A stretch of 64,000 nucleotides of DNA from Candidatus Giovannonibacteria bacterium (lineage in GTDB: Bacteria; Patescibacteriota; Minisyncoccia; JACPKW01; UBA11713). The stretch is from NCBI GenBank assembly GCA_016186825.1, contig JACPKW010000006.1, positions 3,191 through 67,190 on the forward strand, read 5' to 3'. The notes under the pieces were generated by a model. It did not search any database, was not told the DNA's origin, and saw nothing but the letters and a program-made list of their open reading frames with translations. The position numbers and the translations under genes are program-made. This document shows positions 1-64,000 of the stretch, piece by piece (the stretch's first letter is position 1; every line of letters starts with the position of its first letter).

Positions 1-154
1 GGAATCATTTCTTTTTTTGACCTCGGTTCGAAGCACCTCGATAATTTCCTCGTCAGAAAGGCCTTCTGTTTTTTTTAAAAGTTGGATTTCTCTGTTGTGA
101 ACAGCAGTCATCGCCATCCGCAAAACAGAAATTTTAAGAGCTGCCCCGGCTTTC
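1..154 (-). CDS. GatB/YqeY domain protein, N-terminal part (gene continues past window start)
   Basis: Minus-strand ATG at 154; translation MKAGAALKISVLRMAMTAVHNREIQLLKKTEGLSDEEIIEVLRTEVKKRNDS matches YqeY/GatB-domain pattern (..LRM..A...E.....ELSDEE...VL..E.K.R.DS); lies directly downstream of rpsU as in the Bacillus rpsU-yqeY arrangement. Confidence 0.5.
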
Positions 155-244
155 ATGGAGGTCTTTAAATCTTCGTTTAATTTTTGTTTCAGTCCTTCTG
201 CCATTACTACATTTTATCCCGAATTTTTGAATACGAAAACGGGG

Positions 245-469
245 CTATTCAATCTTCCCAAGTTTTCGCAATTTTTCCATCTCTTTTTGCCAGGCAATTC
301 GCTTCAGAGCGTCTTTTCTTTTTTTGAATTCGGATTTTTTTCGGGCGCGGAATTGATAAGAACGCGCATTGATCAAAATTTTCGAGCGCTTAATTTTACG
401 CGTAAAACGCCTGAGGAGGCTTCCTACAGTTTCATTCTCGCGTCTTTTAACTTCAACAGCTAGTGGCAT
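245..469 (-). CDS. rpsU: 30S ribosomal protein S21
   Basis: 74 aa, basic; MPLAVEVKRRENETVGSLLRRFTRK... matches bS21 N-terminal signature. Confidence 0.85.
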   Translation of the reverse strand: MPLAVEVKRRENETVGSLLRRFTRKIKRSKILINARSYQFRARKKSEFKKRKDALKRIAWQKEMEKLRKLGKIE

Positions 470-632
470 TAATTTAACTTAATAACTCCAATAAATTTAC
501 AAATCTAGTTTCCCGTGTTTTCTATATCTAACATATTTCAGAAATTTTTTAAACCCTGTTAGAAGTCTAAGCAATGTTATGTTGATAAACTAAATAAATA
601 AAGTAATTGAGAATTTCCAACTTCCAGCGGGG

Positions 633-989
633 TTAGACCTCAACGTTGCCGGGCGAACTTTCCCATCCCCCCAACAAATGGAGATGAATATGGCCAATGA
701 TCTGGCCTCCTTTCGGACCGACATTAAAAATTAATTTATATCCTTCGAGCCCCTGCCGCTCGGCAATATCCCGCGCAATGCCAATCATTTCTCCCGCCAG
801 AACTAAATCGGAAGATTTTAATTCCTTCACGGAGTCGATATGCTTTTTTGGGATAATCAGGATGTGCACCGGGGCTTTTGGCCTAATATCGCGCACCGCC
901 ATACAGTCAGGGCCTTCAAATACCTTCTCGGCGGGAATTTCTTTGTTCGCAATTTTACAAAAAAGACAGTCCATAGTTTCAATTACCAA
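633..989 (-). CDS. HIT family (histidine triad) protein
   Basis: 118 aa; ...IGHIHLHLLGG histidine triad motif, CLFCKI N-terminus typical of HinT. Confidence 0.85.
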   Translation of the reverse strand: MVIETMDCLFCKIANKEIPAEKVFEGPDCMAVRDIRPKAPVHILIIPKKHIDSVKELKSSDLVLAGEMIGIARDIAERQGLEGYKLIFNVGPKGGQIIGHIHLHLLGGWESSPGNVEV

Positions 990-995
990 TAGAGA

Positions 996-2285
996 CTAGT
1001 TTTTTGCCTTCGTTTTAATGCGGTCGATTACTTTCGGGAAAGGGATGATTTCCTGAACGCCTGAATCCATTTCGCGAATTATGATCGTTCCGTCCATCGC
1101 TTCTTTTTGCCCCAATATAAGACTGAAATCCACTTCTAGCTTCGAAGCAAGGCGAAGCTGCCCGCGAAGCGAGTCCTTTGATAGCGACTGCGCCAACGGA
1201 ATTTTGGCTTTTCTGAATTCTTCGATCAAGCATAAGCTTTTTTTCTTCGCGACTTCTCCGAGCTGGATTAAAAAGACTTTCGGGCGCTTTCCTTCTGCGA
1301 ATCCGTCCTTTTCCTTGAGCAATTCAGAAAGCCGATCCACTCCGAACGCTCCGCCAACCGCAGCCAACGGTTTTCCGGCGAGCAAATCACCCAAATAGTC
1401 ATAACGGCCTCCGCCTCCGATTTCCATTCGTTTCTCTTCGGGAGTTTTTGGCGGAATCACAAATTCAAAAACCGTCCTTGTATAATAATCGAGCCCCCGC
1501 ACCAGGTAAGGATTCAAACTGTAAGGAATTTCTGCGGCATCCATAAAATCAAGCACCTCTTTAAAGTGCGCCTTGCAGTTATCGCAGACATATTCAATCA
1601 TCTGCGGCGCGTTTTTCTTGAGCTCGACACAGCTTTCTTCTTTGCAATCGAGCAAGCGCAATGGATTTTCTTTAAGGCGGCGTTTGCAGTCTTTGCAGAG
1701 ATAATTGACATGCTTTCTATAATAGGCAATCAAATCTTTGCGATAAGCCGGGCGGCATTCCTTGTCTCCAATCGTGTTTAATTCAAGCGCCGCTTCGAGT
1801 CCGAGTTCTTTAAGAATCAAACTGAAGATTCTTATTATAGTAGCCTCTGCAACTGCCAAGTCTTCGCCCAAAATTTCAAGCCCAAATTGTCCGAATTCGC
1901 GAAAGCGTCCCTTTTGCGGCGACTCGTGGCGAAAAAAAGAGCCCACATAGTAAAGCATGACGGGCTGCGGCCAAGAGAGCATGCCGTCTTCAAAATAAGC
2001 ACGCACAATGGGGACCGTGCCTTCGGGACGCAGCGTCAGCTGATCTCCTCCGCGCGTGCGGAATGTATACATTTGTTTTTCAACTATATCCGAAGCCGCA
2101 CCCAAAGACGCTTCAAAAATTTCGGAGTGTTCAAAATGCGGGGTCTGAATTTCCTGAAACCCGTAATATTCCGCAATTTCGCGGCACTTTTCATGAATTT
2201 TTTTGCGGATAAAAAGTTCGTCGCTGAAAAGATCCCGCGTTCCCTTTGGAGTGACTAAAATTTCTTTTTTCACTAGTCTAGACAT
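996..2285 (-). CDS. hisS: histidine--tRNA ligase
   Basis: 429 aa; class II aaRS motifs (GTRDLF, RPEGT, GGGRYD), global HisRS-like. Confidence 0.9.
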   Translation of the reverse strand: MSRLVKKEILVTPKGTRDLFSDELFIRKKIHEKCREIAEYYGFQEIQTPHFEHSEIFEASLGAASDIVEKQMYTFRTRGGDQLTLRPEGTVPIVRAYFEDGMLSWPQPVMLYYVGSFFRHESPQKGRFREFGQFGLEILGEDLAVAEATIIRIFSLILKELGLEAALELNTIGDKECRPAYRKDLIAYYRKHVNYLCKDCKRRLKENPLRLLDCKEESCVELKKNAPQMIEYVCDNCKAHFKEVLDFMDAAEIPYSLNPYLVRGLDYYTRTVFEFVIPPKTPEEKRMEIGGGGRYDYLGDLLAGKPLAAVGGAFGVDRLSELLKEKDGFAEGKRPKVFLIQLGEVAKKKSLCLIEEFRKAKIPLAQSLSKDSLRGQLRLASKLEVDFSLILGQKEAMDGTIIIREMDSGVQEIIPFPKVIDRIKTKAKN

Positions 2286-2339
2286 TCTAACTTTTACAAA
2301 AAGCTCGCTCTTAATTCTTTAAGATGATTAGGCATTCGA

Positions 2340-2936
2340 TCATTGAAAACTTCCGCCCATCTGAAAATTATAAAATCCGGGAAGAAAGCTGATCCGATCC
2401 GGAGGCCATAGCCTCATCCAGACTCGCCCAACCACCAGGTTAAGCGGCAAATTGCCCCACGTCCGAGAATCAGAAGAACGAAGCCGGTTATCTCCCAAAA
2501 CAAAATATTCATCATTCTTCAGCTCAAAAATTCCGTCCGGCGTCGTCAATGCCTCTGAAAGATAAGGCTCTTTCAGTTCTTCGCGCTCTTCGCCCTTAAC
2601 AAGGAAAATTCGCGTATTTTTAACCTCAATCGTTTCGCCCGGCAGCCCAATCACGCGCTTAATATAGAATTTTGAGGTGTCATTCGGAAAACGAAACACG
2701 ACGACTTCGCCGCGTTTGGGGTTTCGCAAGTGGTAGGTAAGTTCGTCAATTATTAGATATTGGCCGTCTTCGTAAGTTGGCTCCATCGAAGCTCCTTTAA
2801 CTATGAAAGGTTGCGCTACCCAGGCTCGGATCGGAACAATGATTAGGACTGCTATTACAATGAAACGAATCAGATCTTTCCCGAAATAACTCGCATTTTC
2901 ATCAGACATGAATAAAGAGTAATGGAATTTTGCCAA
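2340..2936 (-). CDS. lepB: signal peptidase I
   Basis: N-terminal TM, GASMEPT (Ser box), KRVIGLPGE, VLGDNRLRSSDSR boxes. Confidence 0.85.
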   Translation of the reverse strand: MAKFHYSLFMSDENASYFGKDLIRFIVIAVLIIVPIRAWVAQPFIVKGASMEPTYEDGQYLIIDELTYHLRNPKRGEVVVFRFPNDTSKFYIKRVIGLPGETIEVKNTRIFLVKGEEREELKEPYLSEALTTPDGIFELKNDEYFVLGDNRLRSSDSRTWGNLPLNLVVGRVWMRLWPPDRISFLPGFYNFQMGGSFQ

Positions 2937-3015
2937 GAAATCAAGGGCTCGGGTTACAATCTTGACCGTGACATTTACACGCTTAAATTAATTTCGACGT
3001 GTTATTCTGAAATCA

Positions 3016-3414
3016 ATGAATAGATTTGGAATCTCCTTATTTATTTTATTATTTGTTTTTTGGGGCATTCTTGTTTTGTCGATAAAGTTTCTTTTCAGCC
3101 CTGTACATGGTGCGCCTGCCATATACGAAATAAGCGGGTGCGATATTTCGAGATGCTTTTACAAATTTTATCCAGCTGGAGCTATAACGGATTTAATATT
3201 GATAGTTGGATCTTTTGTAGGAGCATATTTTGTAGGAAAAAAATATAAAGATTCATTATTTAAGAAAAAAATGAGTGTCGGATTTTTATTTTTTATTTTT
3301 TTATTGGCAATAAATGGTTTAATTTTCTTTTTTGGATTTCAAATGCCACTCGATAATTTAGACAATTACAATAATGTTCCGAGTTTAGGACCAAAAAGTT
3401 CTGGGGGTATTTGA
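3016..3414 (+). CDS. hypothetical membrane protein
   Basis: 132 aa, several hydrophobic helices, no recognisable family. Confidence 0.4.
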   Translation: MNRFGISLFILLFVFWGILVLSIKFLFSPVHGAPAIYEISGCDISRCFYKFYPAGAITDLILIVGSFVGAYFVGKKYKDSLFKKKMSVGFLFFIFLLAINGLIFFFGFQMPLDNLDNYNNVPSLGPKSSGGI

Positions 3415-3420
3415 ATTAAA

Positions 3421-4026
3421 ATGAAAAAATTTTACATTATTGGACTTGGCAATCCCGATTCCAAATATATGGGAACAAGACACAATGCGGGACGAATGAT
3501 GGTCCAGCTTTTTGGAAAGAAAAATGATTTTCCGGATTTCGAGCTTCAAAAAAAATCAGCACTGGTAGCTGAAGGTAAAATAAATAAGACATCTGTCTCT
3601 CTTATTTTGCCCGAGCTTTTTATGAACAACTCTGGCAAGTCTATAAAAAATTTCATAAAACCGAAAAAAACTTTAAAGCATGTAATCGTTTTAAATGACG
3701 ACATTGATATTCCGATCGGGAAATTCAAAATCGTATTCAACCGCGGTTCAGGCGGGCATAAAGGAGTCGAATCAGTCAGGCGCGCGCTCGGCACAGAAGC
3801 ATTTGTTCGCGTGAGGGTTGGAATCTGTCCCAAGAAACCTGCCCGCAATGCTACGCATAGCGTTGCGGGCGGGAAACCGACGCATCGCGAATTGCTAAAA
3901 CTTCTCACCGCGAAATTCAAGCCATCCGAAGAGGCTGAACTCAAAAAAATTTCCAAAAAAGTTTTGGAAGCGCTCGTGATCATCATCACCGAAGGCCATG
4001 AAAAAGCAATGAGTTTGTTTAATTAA
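3421..4026 (+). CDS. pth: peptidyl-tRNA hydrolase
   Basis: MKKFYIIGLGNPDSKYMGTRHNAG... canonical Pth N-terminus. Confidence 0.85.
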   Translation: MKKFYIIGLGNPDSKYMGTRHNAGRMMVQLFGKKNDFPDFELQKKSALVAEGKINKTSVSLILPELFMNNSGKSIKNFIKPKKTLKHVIVLNDDIDIPIGKFKIVFNRGSGGHKGVESVRRALGTEAFVRVRVGICPKKPARNATHSVAGGKPTHRELLKLLTAKFKPSEEAELKKISKKVLEALVIIITEGHEKAMSLFN

Positions 4027-4077
4027 AATTGAAAATCTTTCAGTTTTCTGCTTGAATGAGTGTGACTTTTATTTTGA

Positions 4078-6027
4078 ATGACTGATCCGCCTAAAAGATA
4101 CCAGAAAATAATAATTTTTGCCCCTACCCCCTCTTTTTTGGAACGGGGCGATTTGGCATTGGAGAAAGATATTGAAAAATATCGTGCGCTTCGCATCCGA
4201 AATAATTTTTGGCAAAGAAACACGTTGATTATCGAGACCGGAAAATATATCAAACCGACAGAGCTTGCGCGTAAACTTACCGATCTCGGTTATGAAAAAT
4301 ATCCGCTCTCGGCTGAAAGCCATATCCATAAAGGAGAATTTTCCTGGACCGGCGGGCTGATTACAATTTTCCCGATCAACAGCCCTACCCCAATTACAAT
4401 CGAGTTTATCGGAAATGAAATTGCGGCTATTGAAGAAGCAAAAATCGTAAGTCACAAATCGGTTTTCGAGAAAAAGACAGAGCACAAATTCGAACCCGGA
4501 GATTTTGTCGTTCATGAAGACCATGGAATTGGAATATTTCGCAGATACAGCGACACAAACGAGCAATTTTTAATTCTGGAATACGCTCCGGCCCGGAAGG
4601 GCGGCGAGCCGGACCGCCTTTTCGTCCCCCAAAAAGTCTCGGACAAAGTTGCGCCCTATCTCGGGTTAAGGAACCCGAAAATTAATCGCTTGGGAACTCC
4701 GCTTTGGTTTCATACGAAAAAGAAAGCGAAAGAAGACATCATAAAATTCGCACACGAATTGTTAGCGCTTTACCAAACGCGCGCTGATGTGAAAAGAAAT
4801 TCATATGATGCCTCGGAACTTGAAAAAGAAATCTGGGAAAATTTTCAATTTGAAGAAACACCCGGACAGAAAAAAGCGCTCGAAGATATTTTTTCTGATT
4901 TTTCAAAAAACGAGCCAATGGAACGGCTCGTAATCGGCGATGTCGGATTTGGAAAAACTGAAGTAGCGCTTCGCGCCGCACTTCGCGTAATTTTAAATGG
5001 AAAGCAAGCTGCCCTTCTTGCGCCAACTACAGTCCTCGCGGATCAGCACGCGCAGGTTTTTAAAGAGCGCTTTGAGGCACTCGGCTTGAATGTGGCGCGT
5101 TTTACAAGGCTTGAAAAAAGTGCGGCAGTTCGCAATATTAAAAAATTCGTGCTCGAAGGGAAAACAGATATTCTAATCGGGACACATCGGGCGCTCTCGA
5201 AAGAACTTGAATTCAAATCGCTTGGCCTTTTAATTATTGACGAAGAGCAGCGCTTCGGAGTGCGGCAAAAAGAAACACTGAAGAAAAAATATCCGGAAGT
5301 AGATATTTTATATCTTTCCGCAACGCCGATTCCGCGCACACTAGCATTTTCAATTTCAAAAATTCGTCCGATGAGCTTCATCAGCGATCCTCCGGAGGGC
5401 CGAAAACCGATCGTGACCTTCATTCTTCCGCGAACGGATAAAATCATCAAAGAAGCGATTGCAAGAGAAATCGAGCGAAAAGGTCAAATTTATTTTTTGG
5501 TTCCGCGGATTGAAAAAATCGGTTTTATAAAAAATAAACTCGACAAATTATTTCCGAAAGTTAAAAAGGCCGTTCTCCACGCGCGTCTCCCCGAAAAAGA
5601 CTTGGTCAAAAGCATGCATGACTTCCGCGAAGGTTCAGTTGAGCTGTTGATTTCAACAACAATAATCGAAAACGGCCTCGACATTTCAAACGTCAATACA
5701 TTGATTGTGGAAAATTCAGCGCTCTTAGGTTTAGCTCAAGCCCATCAGCTCCGCGGGCGAATTGGAAGAAAGGAGATCCAGGCTTATGCATATTTTTTAT
5801 ATCCATCGAAAAAGTTAACTCCGCTCGCCCAAGAGCGCCTCGAAACTTTGGTTTCTTTCCAAGAACTGGGAGCGGGGTTTGAAATCGCAAAAAAAGATCT
5901 AGAGATCCGCGGTGCGGGAAACGTGTTAGGACGCGAGCAATCCGGGGTAATAAATAAAATCGGCTGGAATTTGTATTTCCAGTATTTATCGGAATCTTTG
6001 GACGAAACATCACGAATAGATATTTAA
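4078..6027 (+). CDS. mfd: transcription-repair coupling factor, short form (lacks UvrB-homology N-domains and most of the C-terminal TRCF domain)
   Basis: 649 aa; CarD/RNAP-interacting region (GDFVVHEDHGIGIF), SF2 helicase motifs DVGFGKTEVALRAA, LLIIDEEQRFGV, HQLRGRIGR; collinear with E. coli Mfd residues ~480-1000. Confidence 0.85.
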   Translation: MTDPPKRYQKIIIFAPTPSFLERGDLALEKDIEKYRALRIRNNFWQRNTLIIETGKYIKPTELARKLTDLGYEKYPLSAESHIHKGEFSWTGGLITIFPINSPTPITIEFIGNEIAAIEEAKIVSHKSVFEKKTEHKFEPGDFVVHEDHGIGIFRRYSDTNEQFLILEYAPARKGGEPDRLFVPQKVSDKVAPYLGLRNPKINRLGTPLWFHTKKKAKEDIIKFAHELLALYQTRADVKRNSYDASELEKEIWENFQFEETPGQKKALEDIFSDFSKNEPMERLVIGDVGFGKTEVALRAALRVILNGKQAALLAPTTVLADQHAQVFKERFEALGLNVARFTRLEKSAAVRNIKKFVLEGKTDILIGTHRALSKELEFKSLGLLIIDEEQRFGVRQKETLKKKYPEVDILYLSATPIPRTLAFSISKIRPMSFISDPPEGRKPIVTFILPRTDKIIKEAIAREIERKGQIYFLVPRIEKIGFIKNKLDKLFPKVKKAVLHARLPEKDLVKSMHDFREGSVELLISTTIIENGLDISNVNTLIVENSALLGLAQAHQLRGRIGRKEIQAYAYFLYPSKKLTPLAQERLETLVSFQELGAGFEIAKKDLEIRGAGNVLGREQSGVINKIGWNLYFQYLSESLDETSRIDI

Positions 6028-6036
6028 AATTACCTA

Positions 6037-6060
6037 AAAAAAATCCTCCTATAAGGAGGG
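6037..6060 (-). terminator. rho-independent terminator downstream of rpsA
   Basis: CCTCCT-ATA-AGGAGG hairpin followed (minus sense) by T8. Confidence 0.5.
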
Positions 6061-6163
6061 TCAAGAGAAGGATTCCGCAGGACGTAAGGCCAAAATATAA
6101 ATAGGGAGAGATATAGGATGCTCCTACTTGCACCGAGTCCTGGAAGTATTTTTTATTGCAATA

Positions 6164-7345
6164 CTACGCTTTCGTCTCTTCTTTCGCTTTCGCTTCATCA
6201 CCCAAATAAGAAAGTGTGAGTCTTCGTTCTTTGGGTTCAAAAAGAGTGATTTGAAATGGATATTTTCCGCCAAGTTCGAGTTTGTCGCGCATCTGTTTTT
6301 CGGATCCAAATTCAGAAATGTGGCAAAGACCAGAAACGCCTTCTTCAATCGCGATCAACGCGCCATATTTATTGAAACGGAGCACTTTTCCTTCAACAAT
6401 ATCCCCTTTCCTGTATTTTTCCGCCGCTCTTACCCACGGATCCGGCTTCAATGCTTTTACAGAAAGCGAGACACGCCCCGCATCGATGCCGATAATTTTC
6501 GCCTGCAACTTGTCTCCAACTTTAAAGTGCTCATTCGGATTTTCGATTAGCGACCAATCCAGTTCTGAAATGTGGCAGAGGCCTTCGAGCCCCTCTTCAA
6601 GTTTTATAAAAATTCCGAAGTCCACTACGCCTGTAACTTCACCTTCAATCACATTCCCAATTTCATATTTAGAAATTACTTCCTTAAATTCATCAGATTC
6701 CGCTCCTTTTTCGGAAAAAATAATTTTTTCCTCTTTAGGATCGAGCGCAATTAACGTCACGCCGAGCGTTGTTCCCACAAACTTTCTAAGTTCGTCTAAA
6801 ATGCGGTCCTTGTCTCCGCCCTCCACGCGCGGGTAATGTCCCATTTTTAACTGCGACGCCGGGAGAAAGCCTTTCATTTTTTTCCATTCGAGCACCAAAC
6901 CGCCTTTGTTCGCATCAATCACTTCCAAATTCAACGTTTCTTTTTTATTCATTAATTCTTCCGCTTCAAGCCAAACCAAATCGTTCCCTGCTTCTTTCAA
7001 AGAAAGCTCGATATACCCGTCTTCGTTTTCAAGTTCGAGCACTTTTGCAGTTACGCTGTCGCCAGCTTTCAAATTCTTTATAATTTCGCGCGCCCGCATA
7101 AATTCACGGCCATATACGATTCCAACGCCTGCCGCTCCTAAATCCACCATCAAACGCGGGCCGGAACGCCCAATCACGAGCCCTTCGATAAGCTCGCCCG
7201 CGCGCGGAATCAAAACAGGAACTTTTTTAAAAAGTTCCTCCATCAAGCTATTTTTCTTTTTTGCTTCTTCTTCCGAAATGAACGCAGCATTTAAAGTCTT
7301 AGGCGACATGCCAAAAAGTATAAACAATCTATAAAAAAGAGGCAA
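6164..7345 (-). CDS. rpsA: 30S ribosomal protein S1
   Basis: 393 aa; four S1-like OB repeats (..G.V.G.V..I..FG.FV.L..G..GL.HISE..). Confidence 0.85.
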   Translation of the reverse strand: MPLFYRLFILFGMSPKTLNAAFISEEEAKKKNSLMEELFKKVPVLIPRAGELIEGLVIGRSGPRLMVDLGAAGVGIVYGREFMRAREIIKNLKAGDSVTAKVLELENEDGYIELSLKEAGNDLVWLEAEELMNKKETLNLEVIDANKGGLVLEWKKMKGFLPASQLKMGHYPRVEGGDKDRILDELRKFVGTTLGVTLIALDPKEEKIIFSEKGAESDEFKEVISKYEIGNVIEGEVTGVVDFGIFIKLEEGLEGLCHISELDWSLIENPNEHFKVGDKLQAKIIGIDAGRVSLSVKALKPDPWVRAAEKYRKGDIVEGKVLRFNKYGALIAIEEGVSGLCHISEFGSEKQMRDKLELGGKYPFQITLFEPKERRLTLSYLGDEAKAKEETKA

Positions 7346-7384
7346 GTAGGCGCGAGACTGGGGAGCCTCAAGGGGCTTAAATAT

Positions 7385-8074
7385 TTGAGCAAAAAATGCT
7401 ATAATTTTTTAATGGTAATCACCTATTACGGAGCTTCTTGTTTCAAAGTACAATCAGGAGATCTCACCATTGCCTTTGACCCGCCTTCCAAAGGATCCGA
7501 CTTGAAACCTCCGCGTTTTGAATGCCACGTCGTCCTTTCGAGCCACGATCATCCCCTTCATAACGGATTGAAAGAGCTCCCCGGAAAAAAAGGCGAGGAT
7601 CCTTTTTTTATCTCCGGGCCGGGAGAATATGAGTATGGCGGTCTCCAAATCACCGCCATCCAGTCTTTTCACGACAACACAAGCGGCAAAAAACTGGGGA
7701 CGAATACAATATATGTAGTTGAAATGGAAAACATCCGTCTTTGTCATTTAGGCGACCTTGGGCAAGGAGAATTGGAAGCGGAATCAATCGAGGTTATTGG
7801 CAAAAGCGACGTGCTTTTTGTCCCTGTCGGAGGAAAGGACGTAATAGATGCAGAAACGGCCGCAAAAATCATCACGCAATTAGAGCCCAGAGTCGTAATT
7901 CCGATGCATTACGCCATTTTGAAAACAGCGCTAAAGGGAGCTCGCGTAGATGAGTTCTTAAAAGAGCTCGGGGAAGAAAAAATAAAACCGGAAGACAAAT
8001 TTACGTTCAAAAAGAAAGAACTCCCCGAAGACGGAATGAAAGTGGTCTTACTTGAACCAGTTATAAGCCTCTAG
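7385..8074 (+). CDS. MBL-fold metallo-hydrolase
   Basis: 229 aa; HVVLSSHDHPLHNG (HxHxDH-like) motif, beta-lactamase fold pattern. Confidence 0.7.
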   Translation: MSKKCYNFLMVITYYGASCFKVQSGDLTIAFDPPSKGSDLKPPRFECHVVLSSHDHPLHNGLKELPGKKGEDPFFISGPGEYEYGGLQITAIQSFHDNTSGKKLGTNTIYVVEMENIRLCHLGDLGQGELEAESIEVIGKSDVLFVPVGGKDVIDAETAAKIITQLEPRVVIPMHYAILKTALKGARVDEFLKELGEEKIKPEDKFTFKKKELPEDGMKVVLLEPVISL

Positions 8075-8080
8075 GGCGCT

Positions 8081-8347
8081 ATGGGTTTAATTGATAAAAT
8101 TGAAGATCTTCGGCAAAAACCTGAGCGGACGCGAAAAAAAGTTTTATTTCTAACCGTCGGTCTTTGTATGATTTTGGTTTTAACTTTCTGGGTTAGCAAT
8201 TTAAGTTTTGGAAAAAATAAAATAGCGAAAAATGCCGGCGACTCCCAGCCTTCCCCCTGGGCAGTGCTCAGAAAAACTTTTCAAAGCGGCATCAGCGATT
8301 TTAAAGCGAAGTTTCAAACCGGGGAAGTTTATCAGAAAAACGAATAA
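8081..8347 (+). CDS. hypothetical membrane protein
   Basis: 88 aa, single TM helix. Confidence 0.35.
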
Positions 8348-8352
8348 GCACC

Positions 8353-10800
8353 ATGGCTGAAGAAAAAAACGAAAAAGATTCCGTAGAAAGAAGAGACATC
8401 GTTAAAGAAATGCGCGAATCTTATCTCGATTATGCGATGTCTGTTATTGTTTCGCGCGCTCTCCCGGACGTGCGGGACGGATTAAAGCCCGTCGCGCGGC
8501 GCATTCTTTATGCGATGAACGAACTCGGGCTTTCGAGCGGCGCGAAATTCAGGAAATCTGCGCTCGTCGTAGGTGAAGTGCTGGGTAAATTTCATCCGCA
8601 CAGCGACACCGCTGTTTATGACGCGCTCGTCCGAATGGCGCAGAATTTTTCCTTGCGCTATCCCTTGATTCACGGACAGGGTAATTTTGGTTCGATCGAC
8701 GGCGACTCCGCGGCGGCAATGCGCTATACGGAAGTAAAAATGTCTTCAATATCAGCAGAGCTTCTTCGCGATATCGAAAAAGAGACTGTAGATTTCATCC
8801 CAAATTATGACGGCTCGCGCATAGAGCCCAAAGTCCTTCCGGCTGCGCTTCCGCAATTGCTGTTAAACGGTTCACTTGGAATTGCGGTTGGCATGGCAAC
8901 CAATATCCCTCCGCACAATTTAACAGAAGTGATAGATGCGACCTGCCAGCTTCTAGATCATCCAAAAACTTCCACGGACGAGCTCATGAAATTTATCAAA
9001 GGCCCGGATTTTCCGACCGGAGGCATGATTTTTTCAAAGGCTGACCTCGCCCAAGCCTACGCGACTGGACGCGGAAGCGTGATCAACCGGGGTGAGGCGG
9101 AAATTCTCGAAAAATCCAAAGGGCATTTCCAAATTCTAATCTCTTCCATTCCATATCAGGTCAATAAAGCGGAACTTATTACAAAAATGGCCGATCTCGT
9201 GCACGAAAAAAAGATTGAGGGCATTCGCGATATTCGCGATGAATCCGATAAAGAGGGTCTTTCAATTGCGATTGATCTGAAAAATGACGCAGTGCCGGAA
9301 AAAATTCTAAACAGCCTCTATAAATATACCGACCTTGAAAAAGCTTTTCACTTCAATATGATTGCGCTCGTTGACGGAATTCAGCCCCAGCTCCTTTCGT
9401 TGAAATCAATGCTCGAGCATTTCATTTCTTATCGGAAAGTTGTTGTCGAGCGGCGAGCGAAATTTGAACTTAAAAAAGCGGAAGAACGCGCGCATATCCT
9501 CGAGGGGCTGAAAAAAGCGCTGGATCATATTGATGCCGTCATTAAAACCATCAAAGCTTCGCGCGACCGGCAGGAAGCTTCAAAAAATCTAGTAAAAAAA
9601 TTCGATTTAACGGAAATCCAGGCCGGAGCAATTCTCGACATGCGCCTCTCGACGCTCGCCGGACTTGAACGGCAGAAAATTGAAGATGAACTCAAGGAAA
9701 AGCAAAAATTAATCAGAGATTTGAAAGCGCTCCTAAAAGACCCCGAAAAAATTTCAAAATTAATCGCAGAGGAGCTTCAGGAAGTAAGGAAAAAATTCGG
9801 GGACGACAGAAAAACAAAAGTGGTGGCGTCGGCAATAAAATCATTTTCGATGGAAGATTTAATTCCAGAGCGGGAAACCGTAATCGTGCTAACGCAGGGC
9901 GGATACATCAAGCGCGTGAATCCGGAAGAATACCGCACTCAAAAAAGAGGCGGGAAAGGAATTATGGGCGCAGACATAAAAGAAGAGGACGCGGTTGAAA
10001 ATTTTCTTGCGGCAAATACACATGACGATTTGCTCTTCTTCACTTCGAAAGGAAAAGTTTTCCAGACGAAAATGTATGAAATCCCGGAAGGGAAAAGGAT
10101 AACCAAAGGGAAAGCAATCGTGAACTTTCTCCCGATTTCTACAGAAGAGCGGATCACTTCCATGCTTGCAGTTCCGAAAGCGAAGAAGGGACAAATTTTA
10201 TCTCTCGTTTTAATAACAAAAGACGGAATAATAAAAAAAGTTGACGCAAGCCACTTTTCCGATGTGCGGCGTTCCGGAATCATCGCGATCAAATTGCAAA
10301 AAGATGACCTGCTCCGCTGGGTTCTGATTTCGGGCAAGGGCGATCACATTATTATGACAACCAAAAAAGGACAGGCTATCCGCTTTAAAGAGACAGACGT
10401 CAGGCAAATGGGCCGCTCCGCGCAAGGCGTCAAAGCGCTCCGCTTGAAAAAGTCGGATGAGCTCGTGGGAGCTGATGTGATCGCGGCAGACGAAAAAGAA
10501 TCAATGCTTCTGGTTGTCAGTGAAAACGGTTTTGGAAAGAAAACAAATCTTCGCCAATATCGGCTGCAGCGCCGCGGCGGATCTGGAATCAAAACTGCAA
10601 AAGTTACATCAAAAACAGGGAATCTTGTCTCGGCAAAAGTCATATCACCTGAAATTGAAGGTCTGATCGCAATTTCAAAAAAGGGCCAGGTTATTCGCAC
10701 TTCTTTGAGCGGAATTTCTGTGCTCGGGCGCGGAACGCAGGGCGTGCGTATCATGCGGCTTGACCCAAAAGACAGCCTTGCTTCGATAACATGTTTGTAA
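8353..10800 (+). CDS. gyrA: DNA gyrase subunit A
   Basis: 815 aa; [33 protein letters not shown] active-site region, C-terminal beta-pinwheel repeats. Confidence 0.92.
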
Positions 10801-11318
10801 ACCCGAACCATGCAATAGAAAACCTTGACCTTCTTCCGGGTATGACCGGAGCGGACTTCGGCGTAGGGCCCGGTTTTTACGCGCTTCCAGCCGCGAAACG
10901 GCTCGGCAACTCCGGCACGCTCTATGCTTTCGATATCAGAAAAGAGATGCTTGAGATCACGCAGTCGAAAGCAAAAAGCGAAGGGTTAACAAACATCCAG
11001 GCAATCGCCGCAGATCTTGAACTTCCTGAAGGCTCGCACTTGAAAAACGAAACCGTGGATTTTATTTTAATCGCAAATATTCTTTTTCAGGTCGAAAATA
11101 AAAAGAACTTGGCGCGCGAATCTTTCAGAATATTGAAAAAAGGCGGGAAAGTTCTTCTCGTAGAGTGGGCTGAAGAAGAAAAACCCTTCGGGCCTCCCCT
11201 GAAATACCGTATCAACCGCAAAGAAGCGGAAGAAATATTTTTGCATGAAGGTTTTTTCTTTTCCAAAGAATTCAAAGCTGGCGATCATCACTACGGGCTT
11301 ATTTTAAAGAAGACTTAA
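10791..11318 (+). CDS. class I SAM-dependent methyltransferase
   Basis: 175 aa; [14 protein letters not shown] (motif I), overlaps gyrA stop by 10 nt. Confidence 0.7.
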
Positions 11319-11365
11319 AAATTTATTGCCTGCAGCGCAGGCAATAATCTGTTATCATTTAAATA

Positions 11366-12652
11366 ATGTCCAAAGTTCAGTTTTTTATAATAGTTTTTTC
11401 GATTTTTATCGCGATTTTGGCAGTTTTAGTCCTGTCTGGAGTGCTCCCCGGATTGGATCCGCTCGGAAGCGAGAACCCGGTTGATTTAGTTATCTGGGGA
11501 ACAGTCCCTGAAAATGTTTTTGCAAATCAGGCCTACGAGTTAAAAAAACTTCGTGAAAACATTAATGTTGCTTATGTTCAAAAACCCGCCGCTGACTTTG
11601 AAAACACTGTAATAAATGCCTTGGCTTCCGGCTCCGGCCCAGACTTAGTTTTGGCGAGTTCCGACTTAATAATCAAGCATCAAGATAAATTCGAGCTCTT
11701 GGATCAGAAAACTCTCACGGAGAGAAGATTCCACGACGCGTTTCTTGACGGCGCAGACATTTTGATTAAACAAAACGGGATAATTGGATTGCCTCTCGTA
11801 ATAGACCCACTTGTTCTTTACTGGAACAAGGATCTTTTTTCTAACGAAGGACTCGCTAGCCCGCCCAAAACCTGGGAAGAGTTTCAAAACTATTCGCGCG
11901 CACTTACAAAAATTGACGGATCGGGAAATATTTTAGAGTCCGGCGCCGCTCTGGGTCTTGATAAAAACGTGAGGCATTATAAGGAAATTCTCTCGATGCT
12001 GATGAGGCAAGCCGGAAACCCAATCATTGACGCCCAAACCACCCAGCCGGTGCTTGCCGAGGAAAACAGCCAAAACGCCAGGGCCGCAGAAGACGCGCTC
12101 CGATTTTACTCTGAATTCGCGCGCCCCCAAAAAGCTTCATACAGCTGGAATTCGTCGAAGCCGGATTCGAGGCAGGCTTTTCTCGAAGGCAAGCTCGCGA
12201 TGTATTTCGGCCTCGGCTCGGATTTTCAATATTTAAGGGACGCCAATCCTCATTTAAATTTTGATATCGCATCCGTTCCGCAGAGCGGCACCGTAAAATC
12301 AACATCCGGAAAATTTCTGGCATTTGTGATCTCGAGGCAATCGCCCTATAAAGCCGAGGCCTTCCAGACCGCGAGTTATTTTGTATCCTTAAACCCAATT
12401 TCAGATATTGCCGCAAAAATTTTTCTCCCTCCCGCGCGCCGCGATTTTGCTTCAACAAAAGTCAATAATCCCGTGATGGCAGTCCTTGTTTTAGAAGCAG
12501 TGCGCGCGCGGCTTTGGCCGGACGTCAATTCGGAAAAAACTTCTGAAATTTTTTCAGACATGATAAAATCGGTTTATAGCGGCGGGAAAAGCGCCTTAGA
12601 CGCCGCGCGAGATGCGCAAAGCAAACTTGAAGCTCTCTATAATCAAAATTAA
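11366..12652 (+). CDS. ABC transporter extracellular solute-binding protein (family 1-like)
   Basis: 428 aa, N-terminal anchor/signal, SBP-like fold pattern. Confidence 0.7.
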   Translation: MSKVQFFIIVFSIFIAILAVLVLSGVLPGLDPLGSENPVDLVIWGTVPENVFANQAYELKKLRENINVAYVQKPAADFENTVINALASGSGPDLVLASSDLIIKHQDKFELLDQKTLTERRFHDAFLDGADILIKQNGIIGLPLVIDPLVLYWNKDLFSNEGLASPPKTWEEFQNYSRALTKIDGSGNILESGAALGLDKNVRHYKEILSMLMRQAGNPIIDAQTTQPVLAEENSQNARAAEDALRFYSEFARPQKASYSWNSSKPDSRQAFLEGKLAMYFGLGSDFQYLRDANPHLNFDIASVPQSGTVKSTSGKFLAFVISRQSPYKAEAFQTASYFVSLNPISDIAAKIFLPPARRDFASTKVNNPVMAVLVLEAVRARLWPDVNSEKTSEIFSDMIKSVYSGGKSALDAARDAQSKLEALYNQN

Positions 12653-13601
12653 TAAATTTTTCATTGCTTCTTTTTTAGCCATTCTTTTAGGAATGGCTTT
12701 TGTGTTCTCTTTTTCTGAAGCATACGCGCAAGCGCCCATTGTTCAGTGCGGAAACCCCGGTCAGCCCATGTGCAATTTGTGCGATCTTTATACGGGAATA
12801 CGCCGTATAATTAACTTTCTGCTCGTAGGCGTAGCAGTGCCGCTTGCAACCGCAGCTATGATCTGGGGAGGGATCGTGCTTGTTACATCTGGAAGTTCCG
12901 ACCGCCATACTTTAGGAAAAACGATTCTTTGGTATACGGCATTAGGCTTTCTTATCACACTCGGAGCGTGGCTTATTGTAAATACGATTCTTGATACCGT
13001 TGGGTTTAGACTGCCCTTCGGAACGGGCCAATGGTGGAACTATGAAATCTGCAAAAAATTTGACGAGTTTAAAACTGTAACTGGCGGACCCTCTGTCCCA
13101 ACAACCCCCACGACGCCGACGATGCCTTCAGTACCAACGACTGGTGGCCGAAATTGCCCAAACTGCACAAACCTGTCGCTTTCAGCAACGAATACAGCTT
13201 GCCGAAAAACCGCATCAGGGATCTGCCAGATTGATGCGAGCACAAATGAAAAACTAAAAACCTTGCAGAATGAATTGGGTAAGTCTGTAGAGCCCCTGTC
13301 CTTAACAATTACTGAAGCTTACCCTCCTATTCTTGTGCAATGCGCTTATCAAGGCCAAAAAGATTGTCATAAGGATGCCTGTCATTGGGACGGGACTTGC
13401 GTCGATGCTAAATTAATAGCCCCAACGTATACCGGAAAACAAATTGGTGATGTTGTAACAAGGGCAAAAAACGCCCAGCTTGACGCTTATTATGAAGTTG
13501 CCGATAAAACGCGCGCAAATAAACTGATAAGCCAAGGAGTGCCTGCAAGCAATATCTGGGTAACTGGAGCCAAGGAACACTTCCATATCCGCTCGAAATA
13601 A
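12612..13601 (+). CDS. TrbC/VirB2-like T4SS pilin domain fused to PT-rich linker and Cys-rich C-terminal domain
   Basis: N-domain IRRIINFLLVGVAVPLATAAMIWGGIVLVTSGSS..ILWYTALGFLITLGAWLIVNTIL matches the pilin family of the three downstream genes; linker PSVPTTPTTPTMPSVPTTGG; C-domain has 10 Cys; start uncertain (overlaps upstream gene). Confidence 0.5.
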   Translation: MRKANLKLSIIKINKFFIASFLAILLGMAFVFSFSEAYAQAPIVQCGNPGQPMCNLCDLYTGIRRIINFLLVGVAVPLATAAMIWGGIVLVTSGSSDRHTLGKTILWYTALGFLITLGAWLIVNTILDTVGFRLPFGTGQWWNYEICKKFDEFKTVTGGPSVPTTPTTPTMPSVPTTGGRNCPNCTNLSLSATNTACRKTASGICQIDASTNEKLKTLQNELGKSVEPLSLTITEAYPPILVQCAYQGQKDCHKDACHWDGTCVDAKLIAPTYTGKQIGDVVTRAKNAQLDAYYEVADKTRANKLISQGVPASNIWVTGAKEHFHIRSK

Positions 13602-13695
13602 TTATCCATTTCACAAAAACCGCCTGCTTGCTAAAATTATTAGTATATTACTAAGCATCAAAGGTCATATAAATTAAAGGTTTTTTAGTTAAATT

Positions 13696-14040
13696 ATGAA
13701 AAAAGTCGCAAAAAAAATATTGCCTTATGCCGCCGCAGGGCTTCTGCCCCTCTTGGCTTTTGCCCAAACGGCAGAGTCAATTATCACTAGAATTGATCGA
13801 ATTCTCCAACAAGTAATTCCTATTCTTCTGATAATCGGCACGATCGTATTTCTGTGGGGAATAATTGTTTTTATCACAGCAGGCGCTTCTGAAGAGAAAA
13901 AGAGCTATGGAAAATATTTGATTATTTACGGACTTGTTGGCCTCTTTGTGATGGTGGCGATCTGGGGAATTGTCGGAGTTCTTGTAAACACTTTCGGAGT
14001 GGGGGGTAGGCGCGTTCCTCGCGATGTTGGCGGAATATAA
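13696..14040 (+). CDS. TrbC/VirB2-like (T4SS) pilin family protein
   Basis: 114 aa; signal peptide; IPILLIIGTIVFLWGIIVFITAGASEEKKSYGKYLIIYGLVGLFVMVAIWGIV two-helix pilin signature. Confidence 0.6.
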   Translation: MKKVAKKILPYAAAGLLPLLAFAQTAESIITRIDRILQQVIPILLIIGTIVFLWGIIVFITAGASEEKKSYGKYLIIYGLVGLFVMVAIWGIVGVLVNTFGVGGRRVPRDVGGI

Positions 14041-14055
14041 GCAGCAACTTTTTTA

Positions 14056-14328
14056 ATGCCTGCATTGATTGCATACGCCAAGAGCGCGGATGAGATAATT
14101 GATATAACGATTGCCGAAGTTATCCAGCCGTTTCTGATTGTTTTATTCGCGCTCGCGGCGATTCTCTTTTTCTGGGGAGTGGTCCAGTTCATCATGAACC
14201 CCGATAGCGAGGATAAAAAGGCGAGCGGGAGGCAGCATATGATATGGGGGCTGATCGGACTTGCAATAATGTTCGGCGTAAATGGGATTATTAAAATTCT
14301 TCAAAACTTCGTAGGACAGATAAAATAA
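14056..14328 (+). CDS. TrbC/VirB2-like pilin family protein
   Basis: 90 aa paralog (FLIVLFALAAILFFWGVVQFIMNPDSEDKKASGRQHMIWGLIGLAIMFGVNGI). Confidence 0.55.
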   Translation: MPALIAYAKSADEIIDITIAEVIQPFLIVLFALAAILFFWGVVQFIMNPDSEDKKASGRQHMIWGLIGLAIMFGVNGIIKILQNFVGQIK

Positions 14329-14329
14329 T

Positions 14330-14836
14330 ATGGACTTTTTAATTCCCGTAGCTAACGCGCAGACCTTCAAAGGCGCTGCGGACAATATCACAAACGCTCT
14401 CGAATCAGTCATCCCGATTCTCTTTTTAATCGCGACAATCGTATTTCTTTGGGGCGTTGTTTTATACATCACAGCGGCAGGTTCGGAGGATAAAAATAAA
14501 AAGGGGCATAAATATATTATCTGGGGGCTAGTCGGTTTGTTTGTAATGGTTGCCGTTTGGGGACTTGTAAGATTAATCACATCACTTGTTTTTGGAACTG
14601 CGATTTTGCCCCGTTCTGCTGATATCCCGTGTTTACCCGGACAAACCTGTAGCTCGAGTAATTCCGGAAATTCCGCCGACTGGAACTCTGGAGGAAGGTA
14701 TGAAGGCTGGTATCCGGAAGACCAAGAAGATGAATCAGGAAATAGTATAAATGTCAACAGCGGCGTATTTGAAGTCCCTACTCCGACAGATCCATGCGAA
14801 GGCGACAACCCGGCATATTGGGATCCTGACTGTTAA
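14330..14836 (+). CDS. TrbC/VirB2-like pilin family protein with Cys-containing acidic C-terminal tail
   Basis: 168 aa paralog (IPILFLIATIVFLWGVVLYITAAGSEDKNKKGHKYIIWGLVGLFVMVAVWGLV). Confidence 0.55.
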   Translation: MDFLIPVANAQTFKGAADNITNALESVIPILFLIATIVFLWGVVLYITAAGSEDKNKKGHKYIIWGLVGLFVMVAVWGLVRLITSLVFGTAILPRSADIPCLPGQTCSSSNSGNSADWNSGGRYEGWYPEDQEDESGNSINVNSGVFEVPTPTDPCEGDNPAYWDPDC

Positions 14837-14973
14837 TGTATAAATCAGGACTAAAATTCAGCGCAGGCGCAATTGGTTTGATAATCATAGGAATTGCGTT
14901 TCTCCTTATTCTTCAGGCAGTGAACAAAAATTCCGAAAATCAAGCAGCAAATATTTTGCAAACTGAAAATTAA
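14836..14973 (+). CDS. small single-TM protein (45 aa), start overlaps upstream stop (TAATG)
   Basis: MYKSGLKFSAGAIGLIIIGIAFLLILQAVNKNSENQAANILQTEN; below ORF-track length cutoff, read directly from sequence. Confidence 0.3.
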   Translation: MYKSGLKFSAGAIGLIIIGIAFLLILQAVNKNSENQAANILQTEN

Positions 14974-14985
14974 TTCAAGTAATTG

Positions 14986-15056
14986 TGCGGCCAGCGAGAA
15001 TTGAACTCGCGTCTCGTCCTTGGCAAGGACGCATTCTGCCACTAAACCATGGCCGC
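14986..15056 (-). tRNA. tRNA-Gly (GCC)
   Basis: GCGGCCA/TGGCCGC acceptor, anticodon loop TTGCCAA, TTCAATT T-loop. Confidence 0.85.
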
Positions 15057-15097
15057 AATGAATATTATTTTATCTGATAAAAATCAATTTTTCAAAG

Positions 15098-15179
15098 TGC
15101 CTCCGAGAGGATTTGAACCTCTAACCCCTTCGGGACGGCGTTCTAAGCGCCGCGCGTATGCCAGTTCCGCCACGGAGGC
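15098..15179 (-). tRNA. tRNA-Leu (TAG)
   Basis: GCCTCCG acceptor, loop CTTAGAA, long variable arm GTCCCGAAGGGGTT. Confidence 0.85.
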
Positions 15180-15185
15180 ATTTTG

Positions 15186-15269
15186 TGCCCGGAGTGGGGC
15201 TCGAACCCACAAGCCCTTTCGGGCCGAGGATTTTAAGTCCTCTGCGTAAACCAATTCCGCCATCCGGGC
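15186..15269 (-). tRNA. tRNA-Leu (TAA)
   Basis: GCCCGGA acceptor, loop CTTAAAA, long variable arm. Confidence 0.85.
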
Positions 15270-15292
15270 ATTTAAGTTTTTTTAATCTTCGG

Positions 15293-15483
15293 AGGCCATG
15301 GCGGGACTCGCACCCGCGTATAGCGGTTTTGCCCGCCTGCCAGAGCTTGAGGCCTGGGAGGGATTCGAACCCTCGTATATGGGTTTTGCAGACCCATGCC
15401 TTACCTCTTGGCTACCAGGCCATATTTGCTCAGGCCGATTGCGGGCAGGCAGACCGCCGCGTTAGCTTCTTCGCCACATGGCC
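15293..15483 (-). tRNA. candidate interrupted/split tRNA (Gly-GCC-like) whose anticodon loop contains tRNA-Cys
   Basis: 5' part 15448-15483: GGCCATG-TG-GCGA..ACGC-G-GCGGT-CTGCC; 3' part 15293-15330: AA-ACCGC-TATAC-GCGGG-TGCGAGT-CCCGC-CATGGCC-T; acceptor 7/7 and anticodon stem 5/5 complementary; D/T loops non-canonical. Confidence 0.4.
15350..15421 (-). tRNA. tRNA-Cys (GCA)
   Basis: GGCCTGG/CCAGGCC acceptor, loop CTGCAAA, GGTTCGAATCC. Confidence 0.85.
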
Positions 15484-15549
15484 AGAAATCCTTTGCGATA
15501 TTATATCATTCGATGAAAATTTTAAAGACTGATTTTTTATTTATTTTTT

Positions 15550-15879
15550 TTACTTCGCTTTCTTCAAGAGGCTCTCGATTTGAAGGCGCTTCTTCTCAGA
15601 TTCGTCCAGGATAAATTCAAGTGTTGGCACGAATTTTGTTTTGATTTGAGACGCCAAATGAAAACGCATTTCTTTCTTCAAATCCTCTAAGGAGTTTAAC
15701 ACATCTTTTTCCCTCGAATCAGGCCACACAGAAAAAAATATTTTCAAATGATTTAGGTCATCCGAAATCTCAACTTTAGTCACGCTAAATGTTCCATCCT
15801 TTATGAAAAGGTTCTTTTGCAAAAAAACTGATACTGTTTCGTTATATAAAGATGCGAGTTTCTCCTGGCGATGGTTCAT
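15550..15879 (-). CDS. rbfA: ribosome-binding factor A
   Basis: 109 aa, immediately downstream of infB, RbfA-like KH fold pattern. Confidence 0.7.
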   Translation of the reverse strand: MNHRQEKLASLYNETVSVFLQKNLFIKDGTFSVTKVEISDDLNHLKIFFSVWPDSREKDVLNSLEDLKKEMRFHLASQIKTKFVPTLEFILDESEKKRLQIESLLKKAK

Positions 15880-17408
15880 CTTAAATTAAACTGAACTTTT
15901 TTAATTTCCTCTTCAAAAATTTCAAGAACGTCTCCGGGCGCGATCTCAAAAGCAATTTCAGCCAAAACCCCGAACTCACTTCCCTCTGAAACTTCCCTTG
16001 CTCTCATTTTCCCCGATTGCAGTTCTAATATCCTCCCCTCGCCTAACGGAAAATCTCTCCTTAAAAGCGTGATTCTTTTTCCCTCCGTGATTAACCCCGA
16101 TTCAACGCGGCCGCCGACAATCTGCTTTGATCCATCTTTCTTAAAAATTTTTAGAATCCGGGCGCGTCCGAGAACTTTTTTCTGTTTTTCTTCGGGCAAT
16201 CTTTTTTCTATTTCACCCTGAAGCCAATCGCCCATTTCATAAATAAGATCGAAAGTTTTTACAGTTACCATAAACCGCTCTGCCAGATCAAGCGCGCTTT
16301 TTTCTGCTTTAACCCGAAAGCCGATAATTATTGTTTCCTTCCCTCCCGCGGCAAGTTTAATATCATCTTCCGTTATGTTGCCCACTTCAGAGCGGAGATA
16401 ATTTATCGTGGCTTCAGGAATCTCAAATTTTTTTAATTCGCTCTGCAATGCCTCGAGCGATCCCGCTGTATCTGCTCTTAATATTACGGGAATGGCTTTC
16501 GCGCCCTCTCCTGAAATTTGGGCAGGCAGGGCTGAAATTTCCGGAAAATTCTTCAGCGCAAACTCTATATCTTTTTGCGTGGGAAACGTGTTAAAAACTG
16601 CGCCCACGCTAGGAATATGCTCAAACCCTACGACGCGCACAGGATTCGAAGCTCGAGCGCGCTCAATATTTTTGCCTTCAAAATTTTCAAGAATTTTGAT
16701 TTTAAGGTATGCCCCTCCTGCCAATATAAAATCCCCCTTTGAAAGCTCCCCCTCGCAGATTAAAAGAGTCGCGGCATTTCCACGTTTCGGATCCAGATGC
16801 GATTCAATAACGACACCCGAAGCTTTTTTTGATAAATCCGTTGTTAATTCTTCTAAATCAGAGAGCAATAAAATCATTTCCAACAGCTTTTCGATACCTT
16901 CTCCAGTTTTTGCCGAAACAGGTAAAACAGGAACTTTGCCGCCCCATTCCTCTATTAAAACTCCCTTTTCGCCAAGTTCTTTTTTTACGCGCGCCGAATC
17001 TGCCGTCTCCTTATCAATTTTATTCAATACAACAATGAAAGGTATTTTTGCCTCGTTGATCGCCTTGAGAGACTCCTCCGTTTGTGGCTTGACGCCATCG
17101 TCAGCCGCCACCACCAAGAGCGCGATATCGGCTACCCCCGCGCCTCTCGAACGCATTTTCGAAAATGCTTCGTGACCGGGCGTATCAATGAAAGTTATTT
17201 CATGCTCAATATTTTTTGAGTCCTTCAAGGTTATAACATACGCGCCGATATGCTGTGTTATTCCTCCGGTTTCCTTCGAGGCGATTTTGGTGTCGCGAAT
17301 TCTGTCCAAAAGGCTGGTTTTTCCATGATCAATATGCCCCAAAACAGCGATCACAGGCGGACGCTTCGTCAAAATTTTATTATTTTCTTTTACTAAATTT
17401 TTCTCCAT
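15876..17408 (-). CDS. infB: translation initiation factor IF-2 (short form, G-domain through C-terminus)
   Basis: 510 aa; VIAVLGHIDHGKTSLLD (G1), DTPGHEAF (G3), NKID (G4). Confidence 0.9.
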   Translation of the reverse strand: MEKNLVKENNKILTKRPPVIAVLGHIDHGKTSLLDRIRDTKIASKETGGITQHIGAYVITLKDSKNIEHEITFIDTPGHEAFSKMRSRGAGVADIALLVVAADDGVKPQTEESLKAINEAKIPFIVVLNKIDKETADSARVKKELGEKGVLIEEWGGKVPVLPVSAKTGEGIEKLLEMILLLSDLEELTTDLSKKASGVVIESHLDPKRGNAATLLICEGELSKGDFILAGGAYLKIKILENFEGKNIERARASNPVRVVGFEHIPSVGAVFNTFPTQKDIEFALKNFPEISALPAQISGEGAKAIPVILRADTAGSLEALQSELKKFEIPEATINYLRSEVGNITEDDIKLAAGGKETIIIGFRVKAEKSALDLAERFMVTVKTFDLIYEMGDWLQGEIEKRLPEEKQKKVLGRARILKIFKKDGSKQIVGGRVESGLITEGKRITLLRRDFPLGEGRILELQSGKMRAREVSEGSEFGVLAEIAFEIAPGDVLEIFEEEIKKVQFNLR

Positions 17409-17480
17409 GTTTTGAGACGATAATAAAAAAATCTCTGCTGATGAACTTGTTAATTTAATCCACTTATTAGCTTTGAATAA

Positions 17481-17933
17481 TCAACTTTTTCGGAGAGCGT
17501 CTTCTACCGCCTGCAGCTCTTCATTAGAAAGTTTGTAGGTCGATGTGCCCTTGTCCAACGGTTTCGCATAAATTCTCGAAGTATCTCGCCCATAAAGCGA
17601 CGAGAGTACAATTCCGTTTTTTCGCTCATCCATTATTGCCAATGCAAAGCTTTGGTCTCCGCCTGCGTCTTTGAAAGGATTAAACCGGACGATCCCGACA
17701 TGCTGGGCGGAACGATTAAGCCTTTTTTCAACTGATTCTAAATACTTTTCCATATCTTCGCGCGAGCCATGCAAAGCTTGGAGCTCACGCGCAATTTCTC
17801 TCAAAATATTTTCTAGATCGCCGGGTTTTTTTCCCCCGAATACTTTTCGCAAACGAGCTTCCAAAAAAATAGCCCAAACAATTGTTAAAAATGCGAACAC
17901 ACCGACGACATAAATTAAGATTTGCTGATTCAT
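17481..17933 (-). CDS. hypothetical membrane-anchored protein (DUF4446-like)
   Basis: 150 aa, N-terminal TM, charged coiled region. Confidence 0.4.
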   Translation of the reverse strand: MNQQILIYVVGVFAFLTIVWAIFLEARLRKVFGGKKPGDLENILREIARELQALHGSREDMEKYLESVEKRLNRSAQHVGIVRFNPFKDAGGDQSFALAIMDERKNGIVLSSLYGRDTSRIYAKPLDKGTSTYKLSNEELQAVEDALRKS

Positions 17934-17964
17934 GTATGATTTAAAAAATAAATGTTTCGCTCAC

Positions 17965-18054
17965 TGGCGGAGGCGGGAGGATTCGAACCTCCGATACCCT
18001 TTCGGATATACCGCTTTTCGAGAGCGGCCCGATCAACCACTCCGGCACGCCTCC
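17965..18054 (-). tRNA. tRNA-Ser (CGA), CCA encoded
   Basis: GGAGGCG acceptor, loop CTCGAAA, long variable arm, terminal CCA. Confidence 0.85.
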
Positions 18055-18220
18055 TTAAACGCGACCCACTAATGACCCACTAAAAAATATCTTAAATTTT
18101 AACCTTATTTCACGTTTTTTACAAGAAAATAAAATATATCGTCGGAAAACTCTAAAACAATATTAATAAAAAATCAATGCGAAAAGTCGCGTTTTAACTG
18201 ATGAAAGGAGAATTTTGAAA

Positions 18221-18247
18221 TTAGCACTCTATTGACAAGACTGCTAA
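18221..18247 (+). promoter_or_regulatory. CIRCE-like HrcA operator overlapping a TTGACA-16-TAAAAT promoter upstream of hsp20
   Basis: TTAGCACTC-TATTGACAA-GACTGCTAA (consensus TTAGCACTC-N9-GAGTGCTAA, 1 mismatch); -35 TTGACA at 18232-18237, -10 TAAAAT at 18254-18259. Confidence 0.6.
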
Positions 18248-18302
18248 TTTTAATAAAATTACGATAAAAAGGTCGAGATTTATAAAATAATATTTTACTA
18301 CC

Positions 18303-18800
18303 ATGAAAATAATCAGAAAAAATGAAGAGAATAAAAGGAGCGACGAGCAAGCTATGCGCCCTCTTCAGAAACGACATTTAATATCGCCGTGGCGCACATT
18401 TGATCGCTTCTTCGAAGATCCGTTTTGGGAATCAGATTTCCCTGTTCTTTCGCTTAAACCCTTTCGATCGATGGGATTCCCTAAAGTTGACGTTTCAGAA
18501 ACAGAAAATGAAATTAAAATCGTCGCGAATGTCCCGGGGATAGATCCAGAAAAAATCGAAATAGAAATAGACGACGACACGATCACACTCTCGGGAAAAA
18601 TTGAAAAAGAAACTGAAAAGAAAGATGAAAAAGTATATAGATACGAGCGGGAATACGGGGAATTTCGTCGGGAGTTCGCACTTCCAGCTCGAGTGAAAAC
18701 GGATCAGGTGCAGGCAAAATGCAAAGACGGTGTTCTCACAATCACGCTTCCAAAAACGGAGGAAGAAAAAAGAAAGAAAATAAAAATTGAAAAAGAGTAA
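18303..18800 (+). CDS. Hsp20/alpha-crystallin family small heat-shock protein
   Basis: 165 aa; alpha-crystallin domain (..FPKVDVSETENEIKIVANVPG..KDGVLTITLPK). Confidence 0.85.
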   Translation: MKIIRKNEENKRSDEQAMRPLQKRHLISPWRTFDRFFEDPFWESDFPVLSLKPFRSMGFPKVDVSETENEIKIVANVPGIDPEKIEIEIDDDTITLSGKIEKETEKKDEKVYRYEREYGEFRREFALPARVKTDQVQAKCKDGVLTITLPKTEEEKRKKIKIEKE

Positions 18801-18803
18801 TCT

Positions 18804-18830
18804 AAAATCCCCGCGCAGGCGGGGATTTTA
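18804..18830 (+). terminator. rho-independent terminator after hsp20
   Basis: AAAATCCCCGC-GCAG-GCGGGGATTTT hairpin with T-run. Confidence 0.6.
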
Positions 18831-18841
18831 GATTCAAGAAG

Positions 18842-18912
18842 TGGACCTAGAGGTAATCGAAACCTCGCCTCATCCATGCCATGGATGCGTTCTGCCACTG
18901 AACTATAGGCCC
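18842..18912 (-). tRNA. tRNA-Ala (GGC)
   Basis: GGGCCTA acceptor with G3:U70, loop ATGGCAT. Confidence 0.8.
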
Positions 18913-18949
18913 CCGCTGGAATTTTAGCGGATTTGTTATTTTATACAAC

Positions 18950-19201
18950 TTAAACTTGCGTATTGTCTTTTCTCGAAAAAACGTAGAGATAAAGAATTTC
19001 GAGAATCCCGACTGTGTTTATGACGAGAAGAGCTACAAACCACGCCTTCTCGCCGCGCCGCGCCGCGCGCCAGAGCGCGAGCCCTTTCCAAATAAACGAC
19101 CAGATTATCACTATTGAAAGTGAAATCCAGAACCAAGAAGGCAAATCACCCCACACGGGCTTCGCCCATCCCTGAAACGTATTTTGAAACCATTCGATCA
19201 T
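18950..19201 (-). CDS. hypothetical small membrane protein
   Basis: 83 aa, two hydrophobic helices, W-rich. Confidence 0.4.
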   Translation of the reverse strand: MIEWFQNTFQGWAKPVWGDLPSWFWISLSIVIIWSFIWKGLALWRAARRGEKAWFVALLVINTVGILEILYLYVFSRKDNTQV

Positions 19202-19216
19202 GTTATTTTTTTTTAA

Positions 19217-19798
19217 TTAATAAATAAGTTGATATGAATTAATAATTTTCTGACCAATAGTAAATTCCTCGGTTGATTCTTTTACAGATTTAGGAACATC
19301 AATATTCCAAGCGGATTGTTTCCCGTATTTTGGATCAGGGCTTCCGAAATCTGCGATAGCGTTAAAATTACCATCTATATAAATCAGAATTCGATAATTG
19401 ACCGGAACTCCTATATACCCCGGAAGATCATATCGTTTGGGGCTCTCAATATTAACTCCAATACTTTTAATATTTCCCTTATCGCTGGTCCAAACATTTC
19501 GGCTCGTATCAACCAACTTCCAACCATCCGGATATTTTACCTCAAAACCATATTCCGTATTTCTATAAGTTTTCCACCCCGCGGTTTCGTCATTCTCTTG
19601 CTCGGTCTGCTGATTTTGATTTTCGACAGGAGCTGGAGCTTCGGCCTGTTTGATCCAAATATAATATGAAACACCGATAATTATTGCGATGAGAACTATT
19701 ATTAAATCAGTTCGCTTGCTCATGAAATTTTGTAAAAAATTAACTATTAACATTATACTATAAAAAACTGTTCTGTCACACCTCACAGTAGACAACAA
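19217..19798 (-). CDS. anchored secreted protein, same family as the 32.3-37.3 kb paralog array (start probably internal Met MSKRTDLII..)
   Basis: TM anchor, QNQQTEQEND linker, WKTYRNTEYGFEVKYPDGWK motif shared with P4 (WKTYRSEKYGFELKYPLELK). Confidence 0.5.
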   Translation of the reverse strand: MLSTVRCDRTVFYSIMLIVNFLQNFMSKRTDLIIVLIAIIIGVSYYIWIKQAEAPAPVENQNQQTEQENDETAGWKTYRNTEYGFEVKYPDGWKLVDTSRNVWTSDKGNIKSIGVNIESPKRYDLPGYIGVPVNYRILIYIDGNFNAIADFGSPDPKYGKQSAWNIDVPKSVKESTEEFTIGQKIINSYQLIY

Positions 19799-19813
19799 AG
19801 AACCCCACCATAA

Positions 19814-19847
19814 ACTTCATATTTGCACGATCGTGAGAATATGAAGT
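19814..19847. repeat. nested palindromic element copy 1 (ACTTCATAT-TTGCACGATCGTGAGA-ATATGAAGT)
   Basis: 9-bp outer inverted repeat around CACGATCGTG palindrome; second copy at 50138-50171. Confidence 0.5.
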
Positions 19848-19905
19848 ATTAGGAGAACACGTCATCACTAAAAATAAGTTTAGAGTTTTTTGCGATAAAT
19901 CTTTG

Positions 19906-19977
19906 CGCCCCCGTTCCGAGTCGAACGGAAATCTAGGGCTTAGGAGTCCCTTGTTCTGTCCCTTGAACTACGGGGGC
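19906..19977 (-). tRNA. tRNA-Arg (CCT)
   Basis: GCCCCCG/CGGGGGC acceptor, loop CTCCTAA, TTCGACT T-loop. Confidence 0.8.
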
Positions 19978-20078
19978 GAAAAAAATGTTTAACGGGAAGG
20001 TTATCCCTTTATGTATAGCATATTCGGCTGATATTCTTAATTTAATCAAAAACTATTCAACAATTTAACAAACAAACC

Positions 20079-21143
20079 ATGACTGAACACGAAAAGAAGA
20101 TAATAAGCGCTGTAGATGCAGCCCTGCCGGCAGTTGTTTCAATAAGCATCACAAAAGAGGCAAATGATATTGCCCGCGATTTGCCGCTCGAGTTTTTTCG
20201 CTTGCCGCACTCGGAAGAATTTTTACAATATGAAATTGACCATGCTCCGAAAGACGACCAGGGCAGAATTAAAGTCGGCGGAGGATCGGGCTTTTTTATC
20301 TCTGCCGACGGGCTTATTTTGACAAACCGGCATGTCGTTACCGATGTTCACGCGAAATATTCTGTAGTTACGGACGGAGAAAAAAAATTTGATGCAGTCG
20401 TTCAGGCGCGCGATCCTATAAATGATGTCGCAATTCTGAAAATCGTTTCAAACGGGGGGTTTCCTTTTATAAAACTTGGCGAAACAAAAGACCTTAAACT
20501 TGGGCAAACTGTCGTCGCGGTCGGAAATGCGCTCGGAGAATTTCAAAATACGGTTTCAACAGGAGTTGTCTCGGGCCTTTCCCGATTCATTCAGGCCGGA
20601 AGCGACATGATGGGGCATCAAGAGCGTTTGCGCGGCCTTATCCAAACGGATGCCGCGATCAATCCGGGGAACTCCGGCGGACCCCTTGTGAATCTAAACG
20701 GGGAAGTGATCGGAATAAATGTCGCCGTAGTTTTCGGCGCGCAGAACATCGGCTTTGCGATTCCAATCGAACGCGCGAAGAAAGATCTGGAAGAAATTCA
20801 AAAATTCGGACGCATCCGCAGGCCGTATCTTGGGGTGCGCTATATGCTCTTAAATAAATTCCTAAAAGATCGCTTTAAGCTGCCGATTGATTATGGAGCG
20901 CTCGTGATAAATGAAGGCGCGCCTGGAGATTTCGCCGTGATTCCAAATTCCCCAGCCGCAAAAGCAGGGCTCAAAGAATTTGATGTCATAACGGGCTGCG
21001 AAGGAAAAGAGATTTCAGAGAAAGAAACTCTGGAAGACATGCTTTCTTCCCATGAAATCGGCGACGAAATCGAGCTAAAGATATATCGCGAGGGTAACGA
21101 AAAAACCGCCAGTTTGAAACTTGCGGAATTTATGCAAGTTTAG
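20079..21143 (+). CDS. HtrA/DegP-family trypsin-like serine protease with C-terminal PDZ domain
   Basis: 354 aa; TNRHVV (His), D, GNSGGPLVN (Ser) catalytic motifs. Confidence 0.85.
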   Translation: MTEHEKKIISAVDAALPAVVSISITKEANDIARDLPLEFFRLPHSEEFLQYEIDHAPKDDQGRIKVGGGSGFFISADGLILTNRHVVTDVHAKYSVVTDGEKKFDAVVQARDPINDVAILKIVSNGGFPFIKLGETKDLKLGQTVVAVGNALGEFQNTVSTGVVSGLSRFIQAGSDMMGHQERLRGLIQTDAAINPGNSGGPLVNLNGEVIGINVAVVFGAQNIGFAIPIERAKKDLEEIQKFGRIRRPYLGVRYMLLNKFLKDRFKLPIDYGALVINEGAPGDFAVIPNSPAAKAGLKEFDVITGCEGKEISEKETLEDMLSSHEIGDEIELKIYREGNEKTASLKLAEFMQV

Positions 21144-21151
21144 ACAGACTT

Positions 21152-21388
21152 TTATTTGAGGTCCAAAAGTTCGGACAGCCTTTCCTGATCAAAGCCCACC
21201 ACGATCTGCCCATCAATGATCGTAACCGGCACTCCTAGCTGGCCGGATTTTTGGATCATTTCATCCCGAGCCTTCACGTCAGAAGCCACATTGAGCTCCT
21301 TATATTCTATGTTATTTTTCGCAAAAAAATCCTTGGTCATTTTGCAGTAAACGCAGATTGGGGTCGTATAAATTGAAACGTTTTTCAT
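21152..21388 (-). CDS. glutaredoxin/NrdH-like redoxin
   Basis: 78 aa; CVYC active-site motif, thioredoxin fold pattern. Confidence 0.75.
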   Translation of the reverse strand: MKNVSIYTTPICVYCKMTKDFFAKNNIEYKELNVASDVKARDEMIQKSGQLGVPVTIIDGQIVVGFDQERLSELLDLK

Positions 21389-21426
21389 AAAAAAATTATA
21401 ACAAACTTTTTGAATAATATTGCATG

Positions 21427-22155
21427 TTAATAACCTGTAAATTCCTCGAAACGCATCTCATCTCTCGAAATCCCAACTTTTTCAAGAGATTCCGTAACGC
21501 CTTTTACCATTCCGGGAGGGCCCACGATATAAAAAATGGAACTGCTCAAGTCTTCTATTTTATTTTTTATAAAATTTTCGTCAATATATCCAGTTTCACC
21601 GCGCCAATTGTCCTCGGGGGCTACTTGAGTCATTGTCGCTATCACTTTCAAATTTGGGTTTTTGTGCTCCCAGTTATTCAGGTCACGAAGGAAAGCGGCG
21701 CCGCGCGGATTTCGATTAGAATAGAGCAGTGTAATTTTATGCGGGAGTTTTTCCTCGGTCGCATATTTGATAATGCTTCTCGATAAAGTAATCCCTATCC
21801 CGCCCGCGATGAATACAGCTTTTTTGTCTGTTTTTTCATGCAAAGAAAACATTCCAAAAGGCCCATCCGCCATAATTTCGGCTCCAAAAGGCAGCTCGAG
21901 CAAACTTCTTTTAAAAGCCGAGCCTGTCATCCTTGAAGCAATCATTATAATCCCGCGGTCATTCGGACTTGAAGCAATTGAAAAATCACGCGAATTGCCT
22001 TTTTCATCCGTATACAGAGGGTTTTCCAAAGTTAATGTGACAAATTGTCCCGCCCTAAAATTGAAATCGGGAGTGACGGAAGTATCCCAGATAAATGCAA
22101 CTGTGCCTTCTGCAACTTCATGACGCTCTTTTAACGAAAATTTATATTGAGACAT
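21427..22155 (-). CDS. FAD/NAD(P)-binding oxidoreductase (ferredoxin-reductase-type)
   Basis: 242 aa; RAGQFVTLT / RDFSIASSP FAD-binding and GGIGITL NAD-binding motifs. Confidence 0.75.
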   Translation of the reverse strand: MSQYKFSLKERHEVAEGTVAFIWDTSVTPDFNFRAGQFVTLTLENPLYTDEKGNSRDFSIASSPNDRGIIMIASRMTGSAFKRSLLELPFGAEIMADGPFGMFSLHEKTDKKAVFIAGGIGITLSRSIIKYATEEKLPHKITLLYSNRNPRGAAFLRDLNNWEHKNPNLKVIATMTQVAPEDNWRGETGYIDENFIKNKIEDLSSSIFYIVGPPGMVKGVTESLEKVGISRDEMRFEEFTGY

Positions 22156-22228
22156 TTATAAATTATAAGTAATTGTCTTTAAAAAAACAAAACGGCTCAG
22201 ACCCAAGTGAATAATATGTGAGAAAAAT

Positions 22229-22516
22229 TTAGAAAATCAAAATCGCAATTAATGCAAGAAGGGCAACAATCCCCAAAACCGCATAAAGCCGGTAACTTTG
22301 CTCTTGCACTATCTTTATTTTTTCTGATTTATTCGAAGCGACAGAATTGGAGTATGAAAGTTTCCGAAGCAAATTGTCCGAATTAAAAGTATCCTCGTAG
22401 CTCGCCAAACGTCCCACGAACAGGTTGCACGAATTGCAGAACAGCAATTCTTTTCTTGGCTCAAGACCCGTTTGGCAAATCGGGCAGCTGTGTTTTGCAT
22501 TGATTTCCATGCCCAA
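22229..22516 (-). CDS. hypothetical zinc-ribbon protein with C-terminal TM helix
   Basis: 95 aa; CPICQ...CNSC. Confidence 0.4.
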   Translation of the reverse strand: MGMEINAKHSCPICQTGLEPRKELLFCNSCNLFVGRLASYEDTFNSDNLLRKLSYSNSVASNKSEKIKIVQEQSYRLYAVLGIVALLALIAILIF

Positions 22517-22577
22517 TTCTTAGCATGTCGGTTTAAAAAAATAAAGCGGTGAAGCGCTCGTTTCTTGATAATCCTTG

Positions 22578-22650
22578 GGTGCCTATCGGGACTTGAACCC
22601 GAACCGAGAGTTCCACAAACTCTAGTGCTAACCATTACACTATAGGCACC
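22578..22650 (-). tRNA. tRNA-His (GTG) with encoded G-1
   Basis: G-1 + GTGCCTA acceptor, loop TTGTGGA, discriminator C. Confidence 0.85.
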
Positions 22651-22705
22651 ATGTTGAAACAATGAGAAAATTATTTCTCATTCGGGCGGCAAGTACAGAC
22701 CAAAT

Positions 22706-22957
22706 TTATGCTTCCAGTCTATAAACCCGCGATCCTTCCTTGGCAGCTTGAGTAACTTTCACTGCAACTTCTTTCCCCGCTTCCGCAGACTGTATCGATT
22801 TTCGATCAATCTCCATTGATTCGATATCTTGAGTAAATTCATTTCCGCCTTTTTTTATTTTTACCTGATCGCCTACAGCAAGATAACCGGAAAGTTTCAT
22901 TACTGCAACCCCGGCCTTGTCAAAATAATGAATTACTTTACCAACTTCTTGATCCAT
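22706..22957 (-). CDS. hypothetical small beta-barrel protein
   Basis: 83 aa, no confident family. Confidence 0.35.
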   Translation of the reverse strand: MDQEVGKVIHYFDKAGVAVMKLSGYLAVGDQVKIKKGGNEFTQDIESMEIDRKSIQSAEAGKEVAVKVTQAAKEGSRVYRLEA

Positions 22958-23036
22958 ATTTTTTTAAATTATGCGATGACCTTTAAAACCCGCGAGGGCC
23001 ACAACCCTATCCTACACTACAAAAAAAAGCGGTCAA

Positions 23037-23570
23037 TCAGAGTACTTTTTCAAAATGCTGCCAGTCTTTTCGATCTTGCCATTTTCCACCCCAAGACCAT
23101 CCATAGCTTTCAAAAATTTTTACAACAAGGCCATCGGCTAAAATTGTTCCAGGATGATTAGTATTATAAGACGCTCCTTTCGGCCAAACAGATTCATCCA
23201 TGGCAATGTACGGATTTAAAGCCGGATTAATATCGACCGCCAATCCTTTGGCATGGTTTGACAGGCGATTAGTTTTATAAATGAGACGGTAGTTAAAGCA
23301 TGAGGTATTATTATCCTCCATCGAACTCGCGTCATCCCAATCATATTTTGATATAGGAATAATTTTTTCTATCGGAAAACGGCCACTAACCGGAGAATCA
23401 CAAATTTTCTGAAAAATTTCTGCTATTTCGGCCGCTATTTTTTTATTAACAACCAACTCTCCCCGGCAAATTTTTTCTTCAAAAGACCAAAAAGGAACAG
23501 AAATCAATTCGAGTTCATTTAAAATTTCATCCGGAATTTCTTTTCCAAAAACCGCTTCATCAAAAGTCAT
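23037..23570 (-). CDS. M15-family (VanY/LAS-type) zinc D,D-peptidase-like protein
   Basis: 177 aa; SNHAKGLAVDIN (SxHxxGxAxD) motif. Confidence 0.65.
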   Translation of the reverse strand: MTFDEAVFGKEIPDEILNELELISVPFWSFEEKICRGELVVNKKIAAEIAEIFQKICDSPVSGRFPIEKIIPISKYDWDDASSMEDNNTSCFNYRLIYKTNRLSNHAKGLAVDINPALNPYIAMDESVWPKGASYNTNHPGTILADGLVVKIFESYGWSWGGKWQDRKDWQHFEKVL

Positions 23571-23619
23571 GTATTAATTATAGTTAACAGACCCCCTCGA
23601 TCTAGAAAAAATAATTCTG

Positions 23620-23890
23620 AACTTGTGCGCGGGAGAGCCTGCCTGCAGGCAGGGACTTGGTCACGAATAAATTCCTTCTGAATTTTTCTCGACCCCGACT
23701 CGTCTGTTCCGCTCTGCGGAACATGACTCCGGCTTGCAAGTCCTCCCGCAAGTGAAGCAGTTCACTTGCTTCCCGCGACAAAATTGCTTCGCAATTTGTG
23801 CGCGGGAGAGGACTTGCACCTCCACGTCCTTGCGGACACCAGCCCCTCAAGCTGGCCTGTCTTCTAGTTTCAGCACCCGCGCAAATTACA
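23620..23890. other. GC-rich structured intergenic element (candidate ncRNA or repeat)
   Basis: local GC far above flanks; direct repeats TTGTGCGCGGGAGAG at ~23624 and ~23806; palindrome CCTGCCTGCAGGCAGG (23642-23657); hairpin GCAAGTGAA-GCAG-TTCACTTGC (23748-23769); ends GTGCGCGGG / CCCGCGCA can pair. Confidence 0.3.
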
Positions 23891-23956
23891 ATCCGATTAT
23901 ATTCGAAGACTAAAAGAGCTTCAATGAAAAATTAAACTGGGTTTAAAAAGGATAAT

Positions 23957-24358
23957 TTATTCTGCTGGTTCGGAGGCAGCTGGGACGGCTTGCACTTGAT
24001 AGGCAACCTGACGCATTTTGCGGCGGGTTTCGCGCTGAGCTTTTTCACGAATGTAATAAAGCTTGGCACGCCGCACTTTAGCGCGGCGTAAAATTTCAAT
24101 TTTTTCAATTACAGGAGAATATAATGGAAAAACCCGCTCCACGCCGACTCCTGCTGAAACTTTTCTCACTGTAAAAGTAGCTCCTGCTTCGCGTCCGTGT
24201 TTTCGCGCCAAAACCAGCCCTTCAAAAGCCTGTAGGCGCATCTTGTCGCCCTCTTTAATTTTTTGCCAAATGCGAATTGAATCACCCGGACGAATATCCA
24301 TTTTTTTGCGCTCTTCCATATCTGTCGGTGAAAATTTTGTATTCAATATTGCAGTCAC
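23957..24358 (-). CDS. rplS: 50S ribosomal protein L19
   Basis: 133 aa; bL19 signature region. Confidence 0.85.
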
Positions 24359-25071
24359 GATTTTCCATTTATATCAGCTTCCGAAAGCTTTTGCAAGACT
24401 TTCTGCAAATCTTCCGGTAAATCTGCTTCTAGCTTTATGTTTAGTCCTGTCGGCAGAGCAAGCTCCAAAGTGGAAGCATGGAGAAATTGCCGCGCTAGTC
24501 CGAAAGGGCAGACAAATTTTTTGCCGGCATATAAAGAATCACAAACAACTGGATAACCGATTGCTGATAAATGCGAGCGAATCTGATGTGTCCTTCCGGT
24601 TTTTGGCGATACTTCCAAAAATGTGAAGCCCTTGAAACGTCCTAAAACGCGCCATTTCGTCAAAGCTTCTCTTGTTTTTCCTTTCAACCTTTTCCCGCTT
24701 ACGCGCTTTGAAGGATATTTTGTTGAACGTCCGATCGGTAAGTTGATAGTCCCGCTTTCGTTTTTTACATTTCCAACTACCAGGGCTTTATATTTCTTTT
24801 CAATTTTTCGCTCCTGAAATTGCGTTTTTAAAAAATCAAAAGTTTTCTGATTTTTTGCAATGAGAATTGCGCCTGAAGTGTCTTTGTCTAGGCGATGCAC
24901 AATGCCTGGACGCATCAGATCGCCCACTTTCTTTATTTCAGGATATTTTTCGAGAATCTCATCGATTAGCGTTCCACCGCCGCCTGGCGGATGAGCCTTA
25001 TCATGATGCACGACGACTCCCGCCGATTTATTTATCGCGAGAATATCGCAATCTTCGTAAATTATTTGCAT
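24355..25071 (-). CDS. RluA-family pseudouridine synthase
   Basis: 238 aa; HRLDKDTSG catalytic Asp motif. Confidence 0.85.
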
Positions 25072-25586
25072 TAATGGTTCACTGGAGCCTGCAGCTCGGC
25101 AGCAACTTTCACCGCCATGCGGTTTATCACAACCGCGCCAGCCATAACGATCAATGTGATTACTATCCCAACGCCAAACTTAAGCACGTCATCAGCGCCA
25201 TCCCAGCCCCAAAAATATCCATATCCAATCCCATAAGCGCCCGCAAAAATTGTCCCGGCTCCAATACTAGTTCCCAAGCCCGAAATAAAAGCAATAATTC
25301 CTAAAAGCAGAATTACAATGCCTACAACATTTGATGCGATAAAGATTTTTCCTCCATAAGTTTTCATATCTTCATCATATTGCTTTTGAGCATCCTTCAA
25401 GTCATTTTGCCTTTGGGTGTAAGTATTTTCGTCATAAGGAATAGACGGAATAGAGTAATCATAAGTGGGACGTTCCGGAGGAGGGATAAAAATCTTTAGC
25501 CCCAAAATAATGAGCACGGCCAGAACGGCGGCGATTGTTGCGCCGATGAAAAAGTTTACAATCGCAAATTTTCGCATTGGGTTCAT
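25071..25586 (-). CDS. hypothetical membrane protein
   Basis: 171 aa, 3-4 TM helices, G-rich. Confidence 0.4.
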   Translation of the reverse strand: MNPMRKFAIVNFFIGATIAAVLAVLIILGLKIFIPPPERPTYDYSIPSIPYDENTYTQRQNDLKDAQKQYDEDMKTYGGKIFIASNVVGIVILLLGIIAFISGLGTSIGAGTIFAGAYGIGYGYFWGWDGADDVLKFGVGIVITLIVMAGAVVINRMAVKVAAELQAPVNH

Positions 25587-25606
25587 AAATTAAAATTAAA
25601 TAATAA

Positions 25607-26164
25607 TTAAAAAATAGGATACAAAAGTAAAGGAGGTCTCCTGTCAGTCTTCTCATAACGGATCTGAACTTTTTCGCTGTTTTCAAACTGCAAGCCTGTT
25701 AATTCATACGTTACAGTTCCGGACCATTCTGATGCTATCTGCGGACCGCCGAATTCAAATTCCTTAATATAATTTTTCTTAAGAGTTCCGTAAACGGAAA
25801 GATTTTCTTCCCAGATCGGATTTTTATCTTTATTCAGATACATTACTTTGAAAGTCAGGCTGGTAACAATCTCGTCTCCCAAATTTTGAACCTTCCCGAT
25901 ATACTTTTTAAGGCGAGGACTGGTTTGATAGCTGTAACTTGGAACAGTCTCATTTGTAAAAGTAAACTTCAAATTCGAGAAATAATCCTTTGCTTCGTTT
26001 TCTGAAATTTCGCTATCTTGTTCAATTTTCCCTCCTTCCTCATTTGATTTTTCTCCCATATTTGATTGAGCTTTATAGAAAATCAGAAATCCCCCTCCGA
26101 TTATAAGAGCAAGAACAAGTAAGATGCTCAAAACAAAAACTTCTTTATTTTTTACCACACTCAT
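25607..26164 (-). CDS. hypothetical anchored secreted protein
   Basis: 185 aa, N-terminal TM. Confidence 0.4.
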   Translation of the reverse strand: MSVVKNKEVFVLSILLVLALIIGGGFLIFYKAQSNMGEKSNEEGGKIEQDSEISENEAKDYFSNLKFTFTNETVPSYSYQTSPRLKKYIGKVQNLGDEIVTSLTFKVMYLNKDKNPIWEENLSVYGTLKKNYIKEFEFGGPQIASEWSGTVTYELTGLQFENSEKVQIRYEKTDRRPPLLLYPIF

Positions 26165-26292
26165 TTTTTACCATAAATATGAGCTTTCGGCCATGGGGAG
26201 AATTAGGAATGCTTAGTTGGAATAATTTGTTGTTATCCTTTATCCAGAACTTCATTATTTCAGTTTACATCTAGAGGGTTGGAATCGAAGTG

Positions 26293-26364
26293 TGCGCGCA
26301 CGAGGGATTGAACCTCGGGCCTTCACAATGTCAATGTGACGCTCTACCACTGAGCTATGCGCGC
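26293..26364 (-). tRNA. tRNA-Val (GAC)
   Basis: GCGCGCA acceptor, loop TTGACAT. Confidence 0.85.
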
Positions 26365-26373
26365 ATATTATTT

Positions 26374-26703
26374 CTAATTTTTCAAAACAAAACCGATTCT
26401 CTTCATCGCAATAAAACCATAACCCCATGCGATCGGAAGCCAGAACGGGATACCCCATAGATTGGGGTTGGTAAAAGACTGATAGCCGCTCACTTGTGTC
26501 CCGATAACTTCTACAATCAATCCTATAATAATTCCGTATACAAAAATAATAAATTCTGTTTTGTCCTTATGCCAGAAAATCAGGGCGAGCGTTAAAACCA
26601 GATAAATAATAAACAGCAAAATATTATTTTGCCAAAATAAGTAAGAAAGCAAAATCCCTAAAAATATCGGCAGAGTTTCTAAAAAAATTTTGTGGCTTTT
26701 CAT
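26374..26703 (-). CDS. hypothetical membrane protein
   Basis: 109 aa, 3 TM, between two tRNAs. Confidence 0.4.
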   Translation of the reverse strand: MKSHKIFLETLPIFLGILLSYLFWQNNILLFIIYLVLTLALIFWHKDKTEFIIFVYGIIIGLIVEVIGTQVSGYQSFTNPNLWGIPFWLPIAWGYGFIAMKRIGFVLKN

Positions 26704-26704
26704 G

Positions 26705-26776
26705 CGGCCCCACCGGGAATCGAACCCGGATTTACGCCTTGAAAGAGCGCTGTCCTAACCATTAGACGATGGGGCC
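26705..26776 (-). tRNA. tRNA-Glu (TTC)
   Basis: GGCCCCA acceptor, loop CTTTCAA. Confidence 0.85.
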
Positions 26777-26827
26777 TTTATTTGCTATGAATTTCATAAT
26801 ATTACAAAAAGGCCGGATAATAAACAA

Positions 26828-27949
26828 ATGGTTATTTTGGCGATTGAAACTTCCTGCGATGAAACCGCAATCGCAATAATTGAAGCTCGCAAAGAAAAAA
26901 GCGGGACGGATTTTAAAATTCTCTCAAACCAGATTGCATCTCAAATAAAAATCCATGCGCCGTTTGGAGGGGTGGTGCCGAATCTGGCAAAAAGAGAGCA
27001 CATTAAAAACTTGCCAATATTATTATACAGAGCTCTGAAAGAGGCTAAGTTAATTCCCATTTCCAAACAAGAATCAAAAAATAGCAACCAAAACCAAAAA
27101 CTATCAACAAAAAACTATAAACTGATAGATGCGATTGCCGTAACTTACGGCCCGGGGCTCGAGCCTGCGCTTTGGACTGGAATAAATTTTGCGCGTGAGC
27201 TCGCAAAAAAATGGCGCGTGCCGCTTGCGCCGGTTAATCATCTTGAAGGGCATATTTATTCCGCATTTATGCGGGGCGCTCAATTCTCAATTCCCCCGCC
27301 TTCGCCAAGGCTTCGGCGGGCAAGCAATTTTCAAATGTTTCCCTTGCTCACATTAATTGTCTCTGGAGGACATACGGAAATGGTACTTTCGAAAAAACAT
27401 TTAAACTATAAGATTTTGGGCGAGACTTTGGACGATGCCGCCGGAGAAGCGTTTGATAAAGTCGCGCGGATGCTCGAACTCGGATACCCCGGAGGACCTT
27501 TGGTTTCCAAACTTGCCTTGAAGGGAAATCCAAACGCAATTAACTTTCCGCGCCCGATGATCCATTCAAAAGATTTGAACTTTAGTTTCTCGGGACTGAA
27601 AACATCGGTTCTCTATTATATCCGCGAATTGCCCCAAACTAAGTTTTGGGCAATGAAAACTGATATCGCTGCCTCTTTTGAAAAAGCTGTGGTGGACGTA
27701 CTCGTCAAAAAAACCTTGGATGCCGTGAAAATATACAAGCCAAGAACTGTTGCGATTGGGGGAGGCGTTGGAGCCAATAATCTTCTCCGCAGTGAGCTTG
27801 TAAAAAAAACTGGCGCTCTCTTGCCGGAGAAAAAATTCACGGGCGACAACGCTGCTATGATTGCAGTCGCAGGATACTACAGATTTCTTGCAAAGAAATT
27901 TAATAAAAATCCAAAAGCCGAAGGAAACTTAAAACTTTCAAAAACTTAG
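26828..27949 (+). CDS. tsaD: tRNA N6-adenosine threonylcarbamoyltransferase TsaD
   Basis: 373 aa; MVILAIETSCDETAIAI; contains low-complexity insert (SKQESKNSNQNQKLSTKNYK). Confidence 0.85.
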   Translation: MVILAIETSCDETAIAIIEARKEKSGTDFKILSNQIASQIKIHAPFGGVVPNLAKREHIKNLPILLYRALKEAKLIPISKQESKNSNQNQKLSTKNYKLIDAIAVTYGPGLEPALWTGINFARELAKKWRVPLAPVNHLEGHIYSAFMRGAQFSIPPPSPRLRRASNFQMFPLLTLIVSGGHTEMVLSKKHLNYKILGETLDDAAGEAFDKVARMLELGYPGGPLVSKLALKGNPNAINFPRPMIHSKDLNFSFSGLKTSVLYYIRELPQTKFWAMKTDIAASFEKAVVDVLVKKTLDAVKIYKPRTVAIGGGVGANNLLRSELVKKTGALLPEKKFTGDNAAMIAVAGYYRFLAKKFNKNPKAEGNLKLSKT

Positions 27950-27970
27950 AAAAATTGCAATAATTCCGTT

Positions 27971-30064
27971 ATGTCAGCAGACTTCACGAAACCATACGAC
28001 CCAAGAACGGTTGAGCCGGAGATCTATAAAAAATGGGAGAAGTCCGGATATTTTAACCCTGATAATTTACCTCAACCCGCCGCCGCTAAAGCTAAGGCGG
28101 GCGAAGCGGGAACTTTTACGATCGCGCTTCCACCTCCGAATGTAACCGGCTCACTTCACTTGGGCCACGCCCTTAACGCAACAATTCAAGATATTTTGAT
28201 CCGCAAAAAAAGAATGGAGGGATACAGAGCGCTCTGGATTCCCGGAACTGATCACGCAGGAATTGCCACGCAAAATATTGTAGAAAAAGAATTAAAAAAA
28301 GATGGGAAAACGCGGCACGATTTGGGTCGCGAAAAATTTTTGGAGCGCGCCTGGGAGTGGAAGGAAAAATACGGAAATATTATTTTAGACCAGTTGAAAA
28401 AACTTGGCTCATCCTGCGATTGGTCGCGAACGCGTTTCACCATGGATCCGGAATATGCCAAAGCCGTTGAAACAGCATTTTTGCACTACCATAAAAAAGG
28501 CTGGATCTATCAGGGCAAACGCGTTATCAACTGGTGCACGCGCTGCCGGACTTCGCTTTCGGATTTGGAGGTTGAATATAAACCAGAAAAGGGGAAACTT
28601 TGGTATATAAAATATCCTCTCAAGGACTCCTCGGAATTTGTAATTGTCGCGACTGTGCGGCCCGAAACCATGCTCGGCGATTCGGCAGTTGCGGTAAATC
28701 CCAAGGATGCGCGTTATAAAAATTTAATCGGGAAAATTGCAATCCTCCCGATTCAAGAGCGTGAAATCCCGATAATTGCAGACCCGCGAATCGAAACGGA
28801 GTTCGGAACGGGCGCTGTGAAAGTTACGCCCGCGCATGACATTCTGGACGAAGCAATCGCCATGGATAACAATCTGATTTCATATCAAGTTATCGGCGAA
28901 GATGGAAAAATGACCGAAGAGGCAGGAGAGAAATTTCAAGGACTCAAAGTTAAAGAAGCTCGCGAGAAAATTGTAGCGCTTCTCGAGAGCTTGGATCTTT
29001 TAGAAAAAACTGAAGATTACGAGCATAATGTCGCATTGTGTTACCGCTGCGGAACAATGCTTGAACCGCTTCGTTCCAAACAATGGTTTTTAAAAATGGC
29101 CGAGCTCGCGAAACTCGCCATCGCAGACGTGAAATCAGGAAAGGTAAAATTTCACCCTGCACGCTGGGAAAAAATTTATTTGGAATGGCTCGATCCTCCG
29201 GTTGGCGGACTCCGAGATTGGTGCGTCTCGCGGCAGATCTGGTGGGGACACAAAATTCCAATCGACGGGGTTGATGACGTTCTTGATACTTGGTTTTCTT
29301 CAGCGCTTTGGCCGTTCGCAACTCTTGGCTGGCCTTCTCAAACGGCGGATCTCAAGACTTTTTATCCGACGCAAATTCTTTCGACTGCGCGCGACATTAT
29401 AAATCTTTGGGTCGCGCGGATGGTTTTTTCATCTGAAGAATTTTTAGGAAAAGCCCCTTTTTTGGACGTAATTATTCATGCGACTATTCTTGCGAAGTCA
29501 GGCGCGCGCATGTCTAAATCGCTCGGCACGGGAGTCGACCCGATGACGCTCATTGAAAAATATGGCGCAGACGCCACACGCTTCGGTTTAATTTGGCAAG
29601 CCATGGGCGGGCAAGACATTAAGTGGTCCGAAGAACATGTTGTGGCAGGAAAGAAATTTTTAAATAAACTTTGGAACGCAAGCAGGTATGTTTTAAGCCG
29701 CAGCGATTCTTCAGATTGTGAAATTTCTAAACCGCCAGATCTAAAATCCGAATCGAATAAAAAAATAATAGCGAGCCTTGAAAAAACAGAGAAAGAAGTA
29801 AATGAGTTAATCGATTCGTATGATTTCGGGCAGGCACTTCACATTTTATATGACTTTTTTTGGCACGAATTTTGCGACAAGCACTTGGAGGAAAGCAAGA
29901 GTGACAGCTCTGAAGAAACAAAAAAAACTTTAATCTTTGTGCTTTCAACTTCTTTAAAACTACTCCATCCTTTTATTCCTCATATCACAGAAAAAATCTG
30001 GGAAAACTTATCCCGCTCTGGAGACCAAGGATACCTTATAATAGAAAGGTGGCCGAAAGCATAA
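27971..30064 (+). CDS. valS: valine--tRNA ligase (short form lacking C-terminal coiled coil)
   Basis: 697 aa; PPPNVTGSLHLGHAL (HIGH) and KMSKSLGTG motifs. Confidence 0.85.
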   Translation: MSADFTKPYDPRTVEPEIYKKWEKSGYFNPDNLPQPAAAKAKAGEAGTFTIALPPPNVTGSLHLGHALNATIQDILIRKKRMEGYRALWIPGTDHAGIATQNIVEKELKKDGKTRHDLGREKFLERAWEWKEKYGNIILDQLKKLGSSCDWSRTRFTMDPEYAKAVETAFLHYHKKGWIYQGKRVINWCTRCRTSLSDLEVEYKPEKGKLWYIKYPLKDSSEFVIVATVRPETMLGDSAVAVNPKDARYKNLIGKIAILPIQEREIPIIADPRIETEFGTGAVKVTPAHDILDEAIAMDNNLISYQVIGEDGKMTEEAGEKFQGLKVKEAREKIVALLESLDLLEKTEDYEHNVALCYRCGTMLEPLRSKQWFLKMAELAKLAIADVKSGKVKFHPARWEKIYLEWLDPPVGGLRDWCVSRQIWWGHKIPIDGVDDVLDTWFSSALWPFATLGWPSQTADLKTFYPTQILSTARDIINLWVARMVFSSEEFLGKAPFLDVIIHATILAKSGARMSKSLGTGVDPMTLIEKYGADATRFGLIWQAMGGQDIKWSEEHVVAGKKFLNKLWNASRYVLSRSDSSDCEISKPPDLKSESNKKIIASLEKTEKEVNELIDSYDFGQALHILYDFFWHEFCDKHLEESKSDSSEETKKTLIFVLSTSLKLLHPFIPHITEKIWENLSRSGDQGYLIIERWPKA

Positions 30065-30774
30065 AAAACCTTCTAATCGTTTTTTCGGCGGGTTTTTTGC
30101 CCTCGCTTTTGTGGCTTTGGTTTTGGCTTAAAGAAGACCCGCATCCGGAACCCAGAAAAACACTTCTAAAAAGCTTCCTCGCGGGAATCGCGATCGTCCC
30201 TTTTGTTTTTTTATTAGAATATGGTTTTTTAAAGCTGCTTGTAACAAATGGGGTCGTCCAAAAGTCTCAAATTGACTACCTCCCGCTTGCCCAAAGCCTA
30301 ATTCTTTTTCTGGGATGGGCGTTTATCGAAGAAATTTCAAAATTTTTTACTGCTTGGTGGGTAGATTTAAGACGCTCTGTCTATGACGAGCCGGTAGATG
30401 CCATGATCTATTTAATTACCGTATCGCTGGGCTTTGCGGCGCTCGAAAATGCTCTTTTCTTAAACAAAGTGCTCCCCGAAGGGGTAATCCAAAGCGCGAT
30501 GACCCTAAATTTGCGCTTCCTAGGAGCCACGCTTCTCCACTCCCTTACCGCCGGAGTAATGGGGGCATCGATCGCGCTCTCTTTTTTCCACAAAGAGCAT
30601 GTTCACCGCAACGTGATTGGTGGAATTATCCTCGCTACTCTATTGCACTGGAGTTTTAACGCAATTATAATTAATTCAGAAAGCGAGTTGATGTTTCAAA
30701 CTTTTTTTGCAGTATGGTCGCTCGTAGTAGTACTAATTTTTATTTTTGAACGCGTGAAGCGACTTCACGCCTAA
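30049..30774 (+). CDS. PrsW-family intramembrane glutamic protease (putative)
   Basis: 241 aa polytopic; FIEEISKF (EExxK), ALENALF, HSLTAG motifs. Confidence 0.55.
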   Translation: MAESIKNLLIVFSAGFLPSLLWLWFWLKEDPHPEPRKTLLKSFLAGIAIVPFVFLLEYGFLKLLVTNGVVQKSQIDYLPLAQSLILFLGWAFIEEISKFFTAWWVDLRRSVYDEPVDAMIYLITVSLGFAALENALFLNKVLPEGVIQSAMTLNLRFLGATLLHSLTAGVMGASIALSFFHKEHVHRNVIGGIILATLLHWSFNAIIINSESELMFQTFFAVWSLVVVLIFIFERVKRLHA

Positions 30775-30787
30775 TAAACCAACAACT

Positions 30788-31246
30788 ATGTTAAGAGATA
30801 ATCGTTCATTTTTTGAAAAACTTACTGGCTCTACTCGTATGGATGAGGAAATCACTAACGAAGAACCGCAGGCAGAACTCGCGAGATCCAAAGGCGAGTG
30901 GCTTACCTCCGATGAAGAAGGCCAGCTTACAGTAGATGTCTTCCAGACTCCGGATGAAATTATAATCCAGTCTACTGTGGCAGGCGTGAAACCTGATGAA
31001 ATGGATGTATCAATAACGCAAGATATGGTAACGATCAAAGGAAAAAGGCAGAGGGCGCATGAAGTTACAGAAAAAGACTTTTTCTATCGCGAACTGTATT
31101 GGGGGACATTCTCTCGCTCCATTCTTTTGCCCCAAGAAGTGGACGCTGACGCCGCAATAGCTAGTTTGAAAAATGGCCTGCTTACAGTTCGGCTTCCGAA
31201 ACTAGACAAATCCAGAACGCAGAAACTGAAAGTGAAAATGGAATAG
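30788..31246 (+). CDS. Hsp20/alpha-crystallin family small heat-shock protein
   Basis: 152 aa alpha-crystallin domain. Confidence 0.85.
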   Translation: MLRDNRSFFEKLTGSTRMDEEITNEEPQAELARSKGEWLTSDEEGQLTVDVFQTPDEIIIQSTVAGVKPDEMDVSITQDMVTIKGKRQRAHEVTEKDFFYRELYWGTFSRSILLPQEVDADAAIASLKNGLLTVRLPKLDKSRTQKLKVKME

Positions 31247-31248
31247 TA

Positions 31249-31293
31249 ACACAAAACTAAAATTGCCCATGATGGGCAATTTTAGTTTTGTGT
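31249..31293 (+). terminator. perfect 22-bp-arm palindrome (hsp20 terminator)
   Basis: ACACAAAACTAAAATTGCCCAT-G-ATGGGCAATTTTAGTTTTGTGT, directly after the stop codon. Confidence 0.6.
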
Positions 31294-31389
31294 GCCGCGG
31301 GGGTGATCGGTCACATGTTGGCTTCGCCACTCGCGACCCCGCCTCGCGGTCGCCTCCGGCGACATCGCTCCGGCTTTCGATTCACCACG

Positions 31390-31477
31390 CGAGCGAAGCA
31401 GTTCGCTCGCTCCCACGGCAAAATTTCTTCGCGCGAGCGAAGCAGTTCGCTCGCTCCCACGGCAAAATTTCTTCGAA
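31390..31477. repeat. 2 x 44-nt tandem repeat each with GCGAGCGAA-GCAG-TTCGCTCGC hairpin
   Basis: two identical units in tRNA-Phe trailer; not CRISPR (only 2 units, no cas). Confidence 0.6.
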
Positions 31478-31482
31478 ATTTG

Positions 31483-31554
31483 TGCCGCGGGGGTGAATCG
31501 AACACCCGACGCCTACCTCTTCAGGGTAGCGCTCTGCCACTGAGCTACCGCGGC
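31483..31554 (-). tRNA. tRNA-Phe (GAA)
   Basis: GCCGCGG acceptor, loop CTGAAGA; 3'-end 22-nt segment duplicated at 31291-31313. Confidence 0.85.
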
Positions 31555-31636
31555 AATAAAAAAAGTATAAATGATCAAAAATTTTATATCAAACTCAAGG
31601 AGGGCAACCCAAAAAACTTTTGAATTGCCCTCTCAA

Positions 31637-32101
31637 TCAGATGCTTAAGGAATTAAAAAGATCCCGAAGAAAGTTCCAGCGCCTCGAAGATTCGTATTCT
31701 TTCCACAGTCTGGAAATTATCCGAGTGATTTCGGACTTATACTCGGGTTTCGGGCATCTCGCATAAAGCTCGAACATATTCAAGAACGCCTTCATATCTT
31801 CGGGAATCTTTCCTGCAAAAACGCGCCGGAATGCATCCATTTCCAAAGAAATTCTCCGGTCAAATCTTGTTCTCATGGTGAGAAGAGAAATCGACCCGAA
31901 CTTTAATAAACAAATGGAAACGATGAGCGCTAGATACCATTGCAGAGGCCAAATAAACGCAAAGCCAAGAAGCCCAACCTGCCCCACCAAATTGAAAGTT
32001 CTGACAAAAGTCACGCATGCAATAAAATCTTTTGCGTAATAAATTCTCAATGCCGAATAAACTCGTTCTTCAGAATCCATAACTCCTCCTTGTGATTTCA
32101 A
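31637..32101 (-). CDS. hypothetical membrane protein
   Basis: 154 aa, 2-3 TM. Confidence 0.4.
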   Translation of the reverse strand: MKSQGGVMDSEERVYSALRIYYAKDFIACVTFVRTFNLVGQVGLLGFAFIWPLQWYLALIVSICLLKFGSISLLTMRTRFDRRISLEMDAFRRVFAGKIPEDMKAFLNMFELYARCPKPEYKSEITRIISRLWKEYESSRRWNFLRDLFNSLSI

Positions 32102-32104
32102 ACA

Positions 32105-32175
32105 ACACTTTTGTGCGCGCTCGAGGGATCGAACCCCGGGCCTACTCGGTGTAAACGAGTCGCTCTGCCACTGAG
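32105..32175 (-). tRNA. tRNA-Val (TAC)
   Basis: GCGCGCT acceptor, loop TTTACAC. Confidence 0.85.
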
Positions 32176-32205
32176 CTAAGCGCGCATATTTTTAATTTTC
32201 TATCT

Positions 32206-32322
32206 ATGCGCAGTATTCTTGAATTAGTCCGAACCCCGGTAGTAAAGCAAAGCTTACTACGGGGCACGGCGCATTTCGCCGCCTGCGGCGGCGAGCCTGC
32301 CTGCCGGTAGGCAGGTTTGGCG
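32206..32322. repeat. island repeat module copy (hairpin motif + CCTGCCTGCCGGTAGGCAGG palindrome) immediately downstream of paralog P1
   Basis: GCAGTATTCTTGAATTAGTCCGAACCCCGGTAGTAAAGCAAAGCTTACT..GGGG shared with 35183-35260; palindrome shared with 35443-35462 and R repeats. Confidence 0.55.
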
Positions 32323-32330
32323 GCAAATTC

Positions 32331-33021
32331 TTATTGGATAAATTTAAAACTTCCAACCAATTCTTCAAAAGCAGCATTATCAAAAATCTCACCCCGTTTA
32401 TTCATTTTTATGGTTATGCCTTCAATCTTATCTCCTCCGCGTAAATACTTTAACGCCGTAATTGGTATGTATACCACCTCTAGAATTTCGTCACTACCAA
32501 TATTTTGTTCTGTAAACCGTGTCGCTTGCATACCACTCACAAGAACCACTTCCCGAAAATTAGATGAAGCTTTTCTTCCACGATCTTTCATTTTTCCAGC
32601 CAGTTCCTTTATTGAATCAATGCTTACTGGTATCGGATATATTTCAATGCTGTTTTGTAGTGAAGTTTGTGCTAAAGAAGGGGCGAAGAATAGTTCTTCC
32701 GATTTTGCTGCTTGTTGTGCTCCGGTTAGAAAACGCAGTTCTTCATTCCTATCATTTTTTGTGACAAGAACAAATTCAGCATTTTCATCGGCAAAATTGG
32801 TAATTGGATTTGGTCCAGTCGTATTCATAAACTTTGTGTAATCCAATGCAACTCGATAATTTTTCGGCAGAGAAAATGTATAACCCAATCTATTATTTAT
32901 GTAACTCGTTTTTTGTTCTGTGGTCGTGTTCGGTGTTTGAATGTCATTATCGCTCCCCCCTTTTTTTGTTAAGAACAGATAACCTCCAATTCCAAGCACG
33001 ACAATAACAAGTAGTATTATT
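32331..33021 (-). pseudogene. paralog P1 of anchored secreted-protein family; canonical ATG replaced by ACG (possible pseudogene or rare start)
   Basis: upstream in-frame codons encode ..T-NQKGFAKILIILLVIVVLGIGGYLF.. matching MNQKGFANI.. N-termini of P2-P4, but ATG->ACG; ORF-track start is internal GTG at 32999. Confidence 0.45.
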
Positions 33022-33083
33022 AAAATTTTAGCAAATCCCTTTTGGTTCGTATTGATAAAAATTTAAGTCAATGATTAAAAAAT

Positions 33084-33206
33084 TTTTCTTTTCCCCAAAA
33101 TTAAAATATGGTTCGAGCCGACCCGCCTGCATCAGCTATGCTGAAAGCATTGCGGGCAGGTGTTTTTCTATGGGTTCTTTACCTACCGGCAGGCAGGTTT
33201 GGCGGC
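33084..33206. repeat. R repeat copy R1 (5'-leader/intergenic module)
   Basis: TTTTCCCCAAAATTAAAATATGGTTCGAGCCGACCCGCCTGCATCAGCTATGCTGAAAGCATTGCGGGCAGG..CCTACCGGCAGGCAGGTTTGGCGGC; near-identical to 33972-34095 and 37383-37500. Confidence 0.6.
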
Positions 33207-33336
33207 ATTCAATCAAAAATTCGTAGAGCGAATACTTAAAGAATATAAGATTATGACAAAAATTTCAATTTCAAAAAAAGTACGAGCCCCAAGCAGAATT
33301 GAATTCCACGAGGGGCTCGAGTGGTCACCGACGCCG

Positions 33337-33819
33337 TTAGGCGAAGATTTCGGTGGCGTAGCGCTTGGAAAAGAAACGGAACTTGATCCGGTCGAGCATG
33401 GTAAGCGTCGCCTTGCCCCACCGCGCGAGGTTCACGAACACGGTGCCGTCGTTCGAATCCATGAAGTCCTTGAACTGGTAATCCACCGGGTCGCCCTTGT
33501 GGAACTCGAGGACGACGTCCCAGCCGTCCTCAATCGCCTGCATGCCAGTGAATATGCCACAGCGAGTGGTACTGCTGAACTGGATGAACTTGTCGCCCTG
33601 CTCGCTAGTCATTCGAACATCCACCATCTCGCACATCGCGCCGTACTTGCGGATCGCCTCGTCGATCGAGATCGTCCGCCCCTTGCCGGGAGCCCACCGC
33701 AGACCCGCCAGTTGTCCATCGTCGTAGATGTTCATCTGGAAAAGCGGCATAGGGTGACCCTTGAGGTTGAGAAACTCCTGGGCCTTCTTGAGCCCGCCGA
33801 GTGTAGGTTTGTAACCCAT
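33337..33819 (-). CDS. GC-rich foreign hypothetical protein (160 aa) occupying a paralog slot
   Basis: local GC ~60% vs ~40% genome; strong SD GGAGGG 7 nt upstream of ATG; own terminator GAGCCCC..GGGGCTC+T7 at ~33262-33305; balanced aa composition whereas + strand ORF 33160-33993 is antisense-like. Confidence 0.55.
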   Translation of the reverse strand: MGYKPTLGGLKKAQEFLNLKGHPMPLFQMNIYDDGQLAGLRWAPGKGRTISIDEAIRKYGAMCEMVDVRMTSEQGDKFIQFSSTTRCGIFTGMQAIEDGWDVVLEFHKGDPVDYQFKDFMDSNDGTVFVNLARWGKATLTMLDRIKFRFFSKRYATEIFA

Positions 33820-33971
33820 AACGGTTCCCTCCTTTCAATGTGCAGTTTGATTCCATCCAAGCACCATGCCTGGATTTCCTGCTATCCAACCATAATAGGA
33901 CTTGTGTGTCAAGCGCAACAAAAAATCACCATCTCTGGTGTTTCTCATTTCTTAACTCTTTGGATTAAAAA

Positions 33972-34170
33972 CTTTTCTTTCCCCCAAAATTAAAATATGG
34001 TTCGAGTCGACCCGCCTGCATCAGCTATGCTGAAAACATTGCGGGCAGGTGTTTTTCTCCAGGTTCCCTGCCTACCGGCAGGCAAGTTTTGCGGTTTTTA
34101 TCAGCGCGAACATCTTTATCATATCACAAACAACATTCCTTTCCCAATCTGGTGCAGTATTCTTGAATTA
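33972..34170. repeat. R repeat copy R2
   Basis: same module as R1/R5 plus tail ..CTGGTGCAGTATTCTTGAATTAGTCCGAACCC. Confidence 0.6.
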
Positions 34171-34447
34171 GTCCGAACCCATTTCGCCGCCGCACCGATA
34201 ACAATTTTCCTTCAACTTCGTTCAGGATGGTGAGCTTGCCGAATCAACAAGTTTTTCTTCTTGACCTGAGCTTATCGAAGGTTGGAGGCAGGAGTTATTT
34301 ACTGACTCACAACATGTTAACTACAATATCTTTCTGTTTATTAACATGTCCAACACAAGGCATATAGTGGTGATCAGTGATCTAGTTCTCCGATAACTCC
34401 TTCAATTTTTTATATTTAAGTTCTTTCGGTATGTGCGTAATTATAGA

Positions 34448-35080
34448 CTACCTTGATGCTTGATAGAATTTAATTGTTGCAATTGCGGCTTCAGAGGAAG
34501 CAAATATCTCATCAACACGATTTTTTTCTACATTAGGACCACCAAGAACTCGTATCGTGATTCCTTTATTAGTAAGTGGATGAATAAAATAGAGATCTTC
34601 TAAAATATTAATCACCACATTTGGATCAGAAGAGAAAAACTCTGTTTTGCAACCTTGAACGGATATTCCTCCTGAAGTTTTAATCTCAATTCCACCCCTT
34701 TTTATCCCTCCGCCCAAGGTATTATCACCAGTGCATCCTGATGACTGATATTCTTTCAGAGTATGATCGTCATTAGAATAGGTCCATGTAATATAATACT
34801 TAGGGGGATTAGACGGAATTAGAGCGTTAGCTTCTTTACTATCAAGCGCGTCTCCCCCGGAAATCAAATAACTAGCCCCTACATGGGGCTTCCATTTATT
34901 AACATCGTAGTGAATTTCTATACCAAATGCGTCGCTTCGAAAAATCCCTAACCCCATGCTATCGATCGTTTTCGTTGGAGATTGACTCAGATTTTTAATA
35001 AGCGCAAAATATCCAATCGTACCTACAAGTATCACAATGACTACTATCAAAACAATATTCGCAAATCCCTTTTGGTTCAT
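34448..35080 (-). CDS. paralog P2, anchored secreted protein
   Basis: 210 aa; MNQKGFANIVLIVVIVILVG N-terminus. Confidence 0.55.
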   Translation of the reverse strand: MNQKGFANIVLIVVIVILVGTIGYFALIKNLSQSPTKTIDSMGLGIFRSDAFGIEIHYDVNKWKPHVGASYLISGGDALDSKEANALIPSNPPKYYITWTYSNDDHTLKEYQSSGCTGDNTLGGGIKRGGIEIKTSGGISVQGCKTEFFSSDPNVVINILEDLYFIHPLTNKGITIRVLGGPNVEKNRVDEIFASSEAAIATIKFYQASR

Positions 35081-35126
35081 GTTAAAAATTTATTCGCTAT
35101 TAAGTTTTCCACTCATTATTAAAAAA

Positions 35127-35260
35127 TTTTCTTCCCCAAAAATTAAAATATGGTTCGATATTCTTAGTATAGCATTATTTTTGCAGTATTCTTGAATTAG
35201 TCCGAACCCCGGTAGTAAAGCAAAGCTTACTGCGGGGCATGGCGCATTTTGCCGCACCGA
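35127..35260. repeat. R repeat copy R3 (variant)
   Basis: TTTTCTTCCCCAAAAATTAAAATATGGTTCGAT + GCAGTATTCTTGAATTAGTCCGAACCCCGGTAGTAAAGCAAAGCTTACTGCGGGG. Confidence 0.5.
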
Positions 35261-35477
35261 TGCTTGCCCCGTACCAATCCTAAGCAAGAACTCGGCAATG
35301 GTAGTATGTAAGCCGAAGGCGATATCGCGAGATAAACTTAGATTTTAGAAGCGATATATTTGGGATTGGTGCGGGGACAATTTTCCCGCCGCATATTTAA
35401 AATTTTAGAAGGCGGGATCCCGTTAAAAACGGTGACAAGTTTTTCCCTGCCTGCCGGCAGGCAGGTTTGGCGGCAAA

Positions 35478-36116
35478 TTATTTAGTCCAAACAAAGGACG
35501 AAACAATATGATCAAAAACAGAATCGTATTTACTATCAAGACCATGTGCAAATCTAAACTCTGCAGTGTAATCTCCTTTCGTAATTGTCGCAATATACTG
35601 TTCAGATCCTGGTTCTCTTTTTTGTATAAGAATTTCGGTACTGCCAGATTTTATCTTTCTCAAGGTAGTGTAAGTGTACCAAACTGGGGGCGGCGGTGTT
35701 TTTTTGTAATTGATAATTACGACAGAAATACTTTTTTGTTCAGAGGTTTCTCCTGGAGGCAAAAAATAAACACTCGTCCCAATCTCACCAGTTCCAAACT
35801 CTTTTATAGACCAATTGAGCGGATATTCAGCCGAATATCCAAACCACTGATTTGTTTTGCTATATATCTTCCAGCCGCTATCAGCTGGTTTCTTTACTGG
35901 TTCGCTCCCTCCACTTTTTATCGACTCACTGTTAACAAGTGGTTTAGGTTCACTCTGTATATTTTCCGCCGGAGTTTTATCGGAGCTTGTAGATTCGACA
36001 GGCTGATTTACAGGAGGATTCTGTGGGCGTTGCCTCAGTACAAAATATCCAGTCGCGCCAACAAGTACAACGACCAGAACAATTACGATTATATTTGCAA
36101 ATCCCTTTTGATTCAT
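35478..36116 (-). CDS. paralog P3, anchored secreted protein
   Basis: 212 aa; MNQKGFANIIVIVLVVVLVG; WKIYSKTNQWFGYSAEYPLNW motif. Confidence 0.55.
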   Translation of the reverse strand: MNQKGFANIIVIVLVVVLVGATGYFVLRQRPQNPPVNQPVESTSSDKTPAENIQSEPKPLVNSESIKSGGSEPVKKPADSGWKIYSKTNQWFGYSAEYPLNWSIKEFGTGEIGTSVYFLPPGETSEQKSISVVIINYKKTPPPPVWYTYTTLRKIKSGSTEILIQKREPGSEQYIATITKGDYTAEFRFAHGLDSKYDSVFDHIVSSFVWTK

Positions 36117-36126
36117 ATGATTAAAA

Positions 36127-36296
36127 CTTTTCTTCCCCCAAAATTAAAATATGGTTCGAGCCGATTGTTTTAACGGGTTCTATGCCTACCGGCAGGCAAG
36201 TTTTGCGGTTTTTATCAGCGCGAACGTCTTTATAATATCACAAACAATGTTCCTTTCTAAACTGGTGCAGAATTCTTGAATTAGTCCGAACCCATT
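36127..36296. repeat. R repeat copy R4 (internal deletion variant)
   Basis: CTTTTCTTCCCCCAAAATTAAAATATGGTTCGAGCCGA..CCTACCGGCAGGCAAGTTTTGCGG..CTGGTGCAGAATTCTTGAATTAGTCCGAACCC. Confidence 0.55.
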
Positions 36297-36435
36297 TCGC
36301 CGCAGTTACCGACTCTTTTTGTGGCCATATTGATGAGATGTTTTATGCTGGTAATCACCCCTTGATTTTACCAACGGCGGTGTCGCAGGGGTATTACCGA
36401 TGTATCTCATCTTCTGCAATAATTGCAATCTCTTT

Positions 36436-36690
36436 TTATAATTCGGATTTATTTTTTAAACGATTTTCGATAAAAAGCGAAACAAAAAGCAATATCAATG
36501 CCCCTAATGCGATTGGGGTCGCAAAATATTTATAAAACGGCCATGGGCAAAAACCGCGTTCATATAAAGGTGCATTCTGCATTTCTGTAATGCATTTGTT
36601 TTCAACTGTTAAAATAACGACAAGAAAAATAAAATAAAGCACGACGATCGCAAGACTTAGCAATTTGAAAAACTTTATGAAAACCACCAT
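36436..36690 (-). CDS. hypothetical small membrane protein
   Basis: 84 aa, two TM helices, Cys pair. Confidence 0.35.
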   Translation of the reverse strand: MVVFIKFFKLLSLAIVVLYFIFLVVILTVENKCITEMQNAPLYERGFCPWPFYKYFATPIALGALILLFVSLFIENRLKNKSEL

Positions 36691-36767
36691 ATGGTCTTAG
36701 AATTAAATTAATTAATAAATTTGAAAGTTAGGAGGATTTCATTAACTGTTTTCCTTTTAGCGGTAAA

Positions 36768-37328
36768 CTATTCAGCATACTTTAAGGTCTTAGCGATTGC
36801 TTCCATCTGAGAAACATGGGCATCAACGAGTGATTTATTAAAGCATCCGGAATCAAATCTATCATATCGCGTTTGACCATCAAATTTCGTGTATGCAATT
36901 TGTAGCGTTACATCATCACCCTCACATTTTATAAGAGTTTCATCTACCATCTCGCCATCGATTAAAATTTTCTTAGCCCAAACTGTGCCATAACCGATAT
37001 ATCCACCAACTTCTTTCATGCCAGCAAAAAACGTAAATTGAAAACCGGGTTTTTCAAAAATCACGTTTGTCCAAGTAGAGCCGGGTTTTTCGGATAACTT
37101 TAGCTCCAATGGATATTTTAGCTCAAATCCATATTTTTCACTTCTGTATGTTTTCCAGCTTGCAGTTTCGCTATTAGATATAGGAGGAGTTTGTGTTGTG
37201 GCTGGAGGCATTTTTTGTTCAGCAGAAGGAGCCGAGATTTTTACGAATGCAAAATATCCGCCGACAGCTACGATGGCAACGATTACTATTATCAAAACAA
37301 TATTCGCAAATCCTTTTTGATTTTTCAT
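36768..37328 (-). CDS. paralog P4, anchored secreted protein
   Basis: 186 aa; MKNQKGFANIVLIIVIVAIVAVGG; WKTYRSEKYGFELKYPLELK. Confidence 0.55.
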   Translation of the reverse strand: MKNQKGFANIVLIIVIVAIVAVGGYFAFVKISAPSAEQKMPPATTQTPPISNSETASWKTYRSEKYGFELKYPLELKLSEKPGSTWTNVIFEKPGFQFTFFAGMKEVGGYIGYGTVWAKKILIDGEMVDETLIKCEGDDVTLQIAYTKFDGQTRYDRFDSGCFNKSLVDAHVSQMEAIAKTLKYAE

Positions 37329-37382
37329 ATTAATATGATTATTAGTTAATAATTTCCGACTTTATGTTTATGATTAAAAAAT

Positions 37383-37560
37383 TTTTTTCCCCAAAATTAA
37401 AACATGGTTCGAGCCGACCCGCCTGCATCAGCTATGCTGAAAACATTGCGGGCAGGTGTTTTTCTCCAGGTTCCCTGCCTACCGGCAGGCAGGTTTTGCG
37501 GTTTTTATCAGCGCAAACGTCTTTATAATATCACAAACAACATTCCTTTCTAAACTGGTG
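37383..37560. repeat. R repeat copy R5, fused at its distal end to a tRNA 3' half
   Basis: same module as R1/R2; ends ..AAACTGGTG|CCCCCGCCAAGAATCGAACTTGG. Confidence 0.6.
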
Positions 37561-37736
37561 CCCCCGCCAAGAATCGAACTTGGATCTACTCCTTACCTGC
37601 CCACCGTTGCCTGCGCCCTCGGCAGGAATCGAACCTACATCTAGGGCTTAGAAGACCCCTATTCTATCCATTGAACTACGAGGGCAACTTAGGCAGGTGG
37701 GGAAGGGAGCTATTCTATCCGTTGAACTACAGGGGC
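37556..37736 (-). tRNA. candidate interrupted/split tRNA (Arg-like body) whose anticodon loop contains tRNA-Arg(TCT); CCA encoded
   Basis: 5' half 37701-37736: GCCCCTG-TA-GTTC-AACGGATA-GAAT-A-GCTCC-CTTCC; 3' half 37556-37592: AA-GGAGT-AGAT-CCAAG-TTCGATT-CTTGG-CGGGGGC-A-CCA; acceptor 7/7 (one G.U), anticodon stem 5/5 (one G.U); canonical D and T loops. Confidence 0.45.
37614..37685 (-). tRNA. tRNA-Arg (TCT)
   Basis: GCCCTCG/CGAGGGC acceptor, loop CTTCTAA, TTCGATT T-loop. Confidence 0.85.
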
Positions 37737-37770
37737 TTTTAAATAAAAATGCGTAAGTATTTTAACCGAT

Positions 37771-38064
37771 TTAAGGATTGGTTTCAAATCCCGCGCCATT
37801 AGCATCAAAAGCGGATTTTTTTTCGTTTATTCTTTGGAATACTTTTCGAAAACTGTCTTTTTTCAGCGTCTGTAATACGTCATCATCAGAATAGTTTTTT
37901 GCGCTGTTCCCATTCAAATTAACGGAGTAAACCCACCAGTCAAATACAAAAACAATAATAAGCAGAAGGACAGAGAAAGCAATAAGCTTGCTCCACCAGC
38001 GCCCGGGCGCCGAACTAAATACATCACTTATATTAACTGACGGTTTTTTTATATTAAAATTCAT
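37771..38064 (-). CDS. hypothetical membrane protein, first gene downstream of pilO in T4P operon
   Basis: 97 aa, one TM. Confidence 0.35.
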   Translation of the reverse strand: MNFNIKKPSVNISDVFSSAPGRWWSKLIAFSVLLLIIVFVFDWWVYSVNLNGNSAKNYSDDDVLQTLKKDSFRKVFQRINEKKSAFDANGAGFETNP

Positions 38065-38585
38065 TTTGAAAAAATATAGCTGATAAGCCTAAAGGTATAA
38101 TAAGTCTTCCAATTTCCGCTTTCCCCGGCTTCTTTCCTAAAATTTATTTTATCCATGATCATTTGATAAGGCATGTTTTCGAGTAAAAAAGAATATCGGA
38201 GCAAGCCGGAAAAAGACCCCGAAGCTTCCAGCTGGAAAGACGGCCCGAGCTCTGCAGCGTTCAAAATTCCAGTCGCTGAAGTTACCTTCAAATTTATGCC
38301 CGATAGGCGGGCGATTTCTTCTAAGTCCTCAATAAAGTGGACAAGATTTTCGTCAGTTATGAATAATTTATCAAGCATTTCTTTTTCTTCGTTTAAATCG
38401 TCCAAAGTATTTGTAATGGCTTTTACATTTCTTGTTTTAGTTTCAGCGAGTGCAATATTGCTTTTTAATATACGAACTTCTGCTTTTAAAATCTGAATCT
38501 GATTTAAAACAAAATATCCTGCGACAAAAACCGAGATTAAAATCGCCGCACCTCCCAATATTCTTTTGTCTAAAAGAATATTCAT
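38061..38585 (-). CDS. PilO-like type IV pilus inner-membrane assembly protein
   Basis: 174 aa, N-terminal TM + coiled coil, position after pilN. Confidence 0.5.
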   Translation of the reverse strand: MNILLDKRILGGAAILISVFVAGYFVLNQIQILKAEVRILKSNIALAETKTRNVKAITNTLDDLNEEKEMLDKLFITDENLVHFIEDLEEIARLSGINLKVTSATGILNAAELGPSFQLEASGSFSGLLRYSFLLENMPYQMIMDKINFRKEAGESGNWKTYYTFRLISYIFSK

Positions 38586-39124
38586 TTTAATTCTAATGTT
38601 AAAGAAAATGGAGCGTTAGAATCTTTCAATAAATTTGAGACTGGCGACTCCACTTTTTTAAAGGCGTCCACTGATTCCAAATTTTTTAAAAAAACAAGAA
38701 AATCATCTCTTCTTTGGGCTACGCCTTCTACAAAAATGATTTCTTTAGAATTCGCCGCTTTTCTTTCGTAATTTAAACTCTCGATAGCAATTCCGGAATT
38801 TTGCTTTTCTAGAATTTTTTTAAGATTCGAAGCGACTGGCCGGATTTCCCGCTCGCGCTCTTCAAAATTCGACAGCTTGGAATTGAACTCTTTTAGAGTT
38901 TTTTCAATGAGGCCGACCTCTTTGAGTTCGGGGCTTGTCTCGGCAAATTCGAGACCCCTTTCTAATCCGGTCTTTTCAATCAGAAGAGAAAAATAAACAG
39001 GCAAAATCAGAACCGTGCTGATAAAAATCGCAATTGCGATTAAAAATTCAAGCGCCATAAGAAAGCGCGCAAATCTTTCGCGCTTAAGTTTTTTTATATC
39101 TTCTTGCGGAAGGAGATTAATCAT
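38582..39124 (-). CDS. PilN-like type IV pilus assembly protein
   Basis: 180 aa, N-terminal TM, follows pilM with 8-nt overlap. Confidence 0.5.
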   Translation of the reverse strand: MINLLPQEDIKKLKRERFARFLMALEFLIAIAIFISTVLILPVYFSLLIEKTGLERGLEFAETSPELKEVGLIEKTLKEFNSKLSNFEEREREIRPVASNLKKILEKQNSGIAIESLNYERKAANSKEIIFVEGVAQRRDDFLVFLKNLESVDAFKKVESPVSNLLKDSNAPFSLTLELK

Positions 39125-40214
39125 AACTTCGTTCGGTTTTTATCGCCGCGAGCGCTAAACCAAGAGCGGTCGCATAAGAAAGCGAATTTCGGTAAGTAAT
39201 TTCGGGAATGTAGTCATTGAAATCGACAACATTAACCCACGGATTTGACATTATGATTGGAAGTTTCAGTTCGTAGGAAAGATACTCCTTAAAACCGTAA
39301 AGATTTGAATCCCCGCCGCAGAGATAAATTTTCCGCACCGAAGGGTCTGGGAAATTTACATTTTTCGCATGCTCTTTCCAAAATATCAAATGTCTCGAGA
39401 TCTCATCCCGGATCGCTGATATCGTTGGCAAAAGTGCGTCAAAAACTTCTTTGTTTTCCTCTGTTCTAACGAGACCTTTCTCATTTTTTATTCGTTCCGC
39501 TTCTTCGGGAGAAATTTTAAAAATTCTTTGAAGAACTTCGTCCAAAGCCGCGCCGGCAACAGTAACGGTTGAGGTAAATCTTACAACCCCTTCGGAAACA
39601 ATTATAAAGCTTGTGCGAGTTCGGCCAAAATCAACAACCATGACAGGTTCTCTTTCGCTTTTAGGAAGCGCCGAGCGCACCAAAGCATGCGCTTCCATTT
39701 CAAACGAAATCGGTATTAGGCCTGCCTGGCGGACGACATCGCGATAATCTTCAACCAAGGCCTTCGGAAACGCGACTACGACCAAATCCAGATTATTACT
39801 ATCTCCGGAATGCGGGATAATTTCGAAATCAAAAATCGCCTGCCGCGCGTTAAGGGGAATATGCTCTTCCAGTTGCAGCTCGAGAGCTTCACGCAAATTT
39901 TCTGAAGGCATCGCTGGCATAGTAACCACATCGACAAAAGCTTTTTCTTCCGGAAGCGAGAGAACTACTCCCCTCGAAGCATGTTTTTCAAAAACCTCTT
40001 TCAAAATCGAGGCCAGTGTGTCTTTATCCTTAATTTCCCCGGCCTTTATCACTCCGGGGGGAAGAATTTTTTCGCCGAAATTTTCAACTTCAAGATGGCC
40101 TGAACTTTCCACAAGCTCAACGTATTTCATGGAACGGTCCGAAATATCAATCCCAAAAGCAGGCATTCTTAGATAGCGTGGAGGAGGAAAAAATTTATAA
40201 ATAAGTCTATCCAT
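39117..40214 (-). CDS. pilM: type IV pilus assembly ATPase-like protein PilM
   Basis: 365 aa actin-like fold; AFGIDISDRSMKYVEL N-terminus. Confidence 0.8.
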   Translation of the reverse strand: MDRLIYKFFPPPRYLRMPAFGIDISDRSMKYVELVESSGHLEVENFGEKILPPGVIKAGEIKDKDTLASILKEVFEKHASRGVVLSLPEEKAFVDVVTMPAMPSENLREALELQLEEHIPLNARQAIFDFEIIPHSGDSNNLDLVVVAFPKALVEDYRDVVRQAGLIPISFEMEAHALVRSALPKSEREPVMVVDFGRTRTSFIIVSEGVVRFTSTVTVAGAALDEVLQRIFKISPEEAERIKNEKGLVRTEENKEVFDALLPTISAIRDEISRHLIFWKEHAKNVNFPDPSVRKIYLCGGDSNLYGFKEYLSYELKLPIIMSNPWVNVVDFNDYIPEITYRNSLSYATALGLALAAIKTERSYD

Positions 40215-40216
40215 TT

Positions 40217-42022
40217 TTATGGTAAAACTTCCCTCCAGGTATCAATCCCCCAGCCGCCGGAAGGACCGGATGTGAAATTTAGATTGGCGAGTCCAGATAC
40301 ATAATTTATTACTGCGTTGTTGTTTAAGTGCATCCCATACGCAGTCGCTTCTTTTGCCAATGCATTATTGGCAAAATCAATGCGGCCATCGGATGCATAA
40401 TAAATTACACCGTCAGAGTTGTTGGAAATATTCATAACATTTTGGCTCGGCGCATTCTTCGCGGAGAGCAAAAGAATAAAACTTTCAGGATCGCCCGATC
40501 CTTCGAAAGTGCAGTTATTTGATACCGTAATTACTCCGTCTGAAAATATTATTCCTGAATCAGCTCCATAATCCGGCGAAAGCTTAATGACGCAGTTATT
40601 GGAAAAATTTATGTCGCCTGCCACATAAATTGTACCGGACACGGTAAGTATCGCATTATTTGAAACAGTCATGCTGCCATTAATTTTTTTTGGGCCGAGC
40701 GTTGCCAAAGCCCCATTTTCTGTCAGGCTGAAATTTCCGCTCGAATCGCATAAGGGACTCAAACATTCACCCCCAATTAACGAATCAGCTCTCCAGTCCT
40801 CAATCAAGCCGGCAGAAATCGGCAATTCTTCGCGCGAAGGATTGTCCACGATGCAATACTGATTGGGACAAGCCGAGCCATGCACTATATCGTCAACGAA
40901 AAGGTTTGCGCGTCCAGTGCCCATTGTGCTGTCCCCTACAGTCAAACTCTCGATTCTCGTGTTCACCCCGCCAATCCATACTTTAAACGAAAGATCACCG
41001 CCTACATCCGTCCAGCTTGCGGATCCGGAATCCCAGTCGGAAGTGTATTTTCCTGTGTTTGAGAGGTAGCCATCCGTCGAATCTTTTTTCCAGTTCCAGT
41101 AATTTGAGGAAGAATTTGAACCATAATCAAGAATAATCCAATATTTGCTGCCGTTTGCGAGAACCGGAACTGAAGAAAAAGCCACATTAATCCAGGACGG
41201 AGTCGAACCTACTGTGCTCGGAACAATTACGGCATTTGCCAAACTTGAACTTGCCGGTTTTCCTCCGTTATCAGAAGCGATGCGCACGTTGATACTCGAT
41301 CCCGGAGACCCGACTTTTCCCAGGTAAAGAGAAATTTTTGAAAGACCCCCCGAAGCATTTGTGATAAAAGACTGTGCTATATCGCGATTAGATGCGGCAG
41401 TCGCAAAGAATTGATCCGAATCGTAACTTTCCCAAGAAAGCGATGGATCCGATGTAATTCCTCCGGCGACGATGACATCGCCAAAAACTTTTGCGCCGTT
41501 TGACCCGACAACGTTTCCGTTCGAATAAACACTCCCGTTCACAATTGCGTTATTATCCATTGTGAGACCCCCATCTCCGACCTGAATCCCATAGAAAAAG
41601 CTGACATTATCACTTCCCATAGTGAGATGGGATTCAACCGCCCTCGTTGCTCCTGAATAATCTCCCGTGGAAGTGATTACGCGCTGGGTCTGTGTAGGAA
41701 TCGAAACGTTTGTTATAGCGCTTGCCCCATCGATGGATAGCGTAAAGGATGAGGTAAGATTTTTTCCCCGTCGCAAACGGTAAACTGCGTCATCAACCCC
41801 CGCTTCAGCGACAAAGAAAGAGAGGCGGGATTTAAAATTGCTTGAGGCTACTTTTGACTCTCTAAGCGCGAAGGCAGCGGTAGAAAAAATCACGGAAAGC
41901 ATAAGAAACATAATGATGATGACAGTGAGCAGAGCGGCTTGCCCGCTATTTTTTTGATTTGAAAATTGCTTGCCCGCCGAAGCCTTGGCGAAGGCGGGGA
42001 AATTAAAAATCGAAAATTTCAT
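40217..42022 (-). CDS. large pilus-associated surface protein (possible tip adhesin / PilX-PilY-like)
   Basis: 601 aa, N-terminal hydrophobic anchor, G/S/N-rich beta-rich body. Confidence 0.4.
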   Translation of the reverse strand: MKFSIFNFPAFAKASAGKQFSNQKNSGQAALLTVIIIMFLMLSVIFSTAAFALRESKVASSNFKSRLSFFVAEAGVDDAVYRLRRGKNLTSSFTLSIDGASAITNVSIPTQTQRVITSTGDYSGATRAVESHLTMGSDNVSFFYGIQVGDGGLTMDNNAIVNGSVYSNGNVVGSNGAKVFGDVIVAGGITSDPSLSWESYDSDQFFATAASNRDIAQSFITNASGGLSKISLYLGKVGSPGSSINVRIASDNGGKPASSSLANAVIVPSTVGSTPSWINVAFSSVPVLANGSKYWIILDYGSNSSSNYWNWKKDSTDGYLSNTGKYTSDWDSGSASWTDVGGDLSFKVWIGGVNTRIESLTVGDSTMGTGRANLFVDDIVHGSACPNQYCIVDNPSREELPISAGLIEDWRADSLIGGECLSPLCDSSGNFSLTENGALATLGPKKINGSMTVSNNAILTVSGTIYVAGDINFSNNCVIKLSPDYGADSGIIFSDGVITVSNNCTFEGSGDPESFILLLSAKNAPSQNVMNISNNSDGVIYYASDGRIDFANNALAKEATAYGMHLNNNAVINYVSGLANLNFTSGPSGGWGIDTWREVLP

Positions 42023-42023
42023 G

Positions 42024-42596
42024 TTAATACATCCCCCTTAAAACCGCGCTTCCATAAAAGTTTTTCGTTCTTAGATATGCGCCCGATCCGGCTTCCAACG
42101 TAAATTCGACTTTTATTATTTCCGAATTGATAGCGCCGGAGGAAATCATCCTATAAAATTTTAAATTTGTAACTCTGGTATCCGCAGTCAAGTCATCCGG
42201 AGGATTCGCGCCGTTTTGAACTTGTAATGTACCGGATGATAAGGAAAATTTCTTGTCCCCCACTTTCAATATTCCCGGACTTGCTCCAAAAACACTGACA
42301 CCCGTGTCTGTAACATTTGCGGCGCGAATTTCGCGCACCATAGTTTCAAGCGCCACGTCACCTTCCGCCGAAAGACTCCGCTCCACGCTGGTTCGCAAAT
42401 AAACTTTATAAATTGACAAGAGCGACCCCACTGCAAGAACCGCGATAATTGCTAAAATTCCTGAATAAACCACAAGTTCAAACAAAGAATATCCGCCGGA
42501 AAAAGATTTGAAAGGATCGCGTTGCATTAGTTGCTGAAAATATTTGATAAATATGTCGAAACACCGACGCTTGGAGTCGTATAGCGCTCCTGCCAA
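42024..42596 (-). CDS. pilin-like protein (prepilin-type N-terminus; start probably internal Met at ~42524)
   Basis: FKSFSGG|YSLFELVVYSGILAIIAVLAV with Glu at +5. Confidence 0.5.
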   Translation of the reverse strand: MAGALYDSKRRCFDIFIKYFQQLMQRDPFKSFSGGYSLFELVVYSGILAIIAVLAVGSLLSIYKVYLRTSVERSLSAEGDVALETMVREIRAANVTDTGVSVFGASPGILKVGDKKFSLSSGTLQVQNGANPPDDLTADTRVTNLKFYRMISSGAINSEIIKVEFTLEAGSGAYLRTKNFYGSAVLRGMY

Positions 42597-43060
42597 TATA
42601 TACTCACTGTTATTTTTTTAGTTTCGGGGTCTACTGTGCCGCCCGACGTAACTATATCCGCATTCGAATCGCGGGAAACACTTTGAACATTCACTTTTCT
42701 TCTGAAAAGGCCGTCAATCAGCCCCGGATCGGCAGTTACGATGCTCCAAACGGATGTTCCGGCATCGAAAGAAAGATAGTAATCCGTGCCGGGAGTTAAA
42801 CTTTCAAAATTAGCACCCCAGCTTTTATCTCTCAAAAAACGCATTGCTTCGATCCCCTCCTCGGCAAGGAAGTTTGCCCTGATTCTGTCCGAAGCTTCCA
42901 TGGAAAGCCGGTTCGAAATGATAAACACGGCAAGCAAAGAAAAAACTGTCGCGCTCAAAATTGAAGCGGCGATCACAACTTCAATAAGACCGAACCCAGA
43001 CGCGTTTTTTTTCATCATTTTTCTTGATTTTAACATATTACTTTGCAATTCCGGTCGCAT
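42527..43060 (-). CDS. type IV (pseudo)pilin
   Basis: KKNASG|FGLIEVVIAASIL prepilin cleavage/methylation motif. Confidence 0.65.
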   Translation of the reverse strand: MRPELQSNMLKSRKMMKKNASGFGLIEVVIAASILSATVFSLLAVFIISNRLSMEASDRIRANFLAEEGIEAMRFLRDKSWGANFESLTPGTDYYLSFDAGTSVWSIVTADPGLIDGLFRRKVNVQSVSRDSNADIVTSGGTVDPETKKITVSIYWQERYTTPSVGVSTYLSNIFSN

Positions 43061-43484
43061 AAATCGAAATTGTGCGCGATTTTGAACTATCCGAAACGGA
43101 TTGGATTGTAAGCGTGCCCGCTGCAGAGGAATTTCCGCTCAAACGCGCAAAAATTACATCGCTCGCTCCGCCTAAACTTATTGAGCTTACTGTCAAAACG
43201 CTCGGCAACAAATAAATTTCGTTCGAAGCATCAGAAGAATCATAAAGGGCGCCCTTAAAAAAGACTGCGCGATCCGCTTCAAAATGCACGCCGTAACTTG
43301 AATTACTCTCCGAAGCAAGTGTCCGGGCGCGGGCATCACTTAATAAACCCAAAATATTCGCATGCGCCTCTGCTAAAGCATTATTTTCGTTAAGCCTCAT
43401 AAAAGAGGCAATAATAACCGCCGCAAGCGCAAAAACAATAAGGATCACGAAAATATTTTCAATTAAAGTCATCCCCGATTTCAT
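43038..43484 (-). CDS. type IV pilin
   Basis: MKSG|MTLIENIFVILIVFALAAVII prepilin motif. Confidence 0.65.
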   Translation of the reverse strand: MKSGMTLIENIFVILIVFALAAVIIASFMRLNENNALAEAHANILGLLSDARARTLASESNSSYGVHFEADRAVFFKGALYDSSDASNEIYLLPSVLTVSSISLGGASDVIFARLSGNSSAAGTLTIQSVSDSSKSRTISIYATGIAK

Positions 43485-43486
43485 TT

Positions 43487-44695
43487 TTAAAGCGCTCCCG
43501 CCAAATTATATAAGGGCGTGATCATTGAAACCGCAAAGAAACCGACCGCAATGCCAATCACGATCATCAAAACCGGCTCGATTACCGCGGAGAGATCCTT
43601 CGTCTCCGAAGAAACTTCGCTTTCATAAAAAAGAGCGAGGCGGCTAAGCATTTCGGAAAGTTTGCCTGTCTCTTCTCCAACCGCAATCATTTCTCCAACC
43701 AAAAGCGGGTAAAGTTCGGGGTGAGCGATAAAAATTTTCGAGATCAGATTCCCTTTTTCAATATCTTTTTTCGCCTGCCGGATTACTTCTTTATAGTAAT
43801 GGTTTTGGAGCACATCTTCCGTAACCGTCAGAGCTTCAAGAATTTCCACTCCGGAGCTGATAAGCGAGCCGAGCGTGCGCGCGGTTCGCGCAGCGTTCGT
43901 TTTTTTTACCAAGCCCGAGATAACCGGCATTTTAAGCCAGATGGTATCAAAAAACTTTTTTCCCGCAACGCTCCTGTGCGCGGCAGTTAAGCCGGCGATT
44001 AGTAAAACCGCGGCTATGCTCACGAAGATGTAGTTTGTACTCAAAAAAGAGCTCAGGGCGATTATAATTTTTGTCGACAAAGGAAGTTCGACATTCATTT
44101 CTTCGAAAGTTTGAACCAGAGTCGGGACTACATAGATCAGCATCAAAATTCCAATCACTATAATCGCAATCAAAATAATAATCGGATAGACCATCGCCCC
44201 GCGAACCTTCCTTCTAAGATCGTAATCGCGCTTCAGCTGGTGCGAAATCAATTTCAGCGCTTCTTCAAGTTTTCCGGTTTTTTCGCCCGCCGAAACCATA
44301 GCGCGAAAGAGCCCTGAAAAAATGTTCTGATGCTTATCCATCGCCTGGGATAAATTTTCTCCGCGGCGAATCGCATTTGCAAGATCGACTAAGACTTCCT
44401 TAAAGCGGCGGTTGGGCGTTTGCTCGGAAAGAATTTCGATCGCGCGCGCAAGCGAGACGCCCGCGGCAACCATTACGGAAAGATTCCGCGCAAAAAGCAT
44501 TTTTTCCGCAATCGGCACGCGCGAAAAAAAAGAAGGGAGCCTAAATCCGCCTGCTTTTTTCCCTTCCGAGGTCTGAATCAAAATATAACCTTCTTTTTTT
44601 AGCACGCGCGCCAAGTCGAATTTGTCCTGGGCTTCGCGCGCCCCTTTTATTTCCTCTCCGGAAAGGCTCTTCGCAACATATGAAAAATTCGGCAT
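43487..44695 (-). CDS. pilC: type IV pilus platform protein PilC (GspF family)
   Basis: 402 aa, two T2SS-F repeats, 3 TM. Confidence 0.85.
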   Translation of the reverse strand: MPNFSYVAKSLSGEEIKGAREAQDKFDLARVLKKEGYILIQTSEGKKAGGFRLPSFFSRVPIAEKMLFARNLSVMVAAGVSLARAIEILSEQTPNRRFKEVLVDLANAIRRGENLSQAMDKHQNIFSGLFRAMVSAGEKTGKLEEALKLISHQLKRDYDLRRKVRGAMVYPIIILIAIIVIGILMLIYVVPTLVQTFEEMNVELPLSTKIIIALSSFLSTNYIFVSIAAVLLIAGLTAAHRSVAGKKFFDTIWLKMPVISGLVKKTNAARTARTLGSLISSGVEILEALTVTEDVLQNHYYKEVIRQAKKDIEKGNLISKIFIAHPELYPLLVGEMIAVGEETGKLSEMLSRLALFYESEVSSETKDLSAVIEPVLMIVIGIAVGFFAVSMITPLYNLAGAL

Positions 44696-44696
44696 G

Positions 44697-46445
44697 CTAC
44701 TCGCGTGTGACTCTTAAAACTTCTTCAATCGTAGTAACACCGAGGACAGCTTTCACAATTCCATCTTCCAGCATCGTCATCATTCCTTCTTCTTTGGCGG
44801 TTTTTTCTATCTGGTCTGAAGTTGCATTCGACATAATTAACGCTCTGATGCTTTCGGTCACGGGGAGGACTTCGTGAATTCCAATCCGGTTTTCAAAACC
44901 GTCGGGCGCTTCTGATGTCGGGACGGGTTTGTAAAATGAGACATCGTCCCAGCCATCGCCCGCCTTAATAGCTTTTGTTTCATGCAAAAATTTGAGCATG
45001 CGGTCCAAATCCACTTCTTTCCCGAGTTCTCGCAATTCATCTTTTGAAATTTTATAAGGCTTTTTTGAAGAACATAATACGCGCACTAAACGCTGGCCGA
45101 TAATCACGTTCACCGTGGAAGCGATTAAAAACGGCTCCACTTTCATGTCCAAAAGGCGCGGCAACGTCCCCGCTGCAGAATTTGTGTGCAAAGTCGAGAG
45201 CACAAGATGCCCAGTGAGCGCCGCGTTGATAGCGAGCGAAGCCGTTTCATTATCGCGGATCTCGCCTACCATTATGATGTCCGGGTCTTGCCTTACGAGC
45301 GAGCGGAGGCCGTTTGCAAAGCTAAATCCGATTTCAGGCTTGACTTGAGTTTGATTAACGCGAGGCATCCTATACTCAATCGGATCTTCAATCGTCGAAA
45401 TATTTACTTCGGGAGTATTTAAAATATCAATTATCGTATACAAAGTAGTCGTCTTTCCCGAACCAGTCGGCCCGGTCGCAAGCACCATCCCCACAGGACG
45501 CTTAATCGCGTGATGCAGACGTTCCAGCGCCTCTCCTCCGAATCCAAGCCCCTCAAGTGAAAACCCCTCCGAATTTTCGGGAAGCAGACGCATCACCGCC
45601 TTTTCGCCGTCATAAATTGGGAGGATCGAAACCCTGAAAGAAAATTTCTGCTCGGAATTTTCCATTTTGAATCTCCCGTCTTGCGGCAGGCGATGCTCAT
45701 CCAATTTCAGATTCGAAAGCACTTTTATTCTGGCAATTACTCCGGAAGCTGCTTTTTTAGGCAAAATCATCGCATCGTGAAGGATGCCGTCAATCCGGTA
45801 GCGCACCAAAAGTTGATTTTCTTCAGGCTCGATATGAATGTCCGATGCCCGCTGGGTGATTGCATGTTTCAAAAGTGTTTCGACGATTCGGACAACCGGC
45901 AGATCTTCCGCCATTTTTTTCAGATCTTCAGCATCTTTCTCCGGCTCACCAGAAGTTTGGGAAATTTTAAGATTCCCCGATTCTTTTTTGATGATTTCGC
46001 CGAATTCCGCCTCGAGCGATTTATTATATTGCTTCAAAACATGCTTGATTGAGGCCGGATTAGTTAAACGCGGCAGAATTTTTAAATCCGCCTTCTTGCG
46101 GATAAACTCGATTGTCTCCAAATCCTGCGGATCGAGCATGGCGACTTCAAGGCTTGAACCCAACTTTCTGTAGGAAACGATATTATGATTACGGGCGATC
46201 GGCTCGGGAATTATGCCCAAAACGTCCTCCGGAATCTTTTCATGCTCTAAGTTGACAAAAGGGATTCCGAGCACATATGCCCGCATTTTCCCCAAGTCTT
46301 CCTCGGTAATTTTCCCATCCTTCACGAGCACATCGCCCAAATCCTTTTCTCCTACGGCTTTTTTCTCCGCTTTTTCTATATCACTCGGGCTAACAAGCTC
46401 CGAATCAATTAAAAAAGTTTTTAGTTGTTTGGCATCAACTTTCAC
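44697..46445 (-). CDS. pilB: type IV pilus assembly ATPase PilB (GspE family)
   Basis: 582 aa; Walker A GPTGSGKTT, His box, T2SSE N-domain. Confidence 0.9.
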   Translation of the reverse strand: MKVDAKQLKTFLIDSELVSPSDIEKAEKKAVGEKDLGDVLVKDGKITEEDLGKMRAYVLGIPFVNLEHEKIPEDVLGIIPEPIARNHNIVSYRKLGSSLEVAMLDPQDLETIEFIRKKADLKILPRLTNPASIKHVLKQYNKSLEAEFGEIIKKESGNLKISQTSGEPEKDAEDLKKMAEDLPVVRIVETLLKHAITQRASDIHIEPEENQLLVRYRIDGILHDAMILPKKAASGVIARIKVLSNLKLDEHRLPQDGRFKMENSEQKFSFRVSILPIYDGEKAVMRLLPENSEGFSLEGLGFGGEALERLHHAIKRPVGMVLATGPTGSGKTTTLYTIIDILNTPEVNISTIEDPIEYRMPRVNQTQVKPEIGFSFANGLRSLVRQDPDIIMVGEIRDNETASLAINAALTGHLVLSTLHTNSAAGTLPRLLDMKVEPFLIASTVNVIIGQRLVRVLCSSKKPYKISKDELRELGKEVDLDRMLKFLHETKAIKAGDGWDDVSFYKPVPTSEAPDGFENRIGIHEVLPVTESIRALIMSNATSDQIEKTAKEEGMMTMLEDGIVKAVLGVTTIEEVLRVTRE

Positions 46446-46757
46446 CCCGTTAGATATCCCAATATTTAGCCTTTAAAATAAAGACCTTTTTGTGACTTTC
46501 TGGTTTAATATTTATGATTTTCATAAAGAGATATCTGGTGAGGTGAATAGCTCTTCTTAATTATATATGAAAGAGTGCTGATTAAATGGGCATATTTTTT
46601 AGATAAAGCGCCGATTGACAAACCTAAATTAATTAACTATGCTCAAGAGAGTCCGTTCGAAAAACGGGCTTTAATTTTAAGAATTGCTAGAAATGGGGCT
46701 CAATTTTTAGCCAAAACCTTGCCCAAAATAAATTAACATAATTTTGTAAAAATTGGC

Positions 46758-48071
46758 ATGATAGACAATAAAAATTTTCAATCCGCGCTCGAAGAGCTCT
46801 TAATGGAGCGAGGAATTCCCAAAGAAAAGATTTTCGAAACAATCGAGCTTGCTTTGGCTGCGGCTTATAAAAAAGACTACGGCAAGCGCGGGCAGATTAT
46901 TCGTGCTGAATTTGATTCAAAAACCGCACAATCAAAATTTTCACAGATAAAAATAGTCGTTGATGAAAGCATGCTCAAGGGCGAAGATGAAGATGATGGG
47001 GCTGAAAATGTTGAACTTGAAAAAGAGGCTCTGGAAACGGAGGGCGAAGTGCGGAAGGTGCGCTTCAACCCCGAGCGGCACATTATGCTCGAGGAAGCCA
47101 AAAAAATTAATCCAAAAATAGAGCCCGGGGAGGAGCTCATTTTTCCGCTCGAAACAAAGGACGATTACGGACGGATCGCGGCGCAGACTGCAAAGCAAGT
47201 AATTATCCAGAGAATCCGCGAGGCTGAACGCGAGTCTGTTTTTTCCGAATTCGAATCAAAGCAGGGACAGGTTATTTCCGGAATAGTTCAGCGCATTGAA
47301 GGGCGAAACGTATTTTTGGATCTGGGACGTGCCACAGCCATTCTCCCCCGCGAAGAACAGATACGCGGAGAACGCTACAGGATCGGAGAGCGCATCAAAG
47401 CTTATCTTTTCTTGGTCGAAAAAAACCCGAAAGGGCCGGGGCTCTATCTTTCCCGCTCGCACCCGCGTTTTGTCGCGAAGTTGTTTGAAATTGAAGTTCC
47501 GGAAATCGCAAATGGGGCAGTTGAAATTAAAAACATTGCGCGCGAAGCAGGATCACGCACAAAAATCGCGGTTTCTTCGAAAGAAGAAGGCGTCGATGCA
47601 GTCGGATCGTGCGTTGGGCAAAAAGGAATCAGGGTCGGAACAGTTATTGCCGAACTCGGCGGAGAAAAAATTGACATCATTGAATGGCGCGACGATCCTG
47701 AAGAATTTATTGCAAAAAGCCTGTCCCCCGCAAAAATTCTTGAAGTCGAGGCAAATCAATCCACAAAAGAAGCAAGCGTTACGGTCGCCGAAGACCAGCT
47801 TTCTCTCGCCATCGGGAAAGGAGGACAAAACGTGAGGCTCGCGGCAAAATTAACAGGGTACAAAATCGATATTCATTCCCGCTCCGGTGAAATGGTCGCA
47901 AGCTCCGAGGAAGAAGAACAAGCAAAAGAGACCGTTGAATCTGGGGATAAAAAAGAAATTGCTGAAAAAGAAGCACAAGTAGAAACTGCCGGAGAAAAGG
48001 CGAATGAACCGCCGGGAAAAAAAGACGGCGAAGAAAAAGAAACCAAACAAAAGTCAAAAAAAATTAAATAA
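46758..48071 (+). CDS. nusA: transcription termination/antitermination factor NusA with acidic C-terminal tail
   Basis: 437 aa; NusA N-domain, S1 and two KH domains (GQKGIRVGTVIAELGGEKIDI). Confidence 0.88.
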   Translation: MIDNKNFQSALEELLMERGIPKEKIFETIELALAAAYKKDYGKRGQIIRAEFDSKTAQSKFSQIKIVVDESMLKGEDEDDGAENVELEKEALETEGEVRKVRFNPERHIMLEEAKKINPKIEPGEELIFPLETKDDYGRIAAQTAKQVIIQRIREAERESVFSEFESKQGQVISGIVQRIEGRNVFLDLGRATAILPREEQIRGERYRIGERIKAYLFLVEKNPKGPGLYLSRSHPRFVAKLFEIEVPEIANGAVEIKNIAREAGSRTKIAVSSKEEGVDAVGSCVGQKGIRVGTVIAELGGEKIDIIEWRDDPEEFIAKSLSPAKILEVEANQSTKEASVTVAEDQLSLAIGKGGQNVRLAAKLTGYKIDIHSRSGEMVASSEEEEQAKETVESGDKKEIAEKEAQVETAGEKANEPPGKKDGEEKETKQKSKKIK

Positions 48072-48085
48072 ATTAATACACAAAT

Positions 48086-50080
48086 ATGAACGACTCAATT
48101 TGGTATGTAATTGGCGTAAGCGTTATCGGACTTATCGCGGCGGCTTGGGCGCGCTTTCGCATAAGACAGATGCCTGCGGGAGATGAAAAAATGCTCTCGA
48201 TCGCGCGCGCGATCGAAGAAGGCTCGCTTGCCTATTTAAAAAGGCAATATAAAGTCGTAAGCATTGTCGCGATAATAATCGCGGCTCTCCTCTTTTATTA
48301 TTTTGGAACAAACACAGCTTTAGGATTTGTTATCGGCGCGCTGGCATCTGCGCTTGCCGGATATCTAGGAATGATGACTGCGGTTATGTCGAATGTGCGC
48401 GTCGCCCAAGCCGCAAAATCAGGCCTTTCAAAGGCTTTCCATGCTGCATATCTCGGCGGCTCCGTAACAGGTTTTCTCGTAGTAAGCCTTGGACTTTTGG
48501 TTGTCGGCGCATTCTGGATTTATACAAAAGATTTAGCCGCACTCCTCGGCCTCGGATTCGGGGGATCATTGATTTCAGTTTTCTCGCGACTTGGCGGCGG
48601 AATTTATACCAAAGGGGCGGATGTCGGCGCGGATCTTGTCGGAAAAGTTGAGGTTGGAATTCCAGAAGACGATCCAAGAAACCCTGCCGTGATTGCAGAC
48701 AATGTTGGAGACAACGTCGGCGACTGCGCGGGGATGGCTGCTGATTTATTTGAAACTTACGCAGTTACTTTAATCGCGGCGATGCTTCTGGGCTCGCTCA
48801 TTTACCCGGGAGTAGGCGCGGCGATTACGTACCCGATTTTTTTGGCGGCTGCGGGACTCGTCGCTTCGCTCGTTGGAACTTTATTTGTGCGCGCCCACGT
48901 CAAAGAAAAAATTATGGCTGGATTATATAAAGGGCTGATCGCGGCTGGCATCATTTCGATTATTCTTTTCTGGCCGGTTACGAATGCATTTGTGAAAGAA
49001 AACCAGATCCCGGGAGATTCCTTAAAACTTTTTGCATCTGCTTTAATCGGACTTGCCCTTACGCTCTCAATGGTAATTATTACCGAATACTATACTTCAA
49101 AAAAATTCCGCCCCGTAAAAAATATCGCGAAAGCTTCAACTTCGGGACATGGCACGAACATTATCATGGGGCTTGCAGTCTCGCTTGAAGCGACAGTGCT
49201 TCCGATTATCGCAATCGCGCTTGGAACTTATTTTGCTTGGCTTCTTTTCGGCCTTTACGGAATAGCAATCGCGGCGACTGCAATGCTTTCTTTGACAGGA
49301 ATTATTGTCGCGATCGATTCATTCGGTCCGATTACAGATAATGCGGGCGGAATCGCGGAAATGGCTGGCCTTTCGGCAGATGTCCGCAGCATCACCGATC
49401 CGCTTGATGCGGTTGGAAATACAACGAAAGCTATTACAAAAGGATACGCGATTGCTTCGGCCGGACTTGCCGCGCTCGTTTTATTCGGAGCATACGTTGA
49501 GGAAATTCGAGTGCACGGGGAAGCGCTGACTTTTGAGATAAATGATCCTCTGGTTTTGGTCGGGCTCTTCTTGGGCGGTATGCTCCCCTATCTTTTCGGA
49601 GCGCTTTCGATGCTTGCGGTCGGCAAAGCCGCGGGATCGATTGTGGGGGAAGTCCGCAGGCAATTTCGTGAGAAAAAAATTATGGAAGGAATCGACAAAC
49701 CTGATTACGCAAGAGCGGTAGATATTGTAACTAAAGCCGCACTTCGAGAGATGATTTTGCCCGCTCTTCTGCCAATAGCAGTCACGATTTTGGTCGCGAT
49801 AATTTTCGGCCTCAAAGCGCTGGGCGGACTATTGATAGGGGTTATCATCACAGGACTTTTCCAGGCGATTGCCATGACTTCCGGCGGTGCCGCGTGGGAC
49901 AACGCGAAAAAATATATTGAAGAAGGGAACTACGGCGGAAAAGGTTCTCCCGCGCATCAGGCCGCAGTTACAGGAGACACAGTAGGAGATCCTTACAAAG
50001 ACACCGCTGGTCCCGCCATCAACCCGATGATTAAAGTGGTGAATATAGTAGCGTTATTGCTCGTCGGGATATTACTGTAA
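48086..50080 (+). CDS. hppA: membrane-bound H+/Na+-translocating pyrophosphatase
   Basis: 664 aa; [34 protein letters not shown] motifs. Confidence 0.9.
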
Positions 50081-50137
50081 AATCTTCAACGCAAAAGATG
50101 TCATTATGTTTCATAATGTTTAAAAACTAAAACATCA

Positions 50138-50171
50138 ACTTCATATGTTCACGATCGTGTAAATATGACGT
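50138..50171. repeat. nested palindromic element copy 2
   Basis: ACTTCATAT-GTTCACGATCGTGTAA-ATATGACGT between convergent hppA and Cys-rich gene. Confidence 0.5.
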
Positions 50172-50220
50172 AGAAAGACTAAACTAGACAAACTTTTTAT
50201 TTTCAAATTTTAGATATATT

Positions 50221-52047
50221 CTAAAAAACTTCGGCTAGATAGCAGGATTCGCAATAAACTGTTTCGGGCTGATTCGGCGCATAAGTCGTCTCAAATTTTA
50301 TTTCGCAACGCACCTCGCCATGCCCGTGCTTTCCGGAATTTTTATATTTCCAATTTTCAGAGCCAACCCCCGCACATTGGCAAATCCGCGGATAAAGCTT
50401 CAACGGATTTTTCAATTTCACTCTTTCGGCATGCCTGCAATTCGGGCAAAGCCGCGGCAAAGGCAGATTCATTTTCCTCAAAAAATCGAGTTCGCGCGGG
50501 ATAATTCTGAAAGCCTCCGTGCACCCTTCATTGCATCCGACAACTGGCGGATTTTCCTGATGAGCGCATGGGATGATCTGATCCAGAATATCATCCCCAA
50601 CTTCACCAATATTGTCCGGCAATTGAGAATTGGAAATCGAAAATTGATAATTCCGTATTTCAGGCTCTTTCCAGAAATACCCTTGCTCAAGCGCTTCGGT
50701 TTTCGTCAGCGGATGATATTCCGCCGCAACAGTTTCATTATAGGCAAACGGTGAAAATTCCGGCGGAAAATATTCTCCGTATTTATAAACTCTCCCTTGT
50801 TTATCCTTATAGGGCATCGAATTCATTTGATCGGTTATTTTCGGAACCAAAGCCTCGTATTCCTCCTTCGAATACTGTTTATTCAAAATACAATAAGATT
50901 TATTTTTGAGTCCCACACAGCCGAATAAATTATTTGAGTTCTCGCACGTATCCGCATACGAACAATCGAAATCATGCCAGACGCAATATCCGGCTTTCAC
51001 ATTTCGAAGCGCGATAGCGCTTACAACTTCATAAGAAAGCTCGGAATTATCCACGACAACATAGCCGTCATAACAATCCTTCGCCTTATTTCCAAGCTGA
51101 ATAAATTTCGAATCTTCCAAGTATTCCGAATCATATGAATCATAAGTCTTTTTGGAGTTGAAAATATAATCGCCGCCGACATTCGCGTTATATTGCCCAT
51201 GAATATATTTTACGATGAATTGCGGCCAGAATTTTTCCGCCTTTTCTTTCGCTGCCGTCATTTTTTGATGCGATCCCAAGCCCAATTCCTCCAATTTTTT
51301 GAAATAATCTTCTTTGGAATAAGGCTCGTTAAAAATATGATATTGTTTGTTTCGTAAATTTACCGAGCCCACGCAGTCGTGGCAATTTACGCAATTTTTT
51401 GAGAAAAATAAATTCTGCGAATTCGCGCAATCCTGCGAGAAAAATACTCGATAGCATTTTTTGCACGTTACCGAACCATAGCAAAGTTCGCACTCGTTTG
51501 AATTGAGCGAATCAAAAGTATCCTTGCAATTAAAAATCGAATACGAGTAAGCCGAGTCTTCGTTGTGATCGCTAACGAATAAAAGATAACCGTTTTTATT
51601 GAAAGCCGAACCGTTGGTGTATTCACTATTTACATTATTGAAAACGAAAGCGTAAAGACGCGGAACTTGAAGTTGGAGTTCGCGGAACTGTTCCAAAAAC
51701 GGACGAGAAAAATCGAATTCTTTCCCATAGCTCATCGAATCCCACTTGTCACCGTGGTAACACTCAAAGCAGTAAACTTTGAAAGGCTTATCTTTCGAAT
51801 AAAGCGTTATGATATCCTTTCCGCAAAGTGCGCAATTATTTTTATAGAGCGCCCGCTCGTTTCTCCAAACTATGCGGCGAATTTGACGGCACTCCGGGCA
51901 AAAAGTTGGTAAAGGAACATTTATTTTTTTATAAAATTGCGAATCGGATTCTGTTGTTTCAAATTCCTTATGACAATTTGAGCAAACTTTTTTCATTTTG
52001 ATATTTATCCAATTACAGATTGATAAAGATAAAACCGAGAACCCCAA
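50221..52047 (-). CDS. large Cys-rich protein with paired zinc-ribbon-like modules at both ends (likely start at Met18, ~51996)
   Basis: 608 aa, ~45 Cys; N-module CSNCHKEF..PLPTFCPECRQIRR and C-module CNEGCTEAFRII..PLPRLCPNCRHAER are internal repeats. Confidence 0.5.
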   Translation of the reverse strand: MGFSVLSLSICNWINIKMKKVCSNCHKEFETTESDSQFYKKINVPLPTFCPECRQIRRIVWRNERALYKNNCALCGKDIITLYSKDKPFKVYCFECYHGDKWDSMSYGKEFDFSRPFLEQFRELQLQVPRLYAFVFNNVNSEYTNGSAFNKNGYLLFVSDHNEDSAYSYSIFNCKDTFDSLNSNECELCYGSVTCKKCYRVFFSQDCANSQNLFFSKNCVNCHDCVGSVNLRNKQYHIFNEPYSKEDYFKKLEELGLGSHQKMTAAKEKAEKFWPQFIVKYIHGQYNANVGGDYIFNSKKTYDSYDSEYLEDSKFIQLGNKAKDCYDGYVVVDNSELSYEVVSAIALRNVKAGYCVWHDFDCSYADTCENSNNLFGCVGLKNKSYCILNKQYSKEEYEALVPKITDQMNSMPYKDKQGRVYKYGEYFPPEFSPFAYNETVAAEYHPLTKTEALEQGYFWKEPEIRNYQFSISNSQLPDNIGEVGDDILDQIIPCAHQENPPVVGCNEGCTEAFRIIPRELDFLRKMNLPLPRLCPNCRHAERVKLKNPLKLYPRICQCAGVGSENWKYKNSGKHGHGEVRCEIKFETTYAPNQPETVYCESCYLAEVF

Positions 52048-52235
52048 TTCGTTTGAAATCCGATACTATTTTCCTGAATCTCAATTCCTTTAACGGTCCT
52101 TTCGGGCAGAGAAATGATATGACGCATCGCCATGTCTAAAGCCTCCTTTTTCGTGTCGCAAAATTTACGAACGCAATGTTTGCAGTCCATCATCCAACTG
52201 TCCCCGCTTTTGTAAATAATTATTTTGTTTTTCAT
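52005..52235 (-). CDS. hypothetical small protein
   Basis: 76 aa. Confidence 0.35.
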   Translation of the reverse strand: MKNKIIIYKSGDSWMMDCKHCVRKFCDTKKEALDMAMRHIISLPERTVKGIEIQENSIGFQTNWGSRFYLYQSVIG

Positions 52236-52517
52236 TTTTTTTCATCTAATCGTATTATTTTTTAATTTTTCCATAAAAATCTTCAATACTATGATGCAAC
52301 ATATTATTTAAAAACTTTGTTGGACCAAATTATAAGGAAAACTTGGCAGAAACCTTATTTCCATGGGCAAAGAACTTGACTCTTCCAGCAGAGTTTAGCA
52401 TGGCAATATTGTTCTGTCAAACAGTCATCATTAAAATATCATTATTTACCAATGGGTTTTCAGATTTTGTGGAATGGATTCGACACAAAATAAATAATGC
52501 CTTAAAATTGGGCTATT

Positions 52518-53297
52518 ATGGAAAATTCAATTAAGGCTCTCATTTCCTCTGGACTTTCGGCAAATGAAGCAAAAATATATTTGGCGCTCTTAGTATTGGG
52601 TAGAGGTACGGTTTCGGAGATTACAAGAAAAGCGAACTTGAACCGTACAACTGGCTATGACGTGCTTGATTCACTCGTGAATATTGGTCTTGCAAGCGTT
52701 TCCGGAAAAGAACCAAAGCAGGAATATATTGCGGAATCGCCAGATCGAGTAGAGGTGAACCTAAAAAATAAAATCGAACAAGACCAGAAAAATTTAAACG
52801 AAATTAAAAACCTGATTCCGGAGCTTAAATCCATCCACAATGTCGCGGGGAGGCCGAAAGTAAGATTTTATGAGGGAACCGAGGGGTTAATTCAAGTTTA
52901 TGAAGACACTCTAACCTCCTCTGAAACAATCCTTGCCTATGCGACGGTTGACGACATGCATAAAGCGCTTCCGAATTATTTCCCGAAATATTATGAGCGC
53001 CGTGCTGGAAAAGGTATCGCCATTAAAGCAATAATTCCAAAAACCGCAGCTGGTGAAGAGCGAGCAGTGCATAATGAGACGGAAAGGCGCGAAACTGCGC
53101 TAATTCCGCCCGATAAATACTATTTCTCGCCCGAAATAAATATTTACGATAACAAAGTAATGATCGCGTCTTTACGCGAAAAGCTGGGCATTATAATAGA
53201 AAGCGCTGAAATCGCAGACGCCATGAAAATTATTTATAAATTAGCATGGCCTGAAGCGAAGAGGCTCGAACAGGAGGCAGAATATATTTCAAAATGA
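52518..53297 (+). CDS. TrmB-family HTH transcriptional regulator
   Basis: 259 aa; N-terminal wHTH (NEAKIYLALLVLGRGTVSEITRKANLNRTTGYDVLDSL). Confidence 0.6.
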   Translation: MENSIKALISSGLSANEAKIYLALLVLGRGTVSEITRKANLNRTTGYDVLDSLVNIGLASVSGKEPKQEYIAESPDRVEVNLKNKIEQDQKNLNEIKNLIPELKSIHNVAGRPKVRFYEGTEGLIQVYEDTLTSSETILAYATVDDMHKALPNYFPKYYERRAGKGIAIKAIIPKTAAGEERAVHNETERRETALIPPDKYYFSPEINIYDNKVMIASLREKLGIIIESAEIADAMKIIYKLAWPEAKRLEQEAEYISK

Positions 53298-53369
53298 ACC
53301 TTTTCTTTATTATTATTCTTTCAAAATTGGGCTTTATTTTTTTATAAAAAAAGAGTAATATACACCGAC

Positions 53370-54416
53370 ATGCAAATAGAAATTAAAAAACTTTCCCCTT
53401 CCGAGGTCGAAATCACAGGCGAACTTGAAGCGGAAAAATTCGATAAATTCTGGGCGAGCGCGGTAAAAAAAGTTAACTCAAAAACAAAGCTCGACGGATT
53501 TCGTCCCGGAAACATCCCCGAGAAAGTTCTAGTTGATAGAGTAGGCGAAGCTGAAATTATGGAAGAAGCCGCCGGACTCGCGCTTTCGGATATCTGGCCC
53601 CGCATCATTAAGGAAAATAAAATCGAGGCGATCGGGCGCCCAGAAATCGTGATTACAAAAATCACAAAAGGAAATCCGCTCGGATTCAAGATCAAAACTT
53701 ACTCCCTCCCAGAAATAAATCTTCCAGACTACGCTGATTTAATAAAGCCTATTTTTTCCGCCGAAACCCCAGTTGCGGTAGAAGAAAAAGAAATTTCAGA
53801 CGCGCTCGAATACATCAGAAAAACCAAGGCAAAGATTTCCGAAAAAGTTGAAAATTCCGAAGCTCCCAAAGAGATTGAAGAACTTCCGGAGTTAAATGAC
53901 GAATTTGCGCGTAGCGTGGGGCAGTTTGAGAACCTGGAAGCCTTAAAAAATACGCTTGCAAATAACATCAAAATGGAGAAAACTATGAAGCTTCGCGACA
54001 AAAAGCGAATGGAGGCTCTTGATCTGATCGCGCATACAATCAAAATAGAAATCCCGCAGATATTGGTTGAGGCCGAGAAAGAAAAAATGATTTCCGAGCT
54101 CAAGGCGAACCTTAGCCAGATGGGCCTCGAATGGGGGCATTACCTCGAACACATCAAAAGAACAGCAGAAGACTTGAGAAAAGAATGGGCAAGCGAAGCT
54201 GAAAAAAGAGTGCGCTACGGCTTAGCAATCCGCGCGATTCGCGAAAGAGAAAAAATTACAGCGAGCGAAGAAGAACTTAAAAAAGAAGTGGAATATATAG
54301 TCTCGCGCCAGACCGCCGAAGAAAAAGGAAAGCTTGACCCCGAAAGCCTGCGCGATTACGCTTATGGTATTATCATCAATGAAAAAGTTTTTCAGGCTTT
54401 AGAAAAAAATAAGTAA
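53370..54416 (+). CDS. tig: trigger factor (short form)
   Basis: 348 aa; N-terminal ribosome-binding domain ([11 protein letters not shown]). Confidence 0.8.
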
Positions 54417-54424
54417 TTAATATT

Positions 54425-55078
54425 ATGGAAGAAGAAAATATGAGTTATTTAATTCCGACTGTCATCGAAAAATCGCAATATGGCGAGCGCGCTTACGATA
54501 TCTATTCGCGGCTATTAAAAGACCGAATTATCTTTCTTGGCGGACAAATTAACGACGCGGTCGCAAACACCGTGATTGCGCAGATTTTGTTTTTGGAGCT
54601 TCAAGACCCGAAACAGGATATAAAATTATATATAAATTCACCCGGCGGATCGGTTTCTGCTGCGCTTGCGATTTATGACACGATGCAGCACGTGCGGGCG
54701 GAGGTTTCCACGATCTGCATCGGTTTTGCGGCTTCCGCGGCGGCGATTTTGCTCGCTTCAGGCGCAAGAGGCAAGCGCTATGCCCTTCCAAACTCGGAGA
54801 TCATGATCCACCAAGTTTACGGTGCGGCGGAAGGCGTAGCGGCTGATATCAAAATTACCGCTGACCACATTATTCACGTCCGCGAAAAAGTAAATAAAAT
54901 TCTTTCATCTCACACGGGACAGACGCTTGCAAAAATTGAAAGAGATACCGACCGCGATCGCTATATGGATGCCGAGGAAGCAAAAAACTACGGGATCATT
55001 GATCAAATCGTAAAAACAAAAAACGGCTCAACAATAAAAGCCGCAAAAGAACCGAAAGAAAAAGTTTTCTCGAAATAA
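54425..55078 (+). CDS. clpP: ATP-dependent Clp protease proteolytic subunit
   Basis: 217 aa; catalytic Ser region [14 protein letters not shown], His/Asp motifs. Confidence 0.9.
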
Positions 55079-55215
55079 AAAAAGCCGGAAGTAAGAGAAG
55101 TTCTTAGGCACAAGGCCTATATCCCCCTTGCGGGGGCCCTCGAAGGAGGGACGAGGGGGACTTCCCCTACTTTCGGCTTTTTACTTGTTTAAATATACAA
55201 AACAGAAAAAAAATG

Positions 55216-56910
55216 TCAATTTTCTCGACCCATGATGCCGATTTTTTTAAGCAAACTCACGCCGCGCATTTCTTCAGGAGTTTTTAAGCCCATCAAATCC
55301 AATACCGTCGGGGCAACATCTGTTAAAACTCCGCCGACCTTGGAATAAACGCGGCGAATTTCATCCGGTTCTTTTTCTTTTTGATTCTTAAACTGCTCCC
55401 CGATCAAGTAAAACGGCACAGGATTTGAAGTGTGTTTCGTCCTTTTTTCGCCCGAGACTCTGTATCTTTTTTCTTCAGCATTGCCGTGATCTCCAGTGAT
55501 TACTAAAATCCCTCCGAGCTCAAGCACTTTTTCCATAATTTGGCCGATTTTTTCGTCAAGAATTTCAAGCGCTTTTCTGGTGGCATCAAAACTGCCTGTA
55601 TGCCCTACCATGTCGCCGTTTGCGAAATTTACGAGAATAAAATCGTAATCCCCGATTTTCTCAAGAATATTTTCGCAAATTTTGTCTGCGGACATTTCAG
55701 GATGCTCGTCAAAATGGGCACCCTGAAGAGACGGAACAAGAATCCGATCCTCCAACTCATATGGTTTTTCGATCCCGCCATTAAAAAAATAAGTAACATG
55801 AGCATACTTTTCGGTTTCCGCAACATGCAGCTGTTTTAAATTGTTCTCGGAAATAACACGCGCAAGCGGATAAGAAATATCAAGCGGCGGAAAAGCCACA
55901 AGCACAGGAAGTTTGTCATCATATCTGGTCAGAGTCGCAAAAGCCAAATCCGCAATTTTTTCGCGCGGGAAATGGTCAAAGCCGTCCGCTACAAATGCGG
56001 AACTTAGCTCAATTGCCGAATCTTCACGAAAATTAAAAAATATTACCCCGTCTCCAGTCTGAATTCTGCCTTCGGGCTTTCCATCGCTTCCCGTTAAATA
56101 CCCAGGCTCGATGAATTCATCGCTCCTGCCGCTTTTGTATTCGGAATCAAGATACGATTCCGGATTTTGAAAGCCGTTCCCCTTCCCTTCCGCAAAAAGG
56201 CGGTAGGCCTTCTCGATTCTTCCCCAGTTTCCGTCGCGATCCATGGAAAAATCGCGCCCGACGAGCGATGCTATTTTCGCGGCTGGAAAATTTTTTTCAA
56301 GCCGCCAGATTAAATTTTGTATAAAAGTTAAAGCTTCTTTGGGCGGCGCATCCCTGCCATCCGTAAAAAGATGCAAAAAAACCTGCCCGATTTCCTGCCG
56401 TTTTGAAAACTCGAGCAGGGCATATAGGTGATCCACATAGGCATGGACCGAGCCAGACGAAAAGAGACCCATCAAATGAAGGCGCGATGAACGCTTTTTT
56501 GCGTGCTCCGCAACCTCGACAAATGCAGGATTTTCAAAAAAAGTTCCGTCCTGAATTGAAACAATGATCCGCGGAAGATGGTGATACAAAACTCGCCCAG
56601 CCCCTATGGTCAAATGGCCGACTTCGGAATTCCCCTCTTCCCCCCAAGGAAGCCCGACAGCGATTCCCGAAGCTTGCAAGGTTGTAAAGGGAAAATTTTT
56701 TTCGATTTTTCGTATATTCGGCAGATTCGCCTCTAAAAAGGTTGAGCCGGGATCCTCCGAGACGCCAAAACCATCAAGGACTGCAAGCACTAGCGGCTTA
56801 GAATTTTTAGCCATTAATGCAATTCTAACCTCCTTAAAAAAATTTGGGAATACGTTTTTAGTCAACCCCGTTAGAAATCTGTTTAATTGCATATAAATTG
56901 TTATGGACAT
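55216..56910 (-). CDS. gpmI: 2,3-bisphosphoglycerate-independent phosphoglycerate mutase (likely start at Met33, ~56814)
   Basis: iPGM family; LAVLDGFGVS, metal-binding motifs. Confidence 0.88.
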   Translation of the reverse strand: MSITIYMQLNRFLTGLTKNVFPNFFKEVRIALMAKNSKPLVLAVLDGFGVSEDPGSTFLEANLPNIRKIEKNFPFTTLQASGIAVGLPWGEEGNSEVGHLTIGAGRVLYHHLPRIIVSIQDGTFFENPAFVEVAEHAKKRSSRLHLMGLFSSGSVHAYVDHLYALLEFSKRQEIGQVFLHLFTDGRDAPPKEALTFIQNLIWRLEKNFPAAKIASLVGRDFSMDRDGNWGRIEKAYRLFAEGKGNGFQNPESYLDSEYKSGRSDEFIEPGYLTGSDGKPEGRIQTGDGVIFFNFREDSAIELSSAFVADGFDHFPREKIADLAFATLTRYDDKLPVLVAFPPLDISYPLARVISENNLKQLHVAETEKYAHVTYFFNGGIEKPYELEDRILVPSLQGAHFDEHPEMSADKICENILEKIGDYDFILVNFANGDMVGHTGSFDATRKALEILDEKIGQIMEKVLELGGILVITGDHGNAEEKRYRVSGEKRTKHTSNPVPFYLIGEQFKNQKEKEPDEIRRVYSKVGGVLTDVAPTVLDLMGLKTPEEMRGVSLLKKIGIMGREN

Positions 56911-57046
56911 TTTGACGAGGTTTCTAAGGGGGCAAACCTTGCGGTTATTAATAATGGCTGGTATGATACGGACATTATATTCGTAATTTAAACGTTCTTA
57001 TATAAATTTATAAATTCGATGAACGTTTTGAAAGGAAAAATTTATA

Positions 57047-58576
57047 ATGAATTTTATCTCACCGGGTCTCGCGGCAGCCTTGGCGCTTTTGGCAGGCGCT
57101 GTAGCGGGATATGTTACGAGCCAGTTTGTGGGCTACTACCGAAAAAATTCGGTAGGATTAAAAGTAAAGCAAATCCTTCTCGATACTAAGGCCGAGGCTG
57201 TAAAAACCTTAGAAGAGTCGAAAAAAAAGGCAGAGATTTTTATTGAGGAATCGCGCAAAGAAGCGAAAGAGCGCGAAAGCCAGCTTAGAAAGTTAGAAGA
57301 AAAATTCCTTCAAAAAGAAGACCTTGCTGAAAAGAAACAGGCGGCTTTGGATTCCGAAATGGATAACCTGAAAAAGAAAGCTGAGGAAATTAAAAAGATT
57401 CGGGAAGATGCGGAGAAGCTCGAGGCTTCAAAGCGCGAGGAACTCCAGAAAATTGCGGGGCTTTCCGAATCAGAAGCAAAAAAGGAGCTCTTGGATTCGA
57501 TCGAGAAAAAATACGAATCGGACATTTTAGCTCGCATCCAAAAGCTTGAACTTTTCGGACAGGAAAAACTGGAAGAGAGAGGGAAAAATATTTTGGCGGC
57601 AGTCATCCAGCGGCTCGCCTCCTCGACTGCGTCCGAACTTACTACAACTTCTGTCCAAATCGCTTCAGAAGATTTGAAGGGAAAAATTATCGGGAAAGAG
57701 GGAAGAAACATCCGCGCTTTTGAGCGCGCGGCAGGCGTTGAAATGATCGTTGACGACACGCCTGGCACAGTTATCATTTCGAGCTTCGATCCGGTCCGCA
57801 GACATATCGCAAAAATGGCCTTGGAAAATTTAATCCTCGACGGGCGTATCCAGCCCGCACGGATTGAAGAAATGGTTGAGAAGGCAAAAATCGAAATTGA
57901 AAAAATAATCAAGGACGCGGGAGAAAAAGCCGCTTATGAAATCGGCATTTTCGATATCGACCCGCGGCTCTTGATGCTTCTAGGACGCCTCCGCTTCCGA
58001 ACTTCTTACGGCCAAAACGTGCTTCAGCATTCCATTGAAATGTCGCATCTCGCAGGAATGATAGCTTCCGAACTCGGGGCGGACGTTAACATTGCGAAAA
58101 AGGGGGCGCTTTTGCATGACATCGGAAAAGCTGTTGATCATGAAATCCAGGGCACGCATGTTGAAATTGGACGGCGAATTTTGCAGAAATTCAATGTTGA
58201 TACGCGAGTAATCCAGGCGATGCAATCGCACCATGAAGAGTATCCCTATGAAACTATCGAATCGATCATCGTCCAGACGGTGGACGCAATTTCGGCATCA
58301 CGTCCGGGGGCGAGAAGGGATACGGTAGAAAATTACTTGAAGCGCCTCGAGGACTTGGAAAGGATCGCAAATGAATTCCCGGGCGTAGAAAAATCTTACG
58401 CGATCCAGGCGGGACGTGAAATCAGAATTTTCGTGACACCTGAAAAAGTTACGGATCTTGAAATGAAAAAGATGGCGCGCGACATTGCAAACCGCATTGA
58501 GCAAGAATTAAAATACCCCGGTGAAATAAAAGTGCACATAATAAGAGAAACCCGAGTCGCAGACTATGCCCGCTAG
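57047..58576 (+). CDS. rny: ribonuclease Y
   Basis: 509 aa; N-terminal TM, coiled coil, KH (GKIIGKEGRNIRAFE), HD domain (LLHDIGK). Confidence 0.88.
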   Translation: MNFISPGLAAALALLAGAVAGYVTSQFVGYYRKNSVGLKVKQILLDTKAEAVKTLEESKKKAEIFIEESRKEAKERESQLRKLEEKFLQKEDLAEKKQAALDSEMDNLKKKAEEIKKIREDAEKLEASKREELQKIAGLSESEAKKELLDSIEKKYESDILARIQKLELFGQEKLEERGKNILAAVIQRLASSTASELTTTSVQIASEDLKGKIIGKEGRNIRAFERAAGVEMIVDDTPGTVIISSFDPVRRHIAKMALENLILDGRIQPARIEEMVEKAKIEIEKIIKDAGEKAAYEIGIFDIDPRLLMLLGRLRFRTSYGQNVLQHSIEMSHLAGMIASELGADVNIAKKGALLHDIGKAVDHEIQGTHVEIGRRILQKFNVDTRVIQAMQSHHEEYPYETIESIIVQTVDAISASRPGARRDTVENYLKRLEDLERIANEFPGVEKSYAIQAGREIRIFVTPEKVTDLEMKKMARDIANRIEQELKYPGEIKVHIIRETRVADYAR

Positions 58577-58713
58577 GAGGTGGGTTAGTTTCACAGAAGT
58601 GAAAAATAATGCGAGAAAGACCAAAATGAGCAAAGTTGTTTTCACTTTTGTAACATGTTATGATATCGCAATAAATTCAAAGGTCGTAAATCGAGAATAA
58701 AAATATATATAGA

Positions 58714-59001
58714 ATGAACAAAGTAGAATTGGCAAGCAAACTTTGGGAAATGCATTCCAAAAGCGGAATGGATGTTTCCAAAAAACATTCAGAGGAAGTG
58801 GTGGATTTCGTTTTCGATTCGATCACTGAAGCTATGAAAAGAGGCGAGGAAGTTTCGATCGCAGGCTTTGGGACTTTCGCGGTAAAACAGAGAAAGGCGC
58901 GCCAGGCGAGGAACCCTAGAACAGGCCAGACAGTAAATGTCCCCGCAATGAAAGTTCCGAAATTTCGCGCGGGCAAGGGGCTTAAAGAAGCTGTAAAATA
59001 A
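58714..59001 (+). CDS. HU/IHF-family DNA-binding protein
   Basis: 95 aa; GFGTFAVKQRKARQARNPRTGQTVNVPAMKVPKFRAGK arm. Confidence 0.85.
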   Translation: MNKVELASKLWEMHSKSGMDVSKKHSEEVVDFVFDSITEAMKRGEEVSIAGFGTFAVKQRKARQARNPRTGQTVNVPAMKVPKFRAGKGLKEAVK

Positions 59002-59012
59002 ATTCGATCTCC

Positions 59013-59055
59013 AAAATCAAAAATCCCTCGGCAGTGCCGAGGGATTTTTGATTTT
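59013..59055 (+). terminator. rho-independent terminator after HU gene
   Basis: AAAATCAAAAATCCCTCGGCA-GTG-CCGAGGGATTTTTGATTTT. Confidence 0.7.
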
Positions 59056-59109
59056 AATTGCAATTAAATAAGTCTGTTTCCATGCAGGTGATATTTCCTT
59101 CAGAGTTTT

Positions 59110-59181
59110 TTGTTTTATGTGCGGCTGGGGGTAGTCGAAACCCCGTCTCCACTTTGGAAGAGTGGCATATTGGCCGTTATA
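59110..59181 (-). tRNA. tRNA-Gly (TCC)
   Basis: GCGGCTG/CAGCCGC acceptor, loop CTTCCAA, TTCGACT. Confidence 0.8.
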
Positions 59182-59198
59182 CGACAGCCGCGAACAAC

Positions 59199-59238
59199 TT
59201 ATTGTAGTAAAAAAAATCTTCCCCGCCAATGGCGGGGA
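59199..59238. terminator. bidirectional terminator hairpin
   Basis: A7-ATCTTCCCCGCC-AAT-GGCGGGGAAGAT-T6. Confidence 0.55.
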
Positions 59239-59245
59239 AGATTTT

Positions 59246-59434
59246 TTAATCGTTTGCGTCTTTCAGAAAATCTTTGAGCTCCTTTCGAAACTCAGGCGTA
59301 TCCTTGTGTCCGTGAGCAGAAACTGCGTGCTGGATCGAAGCATCCATCACTTCGTTTTCCGTCCCAGAAATATAAAGCGAGCAATTTTTCTCGCTAGGGA
59401 AAAGACGGCAATCCGCTGATTTTCTTTGTGCCAT
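59246..59434 (-). CDS. hypothetical small protein
   Basis: 62 aa. Confidence 0.35.
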   Translation of the reverse strand: MAQRKSADCRLFPSEKNCSLYISGTENEVMDASIQHAVSAHGHKDTPEFRKELKDFLKDAND

Positions 59435-59530
59435 GGTTTTCTAGATAATTATCTTTTTAAAACGACCTTTAAAATTTTCTAATATATTTCATAATGCTTT
59501 CTTCATGCTTTATGTTTCGAGTTTAATGCT

Positions 59531-60292
59531 TTAATTTCTAATTTTATATCCACTTTTAAACAAATACCAAACCCAATATCCCAAAACTAAGATCAGTCCG
59601 ATGATAACAGTCATGCCAATTGTGCGGTTTGAATCGGAAATTCCGATCATGGAATAGCGCAGCCCATCCACAAAATAAAAAAACGGATTGAGTTTCACAA
59701 AAATGTGAAATTTTTCAGGGAGCATAGAAAGAGAATTAAAAAGTCCGCCGAGAAAAGTAAGAGGCATGATGATAAATGTCTGCGGAATCATGAGTTGCTC
59801 AAATCCTTCCGCCCAAAGCCCGACGAGCAAACCAAGTAGCGAAAAAATCAGCGCGACCGCAACAGAATAAAAGAAAAAAAGGAAAATATGCGCAACTGAC
59901 GCCGACGTGAAAAAAAGCGCAATTATGTAAACTCCCGCGGCGACGACAACGCCGCGCGCAATTCCGCCGACCACATATCCCGTAATCATTTCTAGATATG
60001 AAAGCGGGGCGGTTAAAATTTCTTCAATATGTTTTACAAAACGCTGAAAATAGAGAGACGAAGAAGTTTGTCCGAATGCAGACTGCATAACATTCATCAT
60101 CAAAAGTCCCGGAACAACAAAATCAATATATGAAACTCCGTGGATCTCCCCTATCCTCCGCCCGACAATCTCCCCGAAAATTAAAATATACAAAAGCGCC
60201 GAAATCCACGGCGTGATCAAAGTCTGAATCCAGACGCGATAAAGTCTCGAAATCTCTTGGCGAATAAAAGTATAAAGCCCGATTGAATTCAT
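59531..60292 (-). CDS. ABC-2 type transporter permease
   Basis: 253 aa, 6 TM. Confidence 0.75.
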   Translation of the reverse strand: MNSIGLYTFIRQEISRLYRVWIQTLITPWISALLYILIFGEIVGRRIGEIHGVSYIDFVVPGLLMMNVMQSAFGQTSSSLYFQRFVKHIEEILTAPLSYLEMITGYVVGGIARGVVVAAGVYIIALFFTSASVAHIFLFFFYSVAVALIFSLLGLLVGLWAEGFEQLMIPQTFIIMPLTFLGGLFNSLSMLPEKFHIFVKLNPFFYFVDGLRYSMIGISDSNRTIGMTVIIGLILVLGYWVWYLFKSGYKIRN

Positions 60293-61032
60293 GTTTTCGA
60301 AACTCCGTTTTTTTGGAGCTCGGCGTAATGCAAATAATGATCCTCGATAGATTTTCCATCTTTGATGAGCTCTTCTTTTGATTCGAGCGCGACAAGTTTG
60401 CCGTTAAATATAATGCCGATTCTTCCGCAAAGGCGCTGGGCTTCTTCGAGATAGTGCGTTGTTAGAAAAATTGTCTTTCCTTTTTTATTAAGGTCCGTTA
60501 AAATTCGCCATAATTCGTGGCGTAGTTCCACATCCACACCAGAAGTCGGCTCGTCCAGAATTAACAATTCCGGATCATGGATCATCGCGCGCGCGAGCAT
60601 TACGCGGCGCTTATATCCCCCAGAAAGCGCTCGAAAAGGCGTATCGACAAATTTTTCCAAACCCAAATCGCGAATCACCTCCTCGCTTCTTTTTTTTCGT
60701 AATTCCTTCGGCATCCCAAAATATCCGCCCACAAAATCGAGAACACGGCGCGGAGGCGCGAAGATATCTATATTAAATTCCTGCGGTGAGAGTCCGATTT
60801 TTTTGCGAGCTTCGCGGTAATCTTTAACAACATCTAGTCCAAAAACTTTAATCCCGCCTGAATCAAACTTCCCTATTCCGGTTATAGAATTAATCGTTGT
60901 GGTCTTCCCTGCCCCATTCGGACCCAAAAAACCGAAAAACTCTCCCCTGTTAATTGAAAAAGAGATGCCATCTACAGCCACTTTATCTCCATATTTTTTG
61001 ACTAAATTGTTTATTTCAAGCGCGTGATCCAT
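60289..61032 (-). CDS. ABC transporter ATP-binding protein
   Basis: Walker A GPNGAGKTT, signature LSGGYKRR, Walker B LLILDEPT. Confidence 0.88.
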   Translation of the reverse strand: MDHALEINNLVKKYGDKVAVDGISFSINRGEFFGFLGPNGAGKTTTINSITGIGKFDSGGIKVFGLDVVKDYREARKKIGLSPQEFNIDIFAPPRRVLDFVGGYFGMPKELRKKRSEEVIRDLGLEKFVDTPFRALSGGYKRRVMLARAMIHDPELLILDEPTSGVDVELRHELWRILTDLNKKGKTIFLTTHYLEEAQRLCGRIGIIFNGKLVALESKEELIKDGKSIEDHYLHYAELQKNGVSKT

Positions 61033-61047
61033 ACTTAAAAAACTCGA

Positions 61048-62553
61048 TTACAAGTCCTGCCCTTGGTAGTCCTTATACTGCTCAATCTCGCCAATTTTTG
61101 AATAAAGAATTTTCTCCGCTCTAATTCTTGAAATATTCAGCGATTGCCACCTTGAAAACAAAGGGGAATTAATTAGTTGCGCGCGCCAGTATAGGTCGCG
61201 AGCAAAACTTTTTCTCAAATCATCATCCGCTATATTCAATATTTCGACAGTGTCAGGAATCGCATCATCAGAAAGACTGTTTAAATAATGCACATCAAGC
61301 TTACCTGTGGCACCAAATCTGTCAATATTTCTGCGGGCGATAAATGCGTCGGGATTGAGAAAGTTCATCACTGCTAAAAATAATACCAGGGAAATAAAAA
61401 CCCTTAAAGCAAAAGCGTTTTCTCTTTTATCAAAAAAAATCTTAAAGAGCAATAAAAGAAAGTTAACCGCCAATAATATTATAAAGGCATGGCTATACAG
61501 CCTTAATGTTGTAAAGCCGTAAGCTTCCTCATACAGAGATAACCGCAAAAAAGCCGAAAACATTATTAGAATTACCTGCATAACTAATGCGGTGGCTAAG
61601 ATTTTGAATCCAGGCGAATGTTCGGCCTCTTTTTTTGCAGCAAACTTTTCGGTAGTTAAAAGCACCAGCAGGGAAATAATGGCAACAGCGATTAGCTCAA
61701 AAAAACCGCGACGCGCGTACTCGGCGTAAGTAAAACCTTGAGATGAAACATTATTCTCGCCGCCAAAAAAATACGTAAATTGAACAAGAACAAAGATAAA
61801 AAAAAGAATGTTGACTGACCCGAGCAGAATTGAATTTTCTATATGTCCCAAGCTATACGTTTTATTACTCGGCTGTGCAGTAATCTGGTTTTCTATTTTT
61901 CGAAAAATGTAGGAGTACGCGCCGATATAGGCAAGCGTCGCAATCAAAACCAGAGCGGACCGAAAAATTGTTTCTGGTTCAATTTTAATTAAATCCGCTA
62001 CATATTTTCGGAAAAACAGATCAGCTGAAGAAAAAAGCCATAAAAGAACAAACAGAACAGGAGCTGTTATTATTATTCCTCTAATAATCGGCGATAAAAC
62101 TTTTTGGTCTTTATTAACGCCGCGGAGGGCAAACAAATCAGACAGCGTTTTTAAAAACGGCAAAATAAACATAATCGGAAGAAAAATGACTTTTATGCAA
62201 TCCCCCAACAAAAAGTTTTTCACCTTCTTGCCAAATACAACTTCGGCTATTACGAGCAAGATTAGCAGCGAAGCTACTATATTCAGAAATGTAAGCAACA
62301 TGCTTGAACGGGCAGAAACCATTGCGCTAAAAAATATGAGCGGCGCTATAAGCAAAAAAATTTCGTTGTTTACTTGTTTCTTGAAAATGTGGGCCAGGCT
62401 AAAAAGTCCTGCCAAAATAAGAATTACATAAAAGAGAAAAGAAATTCCAGGGACTTTTCCATAAAAAAAATAATCAAAAAATAGCCCTAAAACGAGAGAT
62501 ACTATCGCTATCAGGCCGGCATTGAAAAAATTTTCTGATTGCGAATCTTCCAT
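61048..62553 (-). CDS. hypothetical polytopic membrane protein
   Basis: 501 aa, >10 TM helices. Confidence 0.45.
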   Translation of the reverse strand: MEDSQSENFFNAGLIAIVSLVLGLFFDYFFYGKVPGISFLFYVILILAGLFSLAHIFKKQVNNEIFLLIAPLIFFSAMVSARSSMLLTFLNIVASLLILLVIAEVVFGKKVKNFLLGDCIKVIFLPIMFILPFLKTLSDLFALRGVNKDQKVLSPIIRGIIITAPVLFVLLWLFSSADLFFRKYVADLIKIEPETIFRSALVLIATLAYIGAYSYIFRKIENQITAQPSNKTYSLGHIENSILLGSVNILFFIFVLVQFTYFFGGENNVSSQGFTYAEYARRGFFELIAVAIISLLVLLTTEKFAAKKEAEHSPGFKILATALVMQVILIMFSAFLRLSLYEEAYGFTTLRLYSHAFIILLAVNFLLLLFKIFFDKRENAFALRVFISLVLFLAVMNFLNPDAFIARRNIDRFGATGKLDVHYLNSLSDDAIPDTVEILNIADDDLRKSFARDLYWRAQLINSPLFSRWQSLNISRIRAEKILYSKIGEIEQYKDYQGQDL

Positions 62554-62628
62554 ATTTATAATGGCGTACGCCCATTATCAATAAATAAAACTTATGGTCT
62601 TGAAATATTTATTCTAGAATCATTGATG

Positions 62629-62699
62629 TCGGAGAGCCGGGAATCGAACCCGGGCTTCGTGCTCCCAAAGCACGTGTACTACCTCTATACTACTCTCCG
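62629..62699 (-). tRNA. tRNA-Pro (TGG)
   Basis: C1:G72 acceptor CGGAGAG/CTCTCCG, loop TTTGGGA, discriminator A. Confidence 0.8.
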
Positions 62700-62712
62700 C
62701 TCCACATATTGA

Positions 62713-63126
62713 TTACTCACTTAATATTATATTTTTTGTCCAGCGTATTTTAGCTTTCTTTGCCTCTAAATCAAGGAAAACTGCCATTACATCTACCTGC
62801 CAATCATAATCCTCAAATTTTGAGTGCTCCGCGAGCCATGTCTGAATCGCCCGCCATAACCTTCTCTTTTTCCACGAATGCACATTTTCCTCTGGCAAAT
62901 AATCAATCAACGTGTTTTCACGTGTAACTTGTCCCTTTACCTCGATAAAATGGAGTTCTGACGGATTTCTCGAAATTGCCACGATGTCGATCTCTCCCCA
63001 CTTACGAAGATAATTCCGCTCAAGAACGACAAAACCATGTTTCACTATATGTTTCACGGCAATAGTTTCACAAACGTTGCCAACTTTTCTTTTTGATGAA
63101 GGCATATAAGTTACACGTGAAAACAA
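62713..63126 (-). CDS. YraN/UPF0102-family putative endonuclease
   Basis: 137 aa; GEIDIVAI...FIEVKG motif. Confidence 0.55.
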   Translation of the reverse strand: MFSRVTYMPSSKRKVGNVCETIAVKHIVKHGFVVLERNYLRKWGEIDIVAISRNPSELHFIEVKGQVTRENTLIDYLPEENVHSWKKRRLWRAIQTWLAEHSKFEDYDWQVDVMAVFLDLEAKKAKIRWTKNIILSE

Positions 63127-63173
63127 AATTTCTATCGGTCAATGGACTATTGGACACGACCTATTATGTCCGA

Positions 63174-63734
63174 TTAGTTTGTTTCATGTGAAATCATTCT
63201 TACTTTCTTATAAACCTCATAGCATGCCATGGCATCCGCCAGCGCTGTATGATGTTTTTCATTGCTAATACCGAGCTTTTTTGCAGTTCCACCCAACCCA
63301 AGCTCACTCCATTCGTACCCGAGTTTGCTGTAAGCATATGAGGTTATGTCAAATACTCGCTTATGGAAATCGAGTTGAACGCCGGTTTTCGTGGATGCCG
63401 CGTCTAAGAAAGCATAGTCTGTTGAAATATTCCAGCCCGCGAGAATAGTATTTTGAATTTTAGCTGAAAGCATCTTCATCATTTCCTTCAGACTAACTGC
63501 GCTTTTCCAGGCATCGGCATCATAATTACTGATGCGAAGTGCTTCAGGATCAGCGTTTTCAAGTTTTTCCGGTTTTACTTTTACGTCCCAAGATTCGATA
63601 ATTTCAAGCTTAGGTTGCGAAACTTTCACCAATCCGATTTCAACAATTTCATGTTTAGACCCTTCGAGCCCCGTCATTTCGAGATCAATAAAAGAAATAG
63701 GGGATTCATTTGTTTCAAATTCCTTACCTTTCAT
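63174..63734 (-). CDS. DEDD-family 3'-5' exonuclease (DnaQ-like)
   Basis: 186 aa; Exo I FIDLEMTGL, Exo III HTALADAMACYEVY. Confidence 0.8.
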   Translation of the reverse strand: MKGKEFETNESPISFIDLEMTGLEGSKHEIVEIGLVKVSQPKLEIIESWDVKVKPEKLENADPEALRISNYDADAWKSAVSLKEMMKMLSAKIQNTILAGWNISTDYAFLDAASTKTGVQLDFHKRVFDITSYAYSKLGYEWSELGLGGTAKKLGISNEKHHTALADAMACYEVYKKVRMISHETN

Positions 63735-63861
63735 GAAATTTCATTCTCGCATGAAAAACCGGAAGCGTAAAATTAAAAACGATTCTTTAAAAAAGAGTAA
63801 AAAAAAATTCGCTGAAAGAAAAAGCTGGGTTTCGGCAACTTGCCACGCCACTTAATATTAG

Positions 63862-63932
63862 TGGACCCGGGGGGAATTGAACCCCCGCTTGCGCAATGCG
63901 AATGCGCCGTTATGCCACTTAACTACGGGCCC
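63862..63932 (-). tRNA. tRNA-Ala (CGC)
   Basis: GGGCCCG acceptor with G3:U70, loop TTCGCAT. Confidence 0.8.
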
Positions 63933-64000
63933 GTAGAATAAGTGGCGGGGTAAGATGCCGCTTTCGCCCGCTTCCTACTGCGGGCGCATTTCCGTCTATA

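Follow-up and report, generated by a model that had tools for sequence, protein, structure and literature searches.

In a 64-kb window, the whole stretch of DNA analyzed here, from the genome of the ultra-small CPR bacterium Candidatus Giovannonibacteria, four adjacent pilin genes probably represent the pilin set of a patescibacterial T4SS, in which the first gene would encode a pilin-tethered, VirB1-like cell-wall peptidase. In this arrangement, three small VirB2-like pilins would be accompanied by one specialized subunit, whose pilin hairpin is joined by a flexible Pro/Thr linker to a predicted extracellular zinc peptidase of the Hedgehog/DD-peptidase (LAS) type. Fold, motifs, the architecture of the fusion, and its synteny with T4SS genes in relatives follow from the results given below, whereas the functional role is proposed.

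The locus comprises five open reading frames on the + strand (329, 114, 90, 168, and 45 aa; Table 1), located where a first-pass annotation of the sequence had placed a tandem cluster of four TrbC/VirB2-like pilin genes. The Pfam model for T4SS pilins (T4SS_pilin, PF18895) matches all four adjacent genes between 12612 and 14836. Genes 2 to 4 score above its curated cutoff of 26.6 bits, and gene 1 scores just under it (25.1 bits, E = 1.9e-5, residues 70 to 126) and also matches TrbC (PF04956, E = 2.8e-4). On the strength of these sequence matches, four neighboring hits to PF18895 cannot be chance, and the assignment to the T4SS/TrbC-type pilins stands. Pairwise identity among the four pilin modules is 27 to 50%, the family pilin profile finds the gene 1 pilin segment with an E value of 2e-25, and no sequence similarity was found between the small pilins and structurally solved T4SS pilins. 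A signal peptide had been assigned to all of the pilins, which is correct for genes 1 (39 aa) and 2 (23 aa, AFA↓QT), whereas genes 3 and 4 start with short leaders of 8 (MPALIAYA↓KS) and 10 residues, in both of which the AxA↓Q/K motif is kept. The acidic, Cys-containing tail described for the last paralog is present as well; it is a low-complexity extension of 82 aa with 14 D/E, 2 K/R, and 4 Cys, common only to a few relatives and with a conserved start (LPxxxDxPCxPGxxC).

Table 1. Features of the pilin locus and of the gene 1 product, in window coordinates
Feature	Coordinates	Strand	Evidence
Membrane-anchored extracellular solute-binding protein (SBP)	11366..12652	+	SBP_bac_8, SBP_bac_1 matches
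Gene 1, 329 aa, pilin–peptidase-fold fusion	12612..13601	+	ORF; NCBI MBI2610196.1, 100% identical
Gene 1 signal peptide, aa 1-39: Lys-rich n-region, hydrophobic core, AYA↓QA	12612..12728	+	Sequence; predicted cleavage
Gene 1 Cys-rich N-segment (C46, C54, C57) and two-helix pilin hairpin	12729..13016	+	PF18895, AF2
Gene 1 Pro/Thr/Ser-rich flexible linker, ~aa 149-180	13056..13151	+	Composition, pLDDT
Gene 1 predicted Hedgehog/DD-peptidase (LAS) zinc-hydrolase-fold domain, aa 181-329	13152..13598	+	Profile, Foldseek, AF2
Promoter-like site TTCACA-16-TAAAAT with TG, gene 1/gene 2 gap (94 nt)	13610..13637	+	Weak evidence only
Gene 2, 114 aa, small T4SS-type pilin	13696..14040	+	PF18895, 34.3 bits
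Gene 3, 90 aa, small T4SS-type pilin	14056..14328	+	PF18895, 30.7 bits
Gene 4, 168 aa, small T4SS-type pilin with acidic tail	14330..14836	+	PF18895, 41.1 bits
Gene 5, 45 aa, single-TM ORF	14836..14973	+	ORF; TAATG overlap with gene 4 stop

Upstream, the 3′ end of the SBP gene overlaps the start of gene 1 by 41 nt. The SBP is a conserved neighbor of the pilin array, and the order GyrA-methyltransferase-SBP-pilins recurs in three syntenic relative loci (L041 to L043). The single-TM frame at the downstream end, with its TAATG overlap, is also as first described; no equivalent gene call follows the pilin array in L041 to L043. Gene 5 is called as a gene on other contigs of the same organism. Promoter-like sites in the region occur at chance level (6 found versus 5.1 expected). 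In a close relative among the Giovannonibacteria, the corresponding locus encodes three small pilins but no fusion, which shows that such an array can exist without the fusion gene.

Gene 1 is currently annotated at NCBI as a “TrbC/VirB2 family protein.” In its full-length AlphaFold2 (AF2) model (pLDDT 82.4), the pilin hairpin consists of helices 56 to 92 and 97 to 129 with the loop SGSSDRHTLGK. The Pro/Thr linker noted previously is borne out by a Pro, Thr, and Ser content of 50% over residues 149 to 182 and by pLDDT values below 50 at residues 165 to 178. The description of what follows as a Cys-rich, extracytoplasmic domain, which we predict to be rich in disulfides, holds, but the count of 10 cysteines in ~170 aa does not: 8 of the 12 cysteines of the protein lie in residues 160 to 329 and 9 beyond the second helix, and the folded part spans ~150 aa. 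Two of them (C244 and C252) sit in a 10-aa insert that is specific to gene 1. By profile comparison and structure prediction, this domain is a Hedgehog/DD-peptidase (LAS) zinc-hydrolase fold. None of the Pfam and NCBIfam peptidase models matches it, and a search of its profile against the PDB gave only Sonic and Indian Hedgehog below an E value of 0.2, aligned over TE..H..H-x6-D; a 100-sequence profile aligned the same motif with human ShhN at 21.7 bits. The domain alone was modeled with a pLDDT of 90.6 and a pTM of 0.85. In Foldseek searches of the PDB with both the full-length and the domain-only model, Hedgehog N-domains take the first 38 places, almost all of them with a probability of 1.00; the query-normalized TM scores of the domain-only model to them are moderate (0.46 to 0.57), and sequence identity is 13 to 16%. 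Behind Hedgehog, the domain-only search lists MepA, LdcB, Ply500, VanX, T5 endolysin, and VanXYc, and with the full-length model LdcB and VanX appear among helical proteins that are unrelated and align to the pilin hairpin. The earlier proposal of an effector or adhesin domain is thus superseded by a recognizable enzyme fold with its catalytic residues intact.

We then consider whether the domain is likely to be catalytic. The motif is defined as H-x6-D plus H-x-H (PMC6027127), and both parts are found in full in gene 1 (H253, C257, H258-x6-D265, C263, E295, H323-F-H325), together with the catalytic Glu. The domain family comprises at least 923 cluster representatives (E ≤ 1e-3); all of 100 relatives conserve H253, D265, E295, H323, C257, and C263, and 97 conserve H258. 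However, 87% of the family has H-x-S where gene 1 has H-x-H, and if the strand register is as in Shh, the canonical third zinc ligand would be absent in most members. This replacement speaks for a noncatalytic domain, presented by the pilin, that binds a glycan of the host's wall or surface, in line with the adhesin idea of the first-pass annotation. So does the observation that Hedgehog N-domains act mainly as ligands; the domain is also Cys-rich and extracellular, and an adhesin role has been suggested for inactive VirB1 homologues of Gram-positive bacteria (PMC12857230). We nevertheless regard such a role as improbable, given that the general base E295 and H253 are invariant beside an equally invariant H323, that gene 1 itself retains every element of the motif, and that several genomes pair the gene with SLT-type fusions. 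Moreover, relatives that only bind, such as Drosophila Hh, have lost the Asp and the Glu (PMC6027127) that the family keeps.

The link between domain and pilin extends well beyond this locus. A pilin hairpin lies directly upstream of the domain in 140 of the 151 best family members (median linker, 41 aa) and in 16 of 17 long forms (up to 1044 aa); PF18895 matches 97 of 100 fusion-family members, and the module is still recognizable across classes. As the first-pass annotation had stated, VirB4, VirB6, and VirD4 are absent from the 64-kb window (Pfam scan of large ORFs), and profiles of patescibacterial VirB4, PrgI, six other T4SS-cluster families, and the SLT domain have no match there at E ≤ 1. 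In 12 of 34 related loci, however, the fusion lies right after virB4 in a T4SS cluster (PrgI-unk213-VirB4-unk293-fusion-unk414-DnaA) and is the only pilin-profile match within 10 kb of virB4. In 8 loci, a second pilin-module protein is encoded just upstream of the fusion, and five of these proteins match the lysozyme-like models SLT or SLT_3 (above the cutoff in three), so that in some relatives the fusion adjoins a pilin–lytic-transglycosylase fusion; the SBP-flanked position that gene 1 has in the window is taken, in a Niyogibacteria genome, by a lysozyme-like pilin fusion with four small pilins behind it. The possibility raised at the outset of an ordinary enzyme unrelated to pili is therefore half right: the fold is that of an enzyme, but the hairpin and the place after virB4 in relatives tie it to pili. 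Similarly, the view that the pilins stand apart from a conjugation machine probably holds for conjugation itself, which is unlikely because T4SS clusters of Patescibacteria mostly lack relaxases (PMC12102498), while separation from a T4SS finds no support in the relatives.

Alternatively, the fusion could be a general peptidoglycan carboxy- or endopeptidase that is anchored by pilin-derived helices and works independently of secretion. Such wall maintenance also fits, because many members sit among housekeeping genes or in a ribosomal operon: the window, a Kaiserbacteria locus, and ~13 other loci have no virB4 within 10 kb and have gyrA, clpB, miaA, parB, or relA as neighbors, and long forms inside a ribosomal-protein operon suggest constitutive core expression. 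The solved structures nearest after Hedgehog also include wall enzymes of the LdcB, MepA, and VanX types. Yet a housekeeping context is no argument against a T4SS link, since the T4SS of Patescibacteria is itself core and origin-proximal (PMC12102498), and the placement after virB4, the linkage to arrays of small pilins (here in the window, and in L043 for the fusion of the lysozyme type), and a pilin module that has stayed recognizable across classes make this alternative quite unlikely.

Under the preferred reading of a pilin-tethered, T4SS-associated peptidase, the gene 1 product would be exported and its signal peptide cut at the predicted site. The two helices would then insert into the membrane such that both of their ends face outward, as in VirB2, holding the disulfide-rich domain at the level of the cell wall. 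Zinc would be bound via H258, D265, and H323 or H325, and E295 and H253 would cleave peptide stems or cross-links of peptidoglycan, as suggested by the fold, the invariant residues, and the action of the other structural relatives on peptidoglycan peptides or D-Ala-D-Ala. Finally, synteny and the conserved pilin module suggest that this module may dock the enzyme at the site of T4SS and pilin assembly, where the wall would be opened locally, which is the job of membrane-anchored VirB1-type hydrolases in Gram-positive T4SSs. It is tempting to speculate that the fusion instead polymerizes with the small pilins and displays the peptidase (elsewhere the lytic transglycosylase) on the shaft or tip of an extracellular pilus, which would digest the wall of the host bacterium where the two cells touch. 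Judging by the F- and T-pilus structures, VirB2-type filaments would carry a C-terminal extension on their outer face. Gene 1 heads an array of three small pilins, and its module has stayed pilin-like instead of drifting as a plain anchor would; the absence of any other pilin-profile match near virB4 points the same way, and CPR bacteria are obligate epibionts that cannot grow on their host without the T4SS and its pilins (PMC10633639). Still, no pilus has been observed so far in these organisms, subunits that all bear a 17-kDa domain may fail to pack, which would make the fusion a minor subunit, and the same data fit a membrane-resident enzyme, and the cell's own wall as much as the host's; we consider an armed filament of this kind unlikely.

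Tandem VirB2-like arrays in Patescibacteria have been published, with 2 to 11 genes, a mean identity of 25%, and a maximum of 54% (PMC10633639; PMC12102498). The array described here consists of the same tandem PF18895 pilins, its identities fit the published values, and it shares the chromosomal setting with no relaxase nearby, but it lies away from virB4, which is absent from the 64 kb. The pilin-peptidase fusion, in contrast, appears undescribed: searchable published accounts do not mention a hydrolase fused to a pilin module and treat such genes as plain pilins. The closest counterpart is SEML1_0007 of Ca. Southlakia epibionticum ML1, a neighbor of virB4 that Tn-seq shows to be essential (PMC10633639, Tables S1 and S2) and whose C-terminal domain was named “Hedgehog/DD-peptidase” there (ECOD, on ShhN template 6n7g chain C). 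It directly follows virB4, the slot of the fusion in the 12 related loci, with a lysozyme-type protein downstream; at 1113 aa versus 329 aa for gene 1, it is compared by its published domain assignment, and the family's own long forms carry the hairpin. Known VirB1 homologues of Gram-positive bacteria are all membrane anchored with extracellular enzymatic domains (PMC12857230). Like the fusion, PrgK (pCF10), TraG (pIP501), and Orf14 (Tn916) are membrane anchored at the N terminus, have their wall-degrading domains outside the cell, and come from T4SS gene clusters, and both arrangements pair a peptidase with a glycosidase. The LytM domain found in PrgK is a peptidase of family M23 and part of the LAS group. 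The anchor of gene 1, however, is a VirB2-like two-helix pilin module instead of a single TM helix, its peptidase is Hedgehog/M15-like instead of CHAP or LytM, and peptidase and glycosidase reside on separate pilin-fused proteins. With the LAS hydrolases (ShhN, bacterial Hh-like proteins, VanX, LdcB/VanY, MepA, and Ply500; PMC6027127), gene 1 shares the predicted fold, H-x6-D, H-x-H, and the E177-equivalent Glu, whereas in the alignment PP(T) stands in place of the acidic calcium-site residues of Hedgehog (WDEDG). Unlike these relatives, its family has an invariant C257/C263 pair around the first zinc His, and most of its members carry H-x-S.

All five open reading frames proposed for the cluster in the first-pass annotation are present on the plus strand at unchanged coordinates, including the 45-aa frame that overlaps the end of gene 4 at TAATG (see table). 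The pilin assignment likewise held up against profile models: the small proteins encoded by genes 2, 3, and 4 match PF18895 with 34.3, 30.7, and 41.1 bits (cut-off, 26.6), and gene 1, which scores slightly under the cut-off (25.1 bits, E = 1.9e-5, residues 70 to 126), is also matched by the TrbC/VirB2 model PF04956 (E = 2.8e-4). Weak NCBIfam matches to a mycoplasma ICE pilin-like family were obtained as well. Since four adjacent genes match one small family, chance is ruled out. The four pilin modules share 27 to 50% pairwise identity and a common architecture, in which a leader precedes two hydrophobic helices (residues 56 to 92 and 97 to 129 in the AlphaFold2 model of gene 1) separated by a short charged loop, the loops reading SGSSDRHTLGK, ASEEKKSYGK, DSEDKKASGR, and GSEDKNKKGHK. 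Signal peptides had been ascribed to the whole set; ordinary ones are found in genes 1 and 2 only, genes 3 and 4 having unusually short leaders of 8 and 10 residues. These short leaders still end in AxA followed by K or Q, the gene-4-type leader M..L.NL.IPVAxAQT is kept in relatives, and insertion may be Sec-independent and of the YidC type or may involve a dedicated leader peptidase.

The acidic, cysteine-containing tail described for gene 4 is indeed present, with 14 D/E, 2 K/R, and 4 Cys in 82 aa, and neither Pfam nor NCBIfam has a model that matches it. No pilin was retrieved from the PDB at E ≤10 with a profile built from relatives of gene 4. Tandem VirB2-like arrays of 2 to 11 genes, with a mean identity of 25%, are known in Patescibacteria (PMC10633639; PMC12102498), and the three small pilins are ordinary members of this array type. 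A metagenomic gene 4 relative of 194 aa (P0156) combines a gene-3-like and a gene-4-like pilin in a single ORF, with the gene-4 leader internal; it reflects either a true fusion of two tandem pilins or an error of sequencing or assembly, and it shows the order of genes 3 and 4 to be conserved. Pilins of the type IV pilus were considered and rejected, as the proteins have no N-terminal methylation motif and true type IV pilus genes lie elsewhere in the window. These form a complete-looking cluster apart from the T4SS-type pilins, encoding the PilB ATPase (T2SSE), PilC (T2SSF), PilM, a PilN-like protein, three proteins with N-terminal methylation motifs or a GspH-like domain (pseudopilins), and a 601-aa protein without a Pfam match.

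Coordinates of the cluster, its surroundings, and related features at other loci
Feature	Location	Coordinates	Strand	Remarks
Gene 1	window	12612-13601	+	329 aa, pilin module and Hedgehog-like domain
Gene 1-specific insert	window	13341-13370		residues 244-253
Gene 2	window	13696-14040	+	small pilin
Gene 3	window	14056-14328	+	small pilin
Gene 3 leader	window	14056-14085		short leader
Gene 4	window	14330-14836	+	small pilin
Gene 4 leader	window	14330-14365		short leader
45-aa ORF	window	14836-14973	+
Solute-binding protein	window	11366-12652		membrane-anchored, ABC-type
Four tRNAs	window	14986-15421		backed by Rfam
tRNA-SeC call	window	15291-15384	-	ARAGORN, 94 nt, anticodon tca
Type IV pilus cluster	window	37771-46445	-
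Post-virB4 multi-TM protein	L007	2923-3273
Post-virB4 multi-TM protein	L008	1316-1672
Post-virB4 multi-TM protein	L012	6858-7229
Post-virB4 multi-TM protein	L013	8245-8577
Post-virB4 multi-TM protein	L021	8432-8815
Post-virB4 multi-TM protein	L037	3475-3840
Ribosomal-operon long form	L044/L045	10001-13135	operon strand	1044 aa, rplE-rpsH
Ribosomal-operon long form	L046	3522-5825	operon strand	767 aa, rplE-rpsH
Sister pilin-lysozyme fusion	L011	8202-9458
Sister pilin-lysozyme fusion	L018	7556-8707
Sister pilin-lysozyme fusion	L020	7861-9027
Sister pilin-lysozyme fusion	L022	3713-4861
Sister pilin-lysozyme fusion	L028	815-1819
Sister pilin-lysozyme fusion	L031	207-1073
Sister pilin-lysozyme fusion	L033	7744-8892
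Sister pilin-lysozyme fusion	L036	8268-9296
Sister pilin-lysozyme fusion	L043	7248-8588

Gene 1 (MBI2610196.1, a 100% match annotated as "TrbC/VirB2 family protein" in Candidatus Giovannonibacteria) consists of a signal peptide, a Cys-rich segment, the VirB2-like hairpin, a Pro/Thr linker, and a C-terminal domain with the fold of the LAS (Hedgehog/DD-peptidase zinc-hydrolase) superfamily. The cysteines noted in its C-terminal part are there in corrected number: instead of 10 in about 170 aa, 8 of the 12 in the whole protein lie within residues 160 to 329, and the folded domain comprises about 150 aa. On the basis of a 100-sequence alignment, AlphaFold2 modelled the full-length protein with a pLDDT of 82.4, most of the C-domain exceeding 90, and the domain alone reached a pLDDT of 90.6 and a pTM of 0.85. 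When both models were compared with the PDB by Foldseek, the top 38 matches were Hedgehog N-domains, nearly all with a probability of 1.00. For the domain alone, these matches had query-normalised TM-scores of 0.46 to 0.57 and E values of 2e-4 to 5e-3, followed in rank by MepA, LdcB (VanY-like), the Ply500 endolysin, VanX, the T5 endolysin, and VanXYc, enzymes whose substrates are peptidoglycan peptides or D-Ala-D-Ala; for the full-length model, LdcB and VanX came after the Hedgehog domains, amid unrelated helical proteins. The resemblance to Hedgehog is one of moderate TM-scores and 13 to 16% identity. A search of viral folds in BFVD returned nothing significant, the best match being a phage "peptidase" (E = 0.04). 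At the sequence level, a C-domain profile run against PDB sequences found below E = 0.2 only the N-domains of Sonic and Indian Hedgehog (E = 0.02 to 0.17), in an alignment that spans the Hedgehog zinc motif, and a 100-sequence profile matched human ShhN, the N-domain of Sonic Hedgehog (Shh), over the same stretch with 21.7 bits. The isolated domain matched no Pfam model at E ≤1, including the Peptidase_M15 families, VanY, and HH_signal; NCBIfam gave no match to it in gene 1, nor Pfam in 100 relatives. As no curated model matches, the domain represents a hitherto undescribed family of sequences in an established superfamily.

The catalytic motifs of this domain are intact. Five full-length homologues share the invariant pattern TEA.PP...H...CH..GTCVD...YE...HF, and among 100 relatives H253, C257, C263, D265, E295, and H323 are invariant (H253 in 100 of 100) and H258 is conserved in 97%. 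Gene 1 fits the published motif of the Hh/DD-peptidase family, H-x(6)-D plus H-x-H (PMC6027127), with H258-x6-D265, H323-F-H325, and E295 as the Glu equivalent to the catalytic E177 of Shh. In the first alignment of the profile to PDB sequences, E295 of the "YE" aligns to the Glu of the Shh "YYE", and H253 falls within the Shh "GHH" stretch. Residues 323 to 325 read H-F-S in 87% and H-F-H in 13% of 100 members (alignment A4), the first His being invariant. In Hedgehog, the zinc ligand of H-x-H is the second His, so that most members may have a metal site that departs from the canonical LAS site. That the domain has lost catalysis altogether and serves as an inert adhesin is very improbable, given the invariant Glu and His residues. 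Gene 1 further carries a 10-residue insert of its own, VQCAYQGQKDC, which places two extra Cys immediately before the invariant His and is absent from the other 26 sequences of the domain alignment.

An exhaustive profile search uncovered at least 923 cluster representatives (50% identity clusters) at E ≤1e-3 and 625 at E ≤1e-10, almost entirely patescibacterial; a word-indexed search for homologues, with the domain alignment as query, gave only 10 proteins, mostly short and on short contigs. Hairpin and Hedgehog-like domain form an obligate pair, occurring together in 140 of the best 151 representatives, the remaining 11 being ten short sequences (101 to 201 aa), probably fragments, and one protein of 408 aa (P0015). 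In 16 of the 17 long forms, which reach up to 1,044 aa, the domain follows directly on the hairpin, across a linker whose median length is 41 aa, and PF18895 is matched at E ≤0.01 by 97 of 100 gene 1 relatives.

The genomic contexts of these fusions were collected by a pattern scan of reference genomes, which rests on a 5-sequence domain alignment and one peptide pattern, [AP]CHxxGTCVD, and yielded 34 loci, nearly all from Patescibacteria of several classes; because a single pattern was used, these loci are a biased sample. Contexts were assigned by neighbour clustering, and recurrent families were named with Pfam, those lacking a Pfam name being numbered with the prefix unk. A third of the loci (12 of 34, context A) are syntenic with T4SS genes in the order unk729-unk193-PrgI(VirB3)-unk213-VirB4-unk293-fusion-unk414, adjoining yidC, dnaA, and dnaN. 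The fusion is the sole pilin-profile match within 10 kb there, and Pfam has no model that matches unk293 or unk414. T4SS-embedded loci also hold, directly after virB4, a conserved multi-TM protein of 110 to 127 aa that is missed by the pilin profiles. Context B (13 of 34 loci, plus a Kaiserbacteria locus) takes the form ClpB...(second pilin fusion-unk176)-fusion-MiaA-ParB-RelA-TopA, with VirB4 not nearby. In context C, two long forms from two lineages lie within the ribosomal-protein operon, in the interval between L5 (rplE) and S8 (rpsH) that is normally occupied by rpsN (S14), a position that suggests constitutive, high expression; no virB4 is shown in the surroundings in these genomes. Both of these contexts, and that of the window itself, favour a housekeeping wall enzyme that operates independently of any T4SS, an explanation to which we nonetheless assign little probability.

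In eight loci, counted across all contexts, a second protein with a pilin module lies just upstream of the fusion. Five of these eight second proteins join the PF18895 module to an SLT or SLT_3 lysozyme-like domain, three of them above the cut-off (57.4, 32.8, and 28.6 bits). This sister family usually sits directly upstream of the Hedgehog-like fusion, often with the conserved unk176 (~176 aa) in between. The consecutive accession numbers of PF18895 and PF18896 suggest that Pfam curators may have built both models from such fusions. Gene 1 itself has no SLT domain according to Pfam, and a custom profile found none in the window. The context of the window recurs in a close Giovannonibacteria relative with three small pilins and no fusion, and in a Niyogibacteria genome with a lysozyme-like pilin fusion and unk176 in the slot, ahead of four small pilins. 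Judged by these contexts, the large fusions of pilin and hydrolase, together with unk176 and the small pilin arrays, act like a single recombining module, one that is often but not always embedded in the T4SS cluster.

Within the window, the cluster is flanked upstream by housekeeping genes for Mfd, S1, GyrA, a methyltransferase, and a solute-binding protein, and downstream by four tRNAs, RbfA, and IF-2. The absence of T4SS machinery noted at first sight was corroborated: none was detected by Pfam in ten large ORFs, nor at E ≤1 by patescibacterial profiles for VirB4, PrgI, six other conserved T4SS-cluster families, and the SLT domain. Other Giovannonibacteria assemblies are recorded as VirB4-positive (PMC12102498, Table S1). 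A conjugative pilus for DNA transfer was rejected, the window containing no relaxase, coupling protein, or mobile-element features between its housekeeping flanks. Promoter and terminator counts in the cluster were at chance level, and Rfam found no regulatory RNA there. ARAGORN also called a tRNA-SeC overlapping tRNA-Cys, which is probably spurious, since Rfam backs only four ordinary tRNAs. The gene for the solute-binding protein runs 41 nt into the start of gene 1, with no permease or ATPase adjacent. Relatives from Giovannonibacteria and Niyogibacteria keep the order GyrA-methyltransferase-solute-binding protein-pilin array, and the protein may be functionally linked to the pilins.

How CPR bacteria attach to host bacteria and draw resources from them is a major open question about a large share of bacterial diversity, and T4SS and pilins are essential in the sole tractable CPR species. 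Our preferred reading, which we hold to be probable rather than secure, is that the pilin module docks a zinc peptidase at the T4SS and the site of pilin assembly, where it cuts at the level of the wall. Both ends of the hairpin would face outward, and a flexible tether of ~30 residues would hold the enzyme at the level of the wall. Fold relatives, invariant residues, and neighbouring SLT fusions point to a zinc peptidase acting on peptidoglycan peptides, and the module, recognisably pilin-like across classes, would dock it at the T4SS and pilin assembly site. In known Gram-positive systems, the VirB1 homologues are all membrane-anchored with extracellular enzymatic domains, and VirB8 aids their localisation (PMC12857230, 2025 review); Patescibacteria have few VirB8 homologues, nearly all of them in one class (Microbial Genomics paper), and docking by the pilin module may stand in for VirB8-mediated recruitment. 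A possible counterpart has been published from Candidatus Southlakia epibionticum, in which SEML1_0007 (3342 bp) adjoins the VirB4 homologue SEML1_0008 and is essential (Wang et al. 2023, PMC10633639 supplementary tables), its residues 951 to 1105 being assigned to ECOD "Hedgehog/DD-peptidase" with ShhN as template; SEML1_0006, which combines a cysteine-peptidase domain with two lysozyme-like ones, is likewise essential (PMC10633639).

A bolder alternative is that the subunit polymerises with the small pilins into an armed pilus that attacks the host wall, which we think rather unlikely; no pilus has been reported so far for Patescibacteria T4SSs (PMC12857230). Its fuller version, a CPR T4SS filament of VirB2-like pilins in which some subunits tether wall-degrading enzymes and which bores through the host wall for epibiotic feeding contact, is about as doubtful. 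In this genome such a filament would bear a peptidase with the Hedgehog fold, and elsewhere a lytic transglycosylase carried by the sister fusion; the VirB1 function that published surveys fail to find in most Patescibacteria would on this view be concealed in genes counted as VirB2. The array study indeed found most VirB2-bearing Patescibacteria genomes to be without VirB1.

Returning to the putative pilin-tethered wall peptidase, what is new is this pilin-tethered, Hedgehog-fold form of the known T4SS-associated wall hydrolases, in a large unnamed family; the array itself is known. In the literature that we searched, which is part of the whole, we found no description of a hydrolase fused to a pilin module. 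The family covalently joins a VirB2-type pilin module to a putative Hedgehog-fold zinc peptidase, in many genomes alongside the sister pilin-lysozyme fusion, and offers a concrete, testable candidate for how monoderm T4SSs pass the cell wall. Because some genes counted as VirB2 are hydrolase fusions, the published inference of pilus biogenesis in Patescibacteria without a VirB1 homologue is qualified. The Hedgehog/DD-peptidase family, moreover, gains a bacterial lineage that branches deeply, a point relevant to how the animal Hedgehog ligand arose. Compared with the VirB1 class, gene 1 lacks the lytic transglycosylase or lysozyme-like domain, which is found in other genomes on a separate pilin-fused protein. 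Relatives of gene 1 lie in clusters of T4SS genes and the gene 1 copy does not; the architecture of this copy, a membrane anchor with a putative wall-degrading domain outside, would fit the VirB1 class of monoderm T4SSs.

What the first reader, a model, noticed from the sequence alone, without database searches (positions are those of the whole stretch)
15293..15483. Second instance: tRNA-Cys embedded within a split tRNA-Gly(GCC)-like gene
The architecture matches the Arg locus. The 5' part (15448-15483, minus strand) reads GGCCAUG-UG-GCGA..ACGC-G-GCGGU-CUGCC. The 3' part (15293-15330) reads AA-ACCGC-UAUAC-GCGGG-UGCGAGU-CCCGC-CAUGGCC-U. The acceptor pairs 7/7 and the anticodon stem 5/5. The implied loop is CUGCC|AA, giving anticodon GCC with the same CC|AA junction as the Arg locus. 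The intervening ~130 nt contain a complete tRNA-Cys (15350-15421). The insert boundaries again carry complementary segments: CUGCC/UGCCCGC on the 5' side and GGCAG/GCGGGCA on the 3' side, arranged X-Y...X'-Y' so that a pseudoknot could form. Unlike the Arg-locus host, the D-loop and T-loop here are non-canonical (no G18G19, and G55), so this host may be decaying. Two occurrences of the same unusual architecture in 64 kb argue against coincidence.
Basis: seen in the sequence. Interest (0 to 1): 0.8.

Follow-up and report, generated by a model that had tools for sequence, protein, structure and literature searches.

The report
tRNA gene nested inside same-anticodon tRNA
In this small-genome (Patescibacteria) bacterium, the resident cysteine tRNA gene, and likewise an arginine tRNA gene, has been split inside its anticodon by an insert carrying a complete second tRNA with the same anticodon. 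This looks like a young case of a recurrent, apparently undescribed way of replacing tRNA genes in place.

Summary
The architecture is real. A 118-nt insert containing an intact tRNA-Cys(GCA) (15350-15421, minus strand) sits between two tRNA halves that join into a perfect cloverleaf. No other tRNA in the window, and none of 150 shuffled flanks, gives this result.

- **Host identity:** the host is tRNA-Cys(GCA), not Gly(GCC). It is the ordinary Patescibacteria tRNA-Cys and is uninterrupted in every relative examined. It is split at 34/35 (or 35/36).
- **Arg locus:** its host is the resident tRNA-Arg(UCU), uninterrupted in 6 of 6 relatives and split at 35/36. In both loci host and guest share the anticodon.
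- **Odd D and T loops:** these are a coordinated variant (A18:G55 instead of G18:U55), not decay.
- **Pseudoknot:** unnecessary. The linkers form a stalk, and the Cys stalk ends match a palindromic repeat dispersed in this genome.

The insert has no group I core, no bulge-helix-bulge (BHB) motif and no ORF. Other Patescibacteria contigs show more same-identity nestings with visibly decayed hosts. Several of these carry a small GIY-YIG nuclease ORF abutting the incoming tRNA.

Best reading: a recent in-place tRNA gene replacement. The inner tRNA is functional and the outer halves are a fresh pseudogene. Splicing of the host is not excluded.

The parts
15500..15508 (-). Extended -10 promoter element TGATATAAT, 16 nt upstream of host G1. 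It would drive host 5' part, inner tRNA-Cys, host 3' part, and probably the downstream tRNA-Leu genes.
   Evidence: Read from the sequence. The consensus scan found no full -35/-10 pair here, so this is an inference from the extended -10 motif.
15450..15483 (-). Host tRNA-Cys(GCA) 5' part, nt 1-34: GGCCATG TG GCG AAGAAGCTAA CGC G GCGGT CTG. C15449 may also belong to it if the split is at 35/36.
   Evidence: Uninterrupted orthologues: (L086, L137, L171).
15422..15449 (-). 5' linker CCTGCCCGCAATCGGCCTGAGCAAATAT. Its first 12 nt are the left arm of a palindromic motif dispersed in this genome. It pairs with the 3' linker.
   Evidence: the same 12-mer occurs at 33149, 34038 and 37445, same strand.
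15350..15421 (-). Inner, canonical tRNA-Cys(GCA) with G18G19 and a TTCGAAT T loop. CCA is not encoded. Presumed to be the functional gene.
   Evidence: ARAGORN; Rfam RF00005, 70.4 bits.
15332..15349 (-). 3' linker CAAGCTCTGGCAGGCGGG. Its last 9 nt, GCAGGCGGG, are the right arm of the same palindromic motif.
   Evidence: the same 9-mer occurs at 33122, 34011 and 37418, same strand.
15293..15331 (-). Host tRNA-Cys 3' part, nt 35-73: CAAA ACCGC TATAC GCGGG TGCGAGT CCCGC CATGGCC T.
15097..15269 (-). tRNA-Leu(UAA) and tRNA-Leu(UAG) immediately downstream. The Cys-Leu cluster is the conserved syntenic context of the host-type tRNA-Cys.
   Evidence: In one search, 69 tRNA-Leu(taa) lie beside 119 tRNA-Cys in the related contigs.
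37759..37787 (-). Promoter-like TTGAAA-17-TAAAAT just upstream of the Arg host.
37702..37736 (-). Arg-locus host tRNA-Arg(UCU) 5' part, nt 1-35, ending CTTC.
   Evidence: Uninterrupted orthologues L211, L214, L219 and L220.
37686..37701 (-). Arg-locus 5' linker CCCACCTGCCTAAGTT.
37614..37685 (-). Inner tRNA-Arg(UCU).
   Evidence: (66.5 bits).
37596..37613 (-). Arg-locus 3' linker CAGGCAACGGTGGGCAGG. It pairs with the 5' linker.
37556..37595 (-). Arg-locus host 3' part, nt 36-73, plus encoded CCA.
37382..37550 (-). One copy of a ~170-nt repeat (four copies: 33086, 33975, 36089, 37382) lying directly downstream of the Arg locus. Three of the four copies, this one included, contain the motif CCTGCCCGCAAT-N18-GCAGGCGGG, whose arms match the Cys insert termini. 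The palindrome CCTGCC..GGCAGG occurs in the three well-conserved copies and is degenerate in the fourth.

Best explanation
**What it is.** Each locus is the resident, syntenic tRNA gene: tRNA-Cys(GCA) after rbfA, and tRNA-Arg(UCU) after the pilus operon. Each has been split inside its anticodon (Cys 34/35 or 35/36; Arg 35/36) by a 106-118 bp cassette. The cassette is a complete tRNA gene with the same anticodon but a different sequence lineage. It is bracketed by two GC-rich linkers that pair into a stalk continuing the host anticodon stem.

**How it works.** The cassette has no promoter of its own and is transcribed from the host's promoter. RNase P and a 3' endonuclease or exonuclease, followed by CCA addition, would release the inner tRNA, which now does the decoding. 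The two outer halves cannot be rejoined by any known bacterial activity and are a very young, still unmutated pseudogene.

**Wider process.** The event belongs to a recurrent process in Patescibacteria. tRNA cassettes land in a loop of the resident tRNA gene of the same identity and replace it, and the host fragments then decay. Cassettes of this kind often have a small GIY-YIG nuclease ORF abutting the tRNA, and sometimes carry dispersed GC-rich palindromes.

**Shown versus inferred.**
- Shown: the anatomy, the orthology of the hosts, same-identity nesting in several unrelated contigs, host decay elsewhere, the GIY-YIG association elsewhere, and the repeat origin of the Cys stalk ends.
- Inferred: the processing route, the non-function of the host, and the insertion mechanism. 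The mechanism is proposed as nuclease-initiated break repair or homing, or hairpin-targeted insertion. The identity match would then arise because the nuclease or the homology targets that tRNA gene, and because only a compensating insert is viable.
For: **Host identity**
- L086 (RbfA 65% identical) has the uninterrupted gene GGCCATGTGGTGAAGAAGCTAACACGGCGGTCTGCAAAACCGC at the same place.
- All 120 metagenome contigs matching the host 5' half continue ...CTGC AAAACCG.
- Host Cys is 70/73 identical to L137 and L171, with compensated pair changes. Host Arg is 68/72 identical to L214. Host versus inner is only 55/72 in both loci.
- Six of six pilM-syntenic relatives have an uninterrupted tRNA-Arg(tct).

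**Not an intron of a known kind**
- No group I hit, even at E<=10.
- No BHB motif can be threaded onto either junction (sequence; folds).

**Promoters** lie upstream of the hosts only.

**Recurrence and host decay elsewhere**
- L101/L126: Cys in Cys at 34/35; the host variable region has grown from 5 to 17 nt.
- L095: the host has no anticodon loop left and carries a D-loop insertion.
- L138: Pro(UGG) inside a Pro-like host whose anticodon is now UGA and whose T arm is disrupted.
- L139: a mosaic of remnants.
- L176: Ser(UGA) in Ser(UGA) at 34/35, with about 330 nt of further insert.
- L113: Leu(GAG) in Leu(GAG).
- L193: Ser(CGA) remnants.
- L217: same genome, just beyond the window; tRNA-Pro(CGG) with a stalk and a degenerate Pro 5' half.

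**GIY-YIG association**
- GIY-YIG ORFs (PF01541) end 3-10 nt before a complete tRNA, or overlap its start, and are flanked by fragments of a displaced same-identity tRNA in L104, L202, L143, L094 and L142.
- One such ORF lies directly before the orthologue of the Arg host in L214/L216.
- Precedent: T4 SegB is a GIY-YIG homing endonuclease that recognises tRNA T-loop DNA and drives inheritance of a tRNA gene region (PMC2330249).

**Stalk and repeats**
- Stalk folding z-scores are -3.4 (Cys) and -2.9 (Arg).
- The Cys insert termini equal the arms of a repeat motif found three more times in the window.
- CTGCC-N(0-14)-GGCAG palindromes: 8 found against 0.29 expected.
Against: - Both window hosts are completely intact: every stem pairs, and the differences from orthologues are compensated or lie in loops. 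That is what a spliced, functional host would also show. Only recency explains it under this model, and recency could not be dated.
- No GIY-YIG or other nuclease, integrase or transposase lies in the inserts or anywhere in the 64 kb. The link to homing cassettes therefore rests on other genomes.
- There is no target duplication and no shared insertion sequence between the two loci, so no specific DNA mechanism is demonstrated.
- The sample of related contigs was selected for carrying tRNA-Cys, so frequencies are biased.
- Several of the 'decayed host' parses (L138, L139, L193) are hand alignments of short remnants.
Confidence: 0.6

Rival explanations
1. Functional nested intron. Both tRNAs are made. 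The stalk presents the inner tRNA to RNase P and RNase Z. The remaining host halves, held together by the acceptor stem, anticodon stem and stalk, are then trimmed and ligated (by an RtcB- or Rnl-type ligase, or by an unknown endonuclease plus ligase) to give a second tRNA of the same identity.
For: - The host exons are flawless and very close to working orthologues.
- Both inserts lie inside the anticodon, where Patescibacteria tRNA introns are common, including the unusual 35/36 site (PMC13011429).
- The linkers form a significant stalk coaxial with the anticodon stem.
Against: - No known bacterial pathway removes such an insert.
- No BHB motif and no ribozyme core.
- RNase P and Z cuts would leave 16-28 nt tails needing exact trimming.
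- No ligase or splicing endonuclease was found in the window.
- In every other nested case found, the host is further disrupted. In L095 the anticodon loop is simply absent, so hosts are not maintained over the long term.
- A second tRNA of identical anticodon gives no obvious benefit.
Confidence: 0.12
2. One reading: a decaying split tRNA-Gly(GCC)-like host, with a CC|AA junction and a boundary pseudoknot, carrying an unrelated tRNA-Cys.
For: ARAGORN also accepts the CTGCC+AA join as tRNA-Gly(gcc).
Against: - Uninterrupted orthologues read CTGCAAA.
- U73, the GGCC acceptor start and the TATAC variable loop are those of the tRNA-Cys family.
- A separate intact tRNA-Gly(GCC) lies at 14985-15056.
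- The loop variants covary 46:0 and 19:0 in intact genes.
- The two boundary pairings overlap and cannot both form.
Confidence: 0.02
3. Footprint of a classical integrase-type island or a MITE-like transposon. The insert would be what remains after an element integrated at the anticodon loop, a known integrase crossover site, and was then mostly deleted. Alternatively, it is a palindrome-bounded non-autonomous transposon that happens to carry a tRNA.
For: - The insertion sites seen across loci (anticodon loop, T loop) are the known integrase sublocations in tRNA genes (established knowledge, not tested here).
- The insert ends are imperfect inverted repeats. For Cys they are copies of a dispersed palindromic repeat.
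Against: - No direct repeat of a tRNA segment or target-site duplication at either locus.
- No integrase or transposase in the window.
- An integrase model predicts chimeric tRNAs or a duplicated 3' part, not a complete foreign tRNA between two host halves.
- The model does not by itself explain the identity match.
Confidence: 0.12
4. The host halves plus stalk are retained as a processing or stability scaffold for the inner tRNA. A tRNA-like outer frame would recruit RNase P and Z and insulate the transcript, but never becomes a tRNA.
For: - Stand-alone tRNAs of the same genome also have leader-trailer stalks: tRNA-Ala(CGC) at 63861-63932, z -5.5, and tRNA-Pro(CGG) in L217.
- This suggests that stalks matter for maturation.
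Against: - Hosts decay in other lineages.
- The other 14 tRNA genes in the window manage without a stalk or frame.
Confidence: 0.08

Closest known systems
Group I introns in the anticodon loop of Patescibacteria tRNA genes, including the unusual 35/36 site (Nakagawa et al. 2026, PMC13011429)
   Same: Same phylum, same target (the anticodon loop, including 35/36), precise insertion without target duplication, and the same tendency of annotation tools to shift the boundary and misname the tRNA.
   Different: There is no ribozyme core. Only 34-46 nt of the insert are not tRNA. The 5' exon ends in G or C rather than U. The insert carries a complete tRNA of the host's own identity, which that paper does not report.
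Free-standing GIY-YIG homing endonuclease SegB in the phage T4 tRNA gene cluster (PMC2330249)
   Same: A GIY-YIG nuclease tied to tRNA genes, which recognises tRNA-gene DNA and drives replacement of the rival tRNA region. Related Patescibacteria contigs show GIY-YIG ORFs abutting a tRNA and flanked by pieces of the displaced same-identity tRNA.
   Different: SegB lies between tRNA genes, not inside one, and no nested tRNA results. The window inserts have no ORF at all. The Patescibacteria proteins are about 85-100 aa single-domain GIY-YIG proteins whose activity is untested.
Archaeal and eukaryal protein-spliced tRNA introns, split tRNAs, and introns that host another RNA (for example the C/D box RNA in haloarchaeal tRNA-Trp). 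From established knowledge.
   Same: A non-self-splicing insert in or near the anticodon loop whose ends pair with each other. The precursor would carry a second functional RNA.
   Different: The genome is bacterial. No bulge-helix-bulge motif can be formed. The position is inside the anticodon rather than 37/38. The cargo is a full tRNA of the same identity.
Genomic islands and phages integrated in tRNA genes (anticodon-loop and T-loop crossover classes). From established knowledge.
   Same: tRNA genes as targets, the same sublocations, and leftover partial tRNA copies next to intact ones (for example L202, L104).
   Different: No integrase, no duplicated core sequence, the insert is about 110 bp, and the replacement is a whole tRNA placed between the two host halves.
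REP/REPIN- or MITE-like dispersed palindromic repeats
   Same: The Cys insert begins and ends with the arms of a palindromic motif present in further copies in the genome. Similar small GC-rich palindromes sit in D, T or variable loops of disrupted tRNAs in other contigs.
   Different: No target-site duplication and no associated transposase were seen. The other copies here lie in the repeated upstream regions of paralogous genes, so they may be regulatory rather than mobile.

Membership tests
   Uninterrupted orthologues read CTGCAAA, i.e. GCA. ARAGORN calls the host Cys(gca) with the inner tRNA removed.
tRNA-Cys(GCA), Patescibacteria 'type 1' | Sequence orthology to intact tRNA-Cys genes, U73, and the same syntenic position | tested here: met
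   70/73 identity to L137 and L171 with compensated pairs. Same position after rbfA as in L086. The Cys-Leu cluster is conserved.
Group I intron in tRNA | Conserved catalytic core (RF00028) | tested here: not met
   No hit at the gathering threshold in the window or at E<=10 in 15200-15560. The insert is 118 nt, of which 72 are tRNA.
Group I intron in tRNA | U at the last exon position and G at the last intron position | tested here: not met
   The Cys 5' exon ends in G34 (or C35) and the Arg 5' exon in C35. The intron-terminal G is present in both. The rule is stated in PMC13011429.
Group I intron in tRNA | Insertion within the anticodon loop | tested here: met
   Cys 34/35 or 35/36; Arg 35/36.
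Archaeal/eukaryal BHB intron | Two 3-nt bulges separated by a 4-bp helix, carrying both splice sites | tested here: not met
   Threading the motif by hand for the 34/35, 35/36 and 36/37 boundaries gives mismatched central helices. The folds show an internal loop followed by a continuous helix.
Archaeal/eukaryal BHB intron | Splicing endonuclease (EndA) and RtcB-type ligase encoded | tested here: inconclusive
   Neither is among about 60 ORFs of the window. The rest of the genome was not available.
Free-standing homing-endonuclease cassette (SegB-like) | Endonuclease ORF within or abutting the mobile segment | tested here: not met
   No ORF in the inserts. phmmer with the Patescibacteria GIY-YIG proteins finds nothing in the window. 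The feature is met in the related loci L104, L202, L143, L094, L142 and L214.
Free-standing homing-endonuclease cassette (SegB-like) | Occupied and empty alleles of the same gene among relatives | tested here: met
   Empty alleles in L086 and the 120 contigs (Cys), and in L209, L211, L214, L219 and L220 (Arg).
Free-standing homing-endonuclease cassette (SegB-like) | Cleavage of the empty allele and its conversion | not testable with these tools
   Needs enzyme assays or crosses.
Integrase-mediated island in a tRNA gene | Direct repeat of the tRNA segment (att core) at both ends, plus an integrase | tested here: not met
   No repeat at either junction. No integrase in the window.
MITE / REP-like palindromic repeat | Terminal inverted repeats and multiple dispersed copies | tested here: met
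   The Cys insert termini recur three more times in the window as a pair. The palindrome family gives 8 matches against 0.29 expected.
MITE / REP-like palindromic repeat | Target-site duplication | tested here: not met
   None at either locus.
Disrupted tRNA pseudogene | Disabling substitutions or further indels in the remnants | tested here: not met
   The window hosts are intact. The feature is met in the other nested loci L095, L101, L138, L139 and L176.

The most novel reading that the evidence does not exclude
The nested arrangement is a true bacterial tRNA intron of a new kind. The embedded tRNA is cut out by the ordinary tRNA-end enzymes (RNase P, RNase Z), and the host halves, held together by the stalk, are trimmed and ligated. 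One transcript would then yield two different tRNAs of the same anticodon. This would be protein-dependent tRNA splicing in Bacteria.
Probability: 0.08. Interest if true: 0.95.

Novelty: new variant of a known kind. Interest (0 to 1): 0.68.

Why it matters
- **A new route of tRNA gene turnover.** If the replacement reading holds, tRNA genes in these minimal genomes are not static. They would be overwritten in place by same-identity cassettes that compensate for the gene they destroy. This would be a selfish-element strategy different from hiding in a self-splicing intron.
- **It could explain patchy tRNA sequence types.** Closely related Patescibacteria carry different tRNA-Cys sequence types at the same locus (L086 against L087).
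- **Annotation consequences.** Standard tools miss the host, or call spurious genes. ARAGORN reports a false tRNA-SeC here.
- **A testable handle.** The association with tiny GIY-YIG nucleases and GC-rich palindromes gives a way to study how essential single-copy RNA genes can be invaded.
- **If the host is spliced after all,** it would be the first protein-dependent tRNA splicing in Bacteria.

Tried and rejected
1. **Genome-contig scan with IF-2.** The best relative is only 45% identical. The 36 tRNAs in L006-L088, which comprise these loci and the three RbfA-relative contigs L086-L088, showed no nesting, so the single scan was poorly spent.
2. **Viral-contig scans for both inner tRNAs.** No hits, so there is no sign of phage origin.
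3. **Group I intron.** Nothing in the window, nor in L113, L138, L139, L107, L095 and L176 at the gathering threshold, nor at E<=1 around the long L176 and L139 inserts.
4. **BHB motif.** Threaded by hand for three boundary choices and rejected.
5. **Wider delete-and-rescan (offsets to 60 nt).** This produced false positives in tight tandem tRNA arrays (L129, L151, L104, L113), which are chimeras of neighbouring tRNAs. They were discarded.
6. **Site-specific recombination models.** Tyrosine (7-nt overlap) and serine (2-nt overlap) recombinase models were checked against the junctions. A GC dinucleotide could fit Cys, but nothing fits Arg. Rejected as a general model.
7. **Tandem-duplication or Campbell-type origin.** Rejected, because host and inner tRNA belong to different sequence types (55/72 identity) and these routes give tandem or chimeric copies, not nested ones.
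8. **CCCGC/GCGGG enrichment at stalk bases.** Eight cases against none in the control, but confounded by neighbouring tRNA T arms, so not used.
9. **The '0 of 120 interrupted' figure.** The pattern ended in CTGC, so it cannot detect hosts split at 34/35. L101 shows such hosts exist among those very contigs.
10. **Literature.** No paper in the library describes a tRNA nested in a tRNA.
Full report
**Organism and setting.** The window is bacterial. It encodes RbfA, a short IF-2, GyrA and a type IV pilus operon. NCBI names the identical RbfA and PilM proteins as 'Candidatus Giovannonibacteria bacterium', a member of the Patescibacteria, on a 72-kb contig. ARAGORN makes 18 calls, all on the minus strand. 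One of them is spurious, which leaves 17 tRNA genes.

**The observation.**
- On the minus strand the sequence reads: GGCCATG TG GCG AAGAAGCTAA CGC G GCGGT CTG(C), then a 118-nt insert, then (C)AAA ACCGC TATAC GCGGG TGCGAGT CCCGC CATGGCC T.
- The insert holds a complete tRNA-Cys(GCA) at 15421..15350. At 70.4 bits it is the second-best Rfam tRNA score in the window.
- The Arg locus (37736..37556) has the same design around tRNA-Arg(UCU) at 37685..37614.
- ARAGORN accepts the joined halves as tRNAs.
- I removed each predicted tRNA, joined its flanks at every offset from 0 to 45 nt on both sides, and rescanned. Only these two loci gave a host. The other 16 ARAGORN calls gave none, and none of 150 dinucleotide-preserving shuffles of the flanks gave one for either locus.
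- Four independent assemblies of the same species carry the identical Cys locus.
- The architecture is therefore real and not due to chance.

**What the hosts are.** The junction is ambiguous in sequence. CTGCC+AA reads as Gly(GCC), while CTGC+AAA or CTG+CAAA reads as Cys(GCA). Relatives settle the question.
- A contig whose RbfA is 65% identical (L086) carries the same tRNA uninterrupted at the same position after rbfA, with the loop CTGCAAA and a compensated D-stem change.
- A metagenome scan with the host 5' half returned 120 contigs, all continuing ...CTGC AAAACCG....
- The host is 70/73 identical to the intact genes in L137 and L171. In each comparison two of the three differences form a compensated base pair.
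- With the inner tRNA deleted, ARAGORN itself calls the host tRNA-Cys(gca) with a 45-nt intron.
- For the Arg locus, six pilM-syntenic relatives (L209, L211, L214/L216, L219, L220) all carry an uninterrupted tRNA-Arg(tct) at that position. L214 is 68/72 identical to the window host, with the loop CTTCTAA.
- Both hosts are therefore the resident genes, and in both loci the guest has the same anticodon as the host.
- The Arg split is unambiguously at 35/36. The Cys split is at 34/35 or 35/36. The 34/35 reading is favoured for two reasons. The insert then begins and ends exactly with the arms of a repeat motif (see below). The displaced 3' parts in L101 and L202 also begin CAAAACCG.

**The 'non-canonical' loops.** I compared 66 distinct host-type tRNA-Cys genes.
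- A D loop of the form GAAG-xA-GC (no G18G19) always goes with a T loop TGC (G55): 46 to 0.
- A D loop GAAG-xG-GC always goes with TTC (19 to 0), apart from one gene with a TCC T loop that was left out of the table. Fisher p is about 1e-16; the sequences are related, so this is indicative only.
- This is a coordinated change of the 18:55 tertiary contact, not decay.
- tRNA-Leu(GAG) at 23798-23882 in the window has the same combination.

**Anatomy of the inserts.**
- The inner tRNAs belong to a different sequence lineage from their hosts: 55/72 identity in both loci.
- The Cys guest resembles the tRNA-Cys that occupies the rbfA-adjacent position in another relative, L087 (59/68).
- The linkers pair with each other. 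In the minimum-energy fold the host anticodon stem continues, across an internal loop, into a stalk that carries the inner tRNA at its tip.
- With the tRNA replaced by GAAA, the stalks fold better than shuffles: z -3.4 for Cys and -2.9 for Arg.
- Promoter elements lie just upstream of the host 5' ends: TGATATAAT for Cys and TTGAAA-17-TAAAAT for Arg. The linkers have none, so the guests depend on the hosts' promoters.
- There is no group I core, no BHB motif for any of the three boundary choices, no ORF, no target duplication, and no direct repeat.

**Recurrence.** I scanned 386 tRNAs in all sequence fetched for flank pairing. I then repeated the scan with the inner tRNA deleted and searched for flanking homology to each tRNA's own halves. 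These scans turned up further cases in unrelated Patescibacteria contigs.
- L101/L126: tRNA-Cys inside tRNA-Cys at 34/35. The host variable region has expanded from 5 to 17 nt, and L193 holds the intact homologue.
- L113: Leu(GAG) inside Leu(GAG), inserted near position 26, plus a D-loop hairpin.
- L176: Ser(UGA) inside Ser(UGA) at 34/35, with about 330 nt of extra insert and a disrupted T loop.
- L138: Pro(UGG) inside a Pro-like host whose anticodon now reads UGA and whose T arm is broken.
- L095 and L139: host-type tRNA-Cys inside the other tRNA-Cys type, the reverse of the window. In L095 the host has no anticodon loop left.
- L193: Ser(CGA) between the ends of a second Ser(CGA).
- L217: the same genome, just past the window end. 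tRNA-Pro(CGG) has a stalk and a degenerate Pro 5' half upstream.

In every case where the host identity could be read, it matches the guest. The insertion position varies (anticodon, T loop, D region). Every host outside the window is further damaged. None of these loci has a group I hit.

**Two associated features.**
- *GIY-YIG ORFs.* Small single-domain GIY-YIG ORFs (PF01541, about 85-100 aa) end 3-10 nt before a complete tRNA, or overlap its start. They sit next to, or between, fragments of a displaced tRNA of the same identity.
  - L104: Ser 5' copy, then GIY-YIG, then a full Ser.
  - L202 and L143: GIY-YIG, then Cys, then a displaced Cys 3' half.
  - L094: GIY-YIG, then Cys, then a duplicated 3' end.
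  - L142: the ORF lies inside a tRNA-Val D loop.
  - One ORF sits directly before the orthologue of the Arg host in L214/L216.
  - The window itself has no such ORF and no other nuclease, integrase or transposase.
  - T4 SegB is a published precedent: a GIY-YIG homing endonuclease that recognises tRNA T-loop DNA and drives inheritance of a tRNA region (PMC2330249).
- *Palindromic repeats.* The Cys insert starts with CCTGCCCGCAAT and ends with GCAGGCGGG.
  - The same two words, in the same order and strand and 18 nt apart, occur in three copies of a ~170-nt repeat upstream of tandem paralogous secreted-protein genes, at about 33.1, 34.0 and 37.4 kb.
  - The last of these copies lies directly downstream of the Arg locus (chance expectation 0.4 and 0.34 matches per window).
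  - These repeats also carry the palindrome CCTGCC..GGCAGG, whose arms match those at the Arg stalk ends. The pattern CTGCC-N(0-14)-GGCAG gives 8 matches against 0.29 expected.
  - Similar small palindromes sit in loops of disrupted tRNAs elsewhere (L142, L202, L101).

**Interpretation.** The best-supported account is in-place replacement.
- A same-identity tRNA cassette was inserted into a loop of the resident gene.
- The guest is matured by the normal end-processing enzymes and does the decoding.
- The host halves are a pseudogene that decays over time.
- The window shows two very recent events, plus an older one just outside it.

The identity match is most simply explained if the process is targeted to that tRNA gene, by a nuclease or by homology during repair, and if only compensating inserts survive in a genome with single-copy tRNAs. 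The exact DNA mechanism is not established. Homing-type break repair and hairpin-loop-targeted insertion are both compatible with the data. Classical integrase or transposon models fit poorly.

The main rival is that the host is spliced. It rests only on the flawless state of the two window hosts. The lack of any recognisable splicing signal and the decay of hosts elsewhere count against it, but only RNA data can exclude it.

**Comparison with known systems and novelty.** The closest systems are group I introns at 35/36 in Patescibacteria tRNAs (PMC13011429), SegB-type intronless homing, archaeal BHB introns with RNA cargo, tRNA-targeted islands, and REP/MITE-like palindromes. The loci fail at least one defining test for each (see the membership table). 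I found no description of tRNA-in-tRNA nesting in the searchable literature. I class it as a new variant of known kinds: disrupted tRNA genes and homing-type gene replacement.

**Caveats.**
- The related contigs were selected for carrying tRNA-Cys or pilM, so frequencies are not population estimates.
- Several remnant parses are hand alignments.
- Only 64 kb plus a few kb of this genome could be inspected.

Noticed in passing
L089-L208 (tRNA-Cys genes); window 15293-15483 and 23798-23882: Tertiary-pair covariation in Patescibacteria tRNAs. A D loop lacking G18 (A18 G19) always goes with a T loop TGC (G55), and G18G19 goes with TTC (U55): 46:0 and 19:0 in 66 distinct tRNA-Cys genes. tRNA-Leu(GAG) in the window shows the same A18/G55-type loops.
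   Followed up: partly
window 15291-15384 (-): ARAGORN reports a tRNA-SeC(tca) here. It is an artefact built from the host 3' half plus the 3' part of the inner tRNA-Cys. Rfam does not support it.
   Followed up: yes
window 63861-63932 (-) and flanks 63830-63965: tRNA-Ala(CGC) is not nested, but its leader and trailer pair into a long stalk (GCGGCATCTTACCCCGCCACTTA / TAAGTGGCGTGGCAAGTTGCCG, z -5.5). It is preceded by the hairpin GCGCCCGC..GCGGGCG.
   Followed up: partly
L217 1680-1850 (same genome, just beyond window position 64000): tRNA-Pro(CGG) has a leader-trailer stalk and a degenerate tRNA-Pro 5' half 37 nt upstream. A possible matching acceptor 3' strand (ACCCAG) lies only after the tRNA-Ala cassette. 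This may be an older nested event in the same genome. A CCA-adding enzyme gene lies upstream.
   Followed up: partly
L104 1879-2227; L202 215-700; L143; L094 74-560; L142 1230-1640; L214 12451-12841: Small single-domain GIY-YIG ORFs (~85-100 aa) end 3-10 nt before a complete tRNA gene, or overlap its start. They are flanked by fragments of a displaced tRNA of the same identity.
   Followed up: partly
window 32000-38200: Tandem array of paralogous small secreted-protein genes on the minus strand, with N termini MKNQKGFANIV.... Each is preceded by a ~170-250 nt repeated upstream region with two conserved GC-rich hairpins: CCTGCC-TRCCGGYA-GGCAGG, and CCTGCCCGCAAT-N18-GCAGGCGGG, which has two mutually exclusive pairings. 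This may be a structured leader RNA or a REP-like element. Rfam has no match.
   Followed up: partly
window 12612-14836 (+): Four consecutive ORFs with a type IV secretion pilin domain (PF18895) lie next to the tRNA cluster.
   Followed up: no
window, all tRNA genes: All 17 tRNA genes in 64 kb lie on the minus strand. Most are followed by C-A rather than CCA. Only tRNA-Ser(CGA) at 17965-18054 and the Arg-locus host encode a full CCA.
   Followed up: no
L086, L087, L088 (contigs of RbfA relatives): All three contigs end about 80 nt after rbfA, inside or just before the tRNA-Cys gene. Close relatives carry different tRNA-Cys sequence types at this one position: type 1 in L086 and L088, type 2 in L087.
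   Followed up: partly
window 62713-63126 (-) and 63174-63734 (-): A UPF0102 (YraN-like predicted endonuclease) gene and an RNase T-like exonuclease gene sit between tRNA-Pro(UGG) and tRNA-Ala(CGC). RNase Y is at 57047-58576.
   Followed up: no

Follow-up and report, generated by a model that had tools for sequence, protein, structure and literature searches.

Candidate non-coding mobile element that homes to tRNA 3' ends and mimics the acceptor/T-arm half of its target in a Candidatus Giovannonibacteria bacterium

We describe a small structured insert that lies directly behind the tRNA-Phe(GAA) gene in a stretch of 64,000 nucleotides from a Candidatus Giovannonibacteria bacterium (the whole of which is called the window here). 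In our assessment, with a probability of about 0.55, the insert belongs to a family of mobile elements which are small, non-coding, non-autonomous and dependent on structure, and which home to the 3' ends of tRNA genes and fold as a mimic of the acceptor/T-arm. A first-pass annotation had offered two explanations for this locus, namely a remnant left after the loss of a larger element, or a miniature non-autonomous element. The second fits our results, while the first does not agree with a conserved multi-copy family that shows compensatory changes across phyla.

Results

An insertion between tRNA-Phe and its native terminator

The tRNA-Phe(GAA) gene occupies positions 31482-31554 on the minus strand (ARAGORN; Rfam tRNA model RF00005, 66.4 bits). 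The gene is intact, and CCA is encoded neither in it nor in the window copy of the element. A predicted promoter-like site (TTGATA-17-TATACT; 31564-31592, minus strand) lies upstream of the tRNA. The insert covers 31291-31480 (190 bp) and has a G+C content of 0.56-0.68 in 100-nt windows as against 0.43 over the whole window, so that the GC-rich character noted in the first-pass annotation was confirmed. An exact direct repeat, TGTGCCGCGGGGGTGA, is present at 31291-31306 and 31481-31496. Repeat comparison in tRNA sense extended this to CGAT(T)CACCCCCGCGGCACA, with 19 of 20 positions matching and a single T deleted from the distal copy (31291-31309, minus strand) relative to the proximal copy (31481-31500, minus strand). 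The repeat spans the segment from C56 in the T-loop to 2 nt beyond the discriminator, that is, the last 18 nt of tRNA-Phe (C56-A73) and CA. The 3' end of tRNA-Phe is indeed directly repeated downstream, as had been claimed (16 nt exact, 19/20 with the gap), although the distance is not 170 nt as stated then, and amounts to 190 nt from start to start, or 174 nt between the two repeats. No further copy of TGTGCCGCGGGGGTGA was found in the window at up to 3 mismatches, a tolerance at which 0.21 matches are expected.

Within the insert, all parts were assigned to the minus strand. The hairpin h (AATTTCGAAGAAATTTTG) lies at 31463-31480, and is taken as part of the element because homologous h sequences are found behind the tRNA-Leu gene of the window and behind a tRNA-Thr gene in contig L027. 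It overlaps with a perfect tandem of a 44-nt unit (2.0 copies, 100% identity, 31388-31475), in agreement with the earlier description of two identical units that carry hairpins. Each unit comprises half of h, an acceptor-5'-like strand and hairpin P2. The acceptor-like strand, GCCGTGG, is present at 31413-31419 and again at 31457-31463, and pairs at 7 of 7 positions with the acceptor 3' strand of tRNA-Phe, one pair being a G.U. Hairpin P2 (9 bp, loop CUGC) is present at 31389-31410 and again at 31433-31454, and reads on the opposite strand as GCGAGCGAA-GCAG-TTCGCTCGC, an arrangement with 0 matches in 100 shuffles. The 5' strand of the T-stem and the complement of the whole T-loop (TGGTG AATCGAA) are found at 31376-31387. 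The inverted copy of the T-loop reported earlier at 31373-31387 was therefore placed about correctly: its exact core at 31376-31386 consists of GGTGAATCGAA, which is complementary to TTCGATTCACC, and the match extends over 31369-31386 (18 nt, 83%). A conserved three-way-junction domain follows (31310-31375), made up of AGCCGGAG (31368-31375), hairpin P3 (31345-31367), AGGCGGGGTCGCGAG (31330-31344), the P4 tip GGCGAAGCC (31319-31329) and the P4 3' strand ACATGTGAC (31310-31318), after which the distal repeat copy begins.

Adjoining the insert is a hairpin with two 22-nt arms that are 100% complementary (31250-31292), which serves as a native bidirectional terminator common to tRNA-Phe and to Hsp20 (30788-31246), a gene that converges on it. 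Many metagenome contigs that have an identical tRNA-Phe 3' end keep this convergent arrangement and the gene order ValRS-PrsW-Hsp20. The first-pass annotation had proposed a comparison of this locus across related genomes, and five syntenic relatives with an empty site were obtained (L174, in which ValRS is 74% identical, L081, L160, L085 and L107). In these relatives the terminator lies directly 3' of tRNA-Phe, and the gap from the tRNA to the Hsp20 stop is 42-66 nt, equivalent to one bidirectional terminator. The gap in the window is 240 nt, which corresponds to a terminator of the same kind and the 190-nt insert. Among 108 metagenome loci with enough sequence downstream of an identical tRNA-Phe 3' end, nothing but a terminator was seen in about 95. 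The window insert is a true insertion between tRNA-Phe and the native terminator of this tRNA. The possibility had been raised that relatives would share an identical arrangement in which the 44-nt unit acts only as a conserved terminator. The arrangement is absent from the relatives, and the 44-nt unit is not an intrinsic terminator since no T-run follows it.

Simpler duplications also occur at such places. A 35-nt partial duplication of tRNA-Phe is present in L137, L150, L186 and L157, and the window itself contains tRNA fragments behind tRNA-Cys and tRNA-Arg.

Related elements behind other tRNA genes

A BLAST search of the insert against the window, one part of the genome-wide search that had also been proposed, detected a related copy on the minus strand behind tRNA-Leu(GAG) (tRNA at 23798-23882; element at 23623-23795). 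The order of parts is the same, with h (23779-23795), the acceptor-5'-like strand (23772-23778), P2 (23748-23769), the anti-T segment (23735-23746), AGCCGGAG (23727-23734), P3 and P4 (23660-23726) and a distal repeat (23653-23659 and 23623-23637) that is split by an extra hairpin (23638-23652). The tRNA-specific parts of this copy match tRNA-Leu.

We derived a search pattern from the two window copies (GAACTGCTTC, 17-19 nt, AAGCCGGAG) and scanned it over one genome per species. Of 61 loci obtained, about 23 were genuine copies and the remainder were chance matches in coding DNA. The genuine copies came from records of Parcubacteria, Yonathbacteria, Taylorbacteria, Moraniibacteriota, Saccharibacteria and Patescibacteria, and a few from records labelled Elusimicrobium, Bdellovibrionales and Verrucomicrobiota, some of these labels being doubtful. 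Nearly all were directly 3' of a tRNA gene and in its orientation. The host tRNAs included those for Arg, Gly, Val, Ser, Met, Cys, Thr, Trp, Leu, Pro and Ala, and ARAGORN found no upstream tRNA in L014, L028 and L059. A profile search with nhmmer detected more copies in the same records behind other tRNAs, some records having several copies, and no third copy in the window. Altogether, at least 30 copies were found besides the two in the window. They are associated with at least 12 kinds of tRNA, and come from Patescibacteria and from Elusimicrobium-labelled records.

Carriage of the element is sporadic. It is present at 2 of the 17 tRNA genes of the window and at only about 10% of identical tRNA-Phe genes, and carriage varies among close relatives. 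Orthologous copies persist across species (L032/L039/L050 and L006/L013). A second class of element was seen behind tRNA-Phe in metagenomes (L089, L138, L187 and L129), in which the inverted T-arm is uninterrupted and the interior is different. The distal repeat is kept, as is a motif of the GGGUCGG type (GGGGUCGG in L138).

A covarying fold tailored to the adjacent tRNA

Read in tRNA sense, the plan shared by the family starts with the tRNA, hairpin h (often terminator-like) and a strand that copies the acceptor 5' strand of that tRNA. A two-nucleotide linker (GA or AA) leads to P2, with its 9 bp and CUGC loop, and a single G. The 5' strand of the T-stem and the complement of all seven T-loop bases come next, followed by AGCCGGAG and the variable hairpin P3. 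The plan ends with CGAGGCGGGGUCG-N-GA, the variable hairpin P4, GUGAC, and the tRNA sequence from C56 to the discriminator or just past it. The conserved three-way-junction domain, which is marked by AGCCGGAG, GAGGCGGGGUCG and GUGAC, occupies the place of the T-loop, and the elbow formed by the T-loop and D-loop is absent.

The copy of the acceptor 5' strand and the T-arm segment together are the final 19-20 nt of the tRNA in reverse complement. The inverted T-arm copy in the window thus belongs to a 19-nt complement of the entire tRNA 3' end, a feature missed in the first-pass annotation, and in all members of the family this complement is matched to the tRNA concerned. P2 splits this complement exactly at the acceptor/T-stem junction in most copies, which in a real tRNA is where the D and anticodon arms branch off. 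The complement is uninterrupted in the second copy of L036, which has no P2. When the internal segments were compared with the 3' 19 nt of the neighbouring tRNA, a mean of 15.3 of 19 positions could be paired, as against 11.4 of 19 with other tRNAs.

We then analysed a 20-copy alignment for support of a six-helix structure. In this alignment 86.1% of cells were paired, compared to 35-42% in slid controls, and changes on both sides of a pair were seen in 26 pairs and 138 cells, a level reached by 0 of 500 shuffles. Double changes affected 7 of 7 acceptor pairs and 5 of 9 pairs of the T helix. P2 was paired in 180 of 180 cells, and six pairs in its lower stem covary; its apical GAACUGCUUC was invariant in the 20 aligned copies, the same string having served as search pattern. 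P4 was 97% paired, with an invariant G.U, and contained 29 G.U as against 1 A.C, indicating that it is the tRNA-sense strand that folds. The covarying helices were also obtained in the minimum-energy fold computed for the window copy (z = -5.6). Compensatory changes were also evident between the orthologues in L032 and L039, where the P3 stems are wholly different and the loop is the same.

A homologous domain of this kind has a bearing on whether an enzyme is needed at all. A palindromic terminator could have been extended by template switching during replication, with later slippage at short repeats, and no dedicated element would then be involved. In many copies, such as L007, L014 and L055, a long quasi-palindrome around a terminator-like hairpin is indeed formed by h, the inverted copy and the 3' end of the tRNA, and slippage clearly acts at this locus, as the 44-nt duplication indicates. 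Such a process cannot account for P2 and the homologous domain with AGCCGGAG, GAGGCGGGGTCG and GTGAC, which are found behind unrelated tRNAs in different phyla. The conserved domain appears to oppose an enzyme-free by-product of replication strongly, and we regard such an origin as very unlikely.

Search for genes, enzymes and known RNAs

No ORF resembling a real gene was found inside the insert. Among the 40 window ORFs scanned, which were the long ORFs judged real, there was no integrase, transposase or reverse transcriptase, and Pfam gave only housekeeping genes. Likewise, no recurrent neighbour protein was seen beside about 24 copies of the family, none of these enzymes was encoded next to any copy, and no larger repeat-flanked island was present at about 110 tRNA-Phe loci. 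The earlier idea that an integrase was involved therefore received no direct support from the window ORFs, the neighbours of the copies or the tRNA-Phe loci. Pattern scans of IMG/VR detected no phage-borne copy, the only hit being one array on a viral-labelled contig with cellular-looking genes, and blastn gave no match to phage and plasmid records.

Rfam 15 gave only chance-level matches up to E = 10 over the window copy, nothing for the element at the gathering score over the whole window, and nothing consistent on L013, L032, L092 and L138, where a weak match to Chlorobi-1, confined to L032, looks like a chance one. The junction sequences, on inspection, lack the core motifs of hammerhead, twister and HDV-like ribozymes. 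A second tRNA or pseudo-tRNA was rejected for either strand, as ARAGORN found none and the 7-nt anticodon loop is missing, and a tRNA intron was ruled out since the upstream tRNA is already complete. Full-text searches of the literature gave no description of such elements, and with the limited search tools used the term 'undescribed' is provisional.

A direct repeat of a tRNA 3' end that starts in the T-loop is typically left by integrases whose crossover falls within that loop. The insert might accordingly be an inert scar of fused attL/attR sites, functionless and decaying, of an island or prophage at tRNA-Phe that has lost its interior. The start of the repeat within the T-loop, the empty sites in relatives and the existence of simple scars nearby, both at the four metagenome tRNA-Phe loci and behind tRNA-Cys and tRNA-Arg in the window, would all be in line with this. 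On the other hand, the family is conserved and its copies differ by compensatory changes from one species or phylum to another, one internal plan is repeated behind at least 12 different tRNAs, and an inverted cognate copy is not expected in a scar. Neither the large island nor the integrase was seen at the loci and in the ORFs described above. Covariation and cognate tailoring appear to have largely refuted this explanation, which we give very little weight.

Boundaries, extra units and population variation

The left edge of the repeat is C56, immediately after GTGAC, in nearly all aligned copies. About half of the copies have a right edge 0-3 nt beyond the end of the tRNA, and in the others the repeat runs on for 22-60 nt into a partial second unit (h, and sometimes more), resulting in repeat lengths of 15-60 nt across the family with a variable right end. 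Partial extra units were seen in L006, L020, L029, L032 and L067; L027 contains 2.25 tandem units of 175 nt and L067 an array. Since h sequences at unrelated loci have motifs in common, we consider the 'long' repeats to represent partial extra units, and rejected a target duplication that includes native flank. A perfect distal repeat was seen in 13 of 21 copies, and the distal repeats diverge by 5.6% as against 15% for the internal complement, where some of the mismatches remain compatible with G.U pairing. An extra CCTGCC...GGCAGG hairpin interrupts the distal copy at the same point in the tRNA-Leu copy of the window, L098 and L140.

Some of these features could arise if a processed tRNA-like RNA annealed by its 3' end to the nicked T-loop of a cognate gene and was copied by a reverse transcriptase acting in trans. 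The precise 3' junction (GTGAC|C56) and the strand-specific structure, with the invariant G.U in P4, are consistent with such a retro element, as is the internal 19-20-nt complement of the tRNA 3' end, which resembles a retroviral primer-binding site. The distal copy also carries a CCA that is lacking in the gene in L066, L129 and L138. However, this signal is weak, as it was seen in 3 of about 24 copies and L007 shows the opposite, and we rejected it as a sign of reverse transcription. In addition, no reverse transcriptase was found among the window ORFs or beside any copy, there is no 5'-truncated series and the partial units are on the distal side, and P2 interrupts the complement, so that simple copying of a tRNA cannot produce it. 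We therefore view copying back from RNA as rather improbable overall, while it is the main alternative to recombination as a route of insertion.

The 44-nt duplication is probably a later slippage event. The Logan contig L005 spans the element with a single 44-nt unit, indicating that the duplication is either polymorphic or was collapsed in the L005 assembly. Logan contigs from both sides of the insert were examined for empty-site or tandem junctions. Those that encode an identical Hsp20 end at 31320 in four samples, which a plain sequence variant would explain as well as an excised or joined-end form; these breaks and the one at the tRNA end are ambiguous, as the tRNA is common to many species and a variant may sit at 31321. 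The tRNA-Leu copy was identical and unbranched in four Logan samples. For the window locus, the junction sequence expected of an empty site is TTCGATTCACCCCCGCGGCACACAAAACTAAAATTGCCC, and that of a tandem or circle is GTGACCGATCACCCCCGCGGCACAAATTTCGAAG. No excised or circular form and no recent transposition was seen.

Transcription and the nature of the folded strand

A terminator scan of this region gave sites only at 31250-31292 and 31600-31632, with none at P2 and no terminator-like site between tRNA-Phe and the element. The promoter-like site upstream and the single downstream terminator at 31250-31292 imply that the element would be made as the 3' trailer of tRNA-Phe, and a single transcript containing both is predicted. 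In many other copies a terminator-like h separates the tRNA from the element, and transcription would require read-through.

G.U counts in the alignment do not distinguish DNA from RNA: the structure is strand-specific, with a G.U bias in P4, and P2 is free of wobble (0 G.U in 180 cells). The tips of the hairpins are often triloops or GCGAAGC. The evidence is equivocal here, and single-stranded DNA fits the lack of wobble in P2 and the nature of the tips as well as RNA does. The terminator-like h of many copies, which would limit transcription of the element, points the same way.

The co-transcription predicted in the window raises the question of whether the host gains from the element. A tRNA-like minihelix of acceptor and T-arm could be released from the tRNA trailer as a non-coding RNA and be kept by selection, either as a processing signal for RNase P/RNase Z or as a decoy or regulator of an enzyme that reads acceptor ends, and could spread by homologous recombination after DNA uptake. 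The covariation, the predicted co-transcription, the branch point placed exactly where a tRNA branches, the orthologues kept in different species with compensatory changes (L032, L039 and L050) and the tRNA-Leu copy that is fixed and identical in four samples are all in agreement with a beneficial structured RNA. The window also encodes type IV pilus genes. Genes of this kind are used in DNA uptake, which links them to competence. In contrast, the low and variable carriage described above, the tandem, partial and degenerate copies, which look selfish, the terminators ahead of many copies and a gene context that is not conserved argue against it, and we consider a host-beneficial RNA rather unlikely.

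Discussion

A model for insertion at tRNA genes

Our preferred reading, that of a mobile family which homes to tRNA 3' ends, can be put as a series of steps. The sense strand may fold into a mimic of the acceptor/T-arm half of the cognate tRNA, in which the acceptor helix and an extended T helix would be built from the internal complement and the distal repeat. An enzyme acting in trans could then recognize this fold and insert the element at C56 of the matching tRNA gene, and the insertion would regenerate or duplicate the tRNA 3' end, leaving the tRNA intact. The likeliest route, which we put forward tentatively, is site-specific recombination at the T-loop on a folded substrate that resembles an attachment site, a choice suggested by the fixed junction at C56, the intact tRNA, the units stacked beside the tRNA and the size of the element.

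Several points weigh against this reading. No enzyme was found among the window ORFs or the neighbours of the copies, and the scans of viral, phage and plasmid records gave no autonomous relative. An excised form or a recent transposition was not seen either, the terminator-like hairpins ahead of many copies would require read-through, and the fold fits single-stranded DNA as well as RNA. The reading also does not explain the way in which the element's three tRNA-specific segments are matched again on a move to a new tRNA. Finally, the persistence of orthologous copies across species could also reflect a function for the host. Re-matching is built into a more speculative version, in which the element is a programmable homing module. 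The complement and the sense copy of the last ~20 nt of the tRNA gene, both present on the folded transcript or single strand, would act as a split guide to the T-loop and 3' end of that gene, a host or trans-encoded enzyme whose normal task is to read tRNA shape would carry out the insertion, and the guide would be matched afresh at the new tRNA. We regard this version as doubtful.

Significance and relation to known systems

If the mobile-element reading is true, the tRNA genes of Patescibacteria, and apparently of some Elusimicrobia, host a widespread and overlooked family of miniature elements, and provide a case of a gene-less element that chooses a safe and universally conserved target in genomes with few classical mobile elements. 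The element would combine tRNA-targeted insertion, a strongly covarying fold outside Rfam and locus-by-locus mimicry of the adjacent tRNA. It is a candidate for a new structured RNA, or for a folded-DNA recombination substrate. Should the homing-module version be true, it would represent a gene-less mobile element of less than 200 nt that is guided by nucleic acid, and a new class of structured RNA or DNA restricted to bacteria with very small genomes. There is also a caveat for annotation, as assemblies break at tRNA genes with inserts of this kind, which can be mistaken for prophage scars or odd tRNAs.

The element shares several features with the tRNA att sites of tyrosine integrases and with integrase-less derivatives such as cis-mobilisable elements and phage satellites. 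These include insertion at a tRNA 3' end, a repeat that runs from the T-loop to the end of the tRNA, an intact tRNA, tandem accretion, empty sites and a size near that of a bare attP. However, neither an integrase nor an autonomous partner was found for the element at the site or elsewhere. The interior of the element is a covarying fold with an inverted copy tailored to the tRNA, and one backbone serves at least 12 tRNAs.

MITE/REP-like repeats (Correia, RPE, ERIC and REPIN) are similarly non-coding, multi-copy and sporadic, with sizes of 130-190 bp and a long hairpin formed through terminal inverted repeats. Unlike in MITEs, the inverted arms of the element consist of target tRNA sequence, which is different at each locus, so that a sequence-specific transposase could not use them. 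Moreover, there is no short target duplication of fixed length, and the location and orientation of the element are strictly tied to tRNA genes.

A further parallel is seen with guide segments such as the EBS/IBS of group II introns, the bridge RNA of IS110 and the retroviral primer-binding site. The element has a 19-20-nt complement of its target, the tRNA 3' end, in two blocks, and the sense copy is also there, so that both strands of the target are represented. Unlike in guide systems, no recombinase or reverse transcriptase is associated with the element, the two blocks pair with each other inside it, its architecture and sequence are unrelated and no family was matched at the Rfam gathering score.

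Integron attC sites and the attP of CTX phage are in a similar size range, several tens to about 150 nt, and may be comparable in the conservation of structure over sequence and in a strand-specific fold with a fixed mismatch or wobble. As in these sites, a stem recreates a target-like duplex, and units are found in arrays by the target. The differences are that the element is not next to an integron integrase or attI, that no link to Xer/dif was seen, that its target is the tRNA T-arm, and that a single-stranded DNA form is putative.

Finally, tRNA-like RNAs (viral tRNA-like structures, mascRNA, the tRNA-like domain of tmRNA and YrlA) also have an acceptor stacked on a T helix and a branch at 7/49, and are found beside, or made from, a longer transcript. 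The element has no D loop, anticodon loop or encoded CCA and matches no Rfam model. It also differs from these RNAs in having a three-way junction in place of the T-loop, and in mimicking the neighbouring tRNA specifically and not a generic tRNA.

Partial tRNA copies and a group I intron at tRNA genes

We found partial tRNA-like sequences behind two tRNA genes of the window in addition to those carrying the folded element. A fragment resembling a tRNA 3′ half lies directly 3′ of tRNA-Arg(TCT) (37613-37685), at approximately 37556-37612 on the minus strand, and includes a T-arm (CCAAG TTCGATT CTTGG), an acceptor strand (CGGGGGC), the discriminator A and an encoded CCA. Its sequence is unlike that of the adjoining tRNA-Arg(TCT), and the fragment may be a plain remnant of an attachment site. 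Directly 3′ of tRNA-Cys (15349-15421), a stretch at ~15291-15348 (minus strand) reads as part of a second tRNA-Cys, beginning at the anticodon loop and running through the 3′ end (GCAAAACCGC...GCGGGTGCGAGTCCCGCCATGGCCT). Its acceptor differs, and it has the look of a simple scar left by a partial tRNA, with no folded element. An ARAGORN call of 'tRNA-SeC' overlapping the tRNA-Cys gene appears to be spurious.

Four metagenome loci (L137, L150, L186 and L157) showed a partial copy of the tRNA-Phe 3′ region of ~35 nt, spanning the variable loop to the end of the gene and lying 21-22 nt downstream of it. Neither an inverted copy nor a structured domain was seen in these footprints, which are different from, and simpler than, the folded tRNA-linked element, and provide an example of an ordinary scar at tRNA-Phe. 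The tRNA-Phe gene of another metagenome locus, L092, is itself interrupted by a group I intron (986-1221, minus strand; Rfam RF00028, 79.6 bits), and more than 20 other metagenome tRNA-Phe loci carry a ~250-nt homologue of this stretch upstream of the 3′ part of the tRNA. The tRNA-Phe gene of the window is without an intron.

Taxonomic labels of the family copies

Copies of the element family at L009, L014, L028, L050, L055, L020, L059, L061 and L067 were in records labelled as Bdellovibrionales, Verrucomicrobiota or Elusimicrobium, or on one contig filed as viral. Mistakes in binning or naming may account for some of these labels, since L050 resembles the Moraniibacteriota loci L032 and L039 in the arrangement of its tRNA-Leu/tRNA-Val locus. 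A distinct subfamily, surrounded by cellular genes, is formed by the Elusimicrobium-type copies (L059, L061 and L067).

A short palindromic repeat in the window

Seven copies of a short palindrome, CTGCCTGCCGGTAGGCAG or variants of it, are spread over the 23.6-37.5 kb region of the window (23638-23652, 32297-32314, 33179-33196, 34068-34085, 35447-35464, 36182-36199 and 37475-37492), against 0.04 expected matches. The first of these interrupts the tRNA-Leu element in its distal repeat (23653-23659 and 23623-23637), and a similar hairpin occupies the equivalent position in two other copies of the family, L098 and L140. Spurious translations of 33071-33239 and 33997-34233 (plus strand) are nearly identical (MVRADPPASAMLKALRAGVFL... 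versus MVRVDPPASAMLKTLRAGVFL...), indicating that a ~100-nt sequence is present on either side of the ORF at 33337-33819; each copy contains one palindrome of this type. The palindromic repeat is separate from the tRNA-linked element family, and resembles REP-type repeats.
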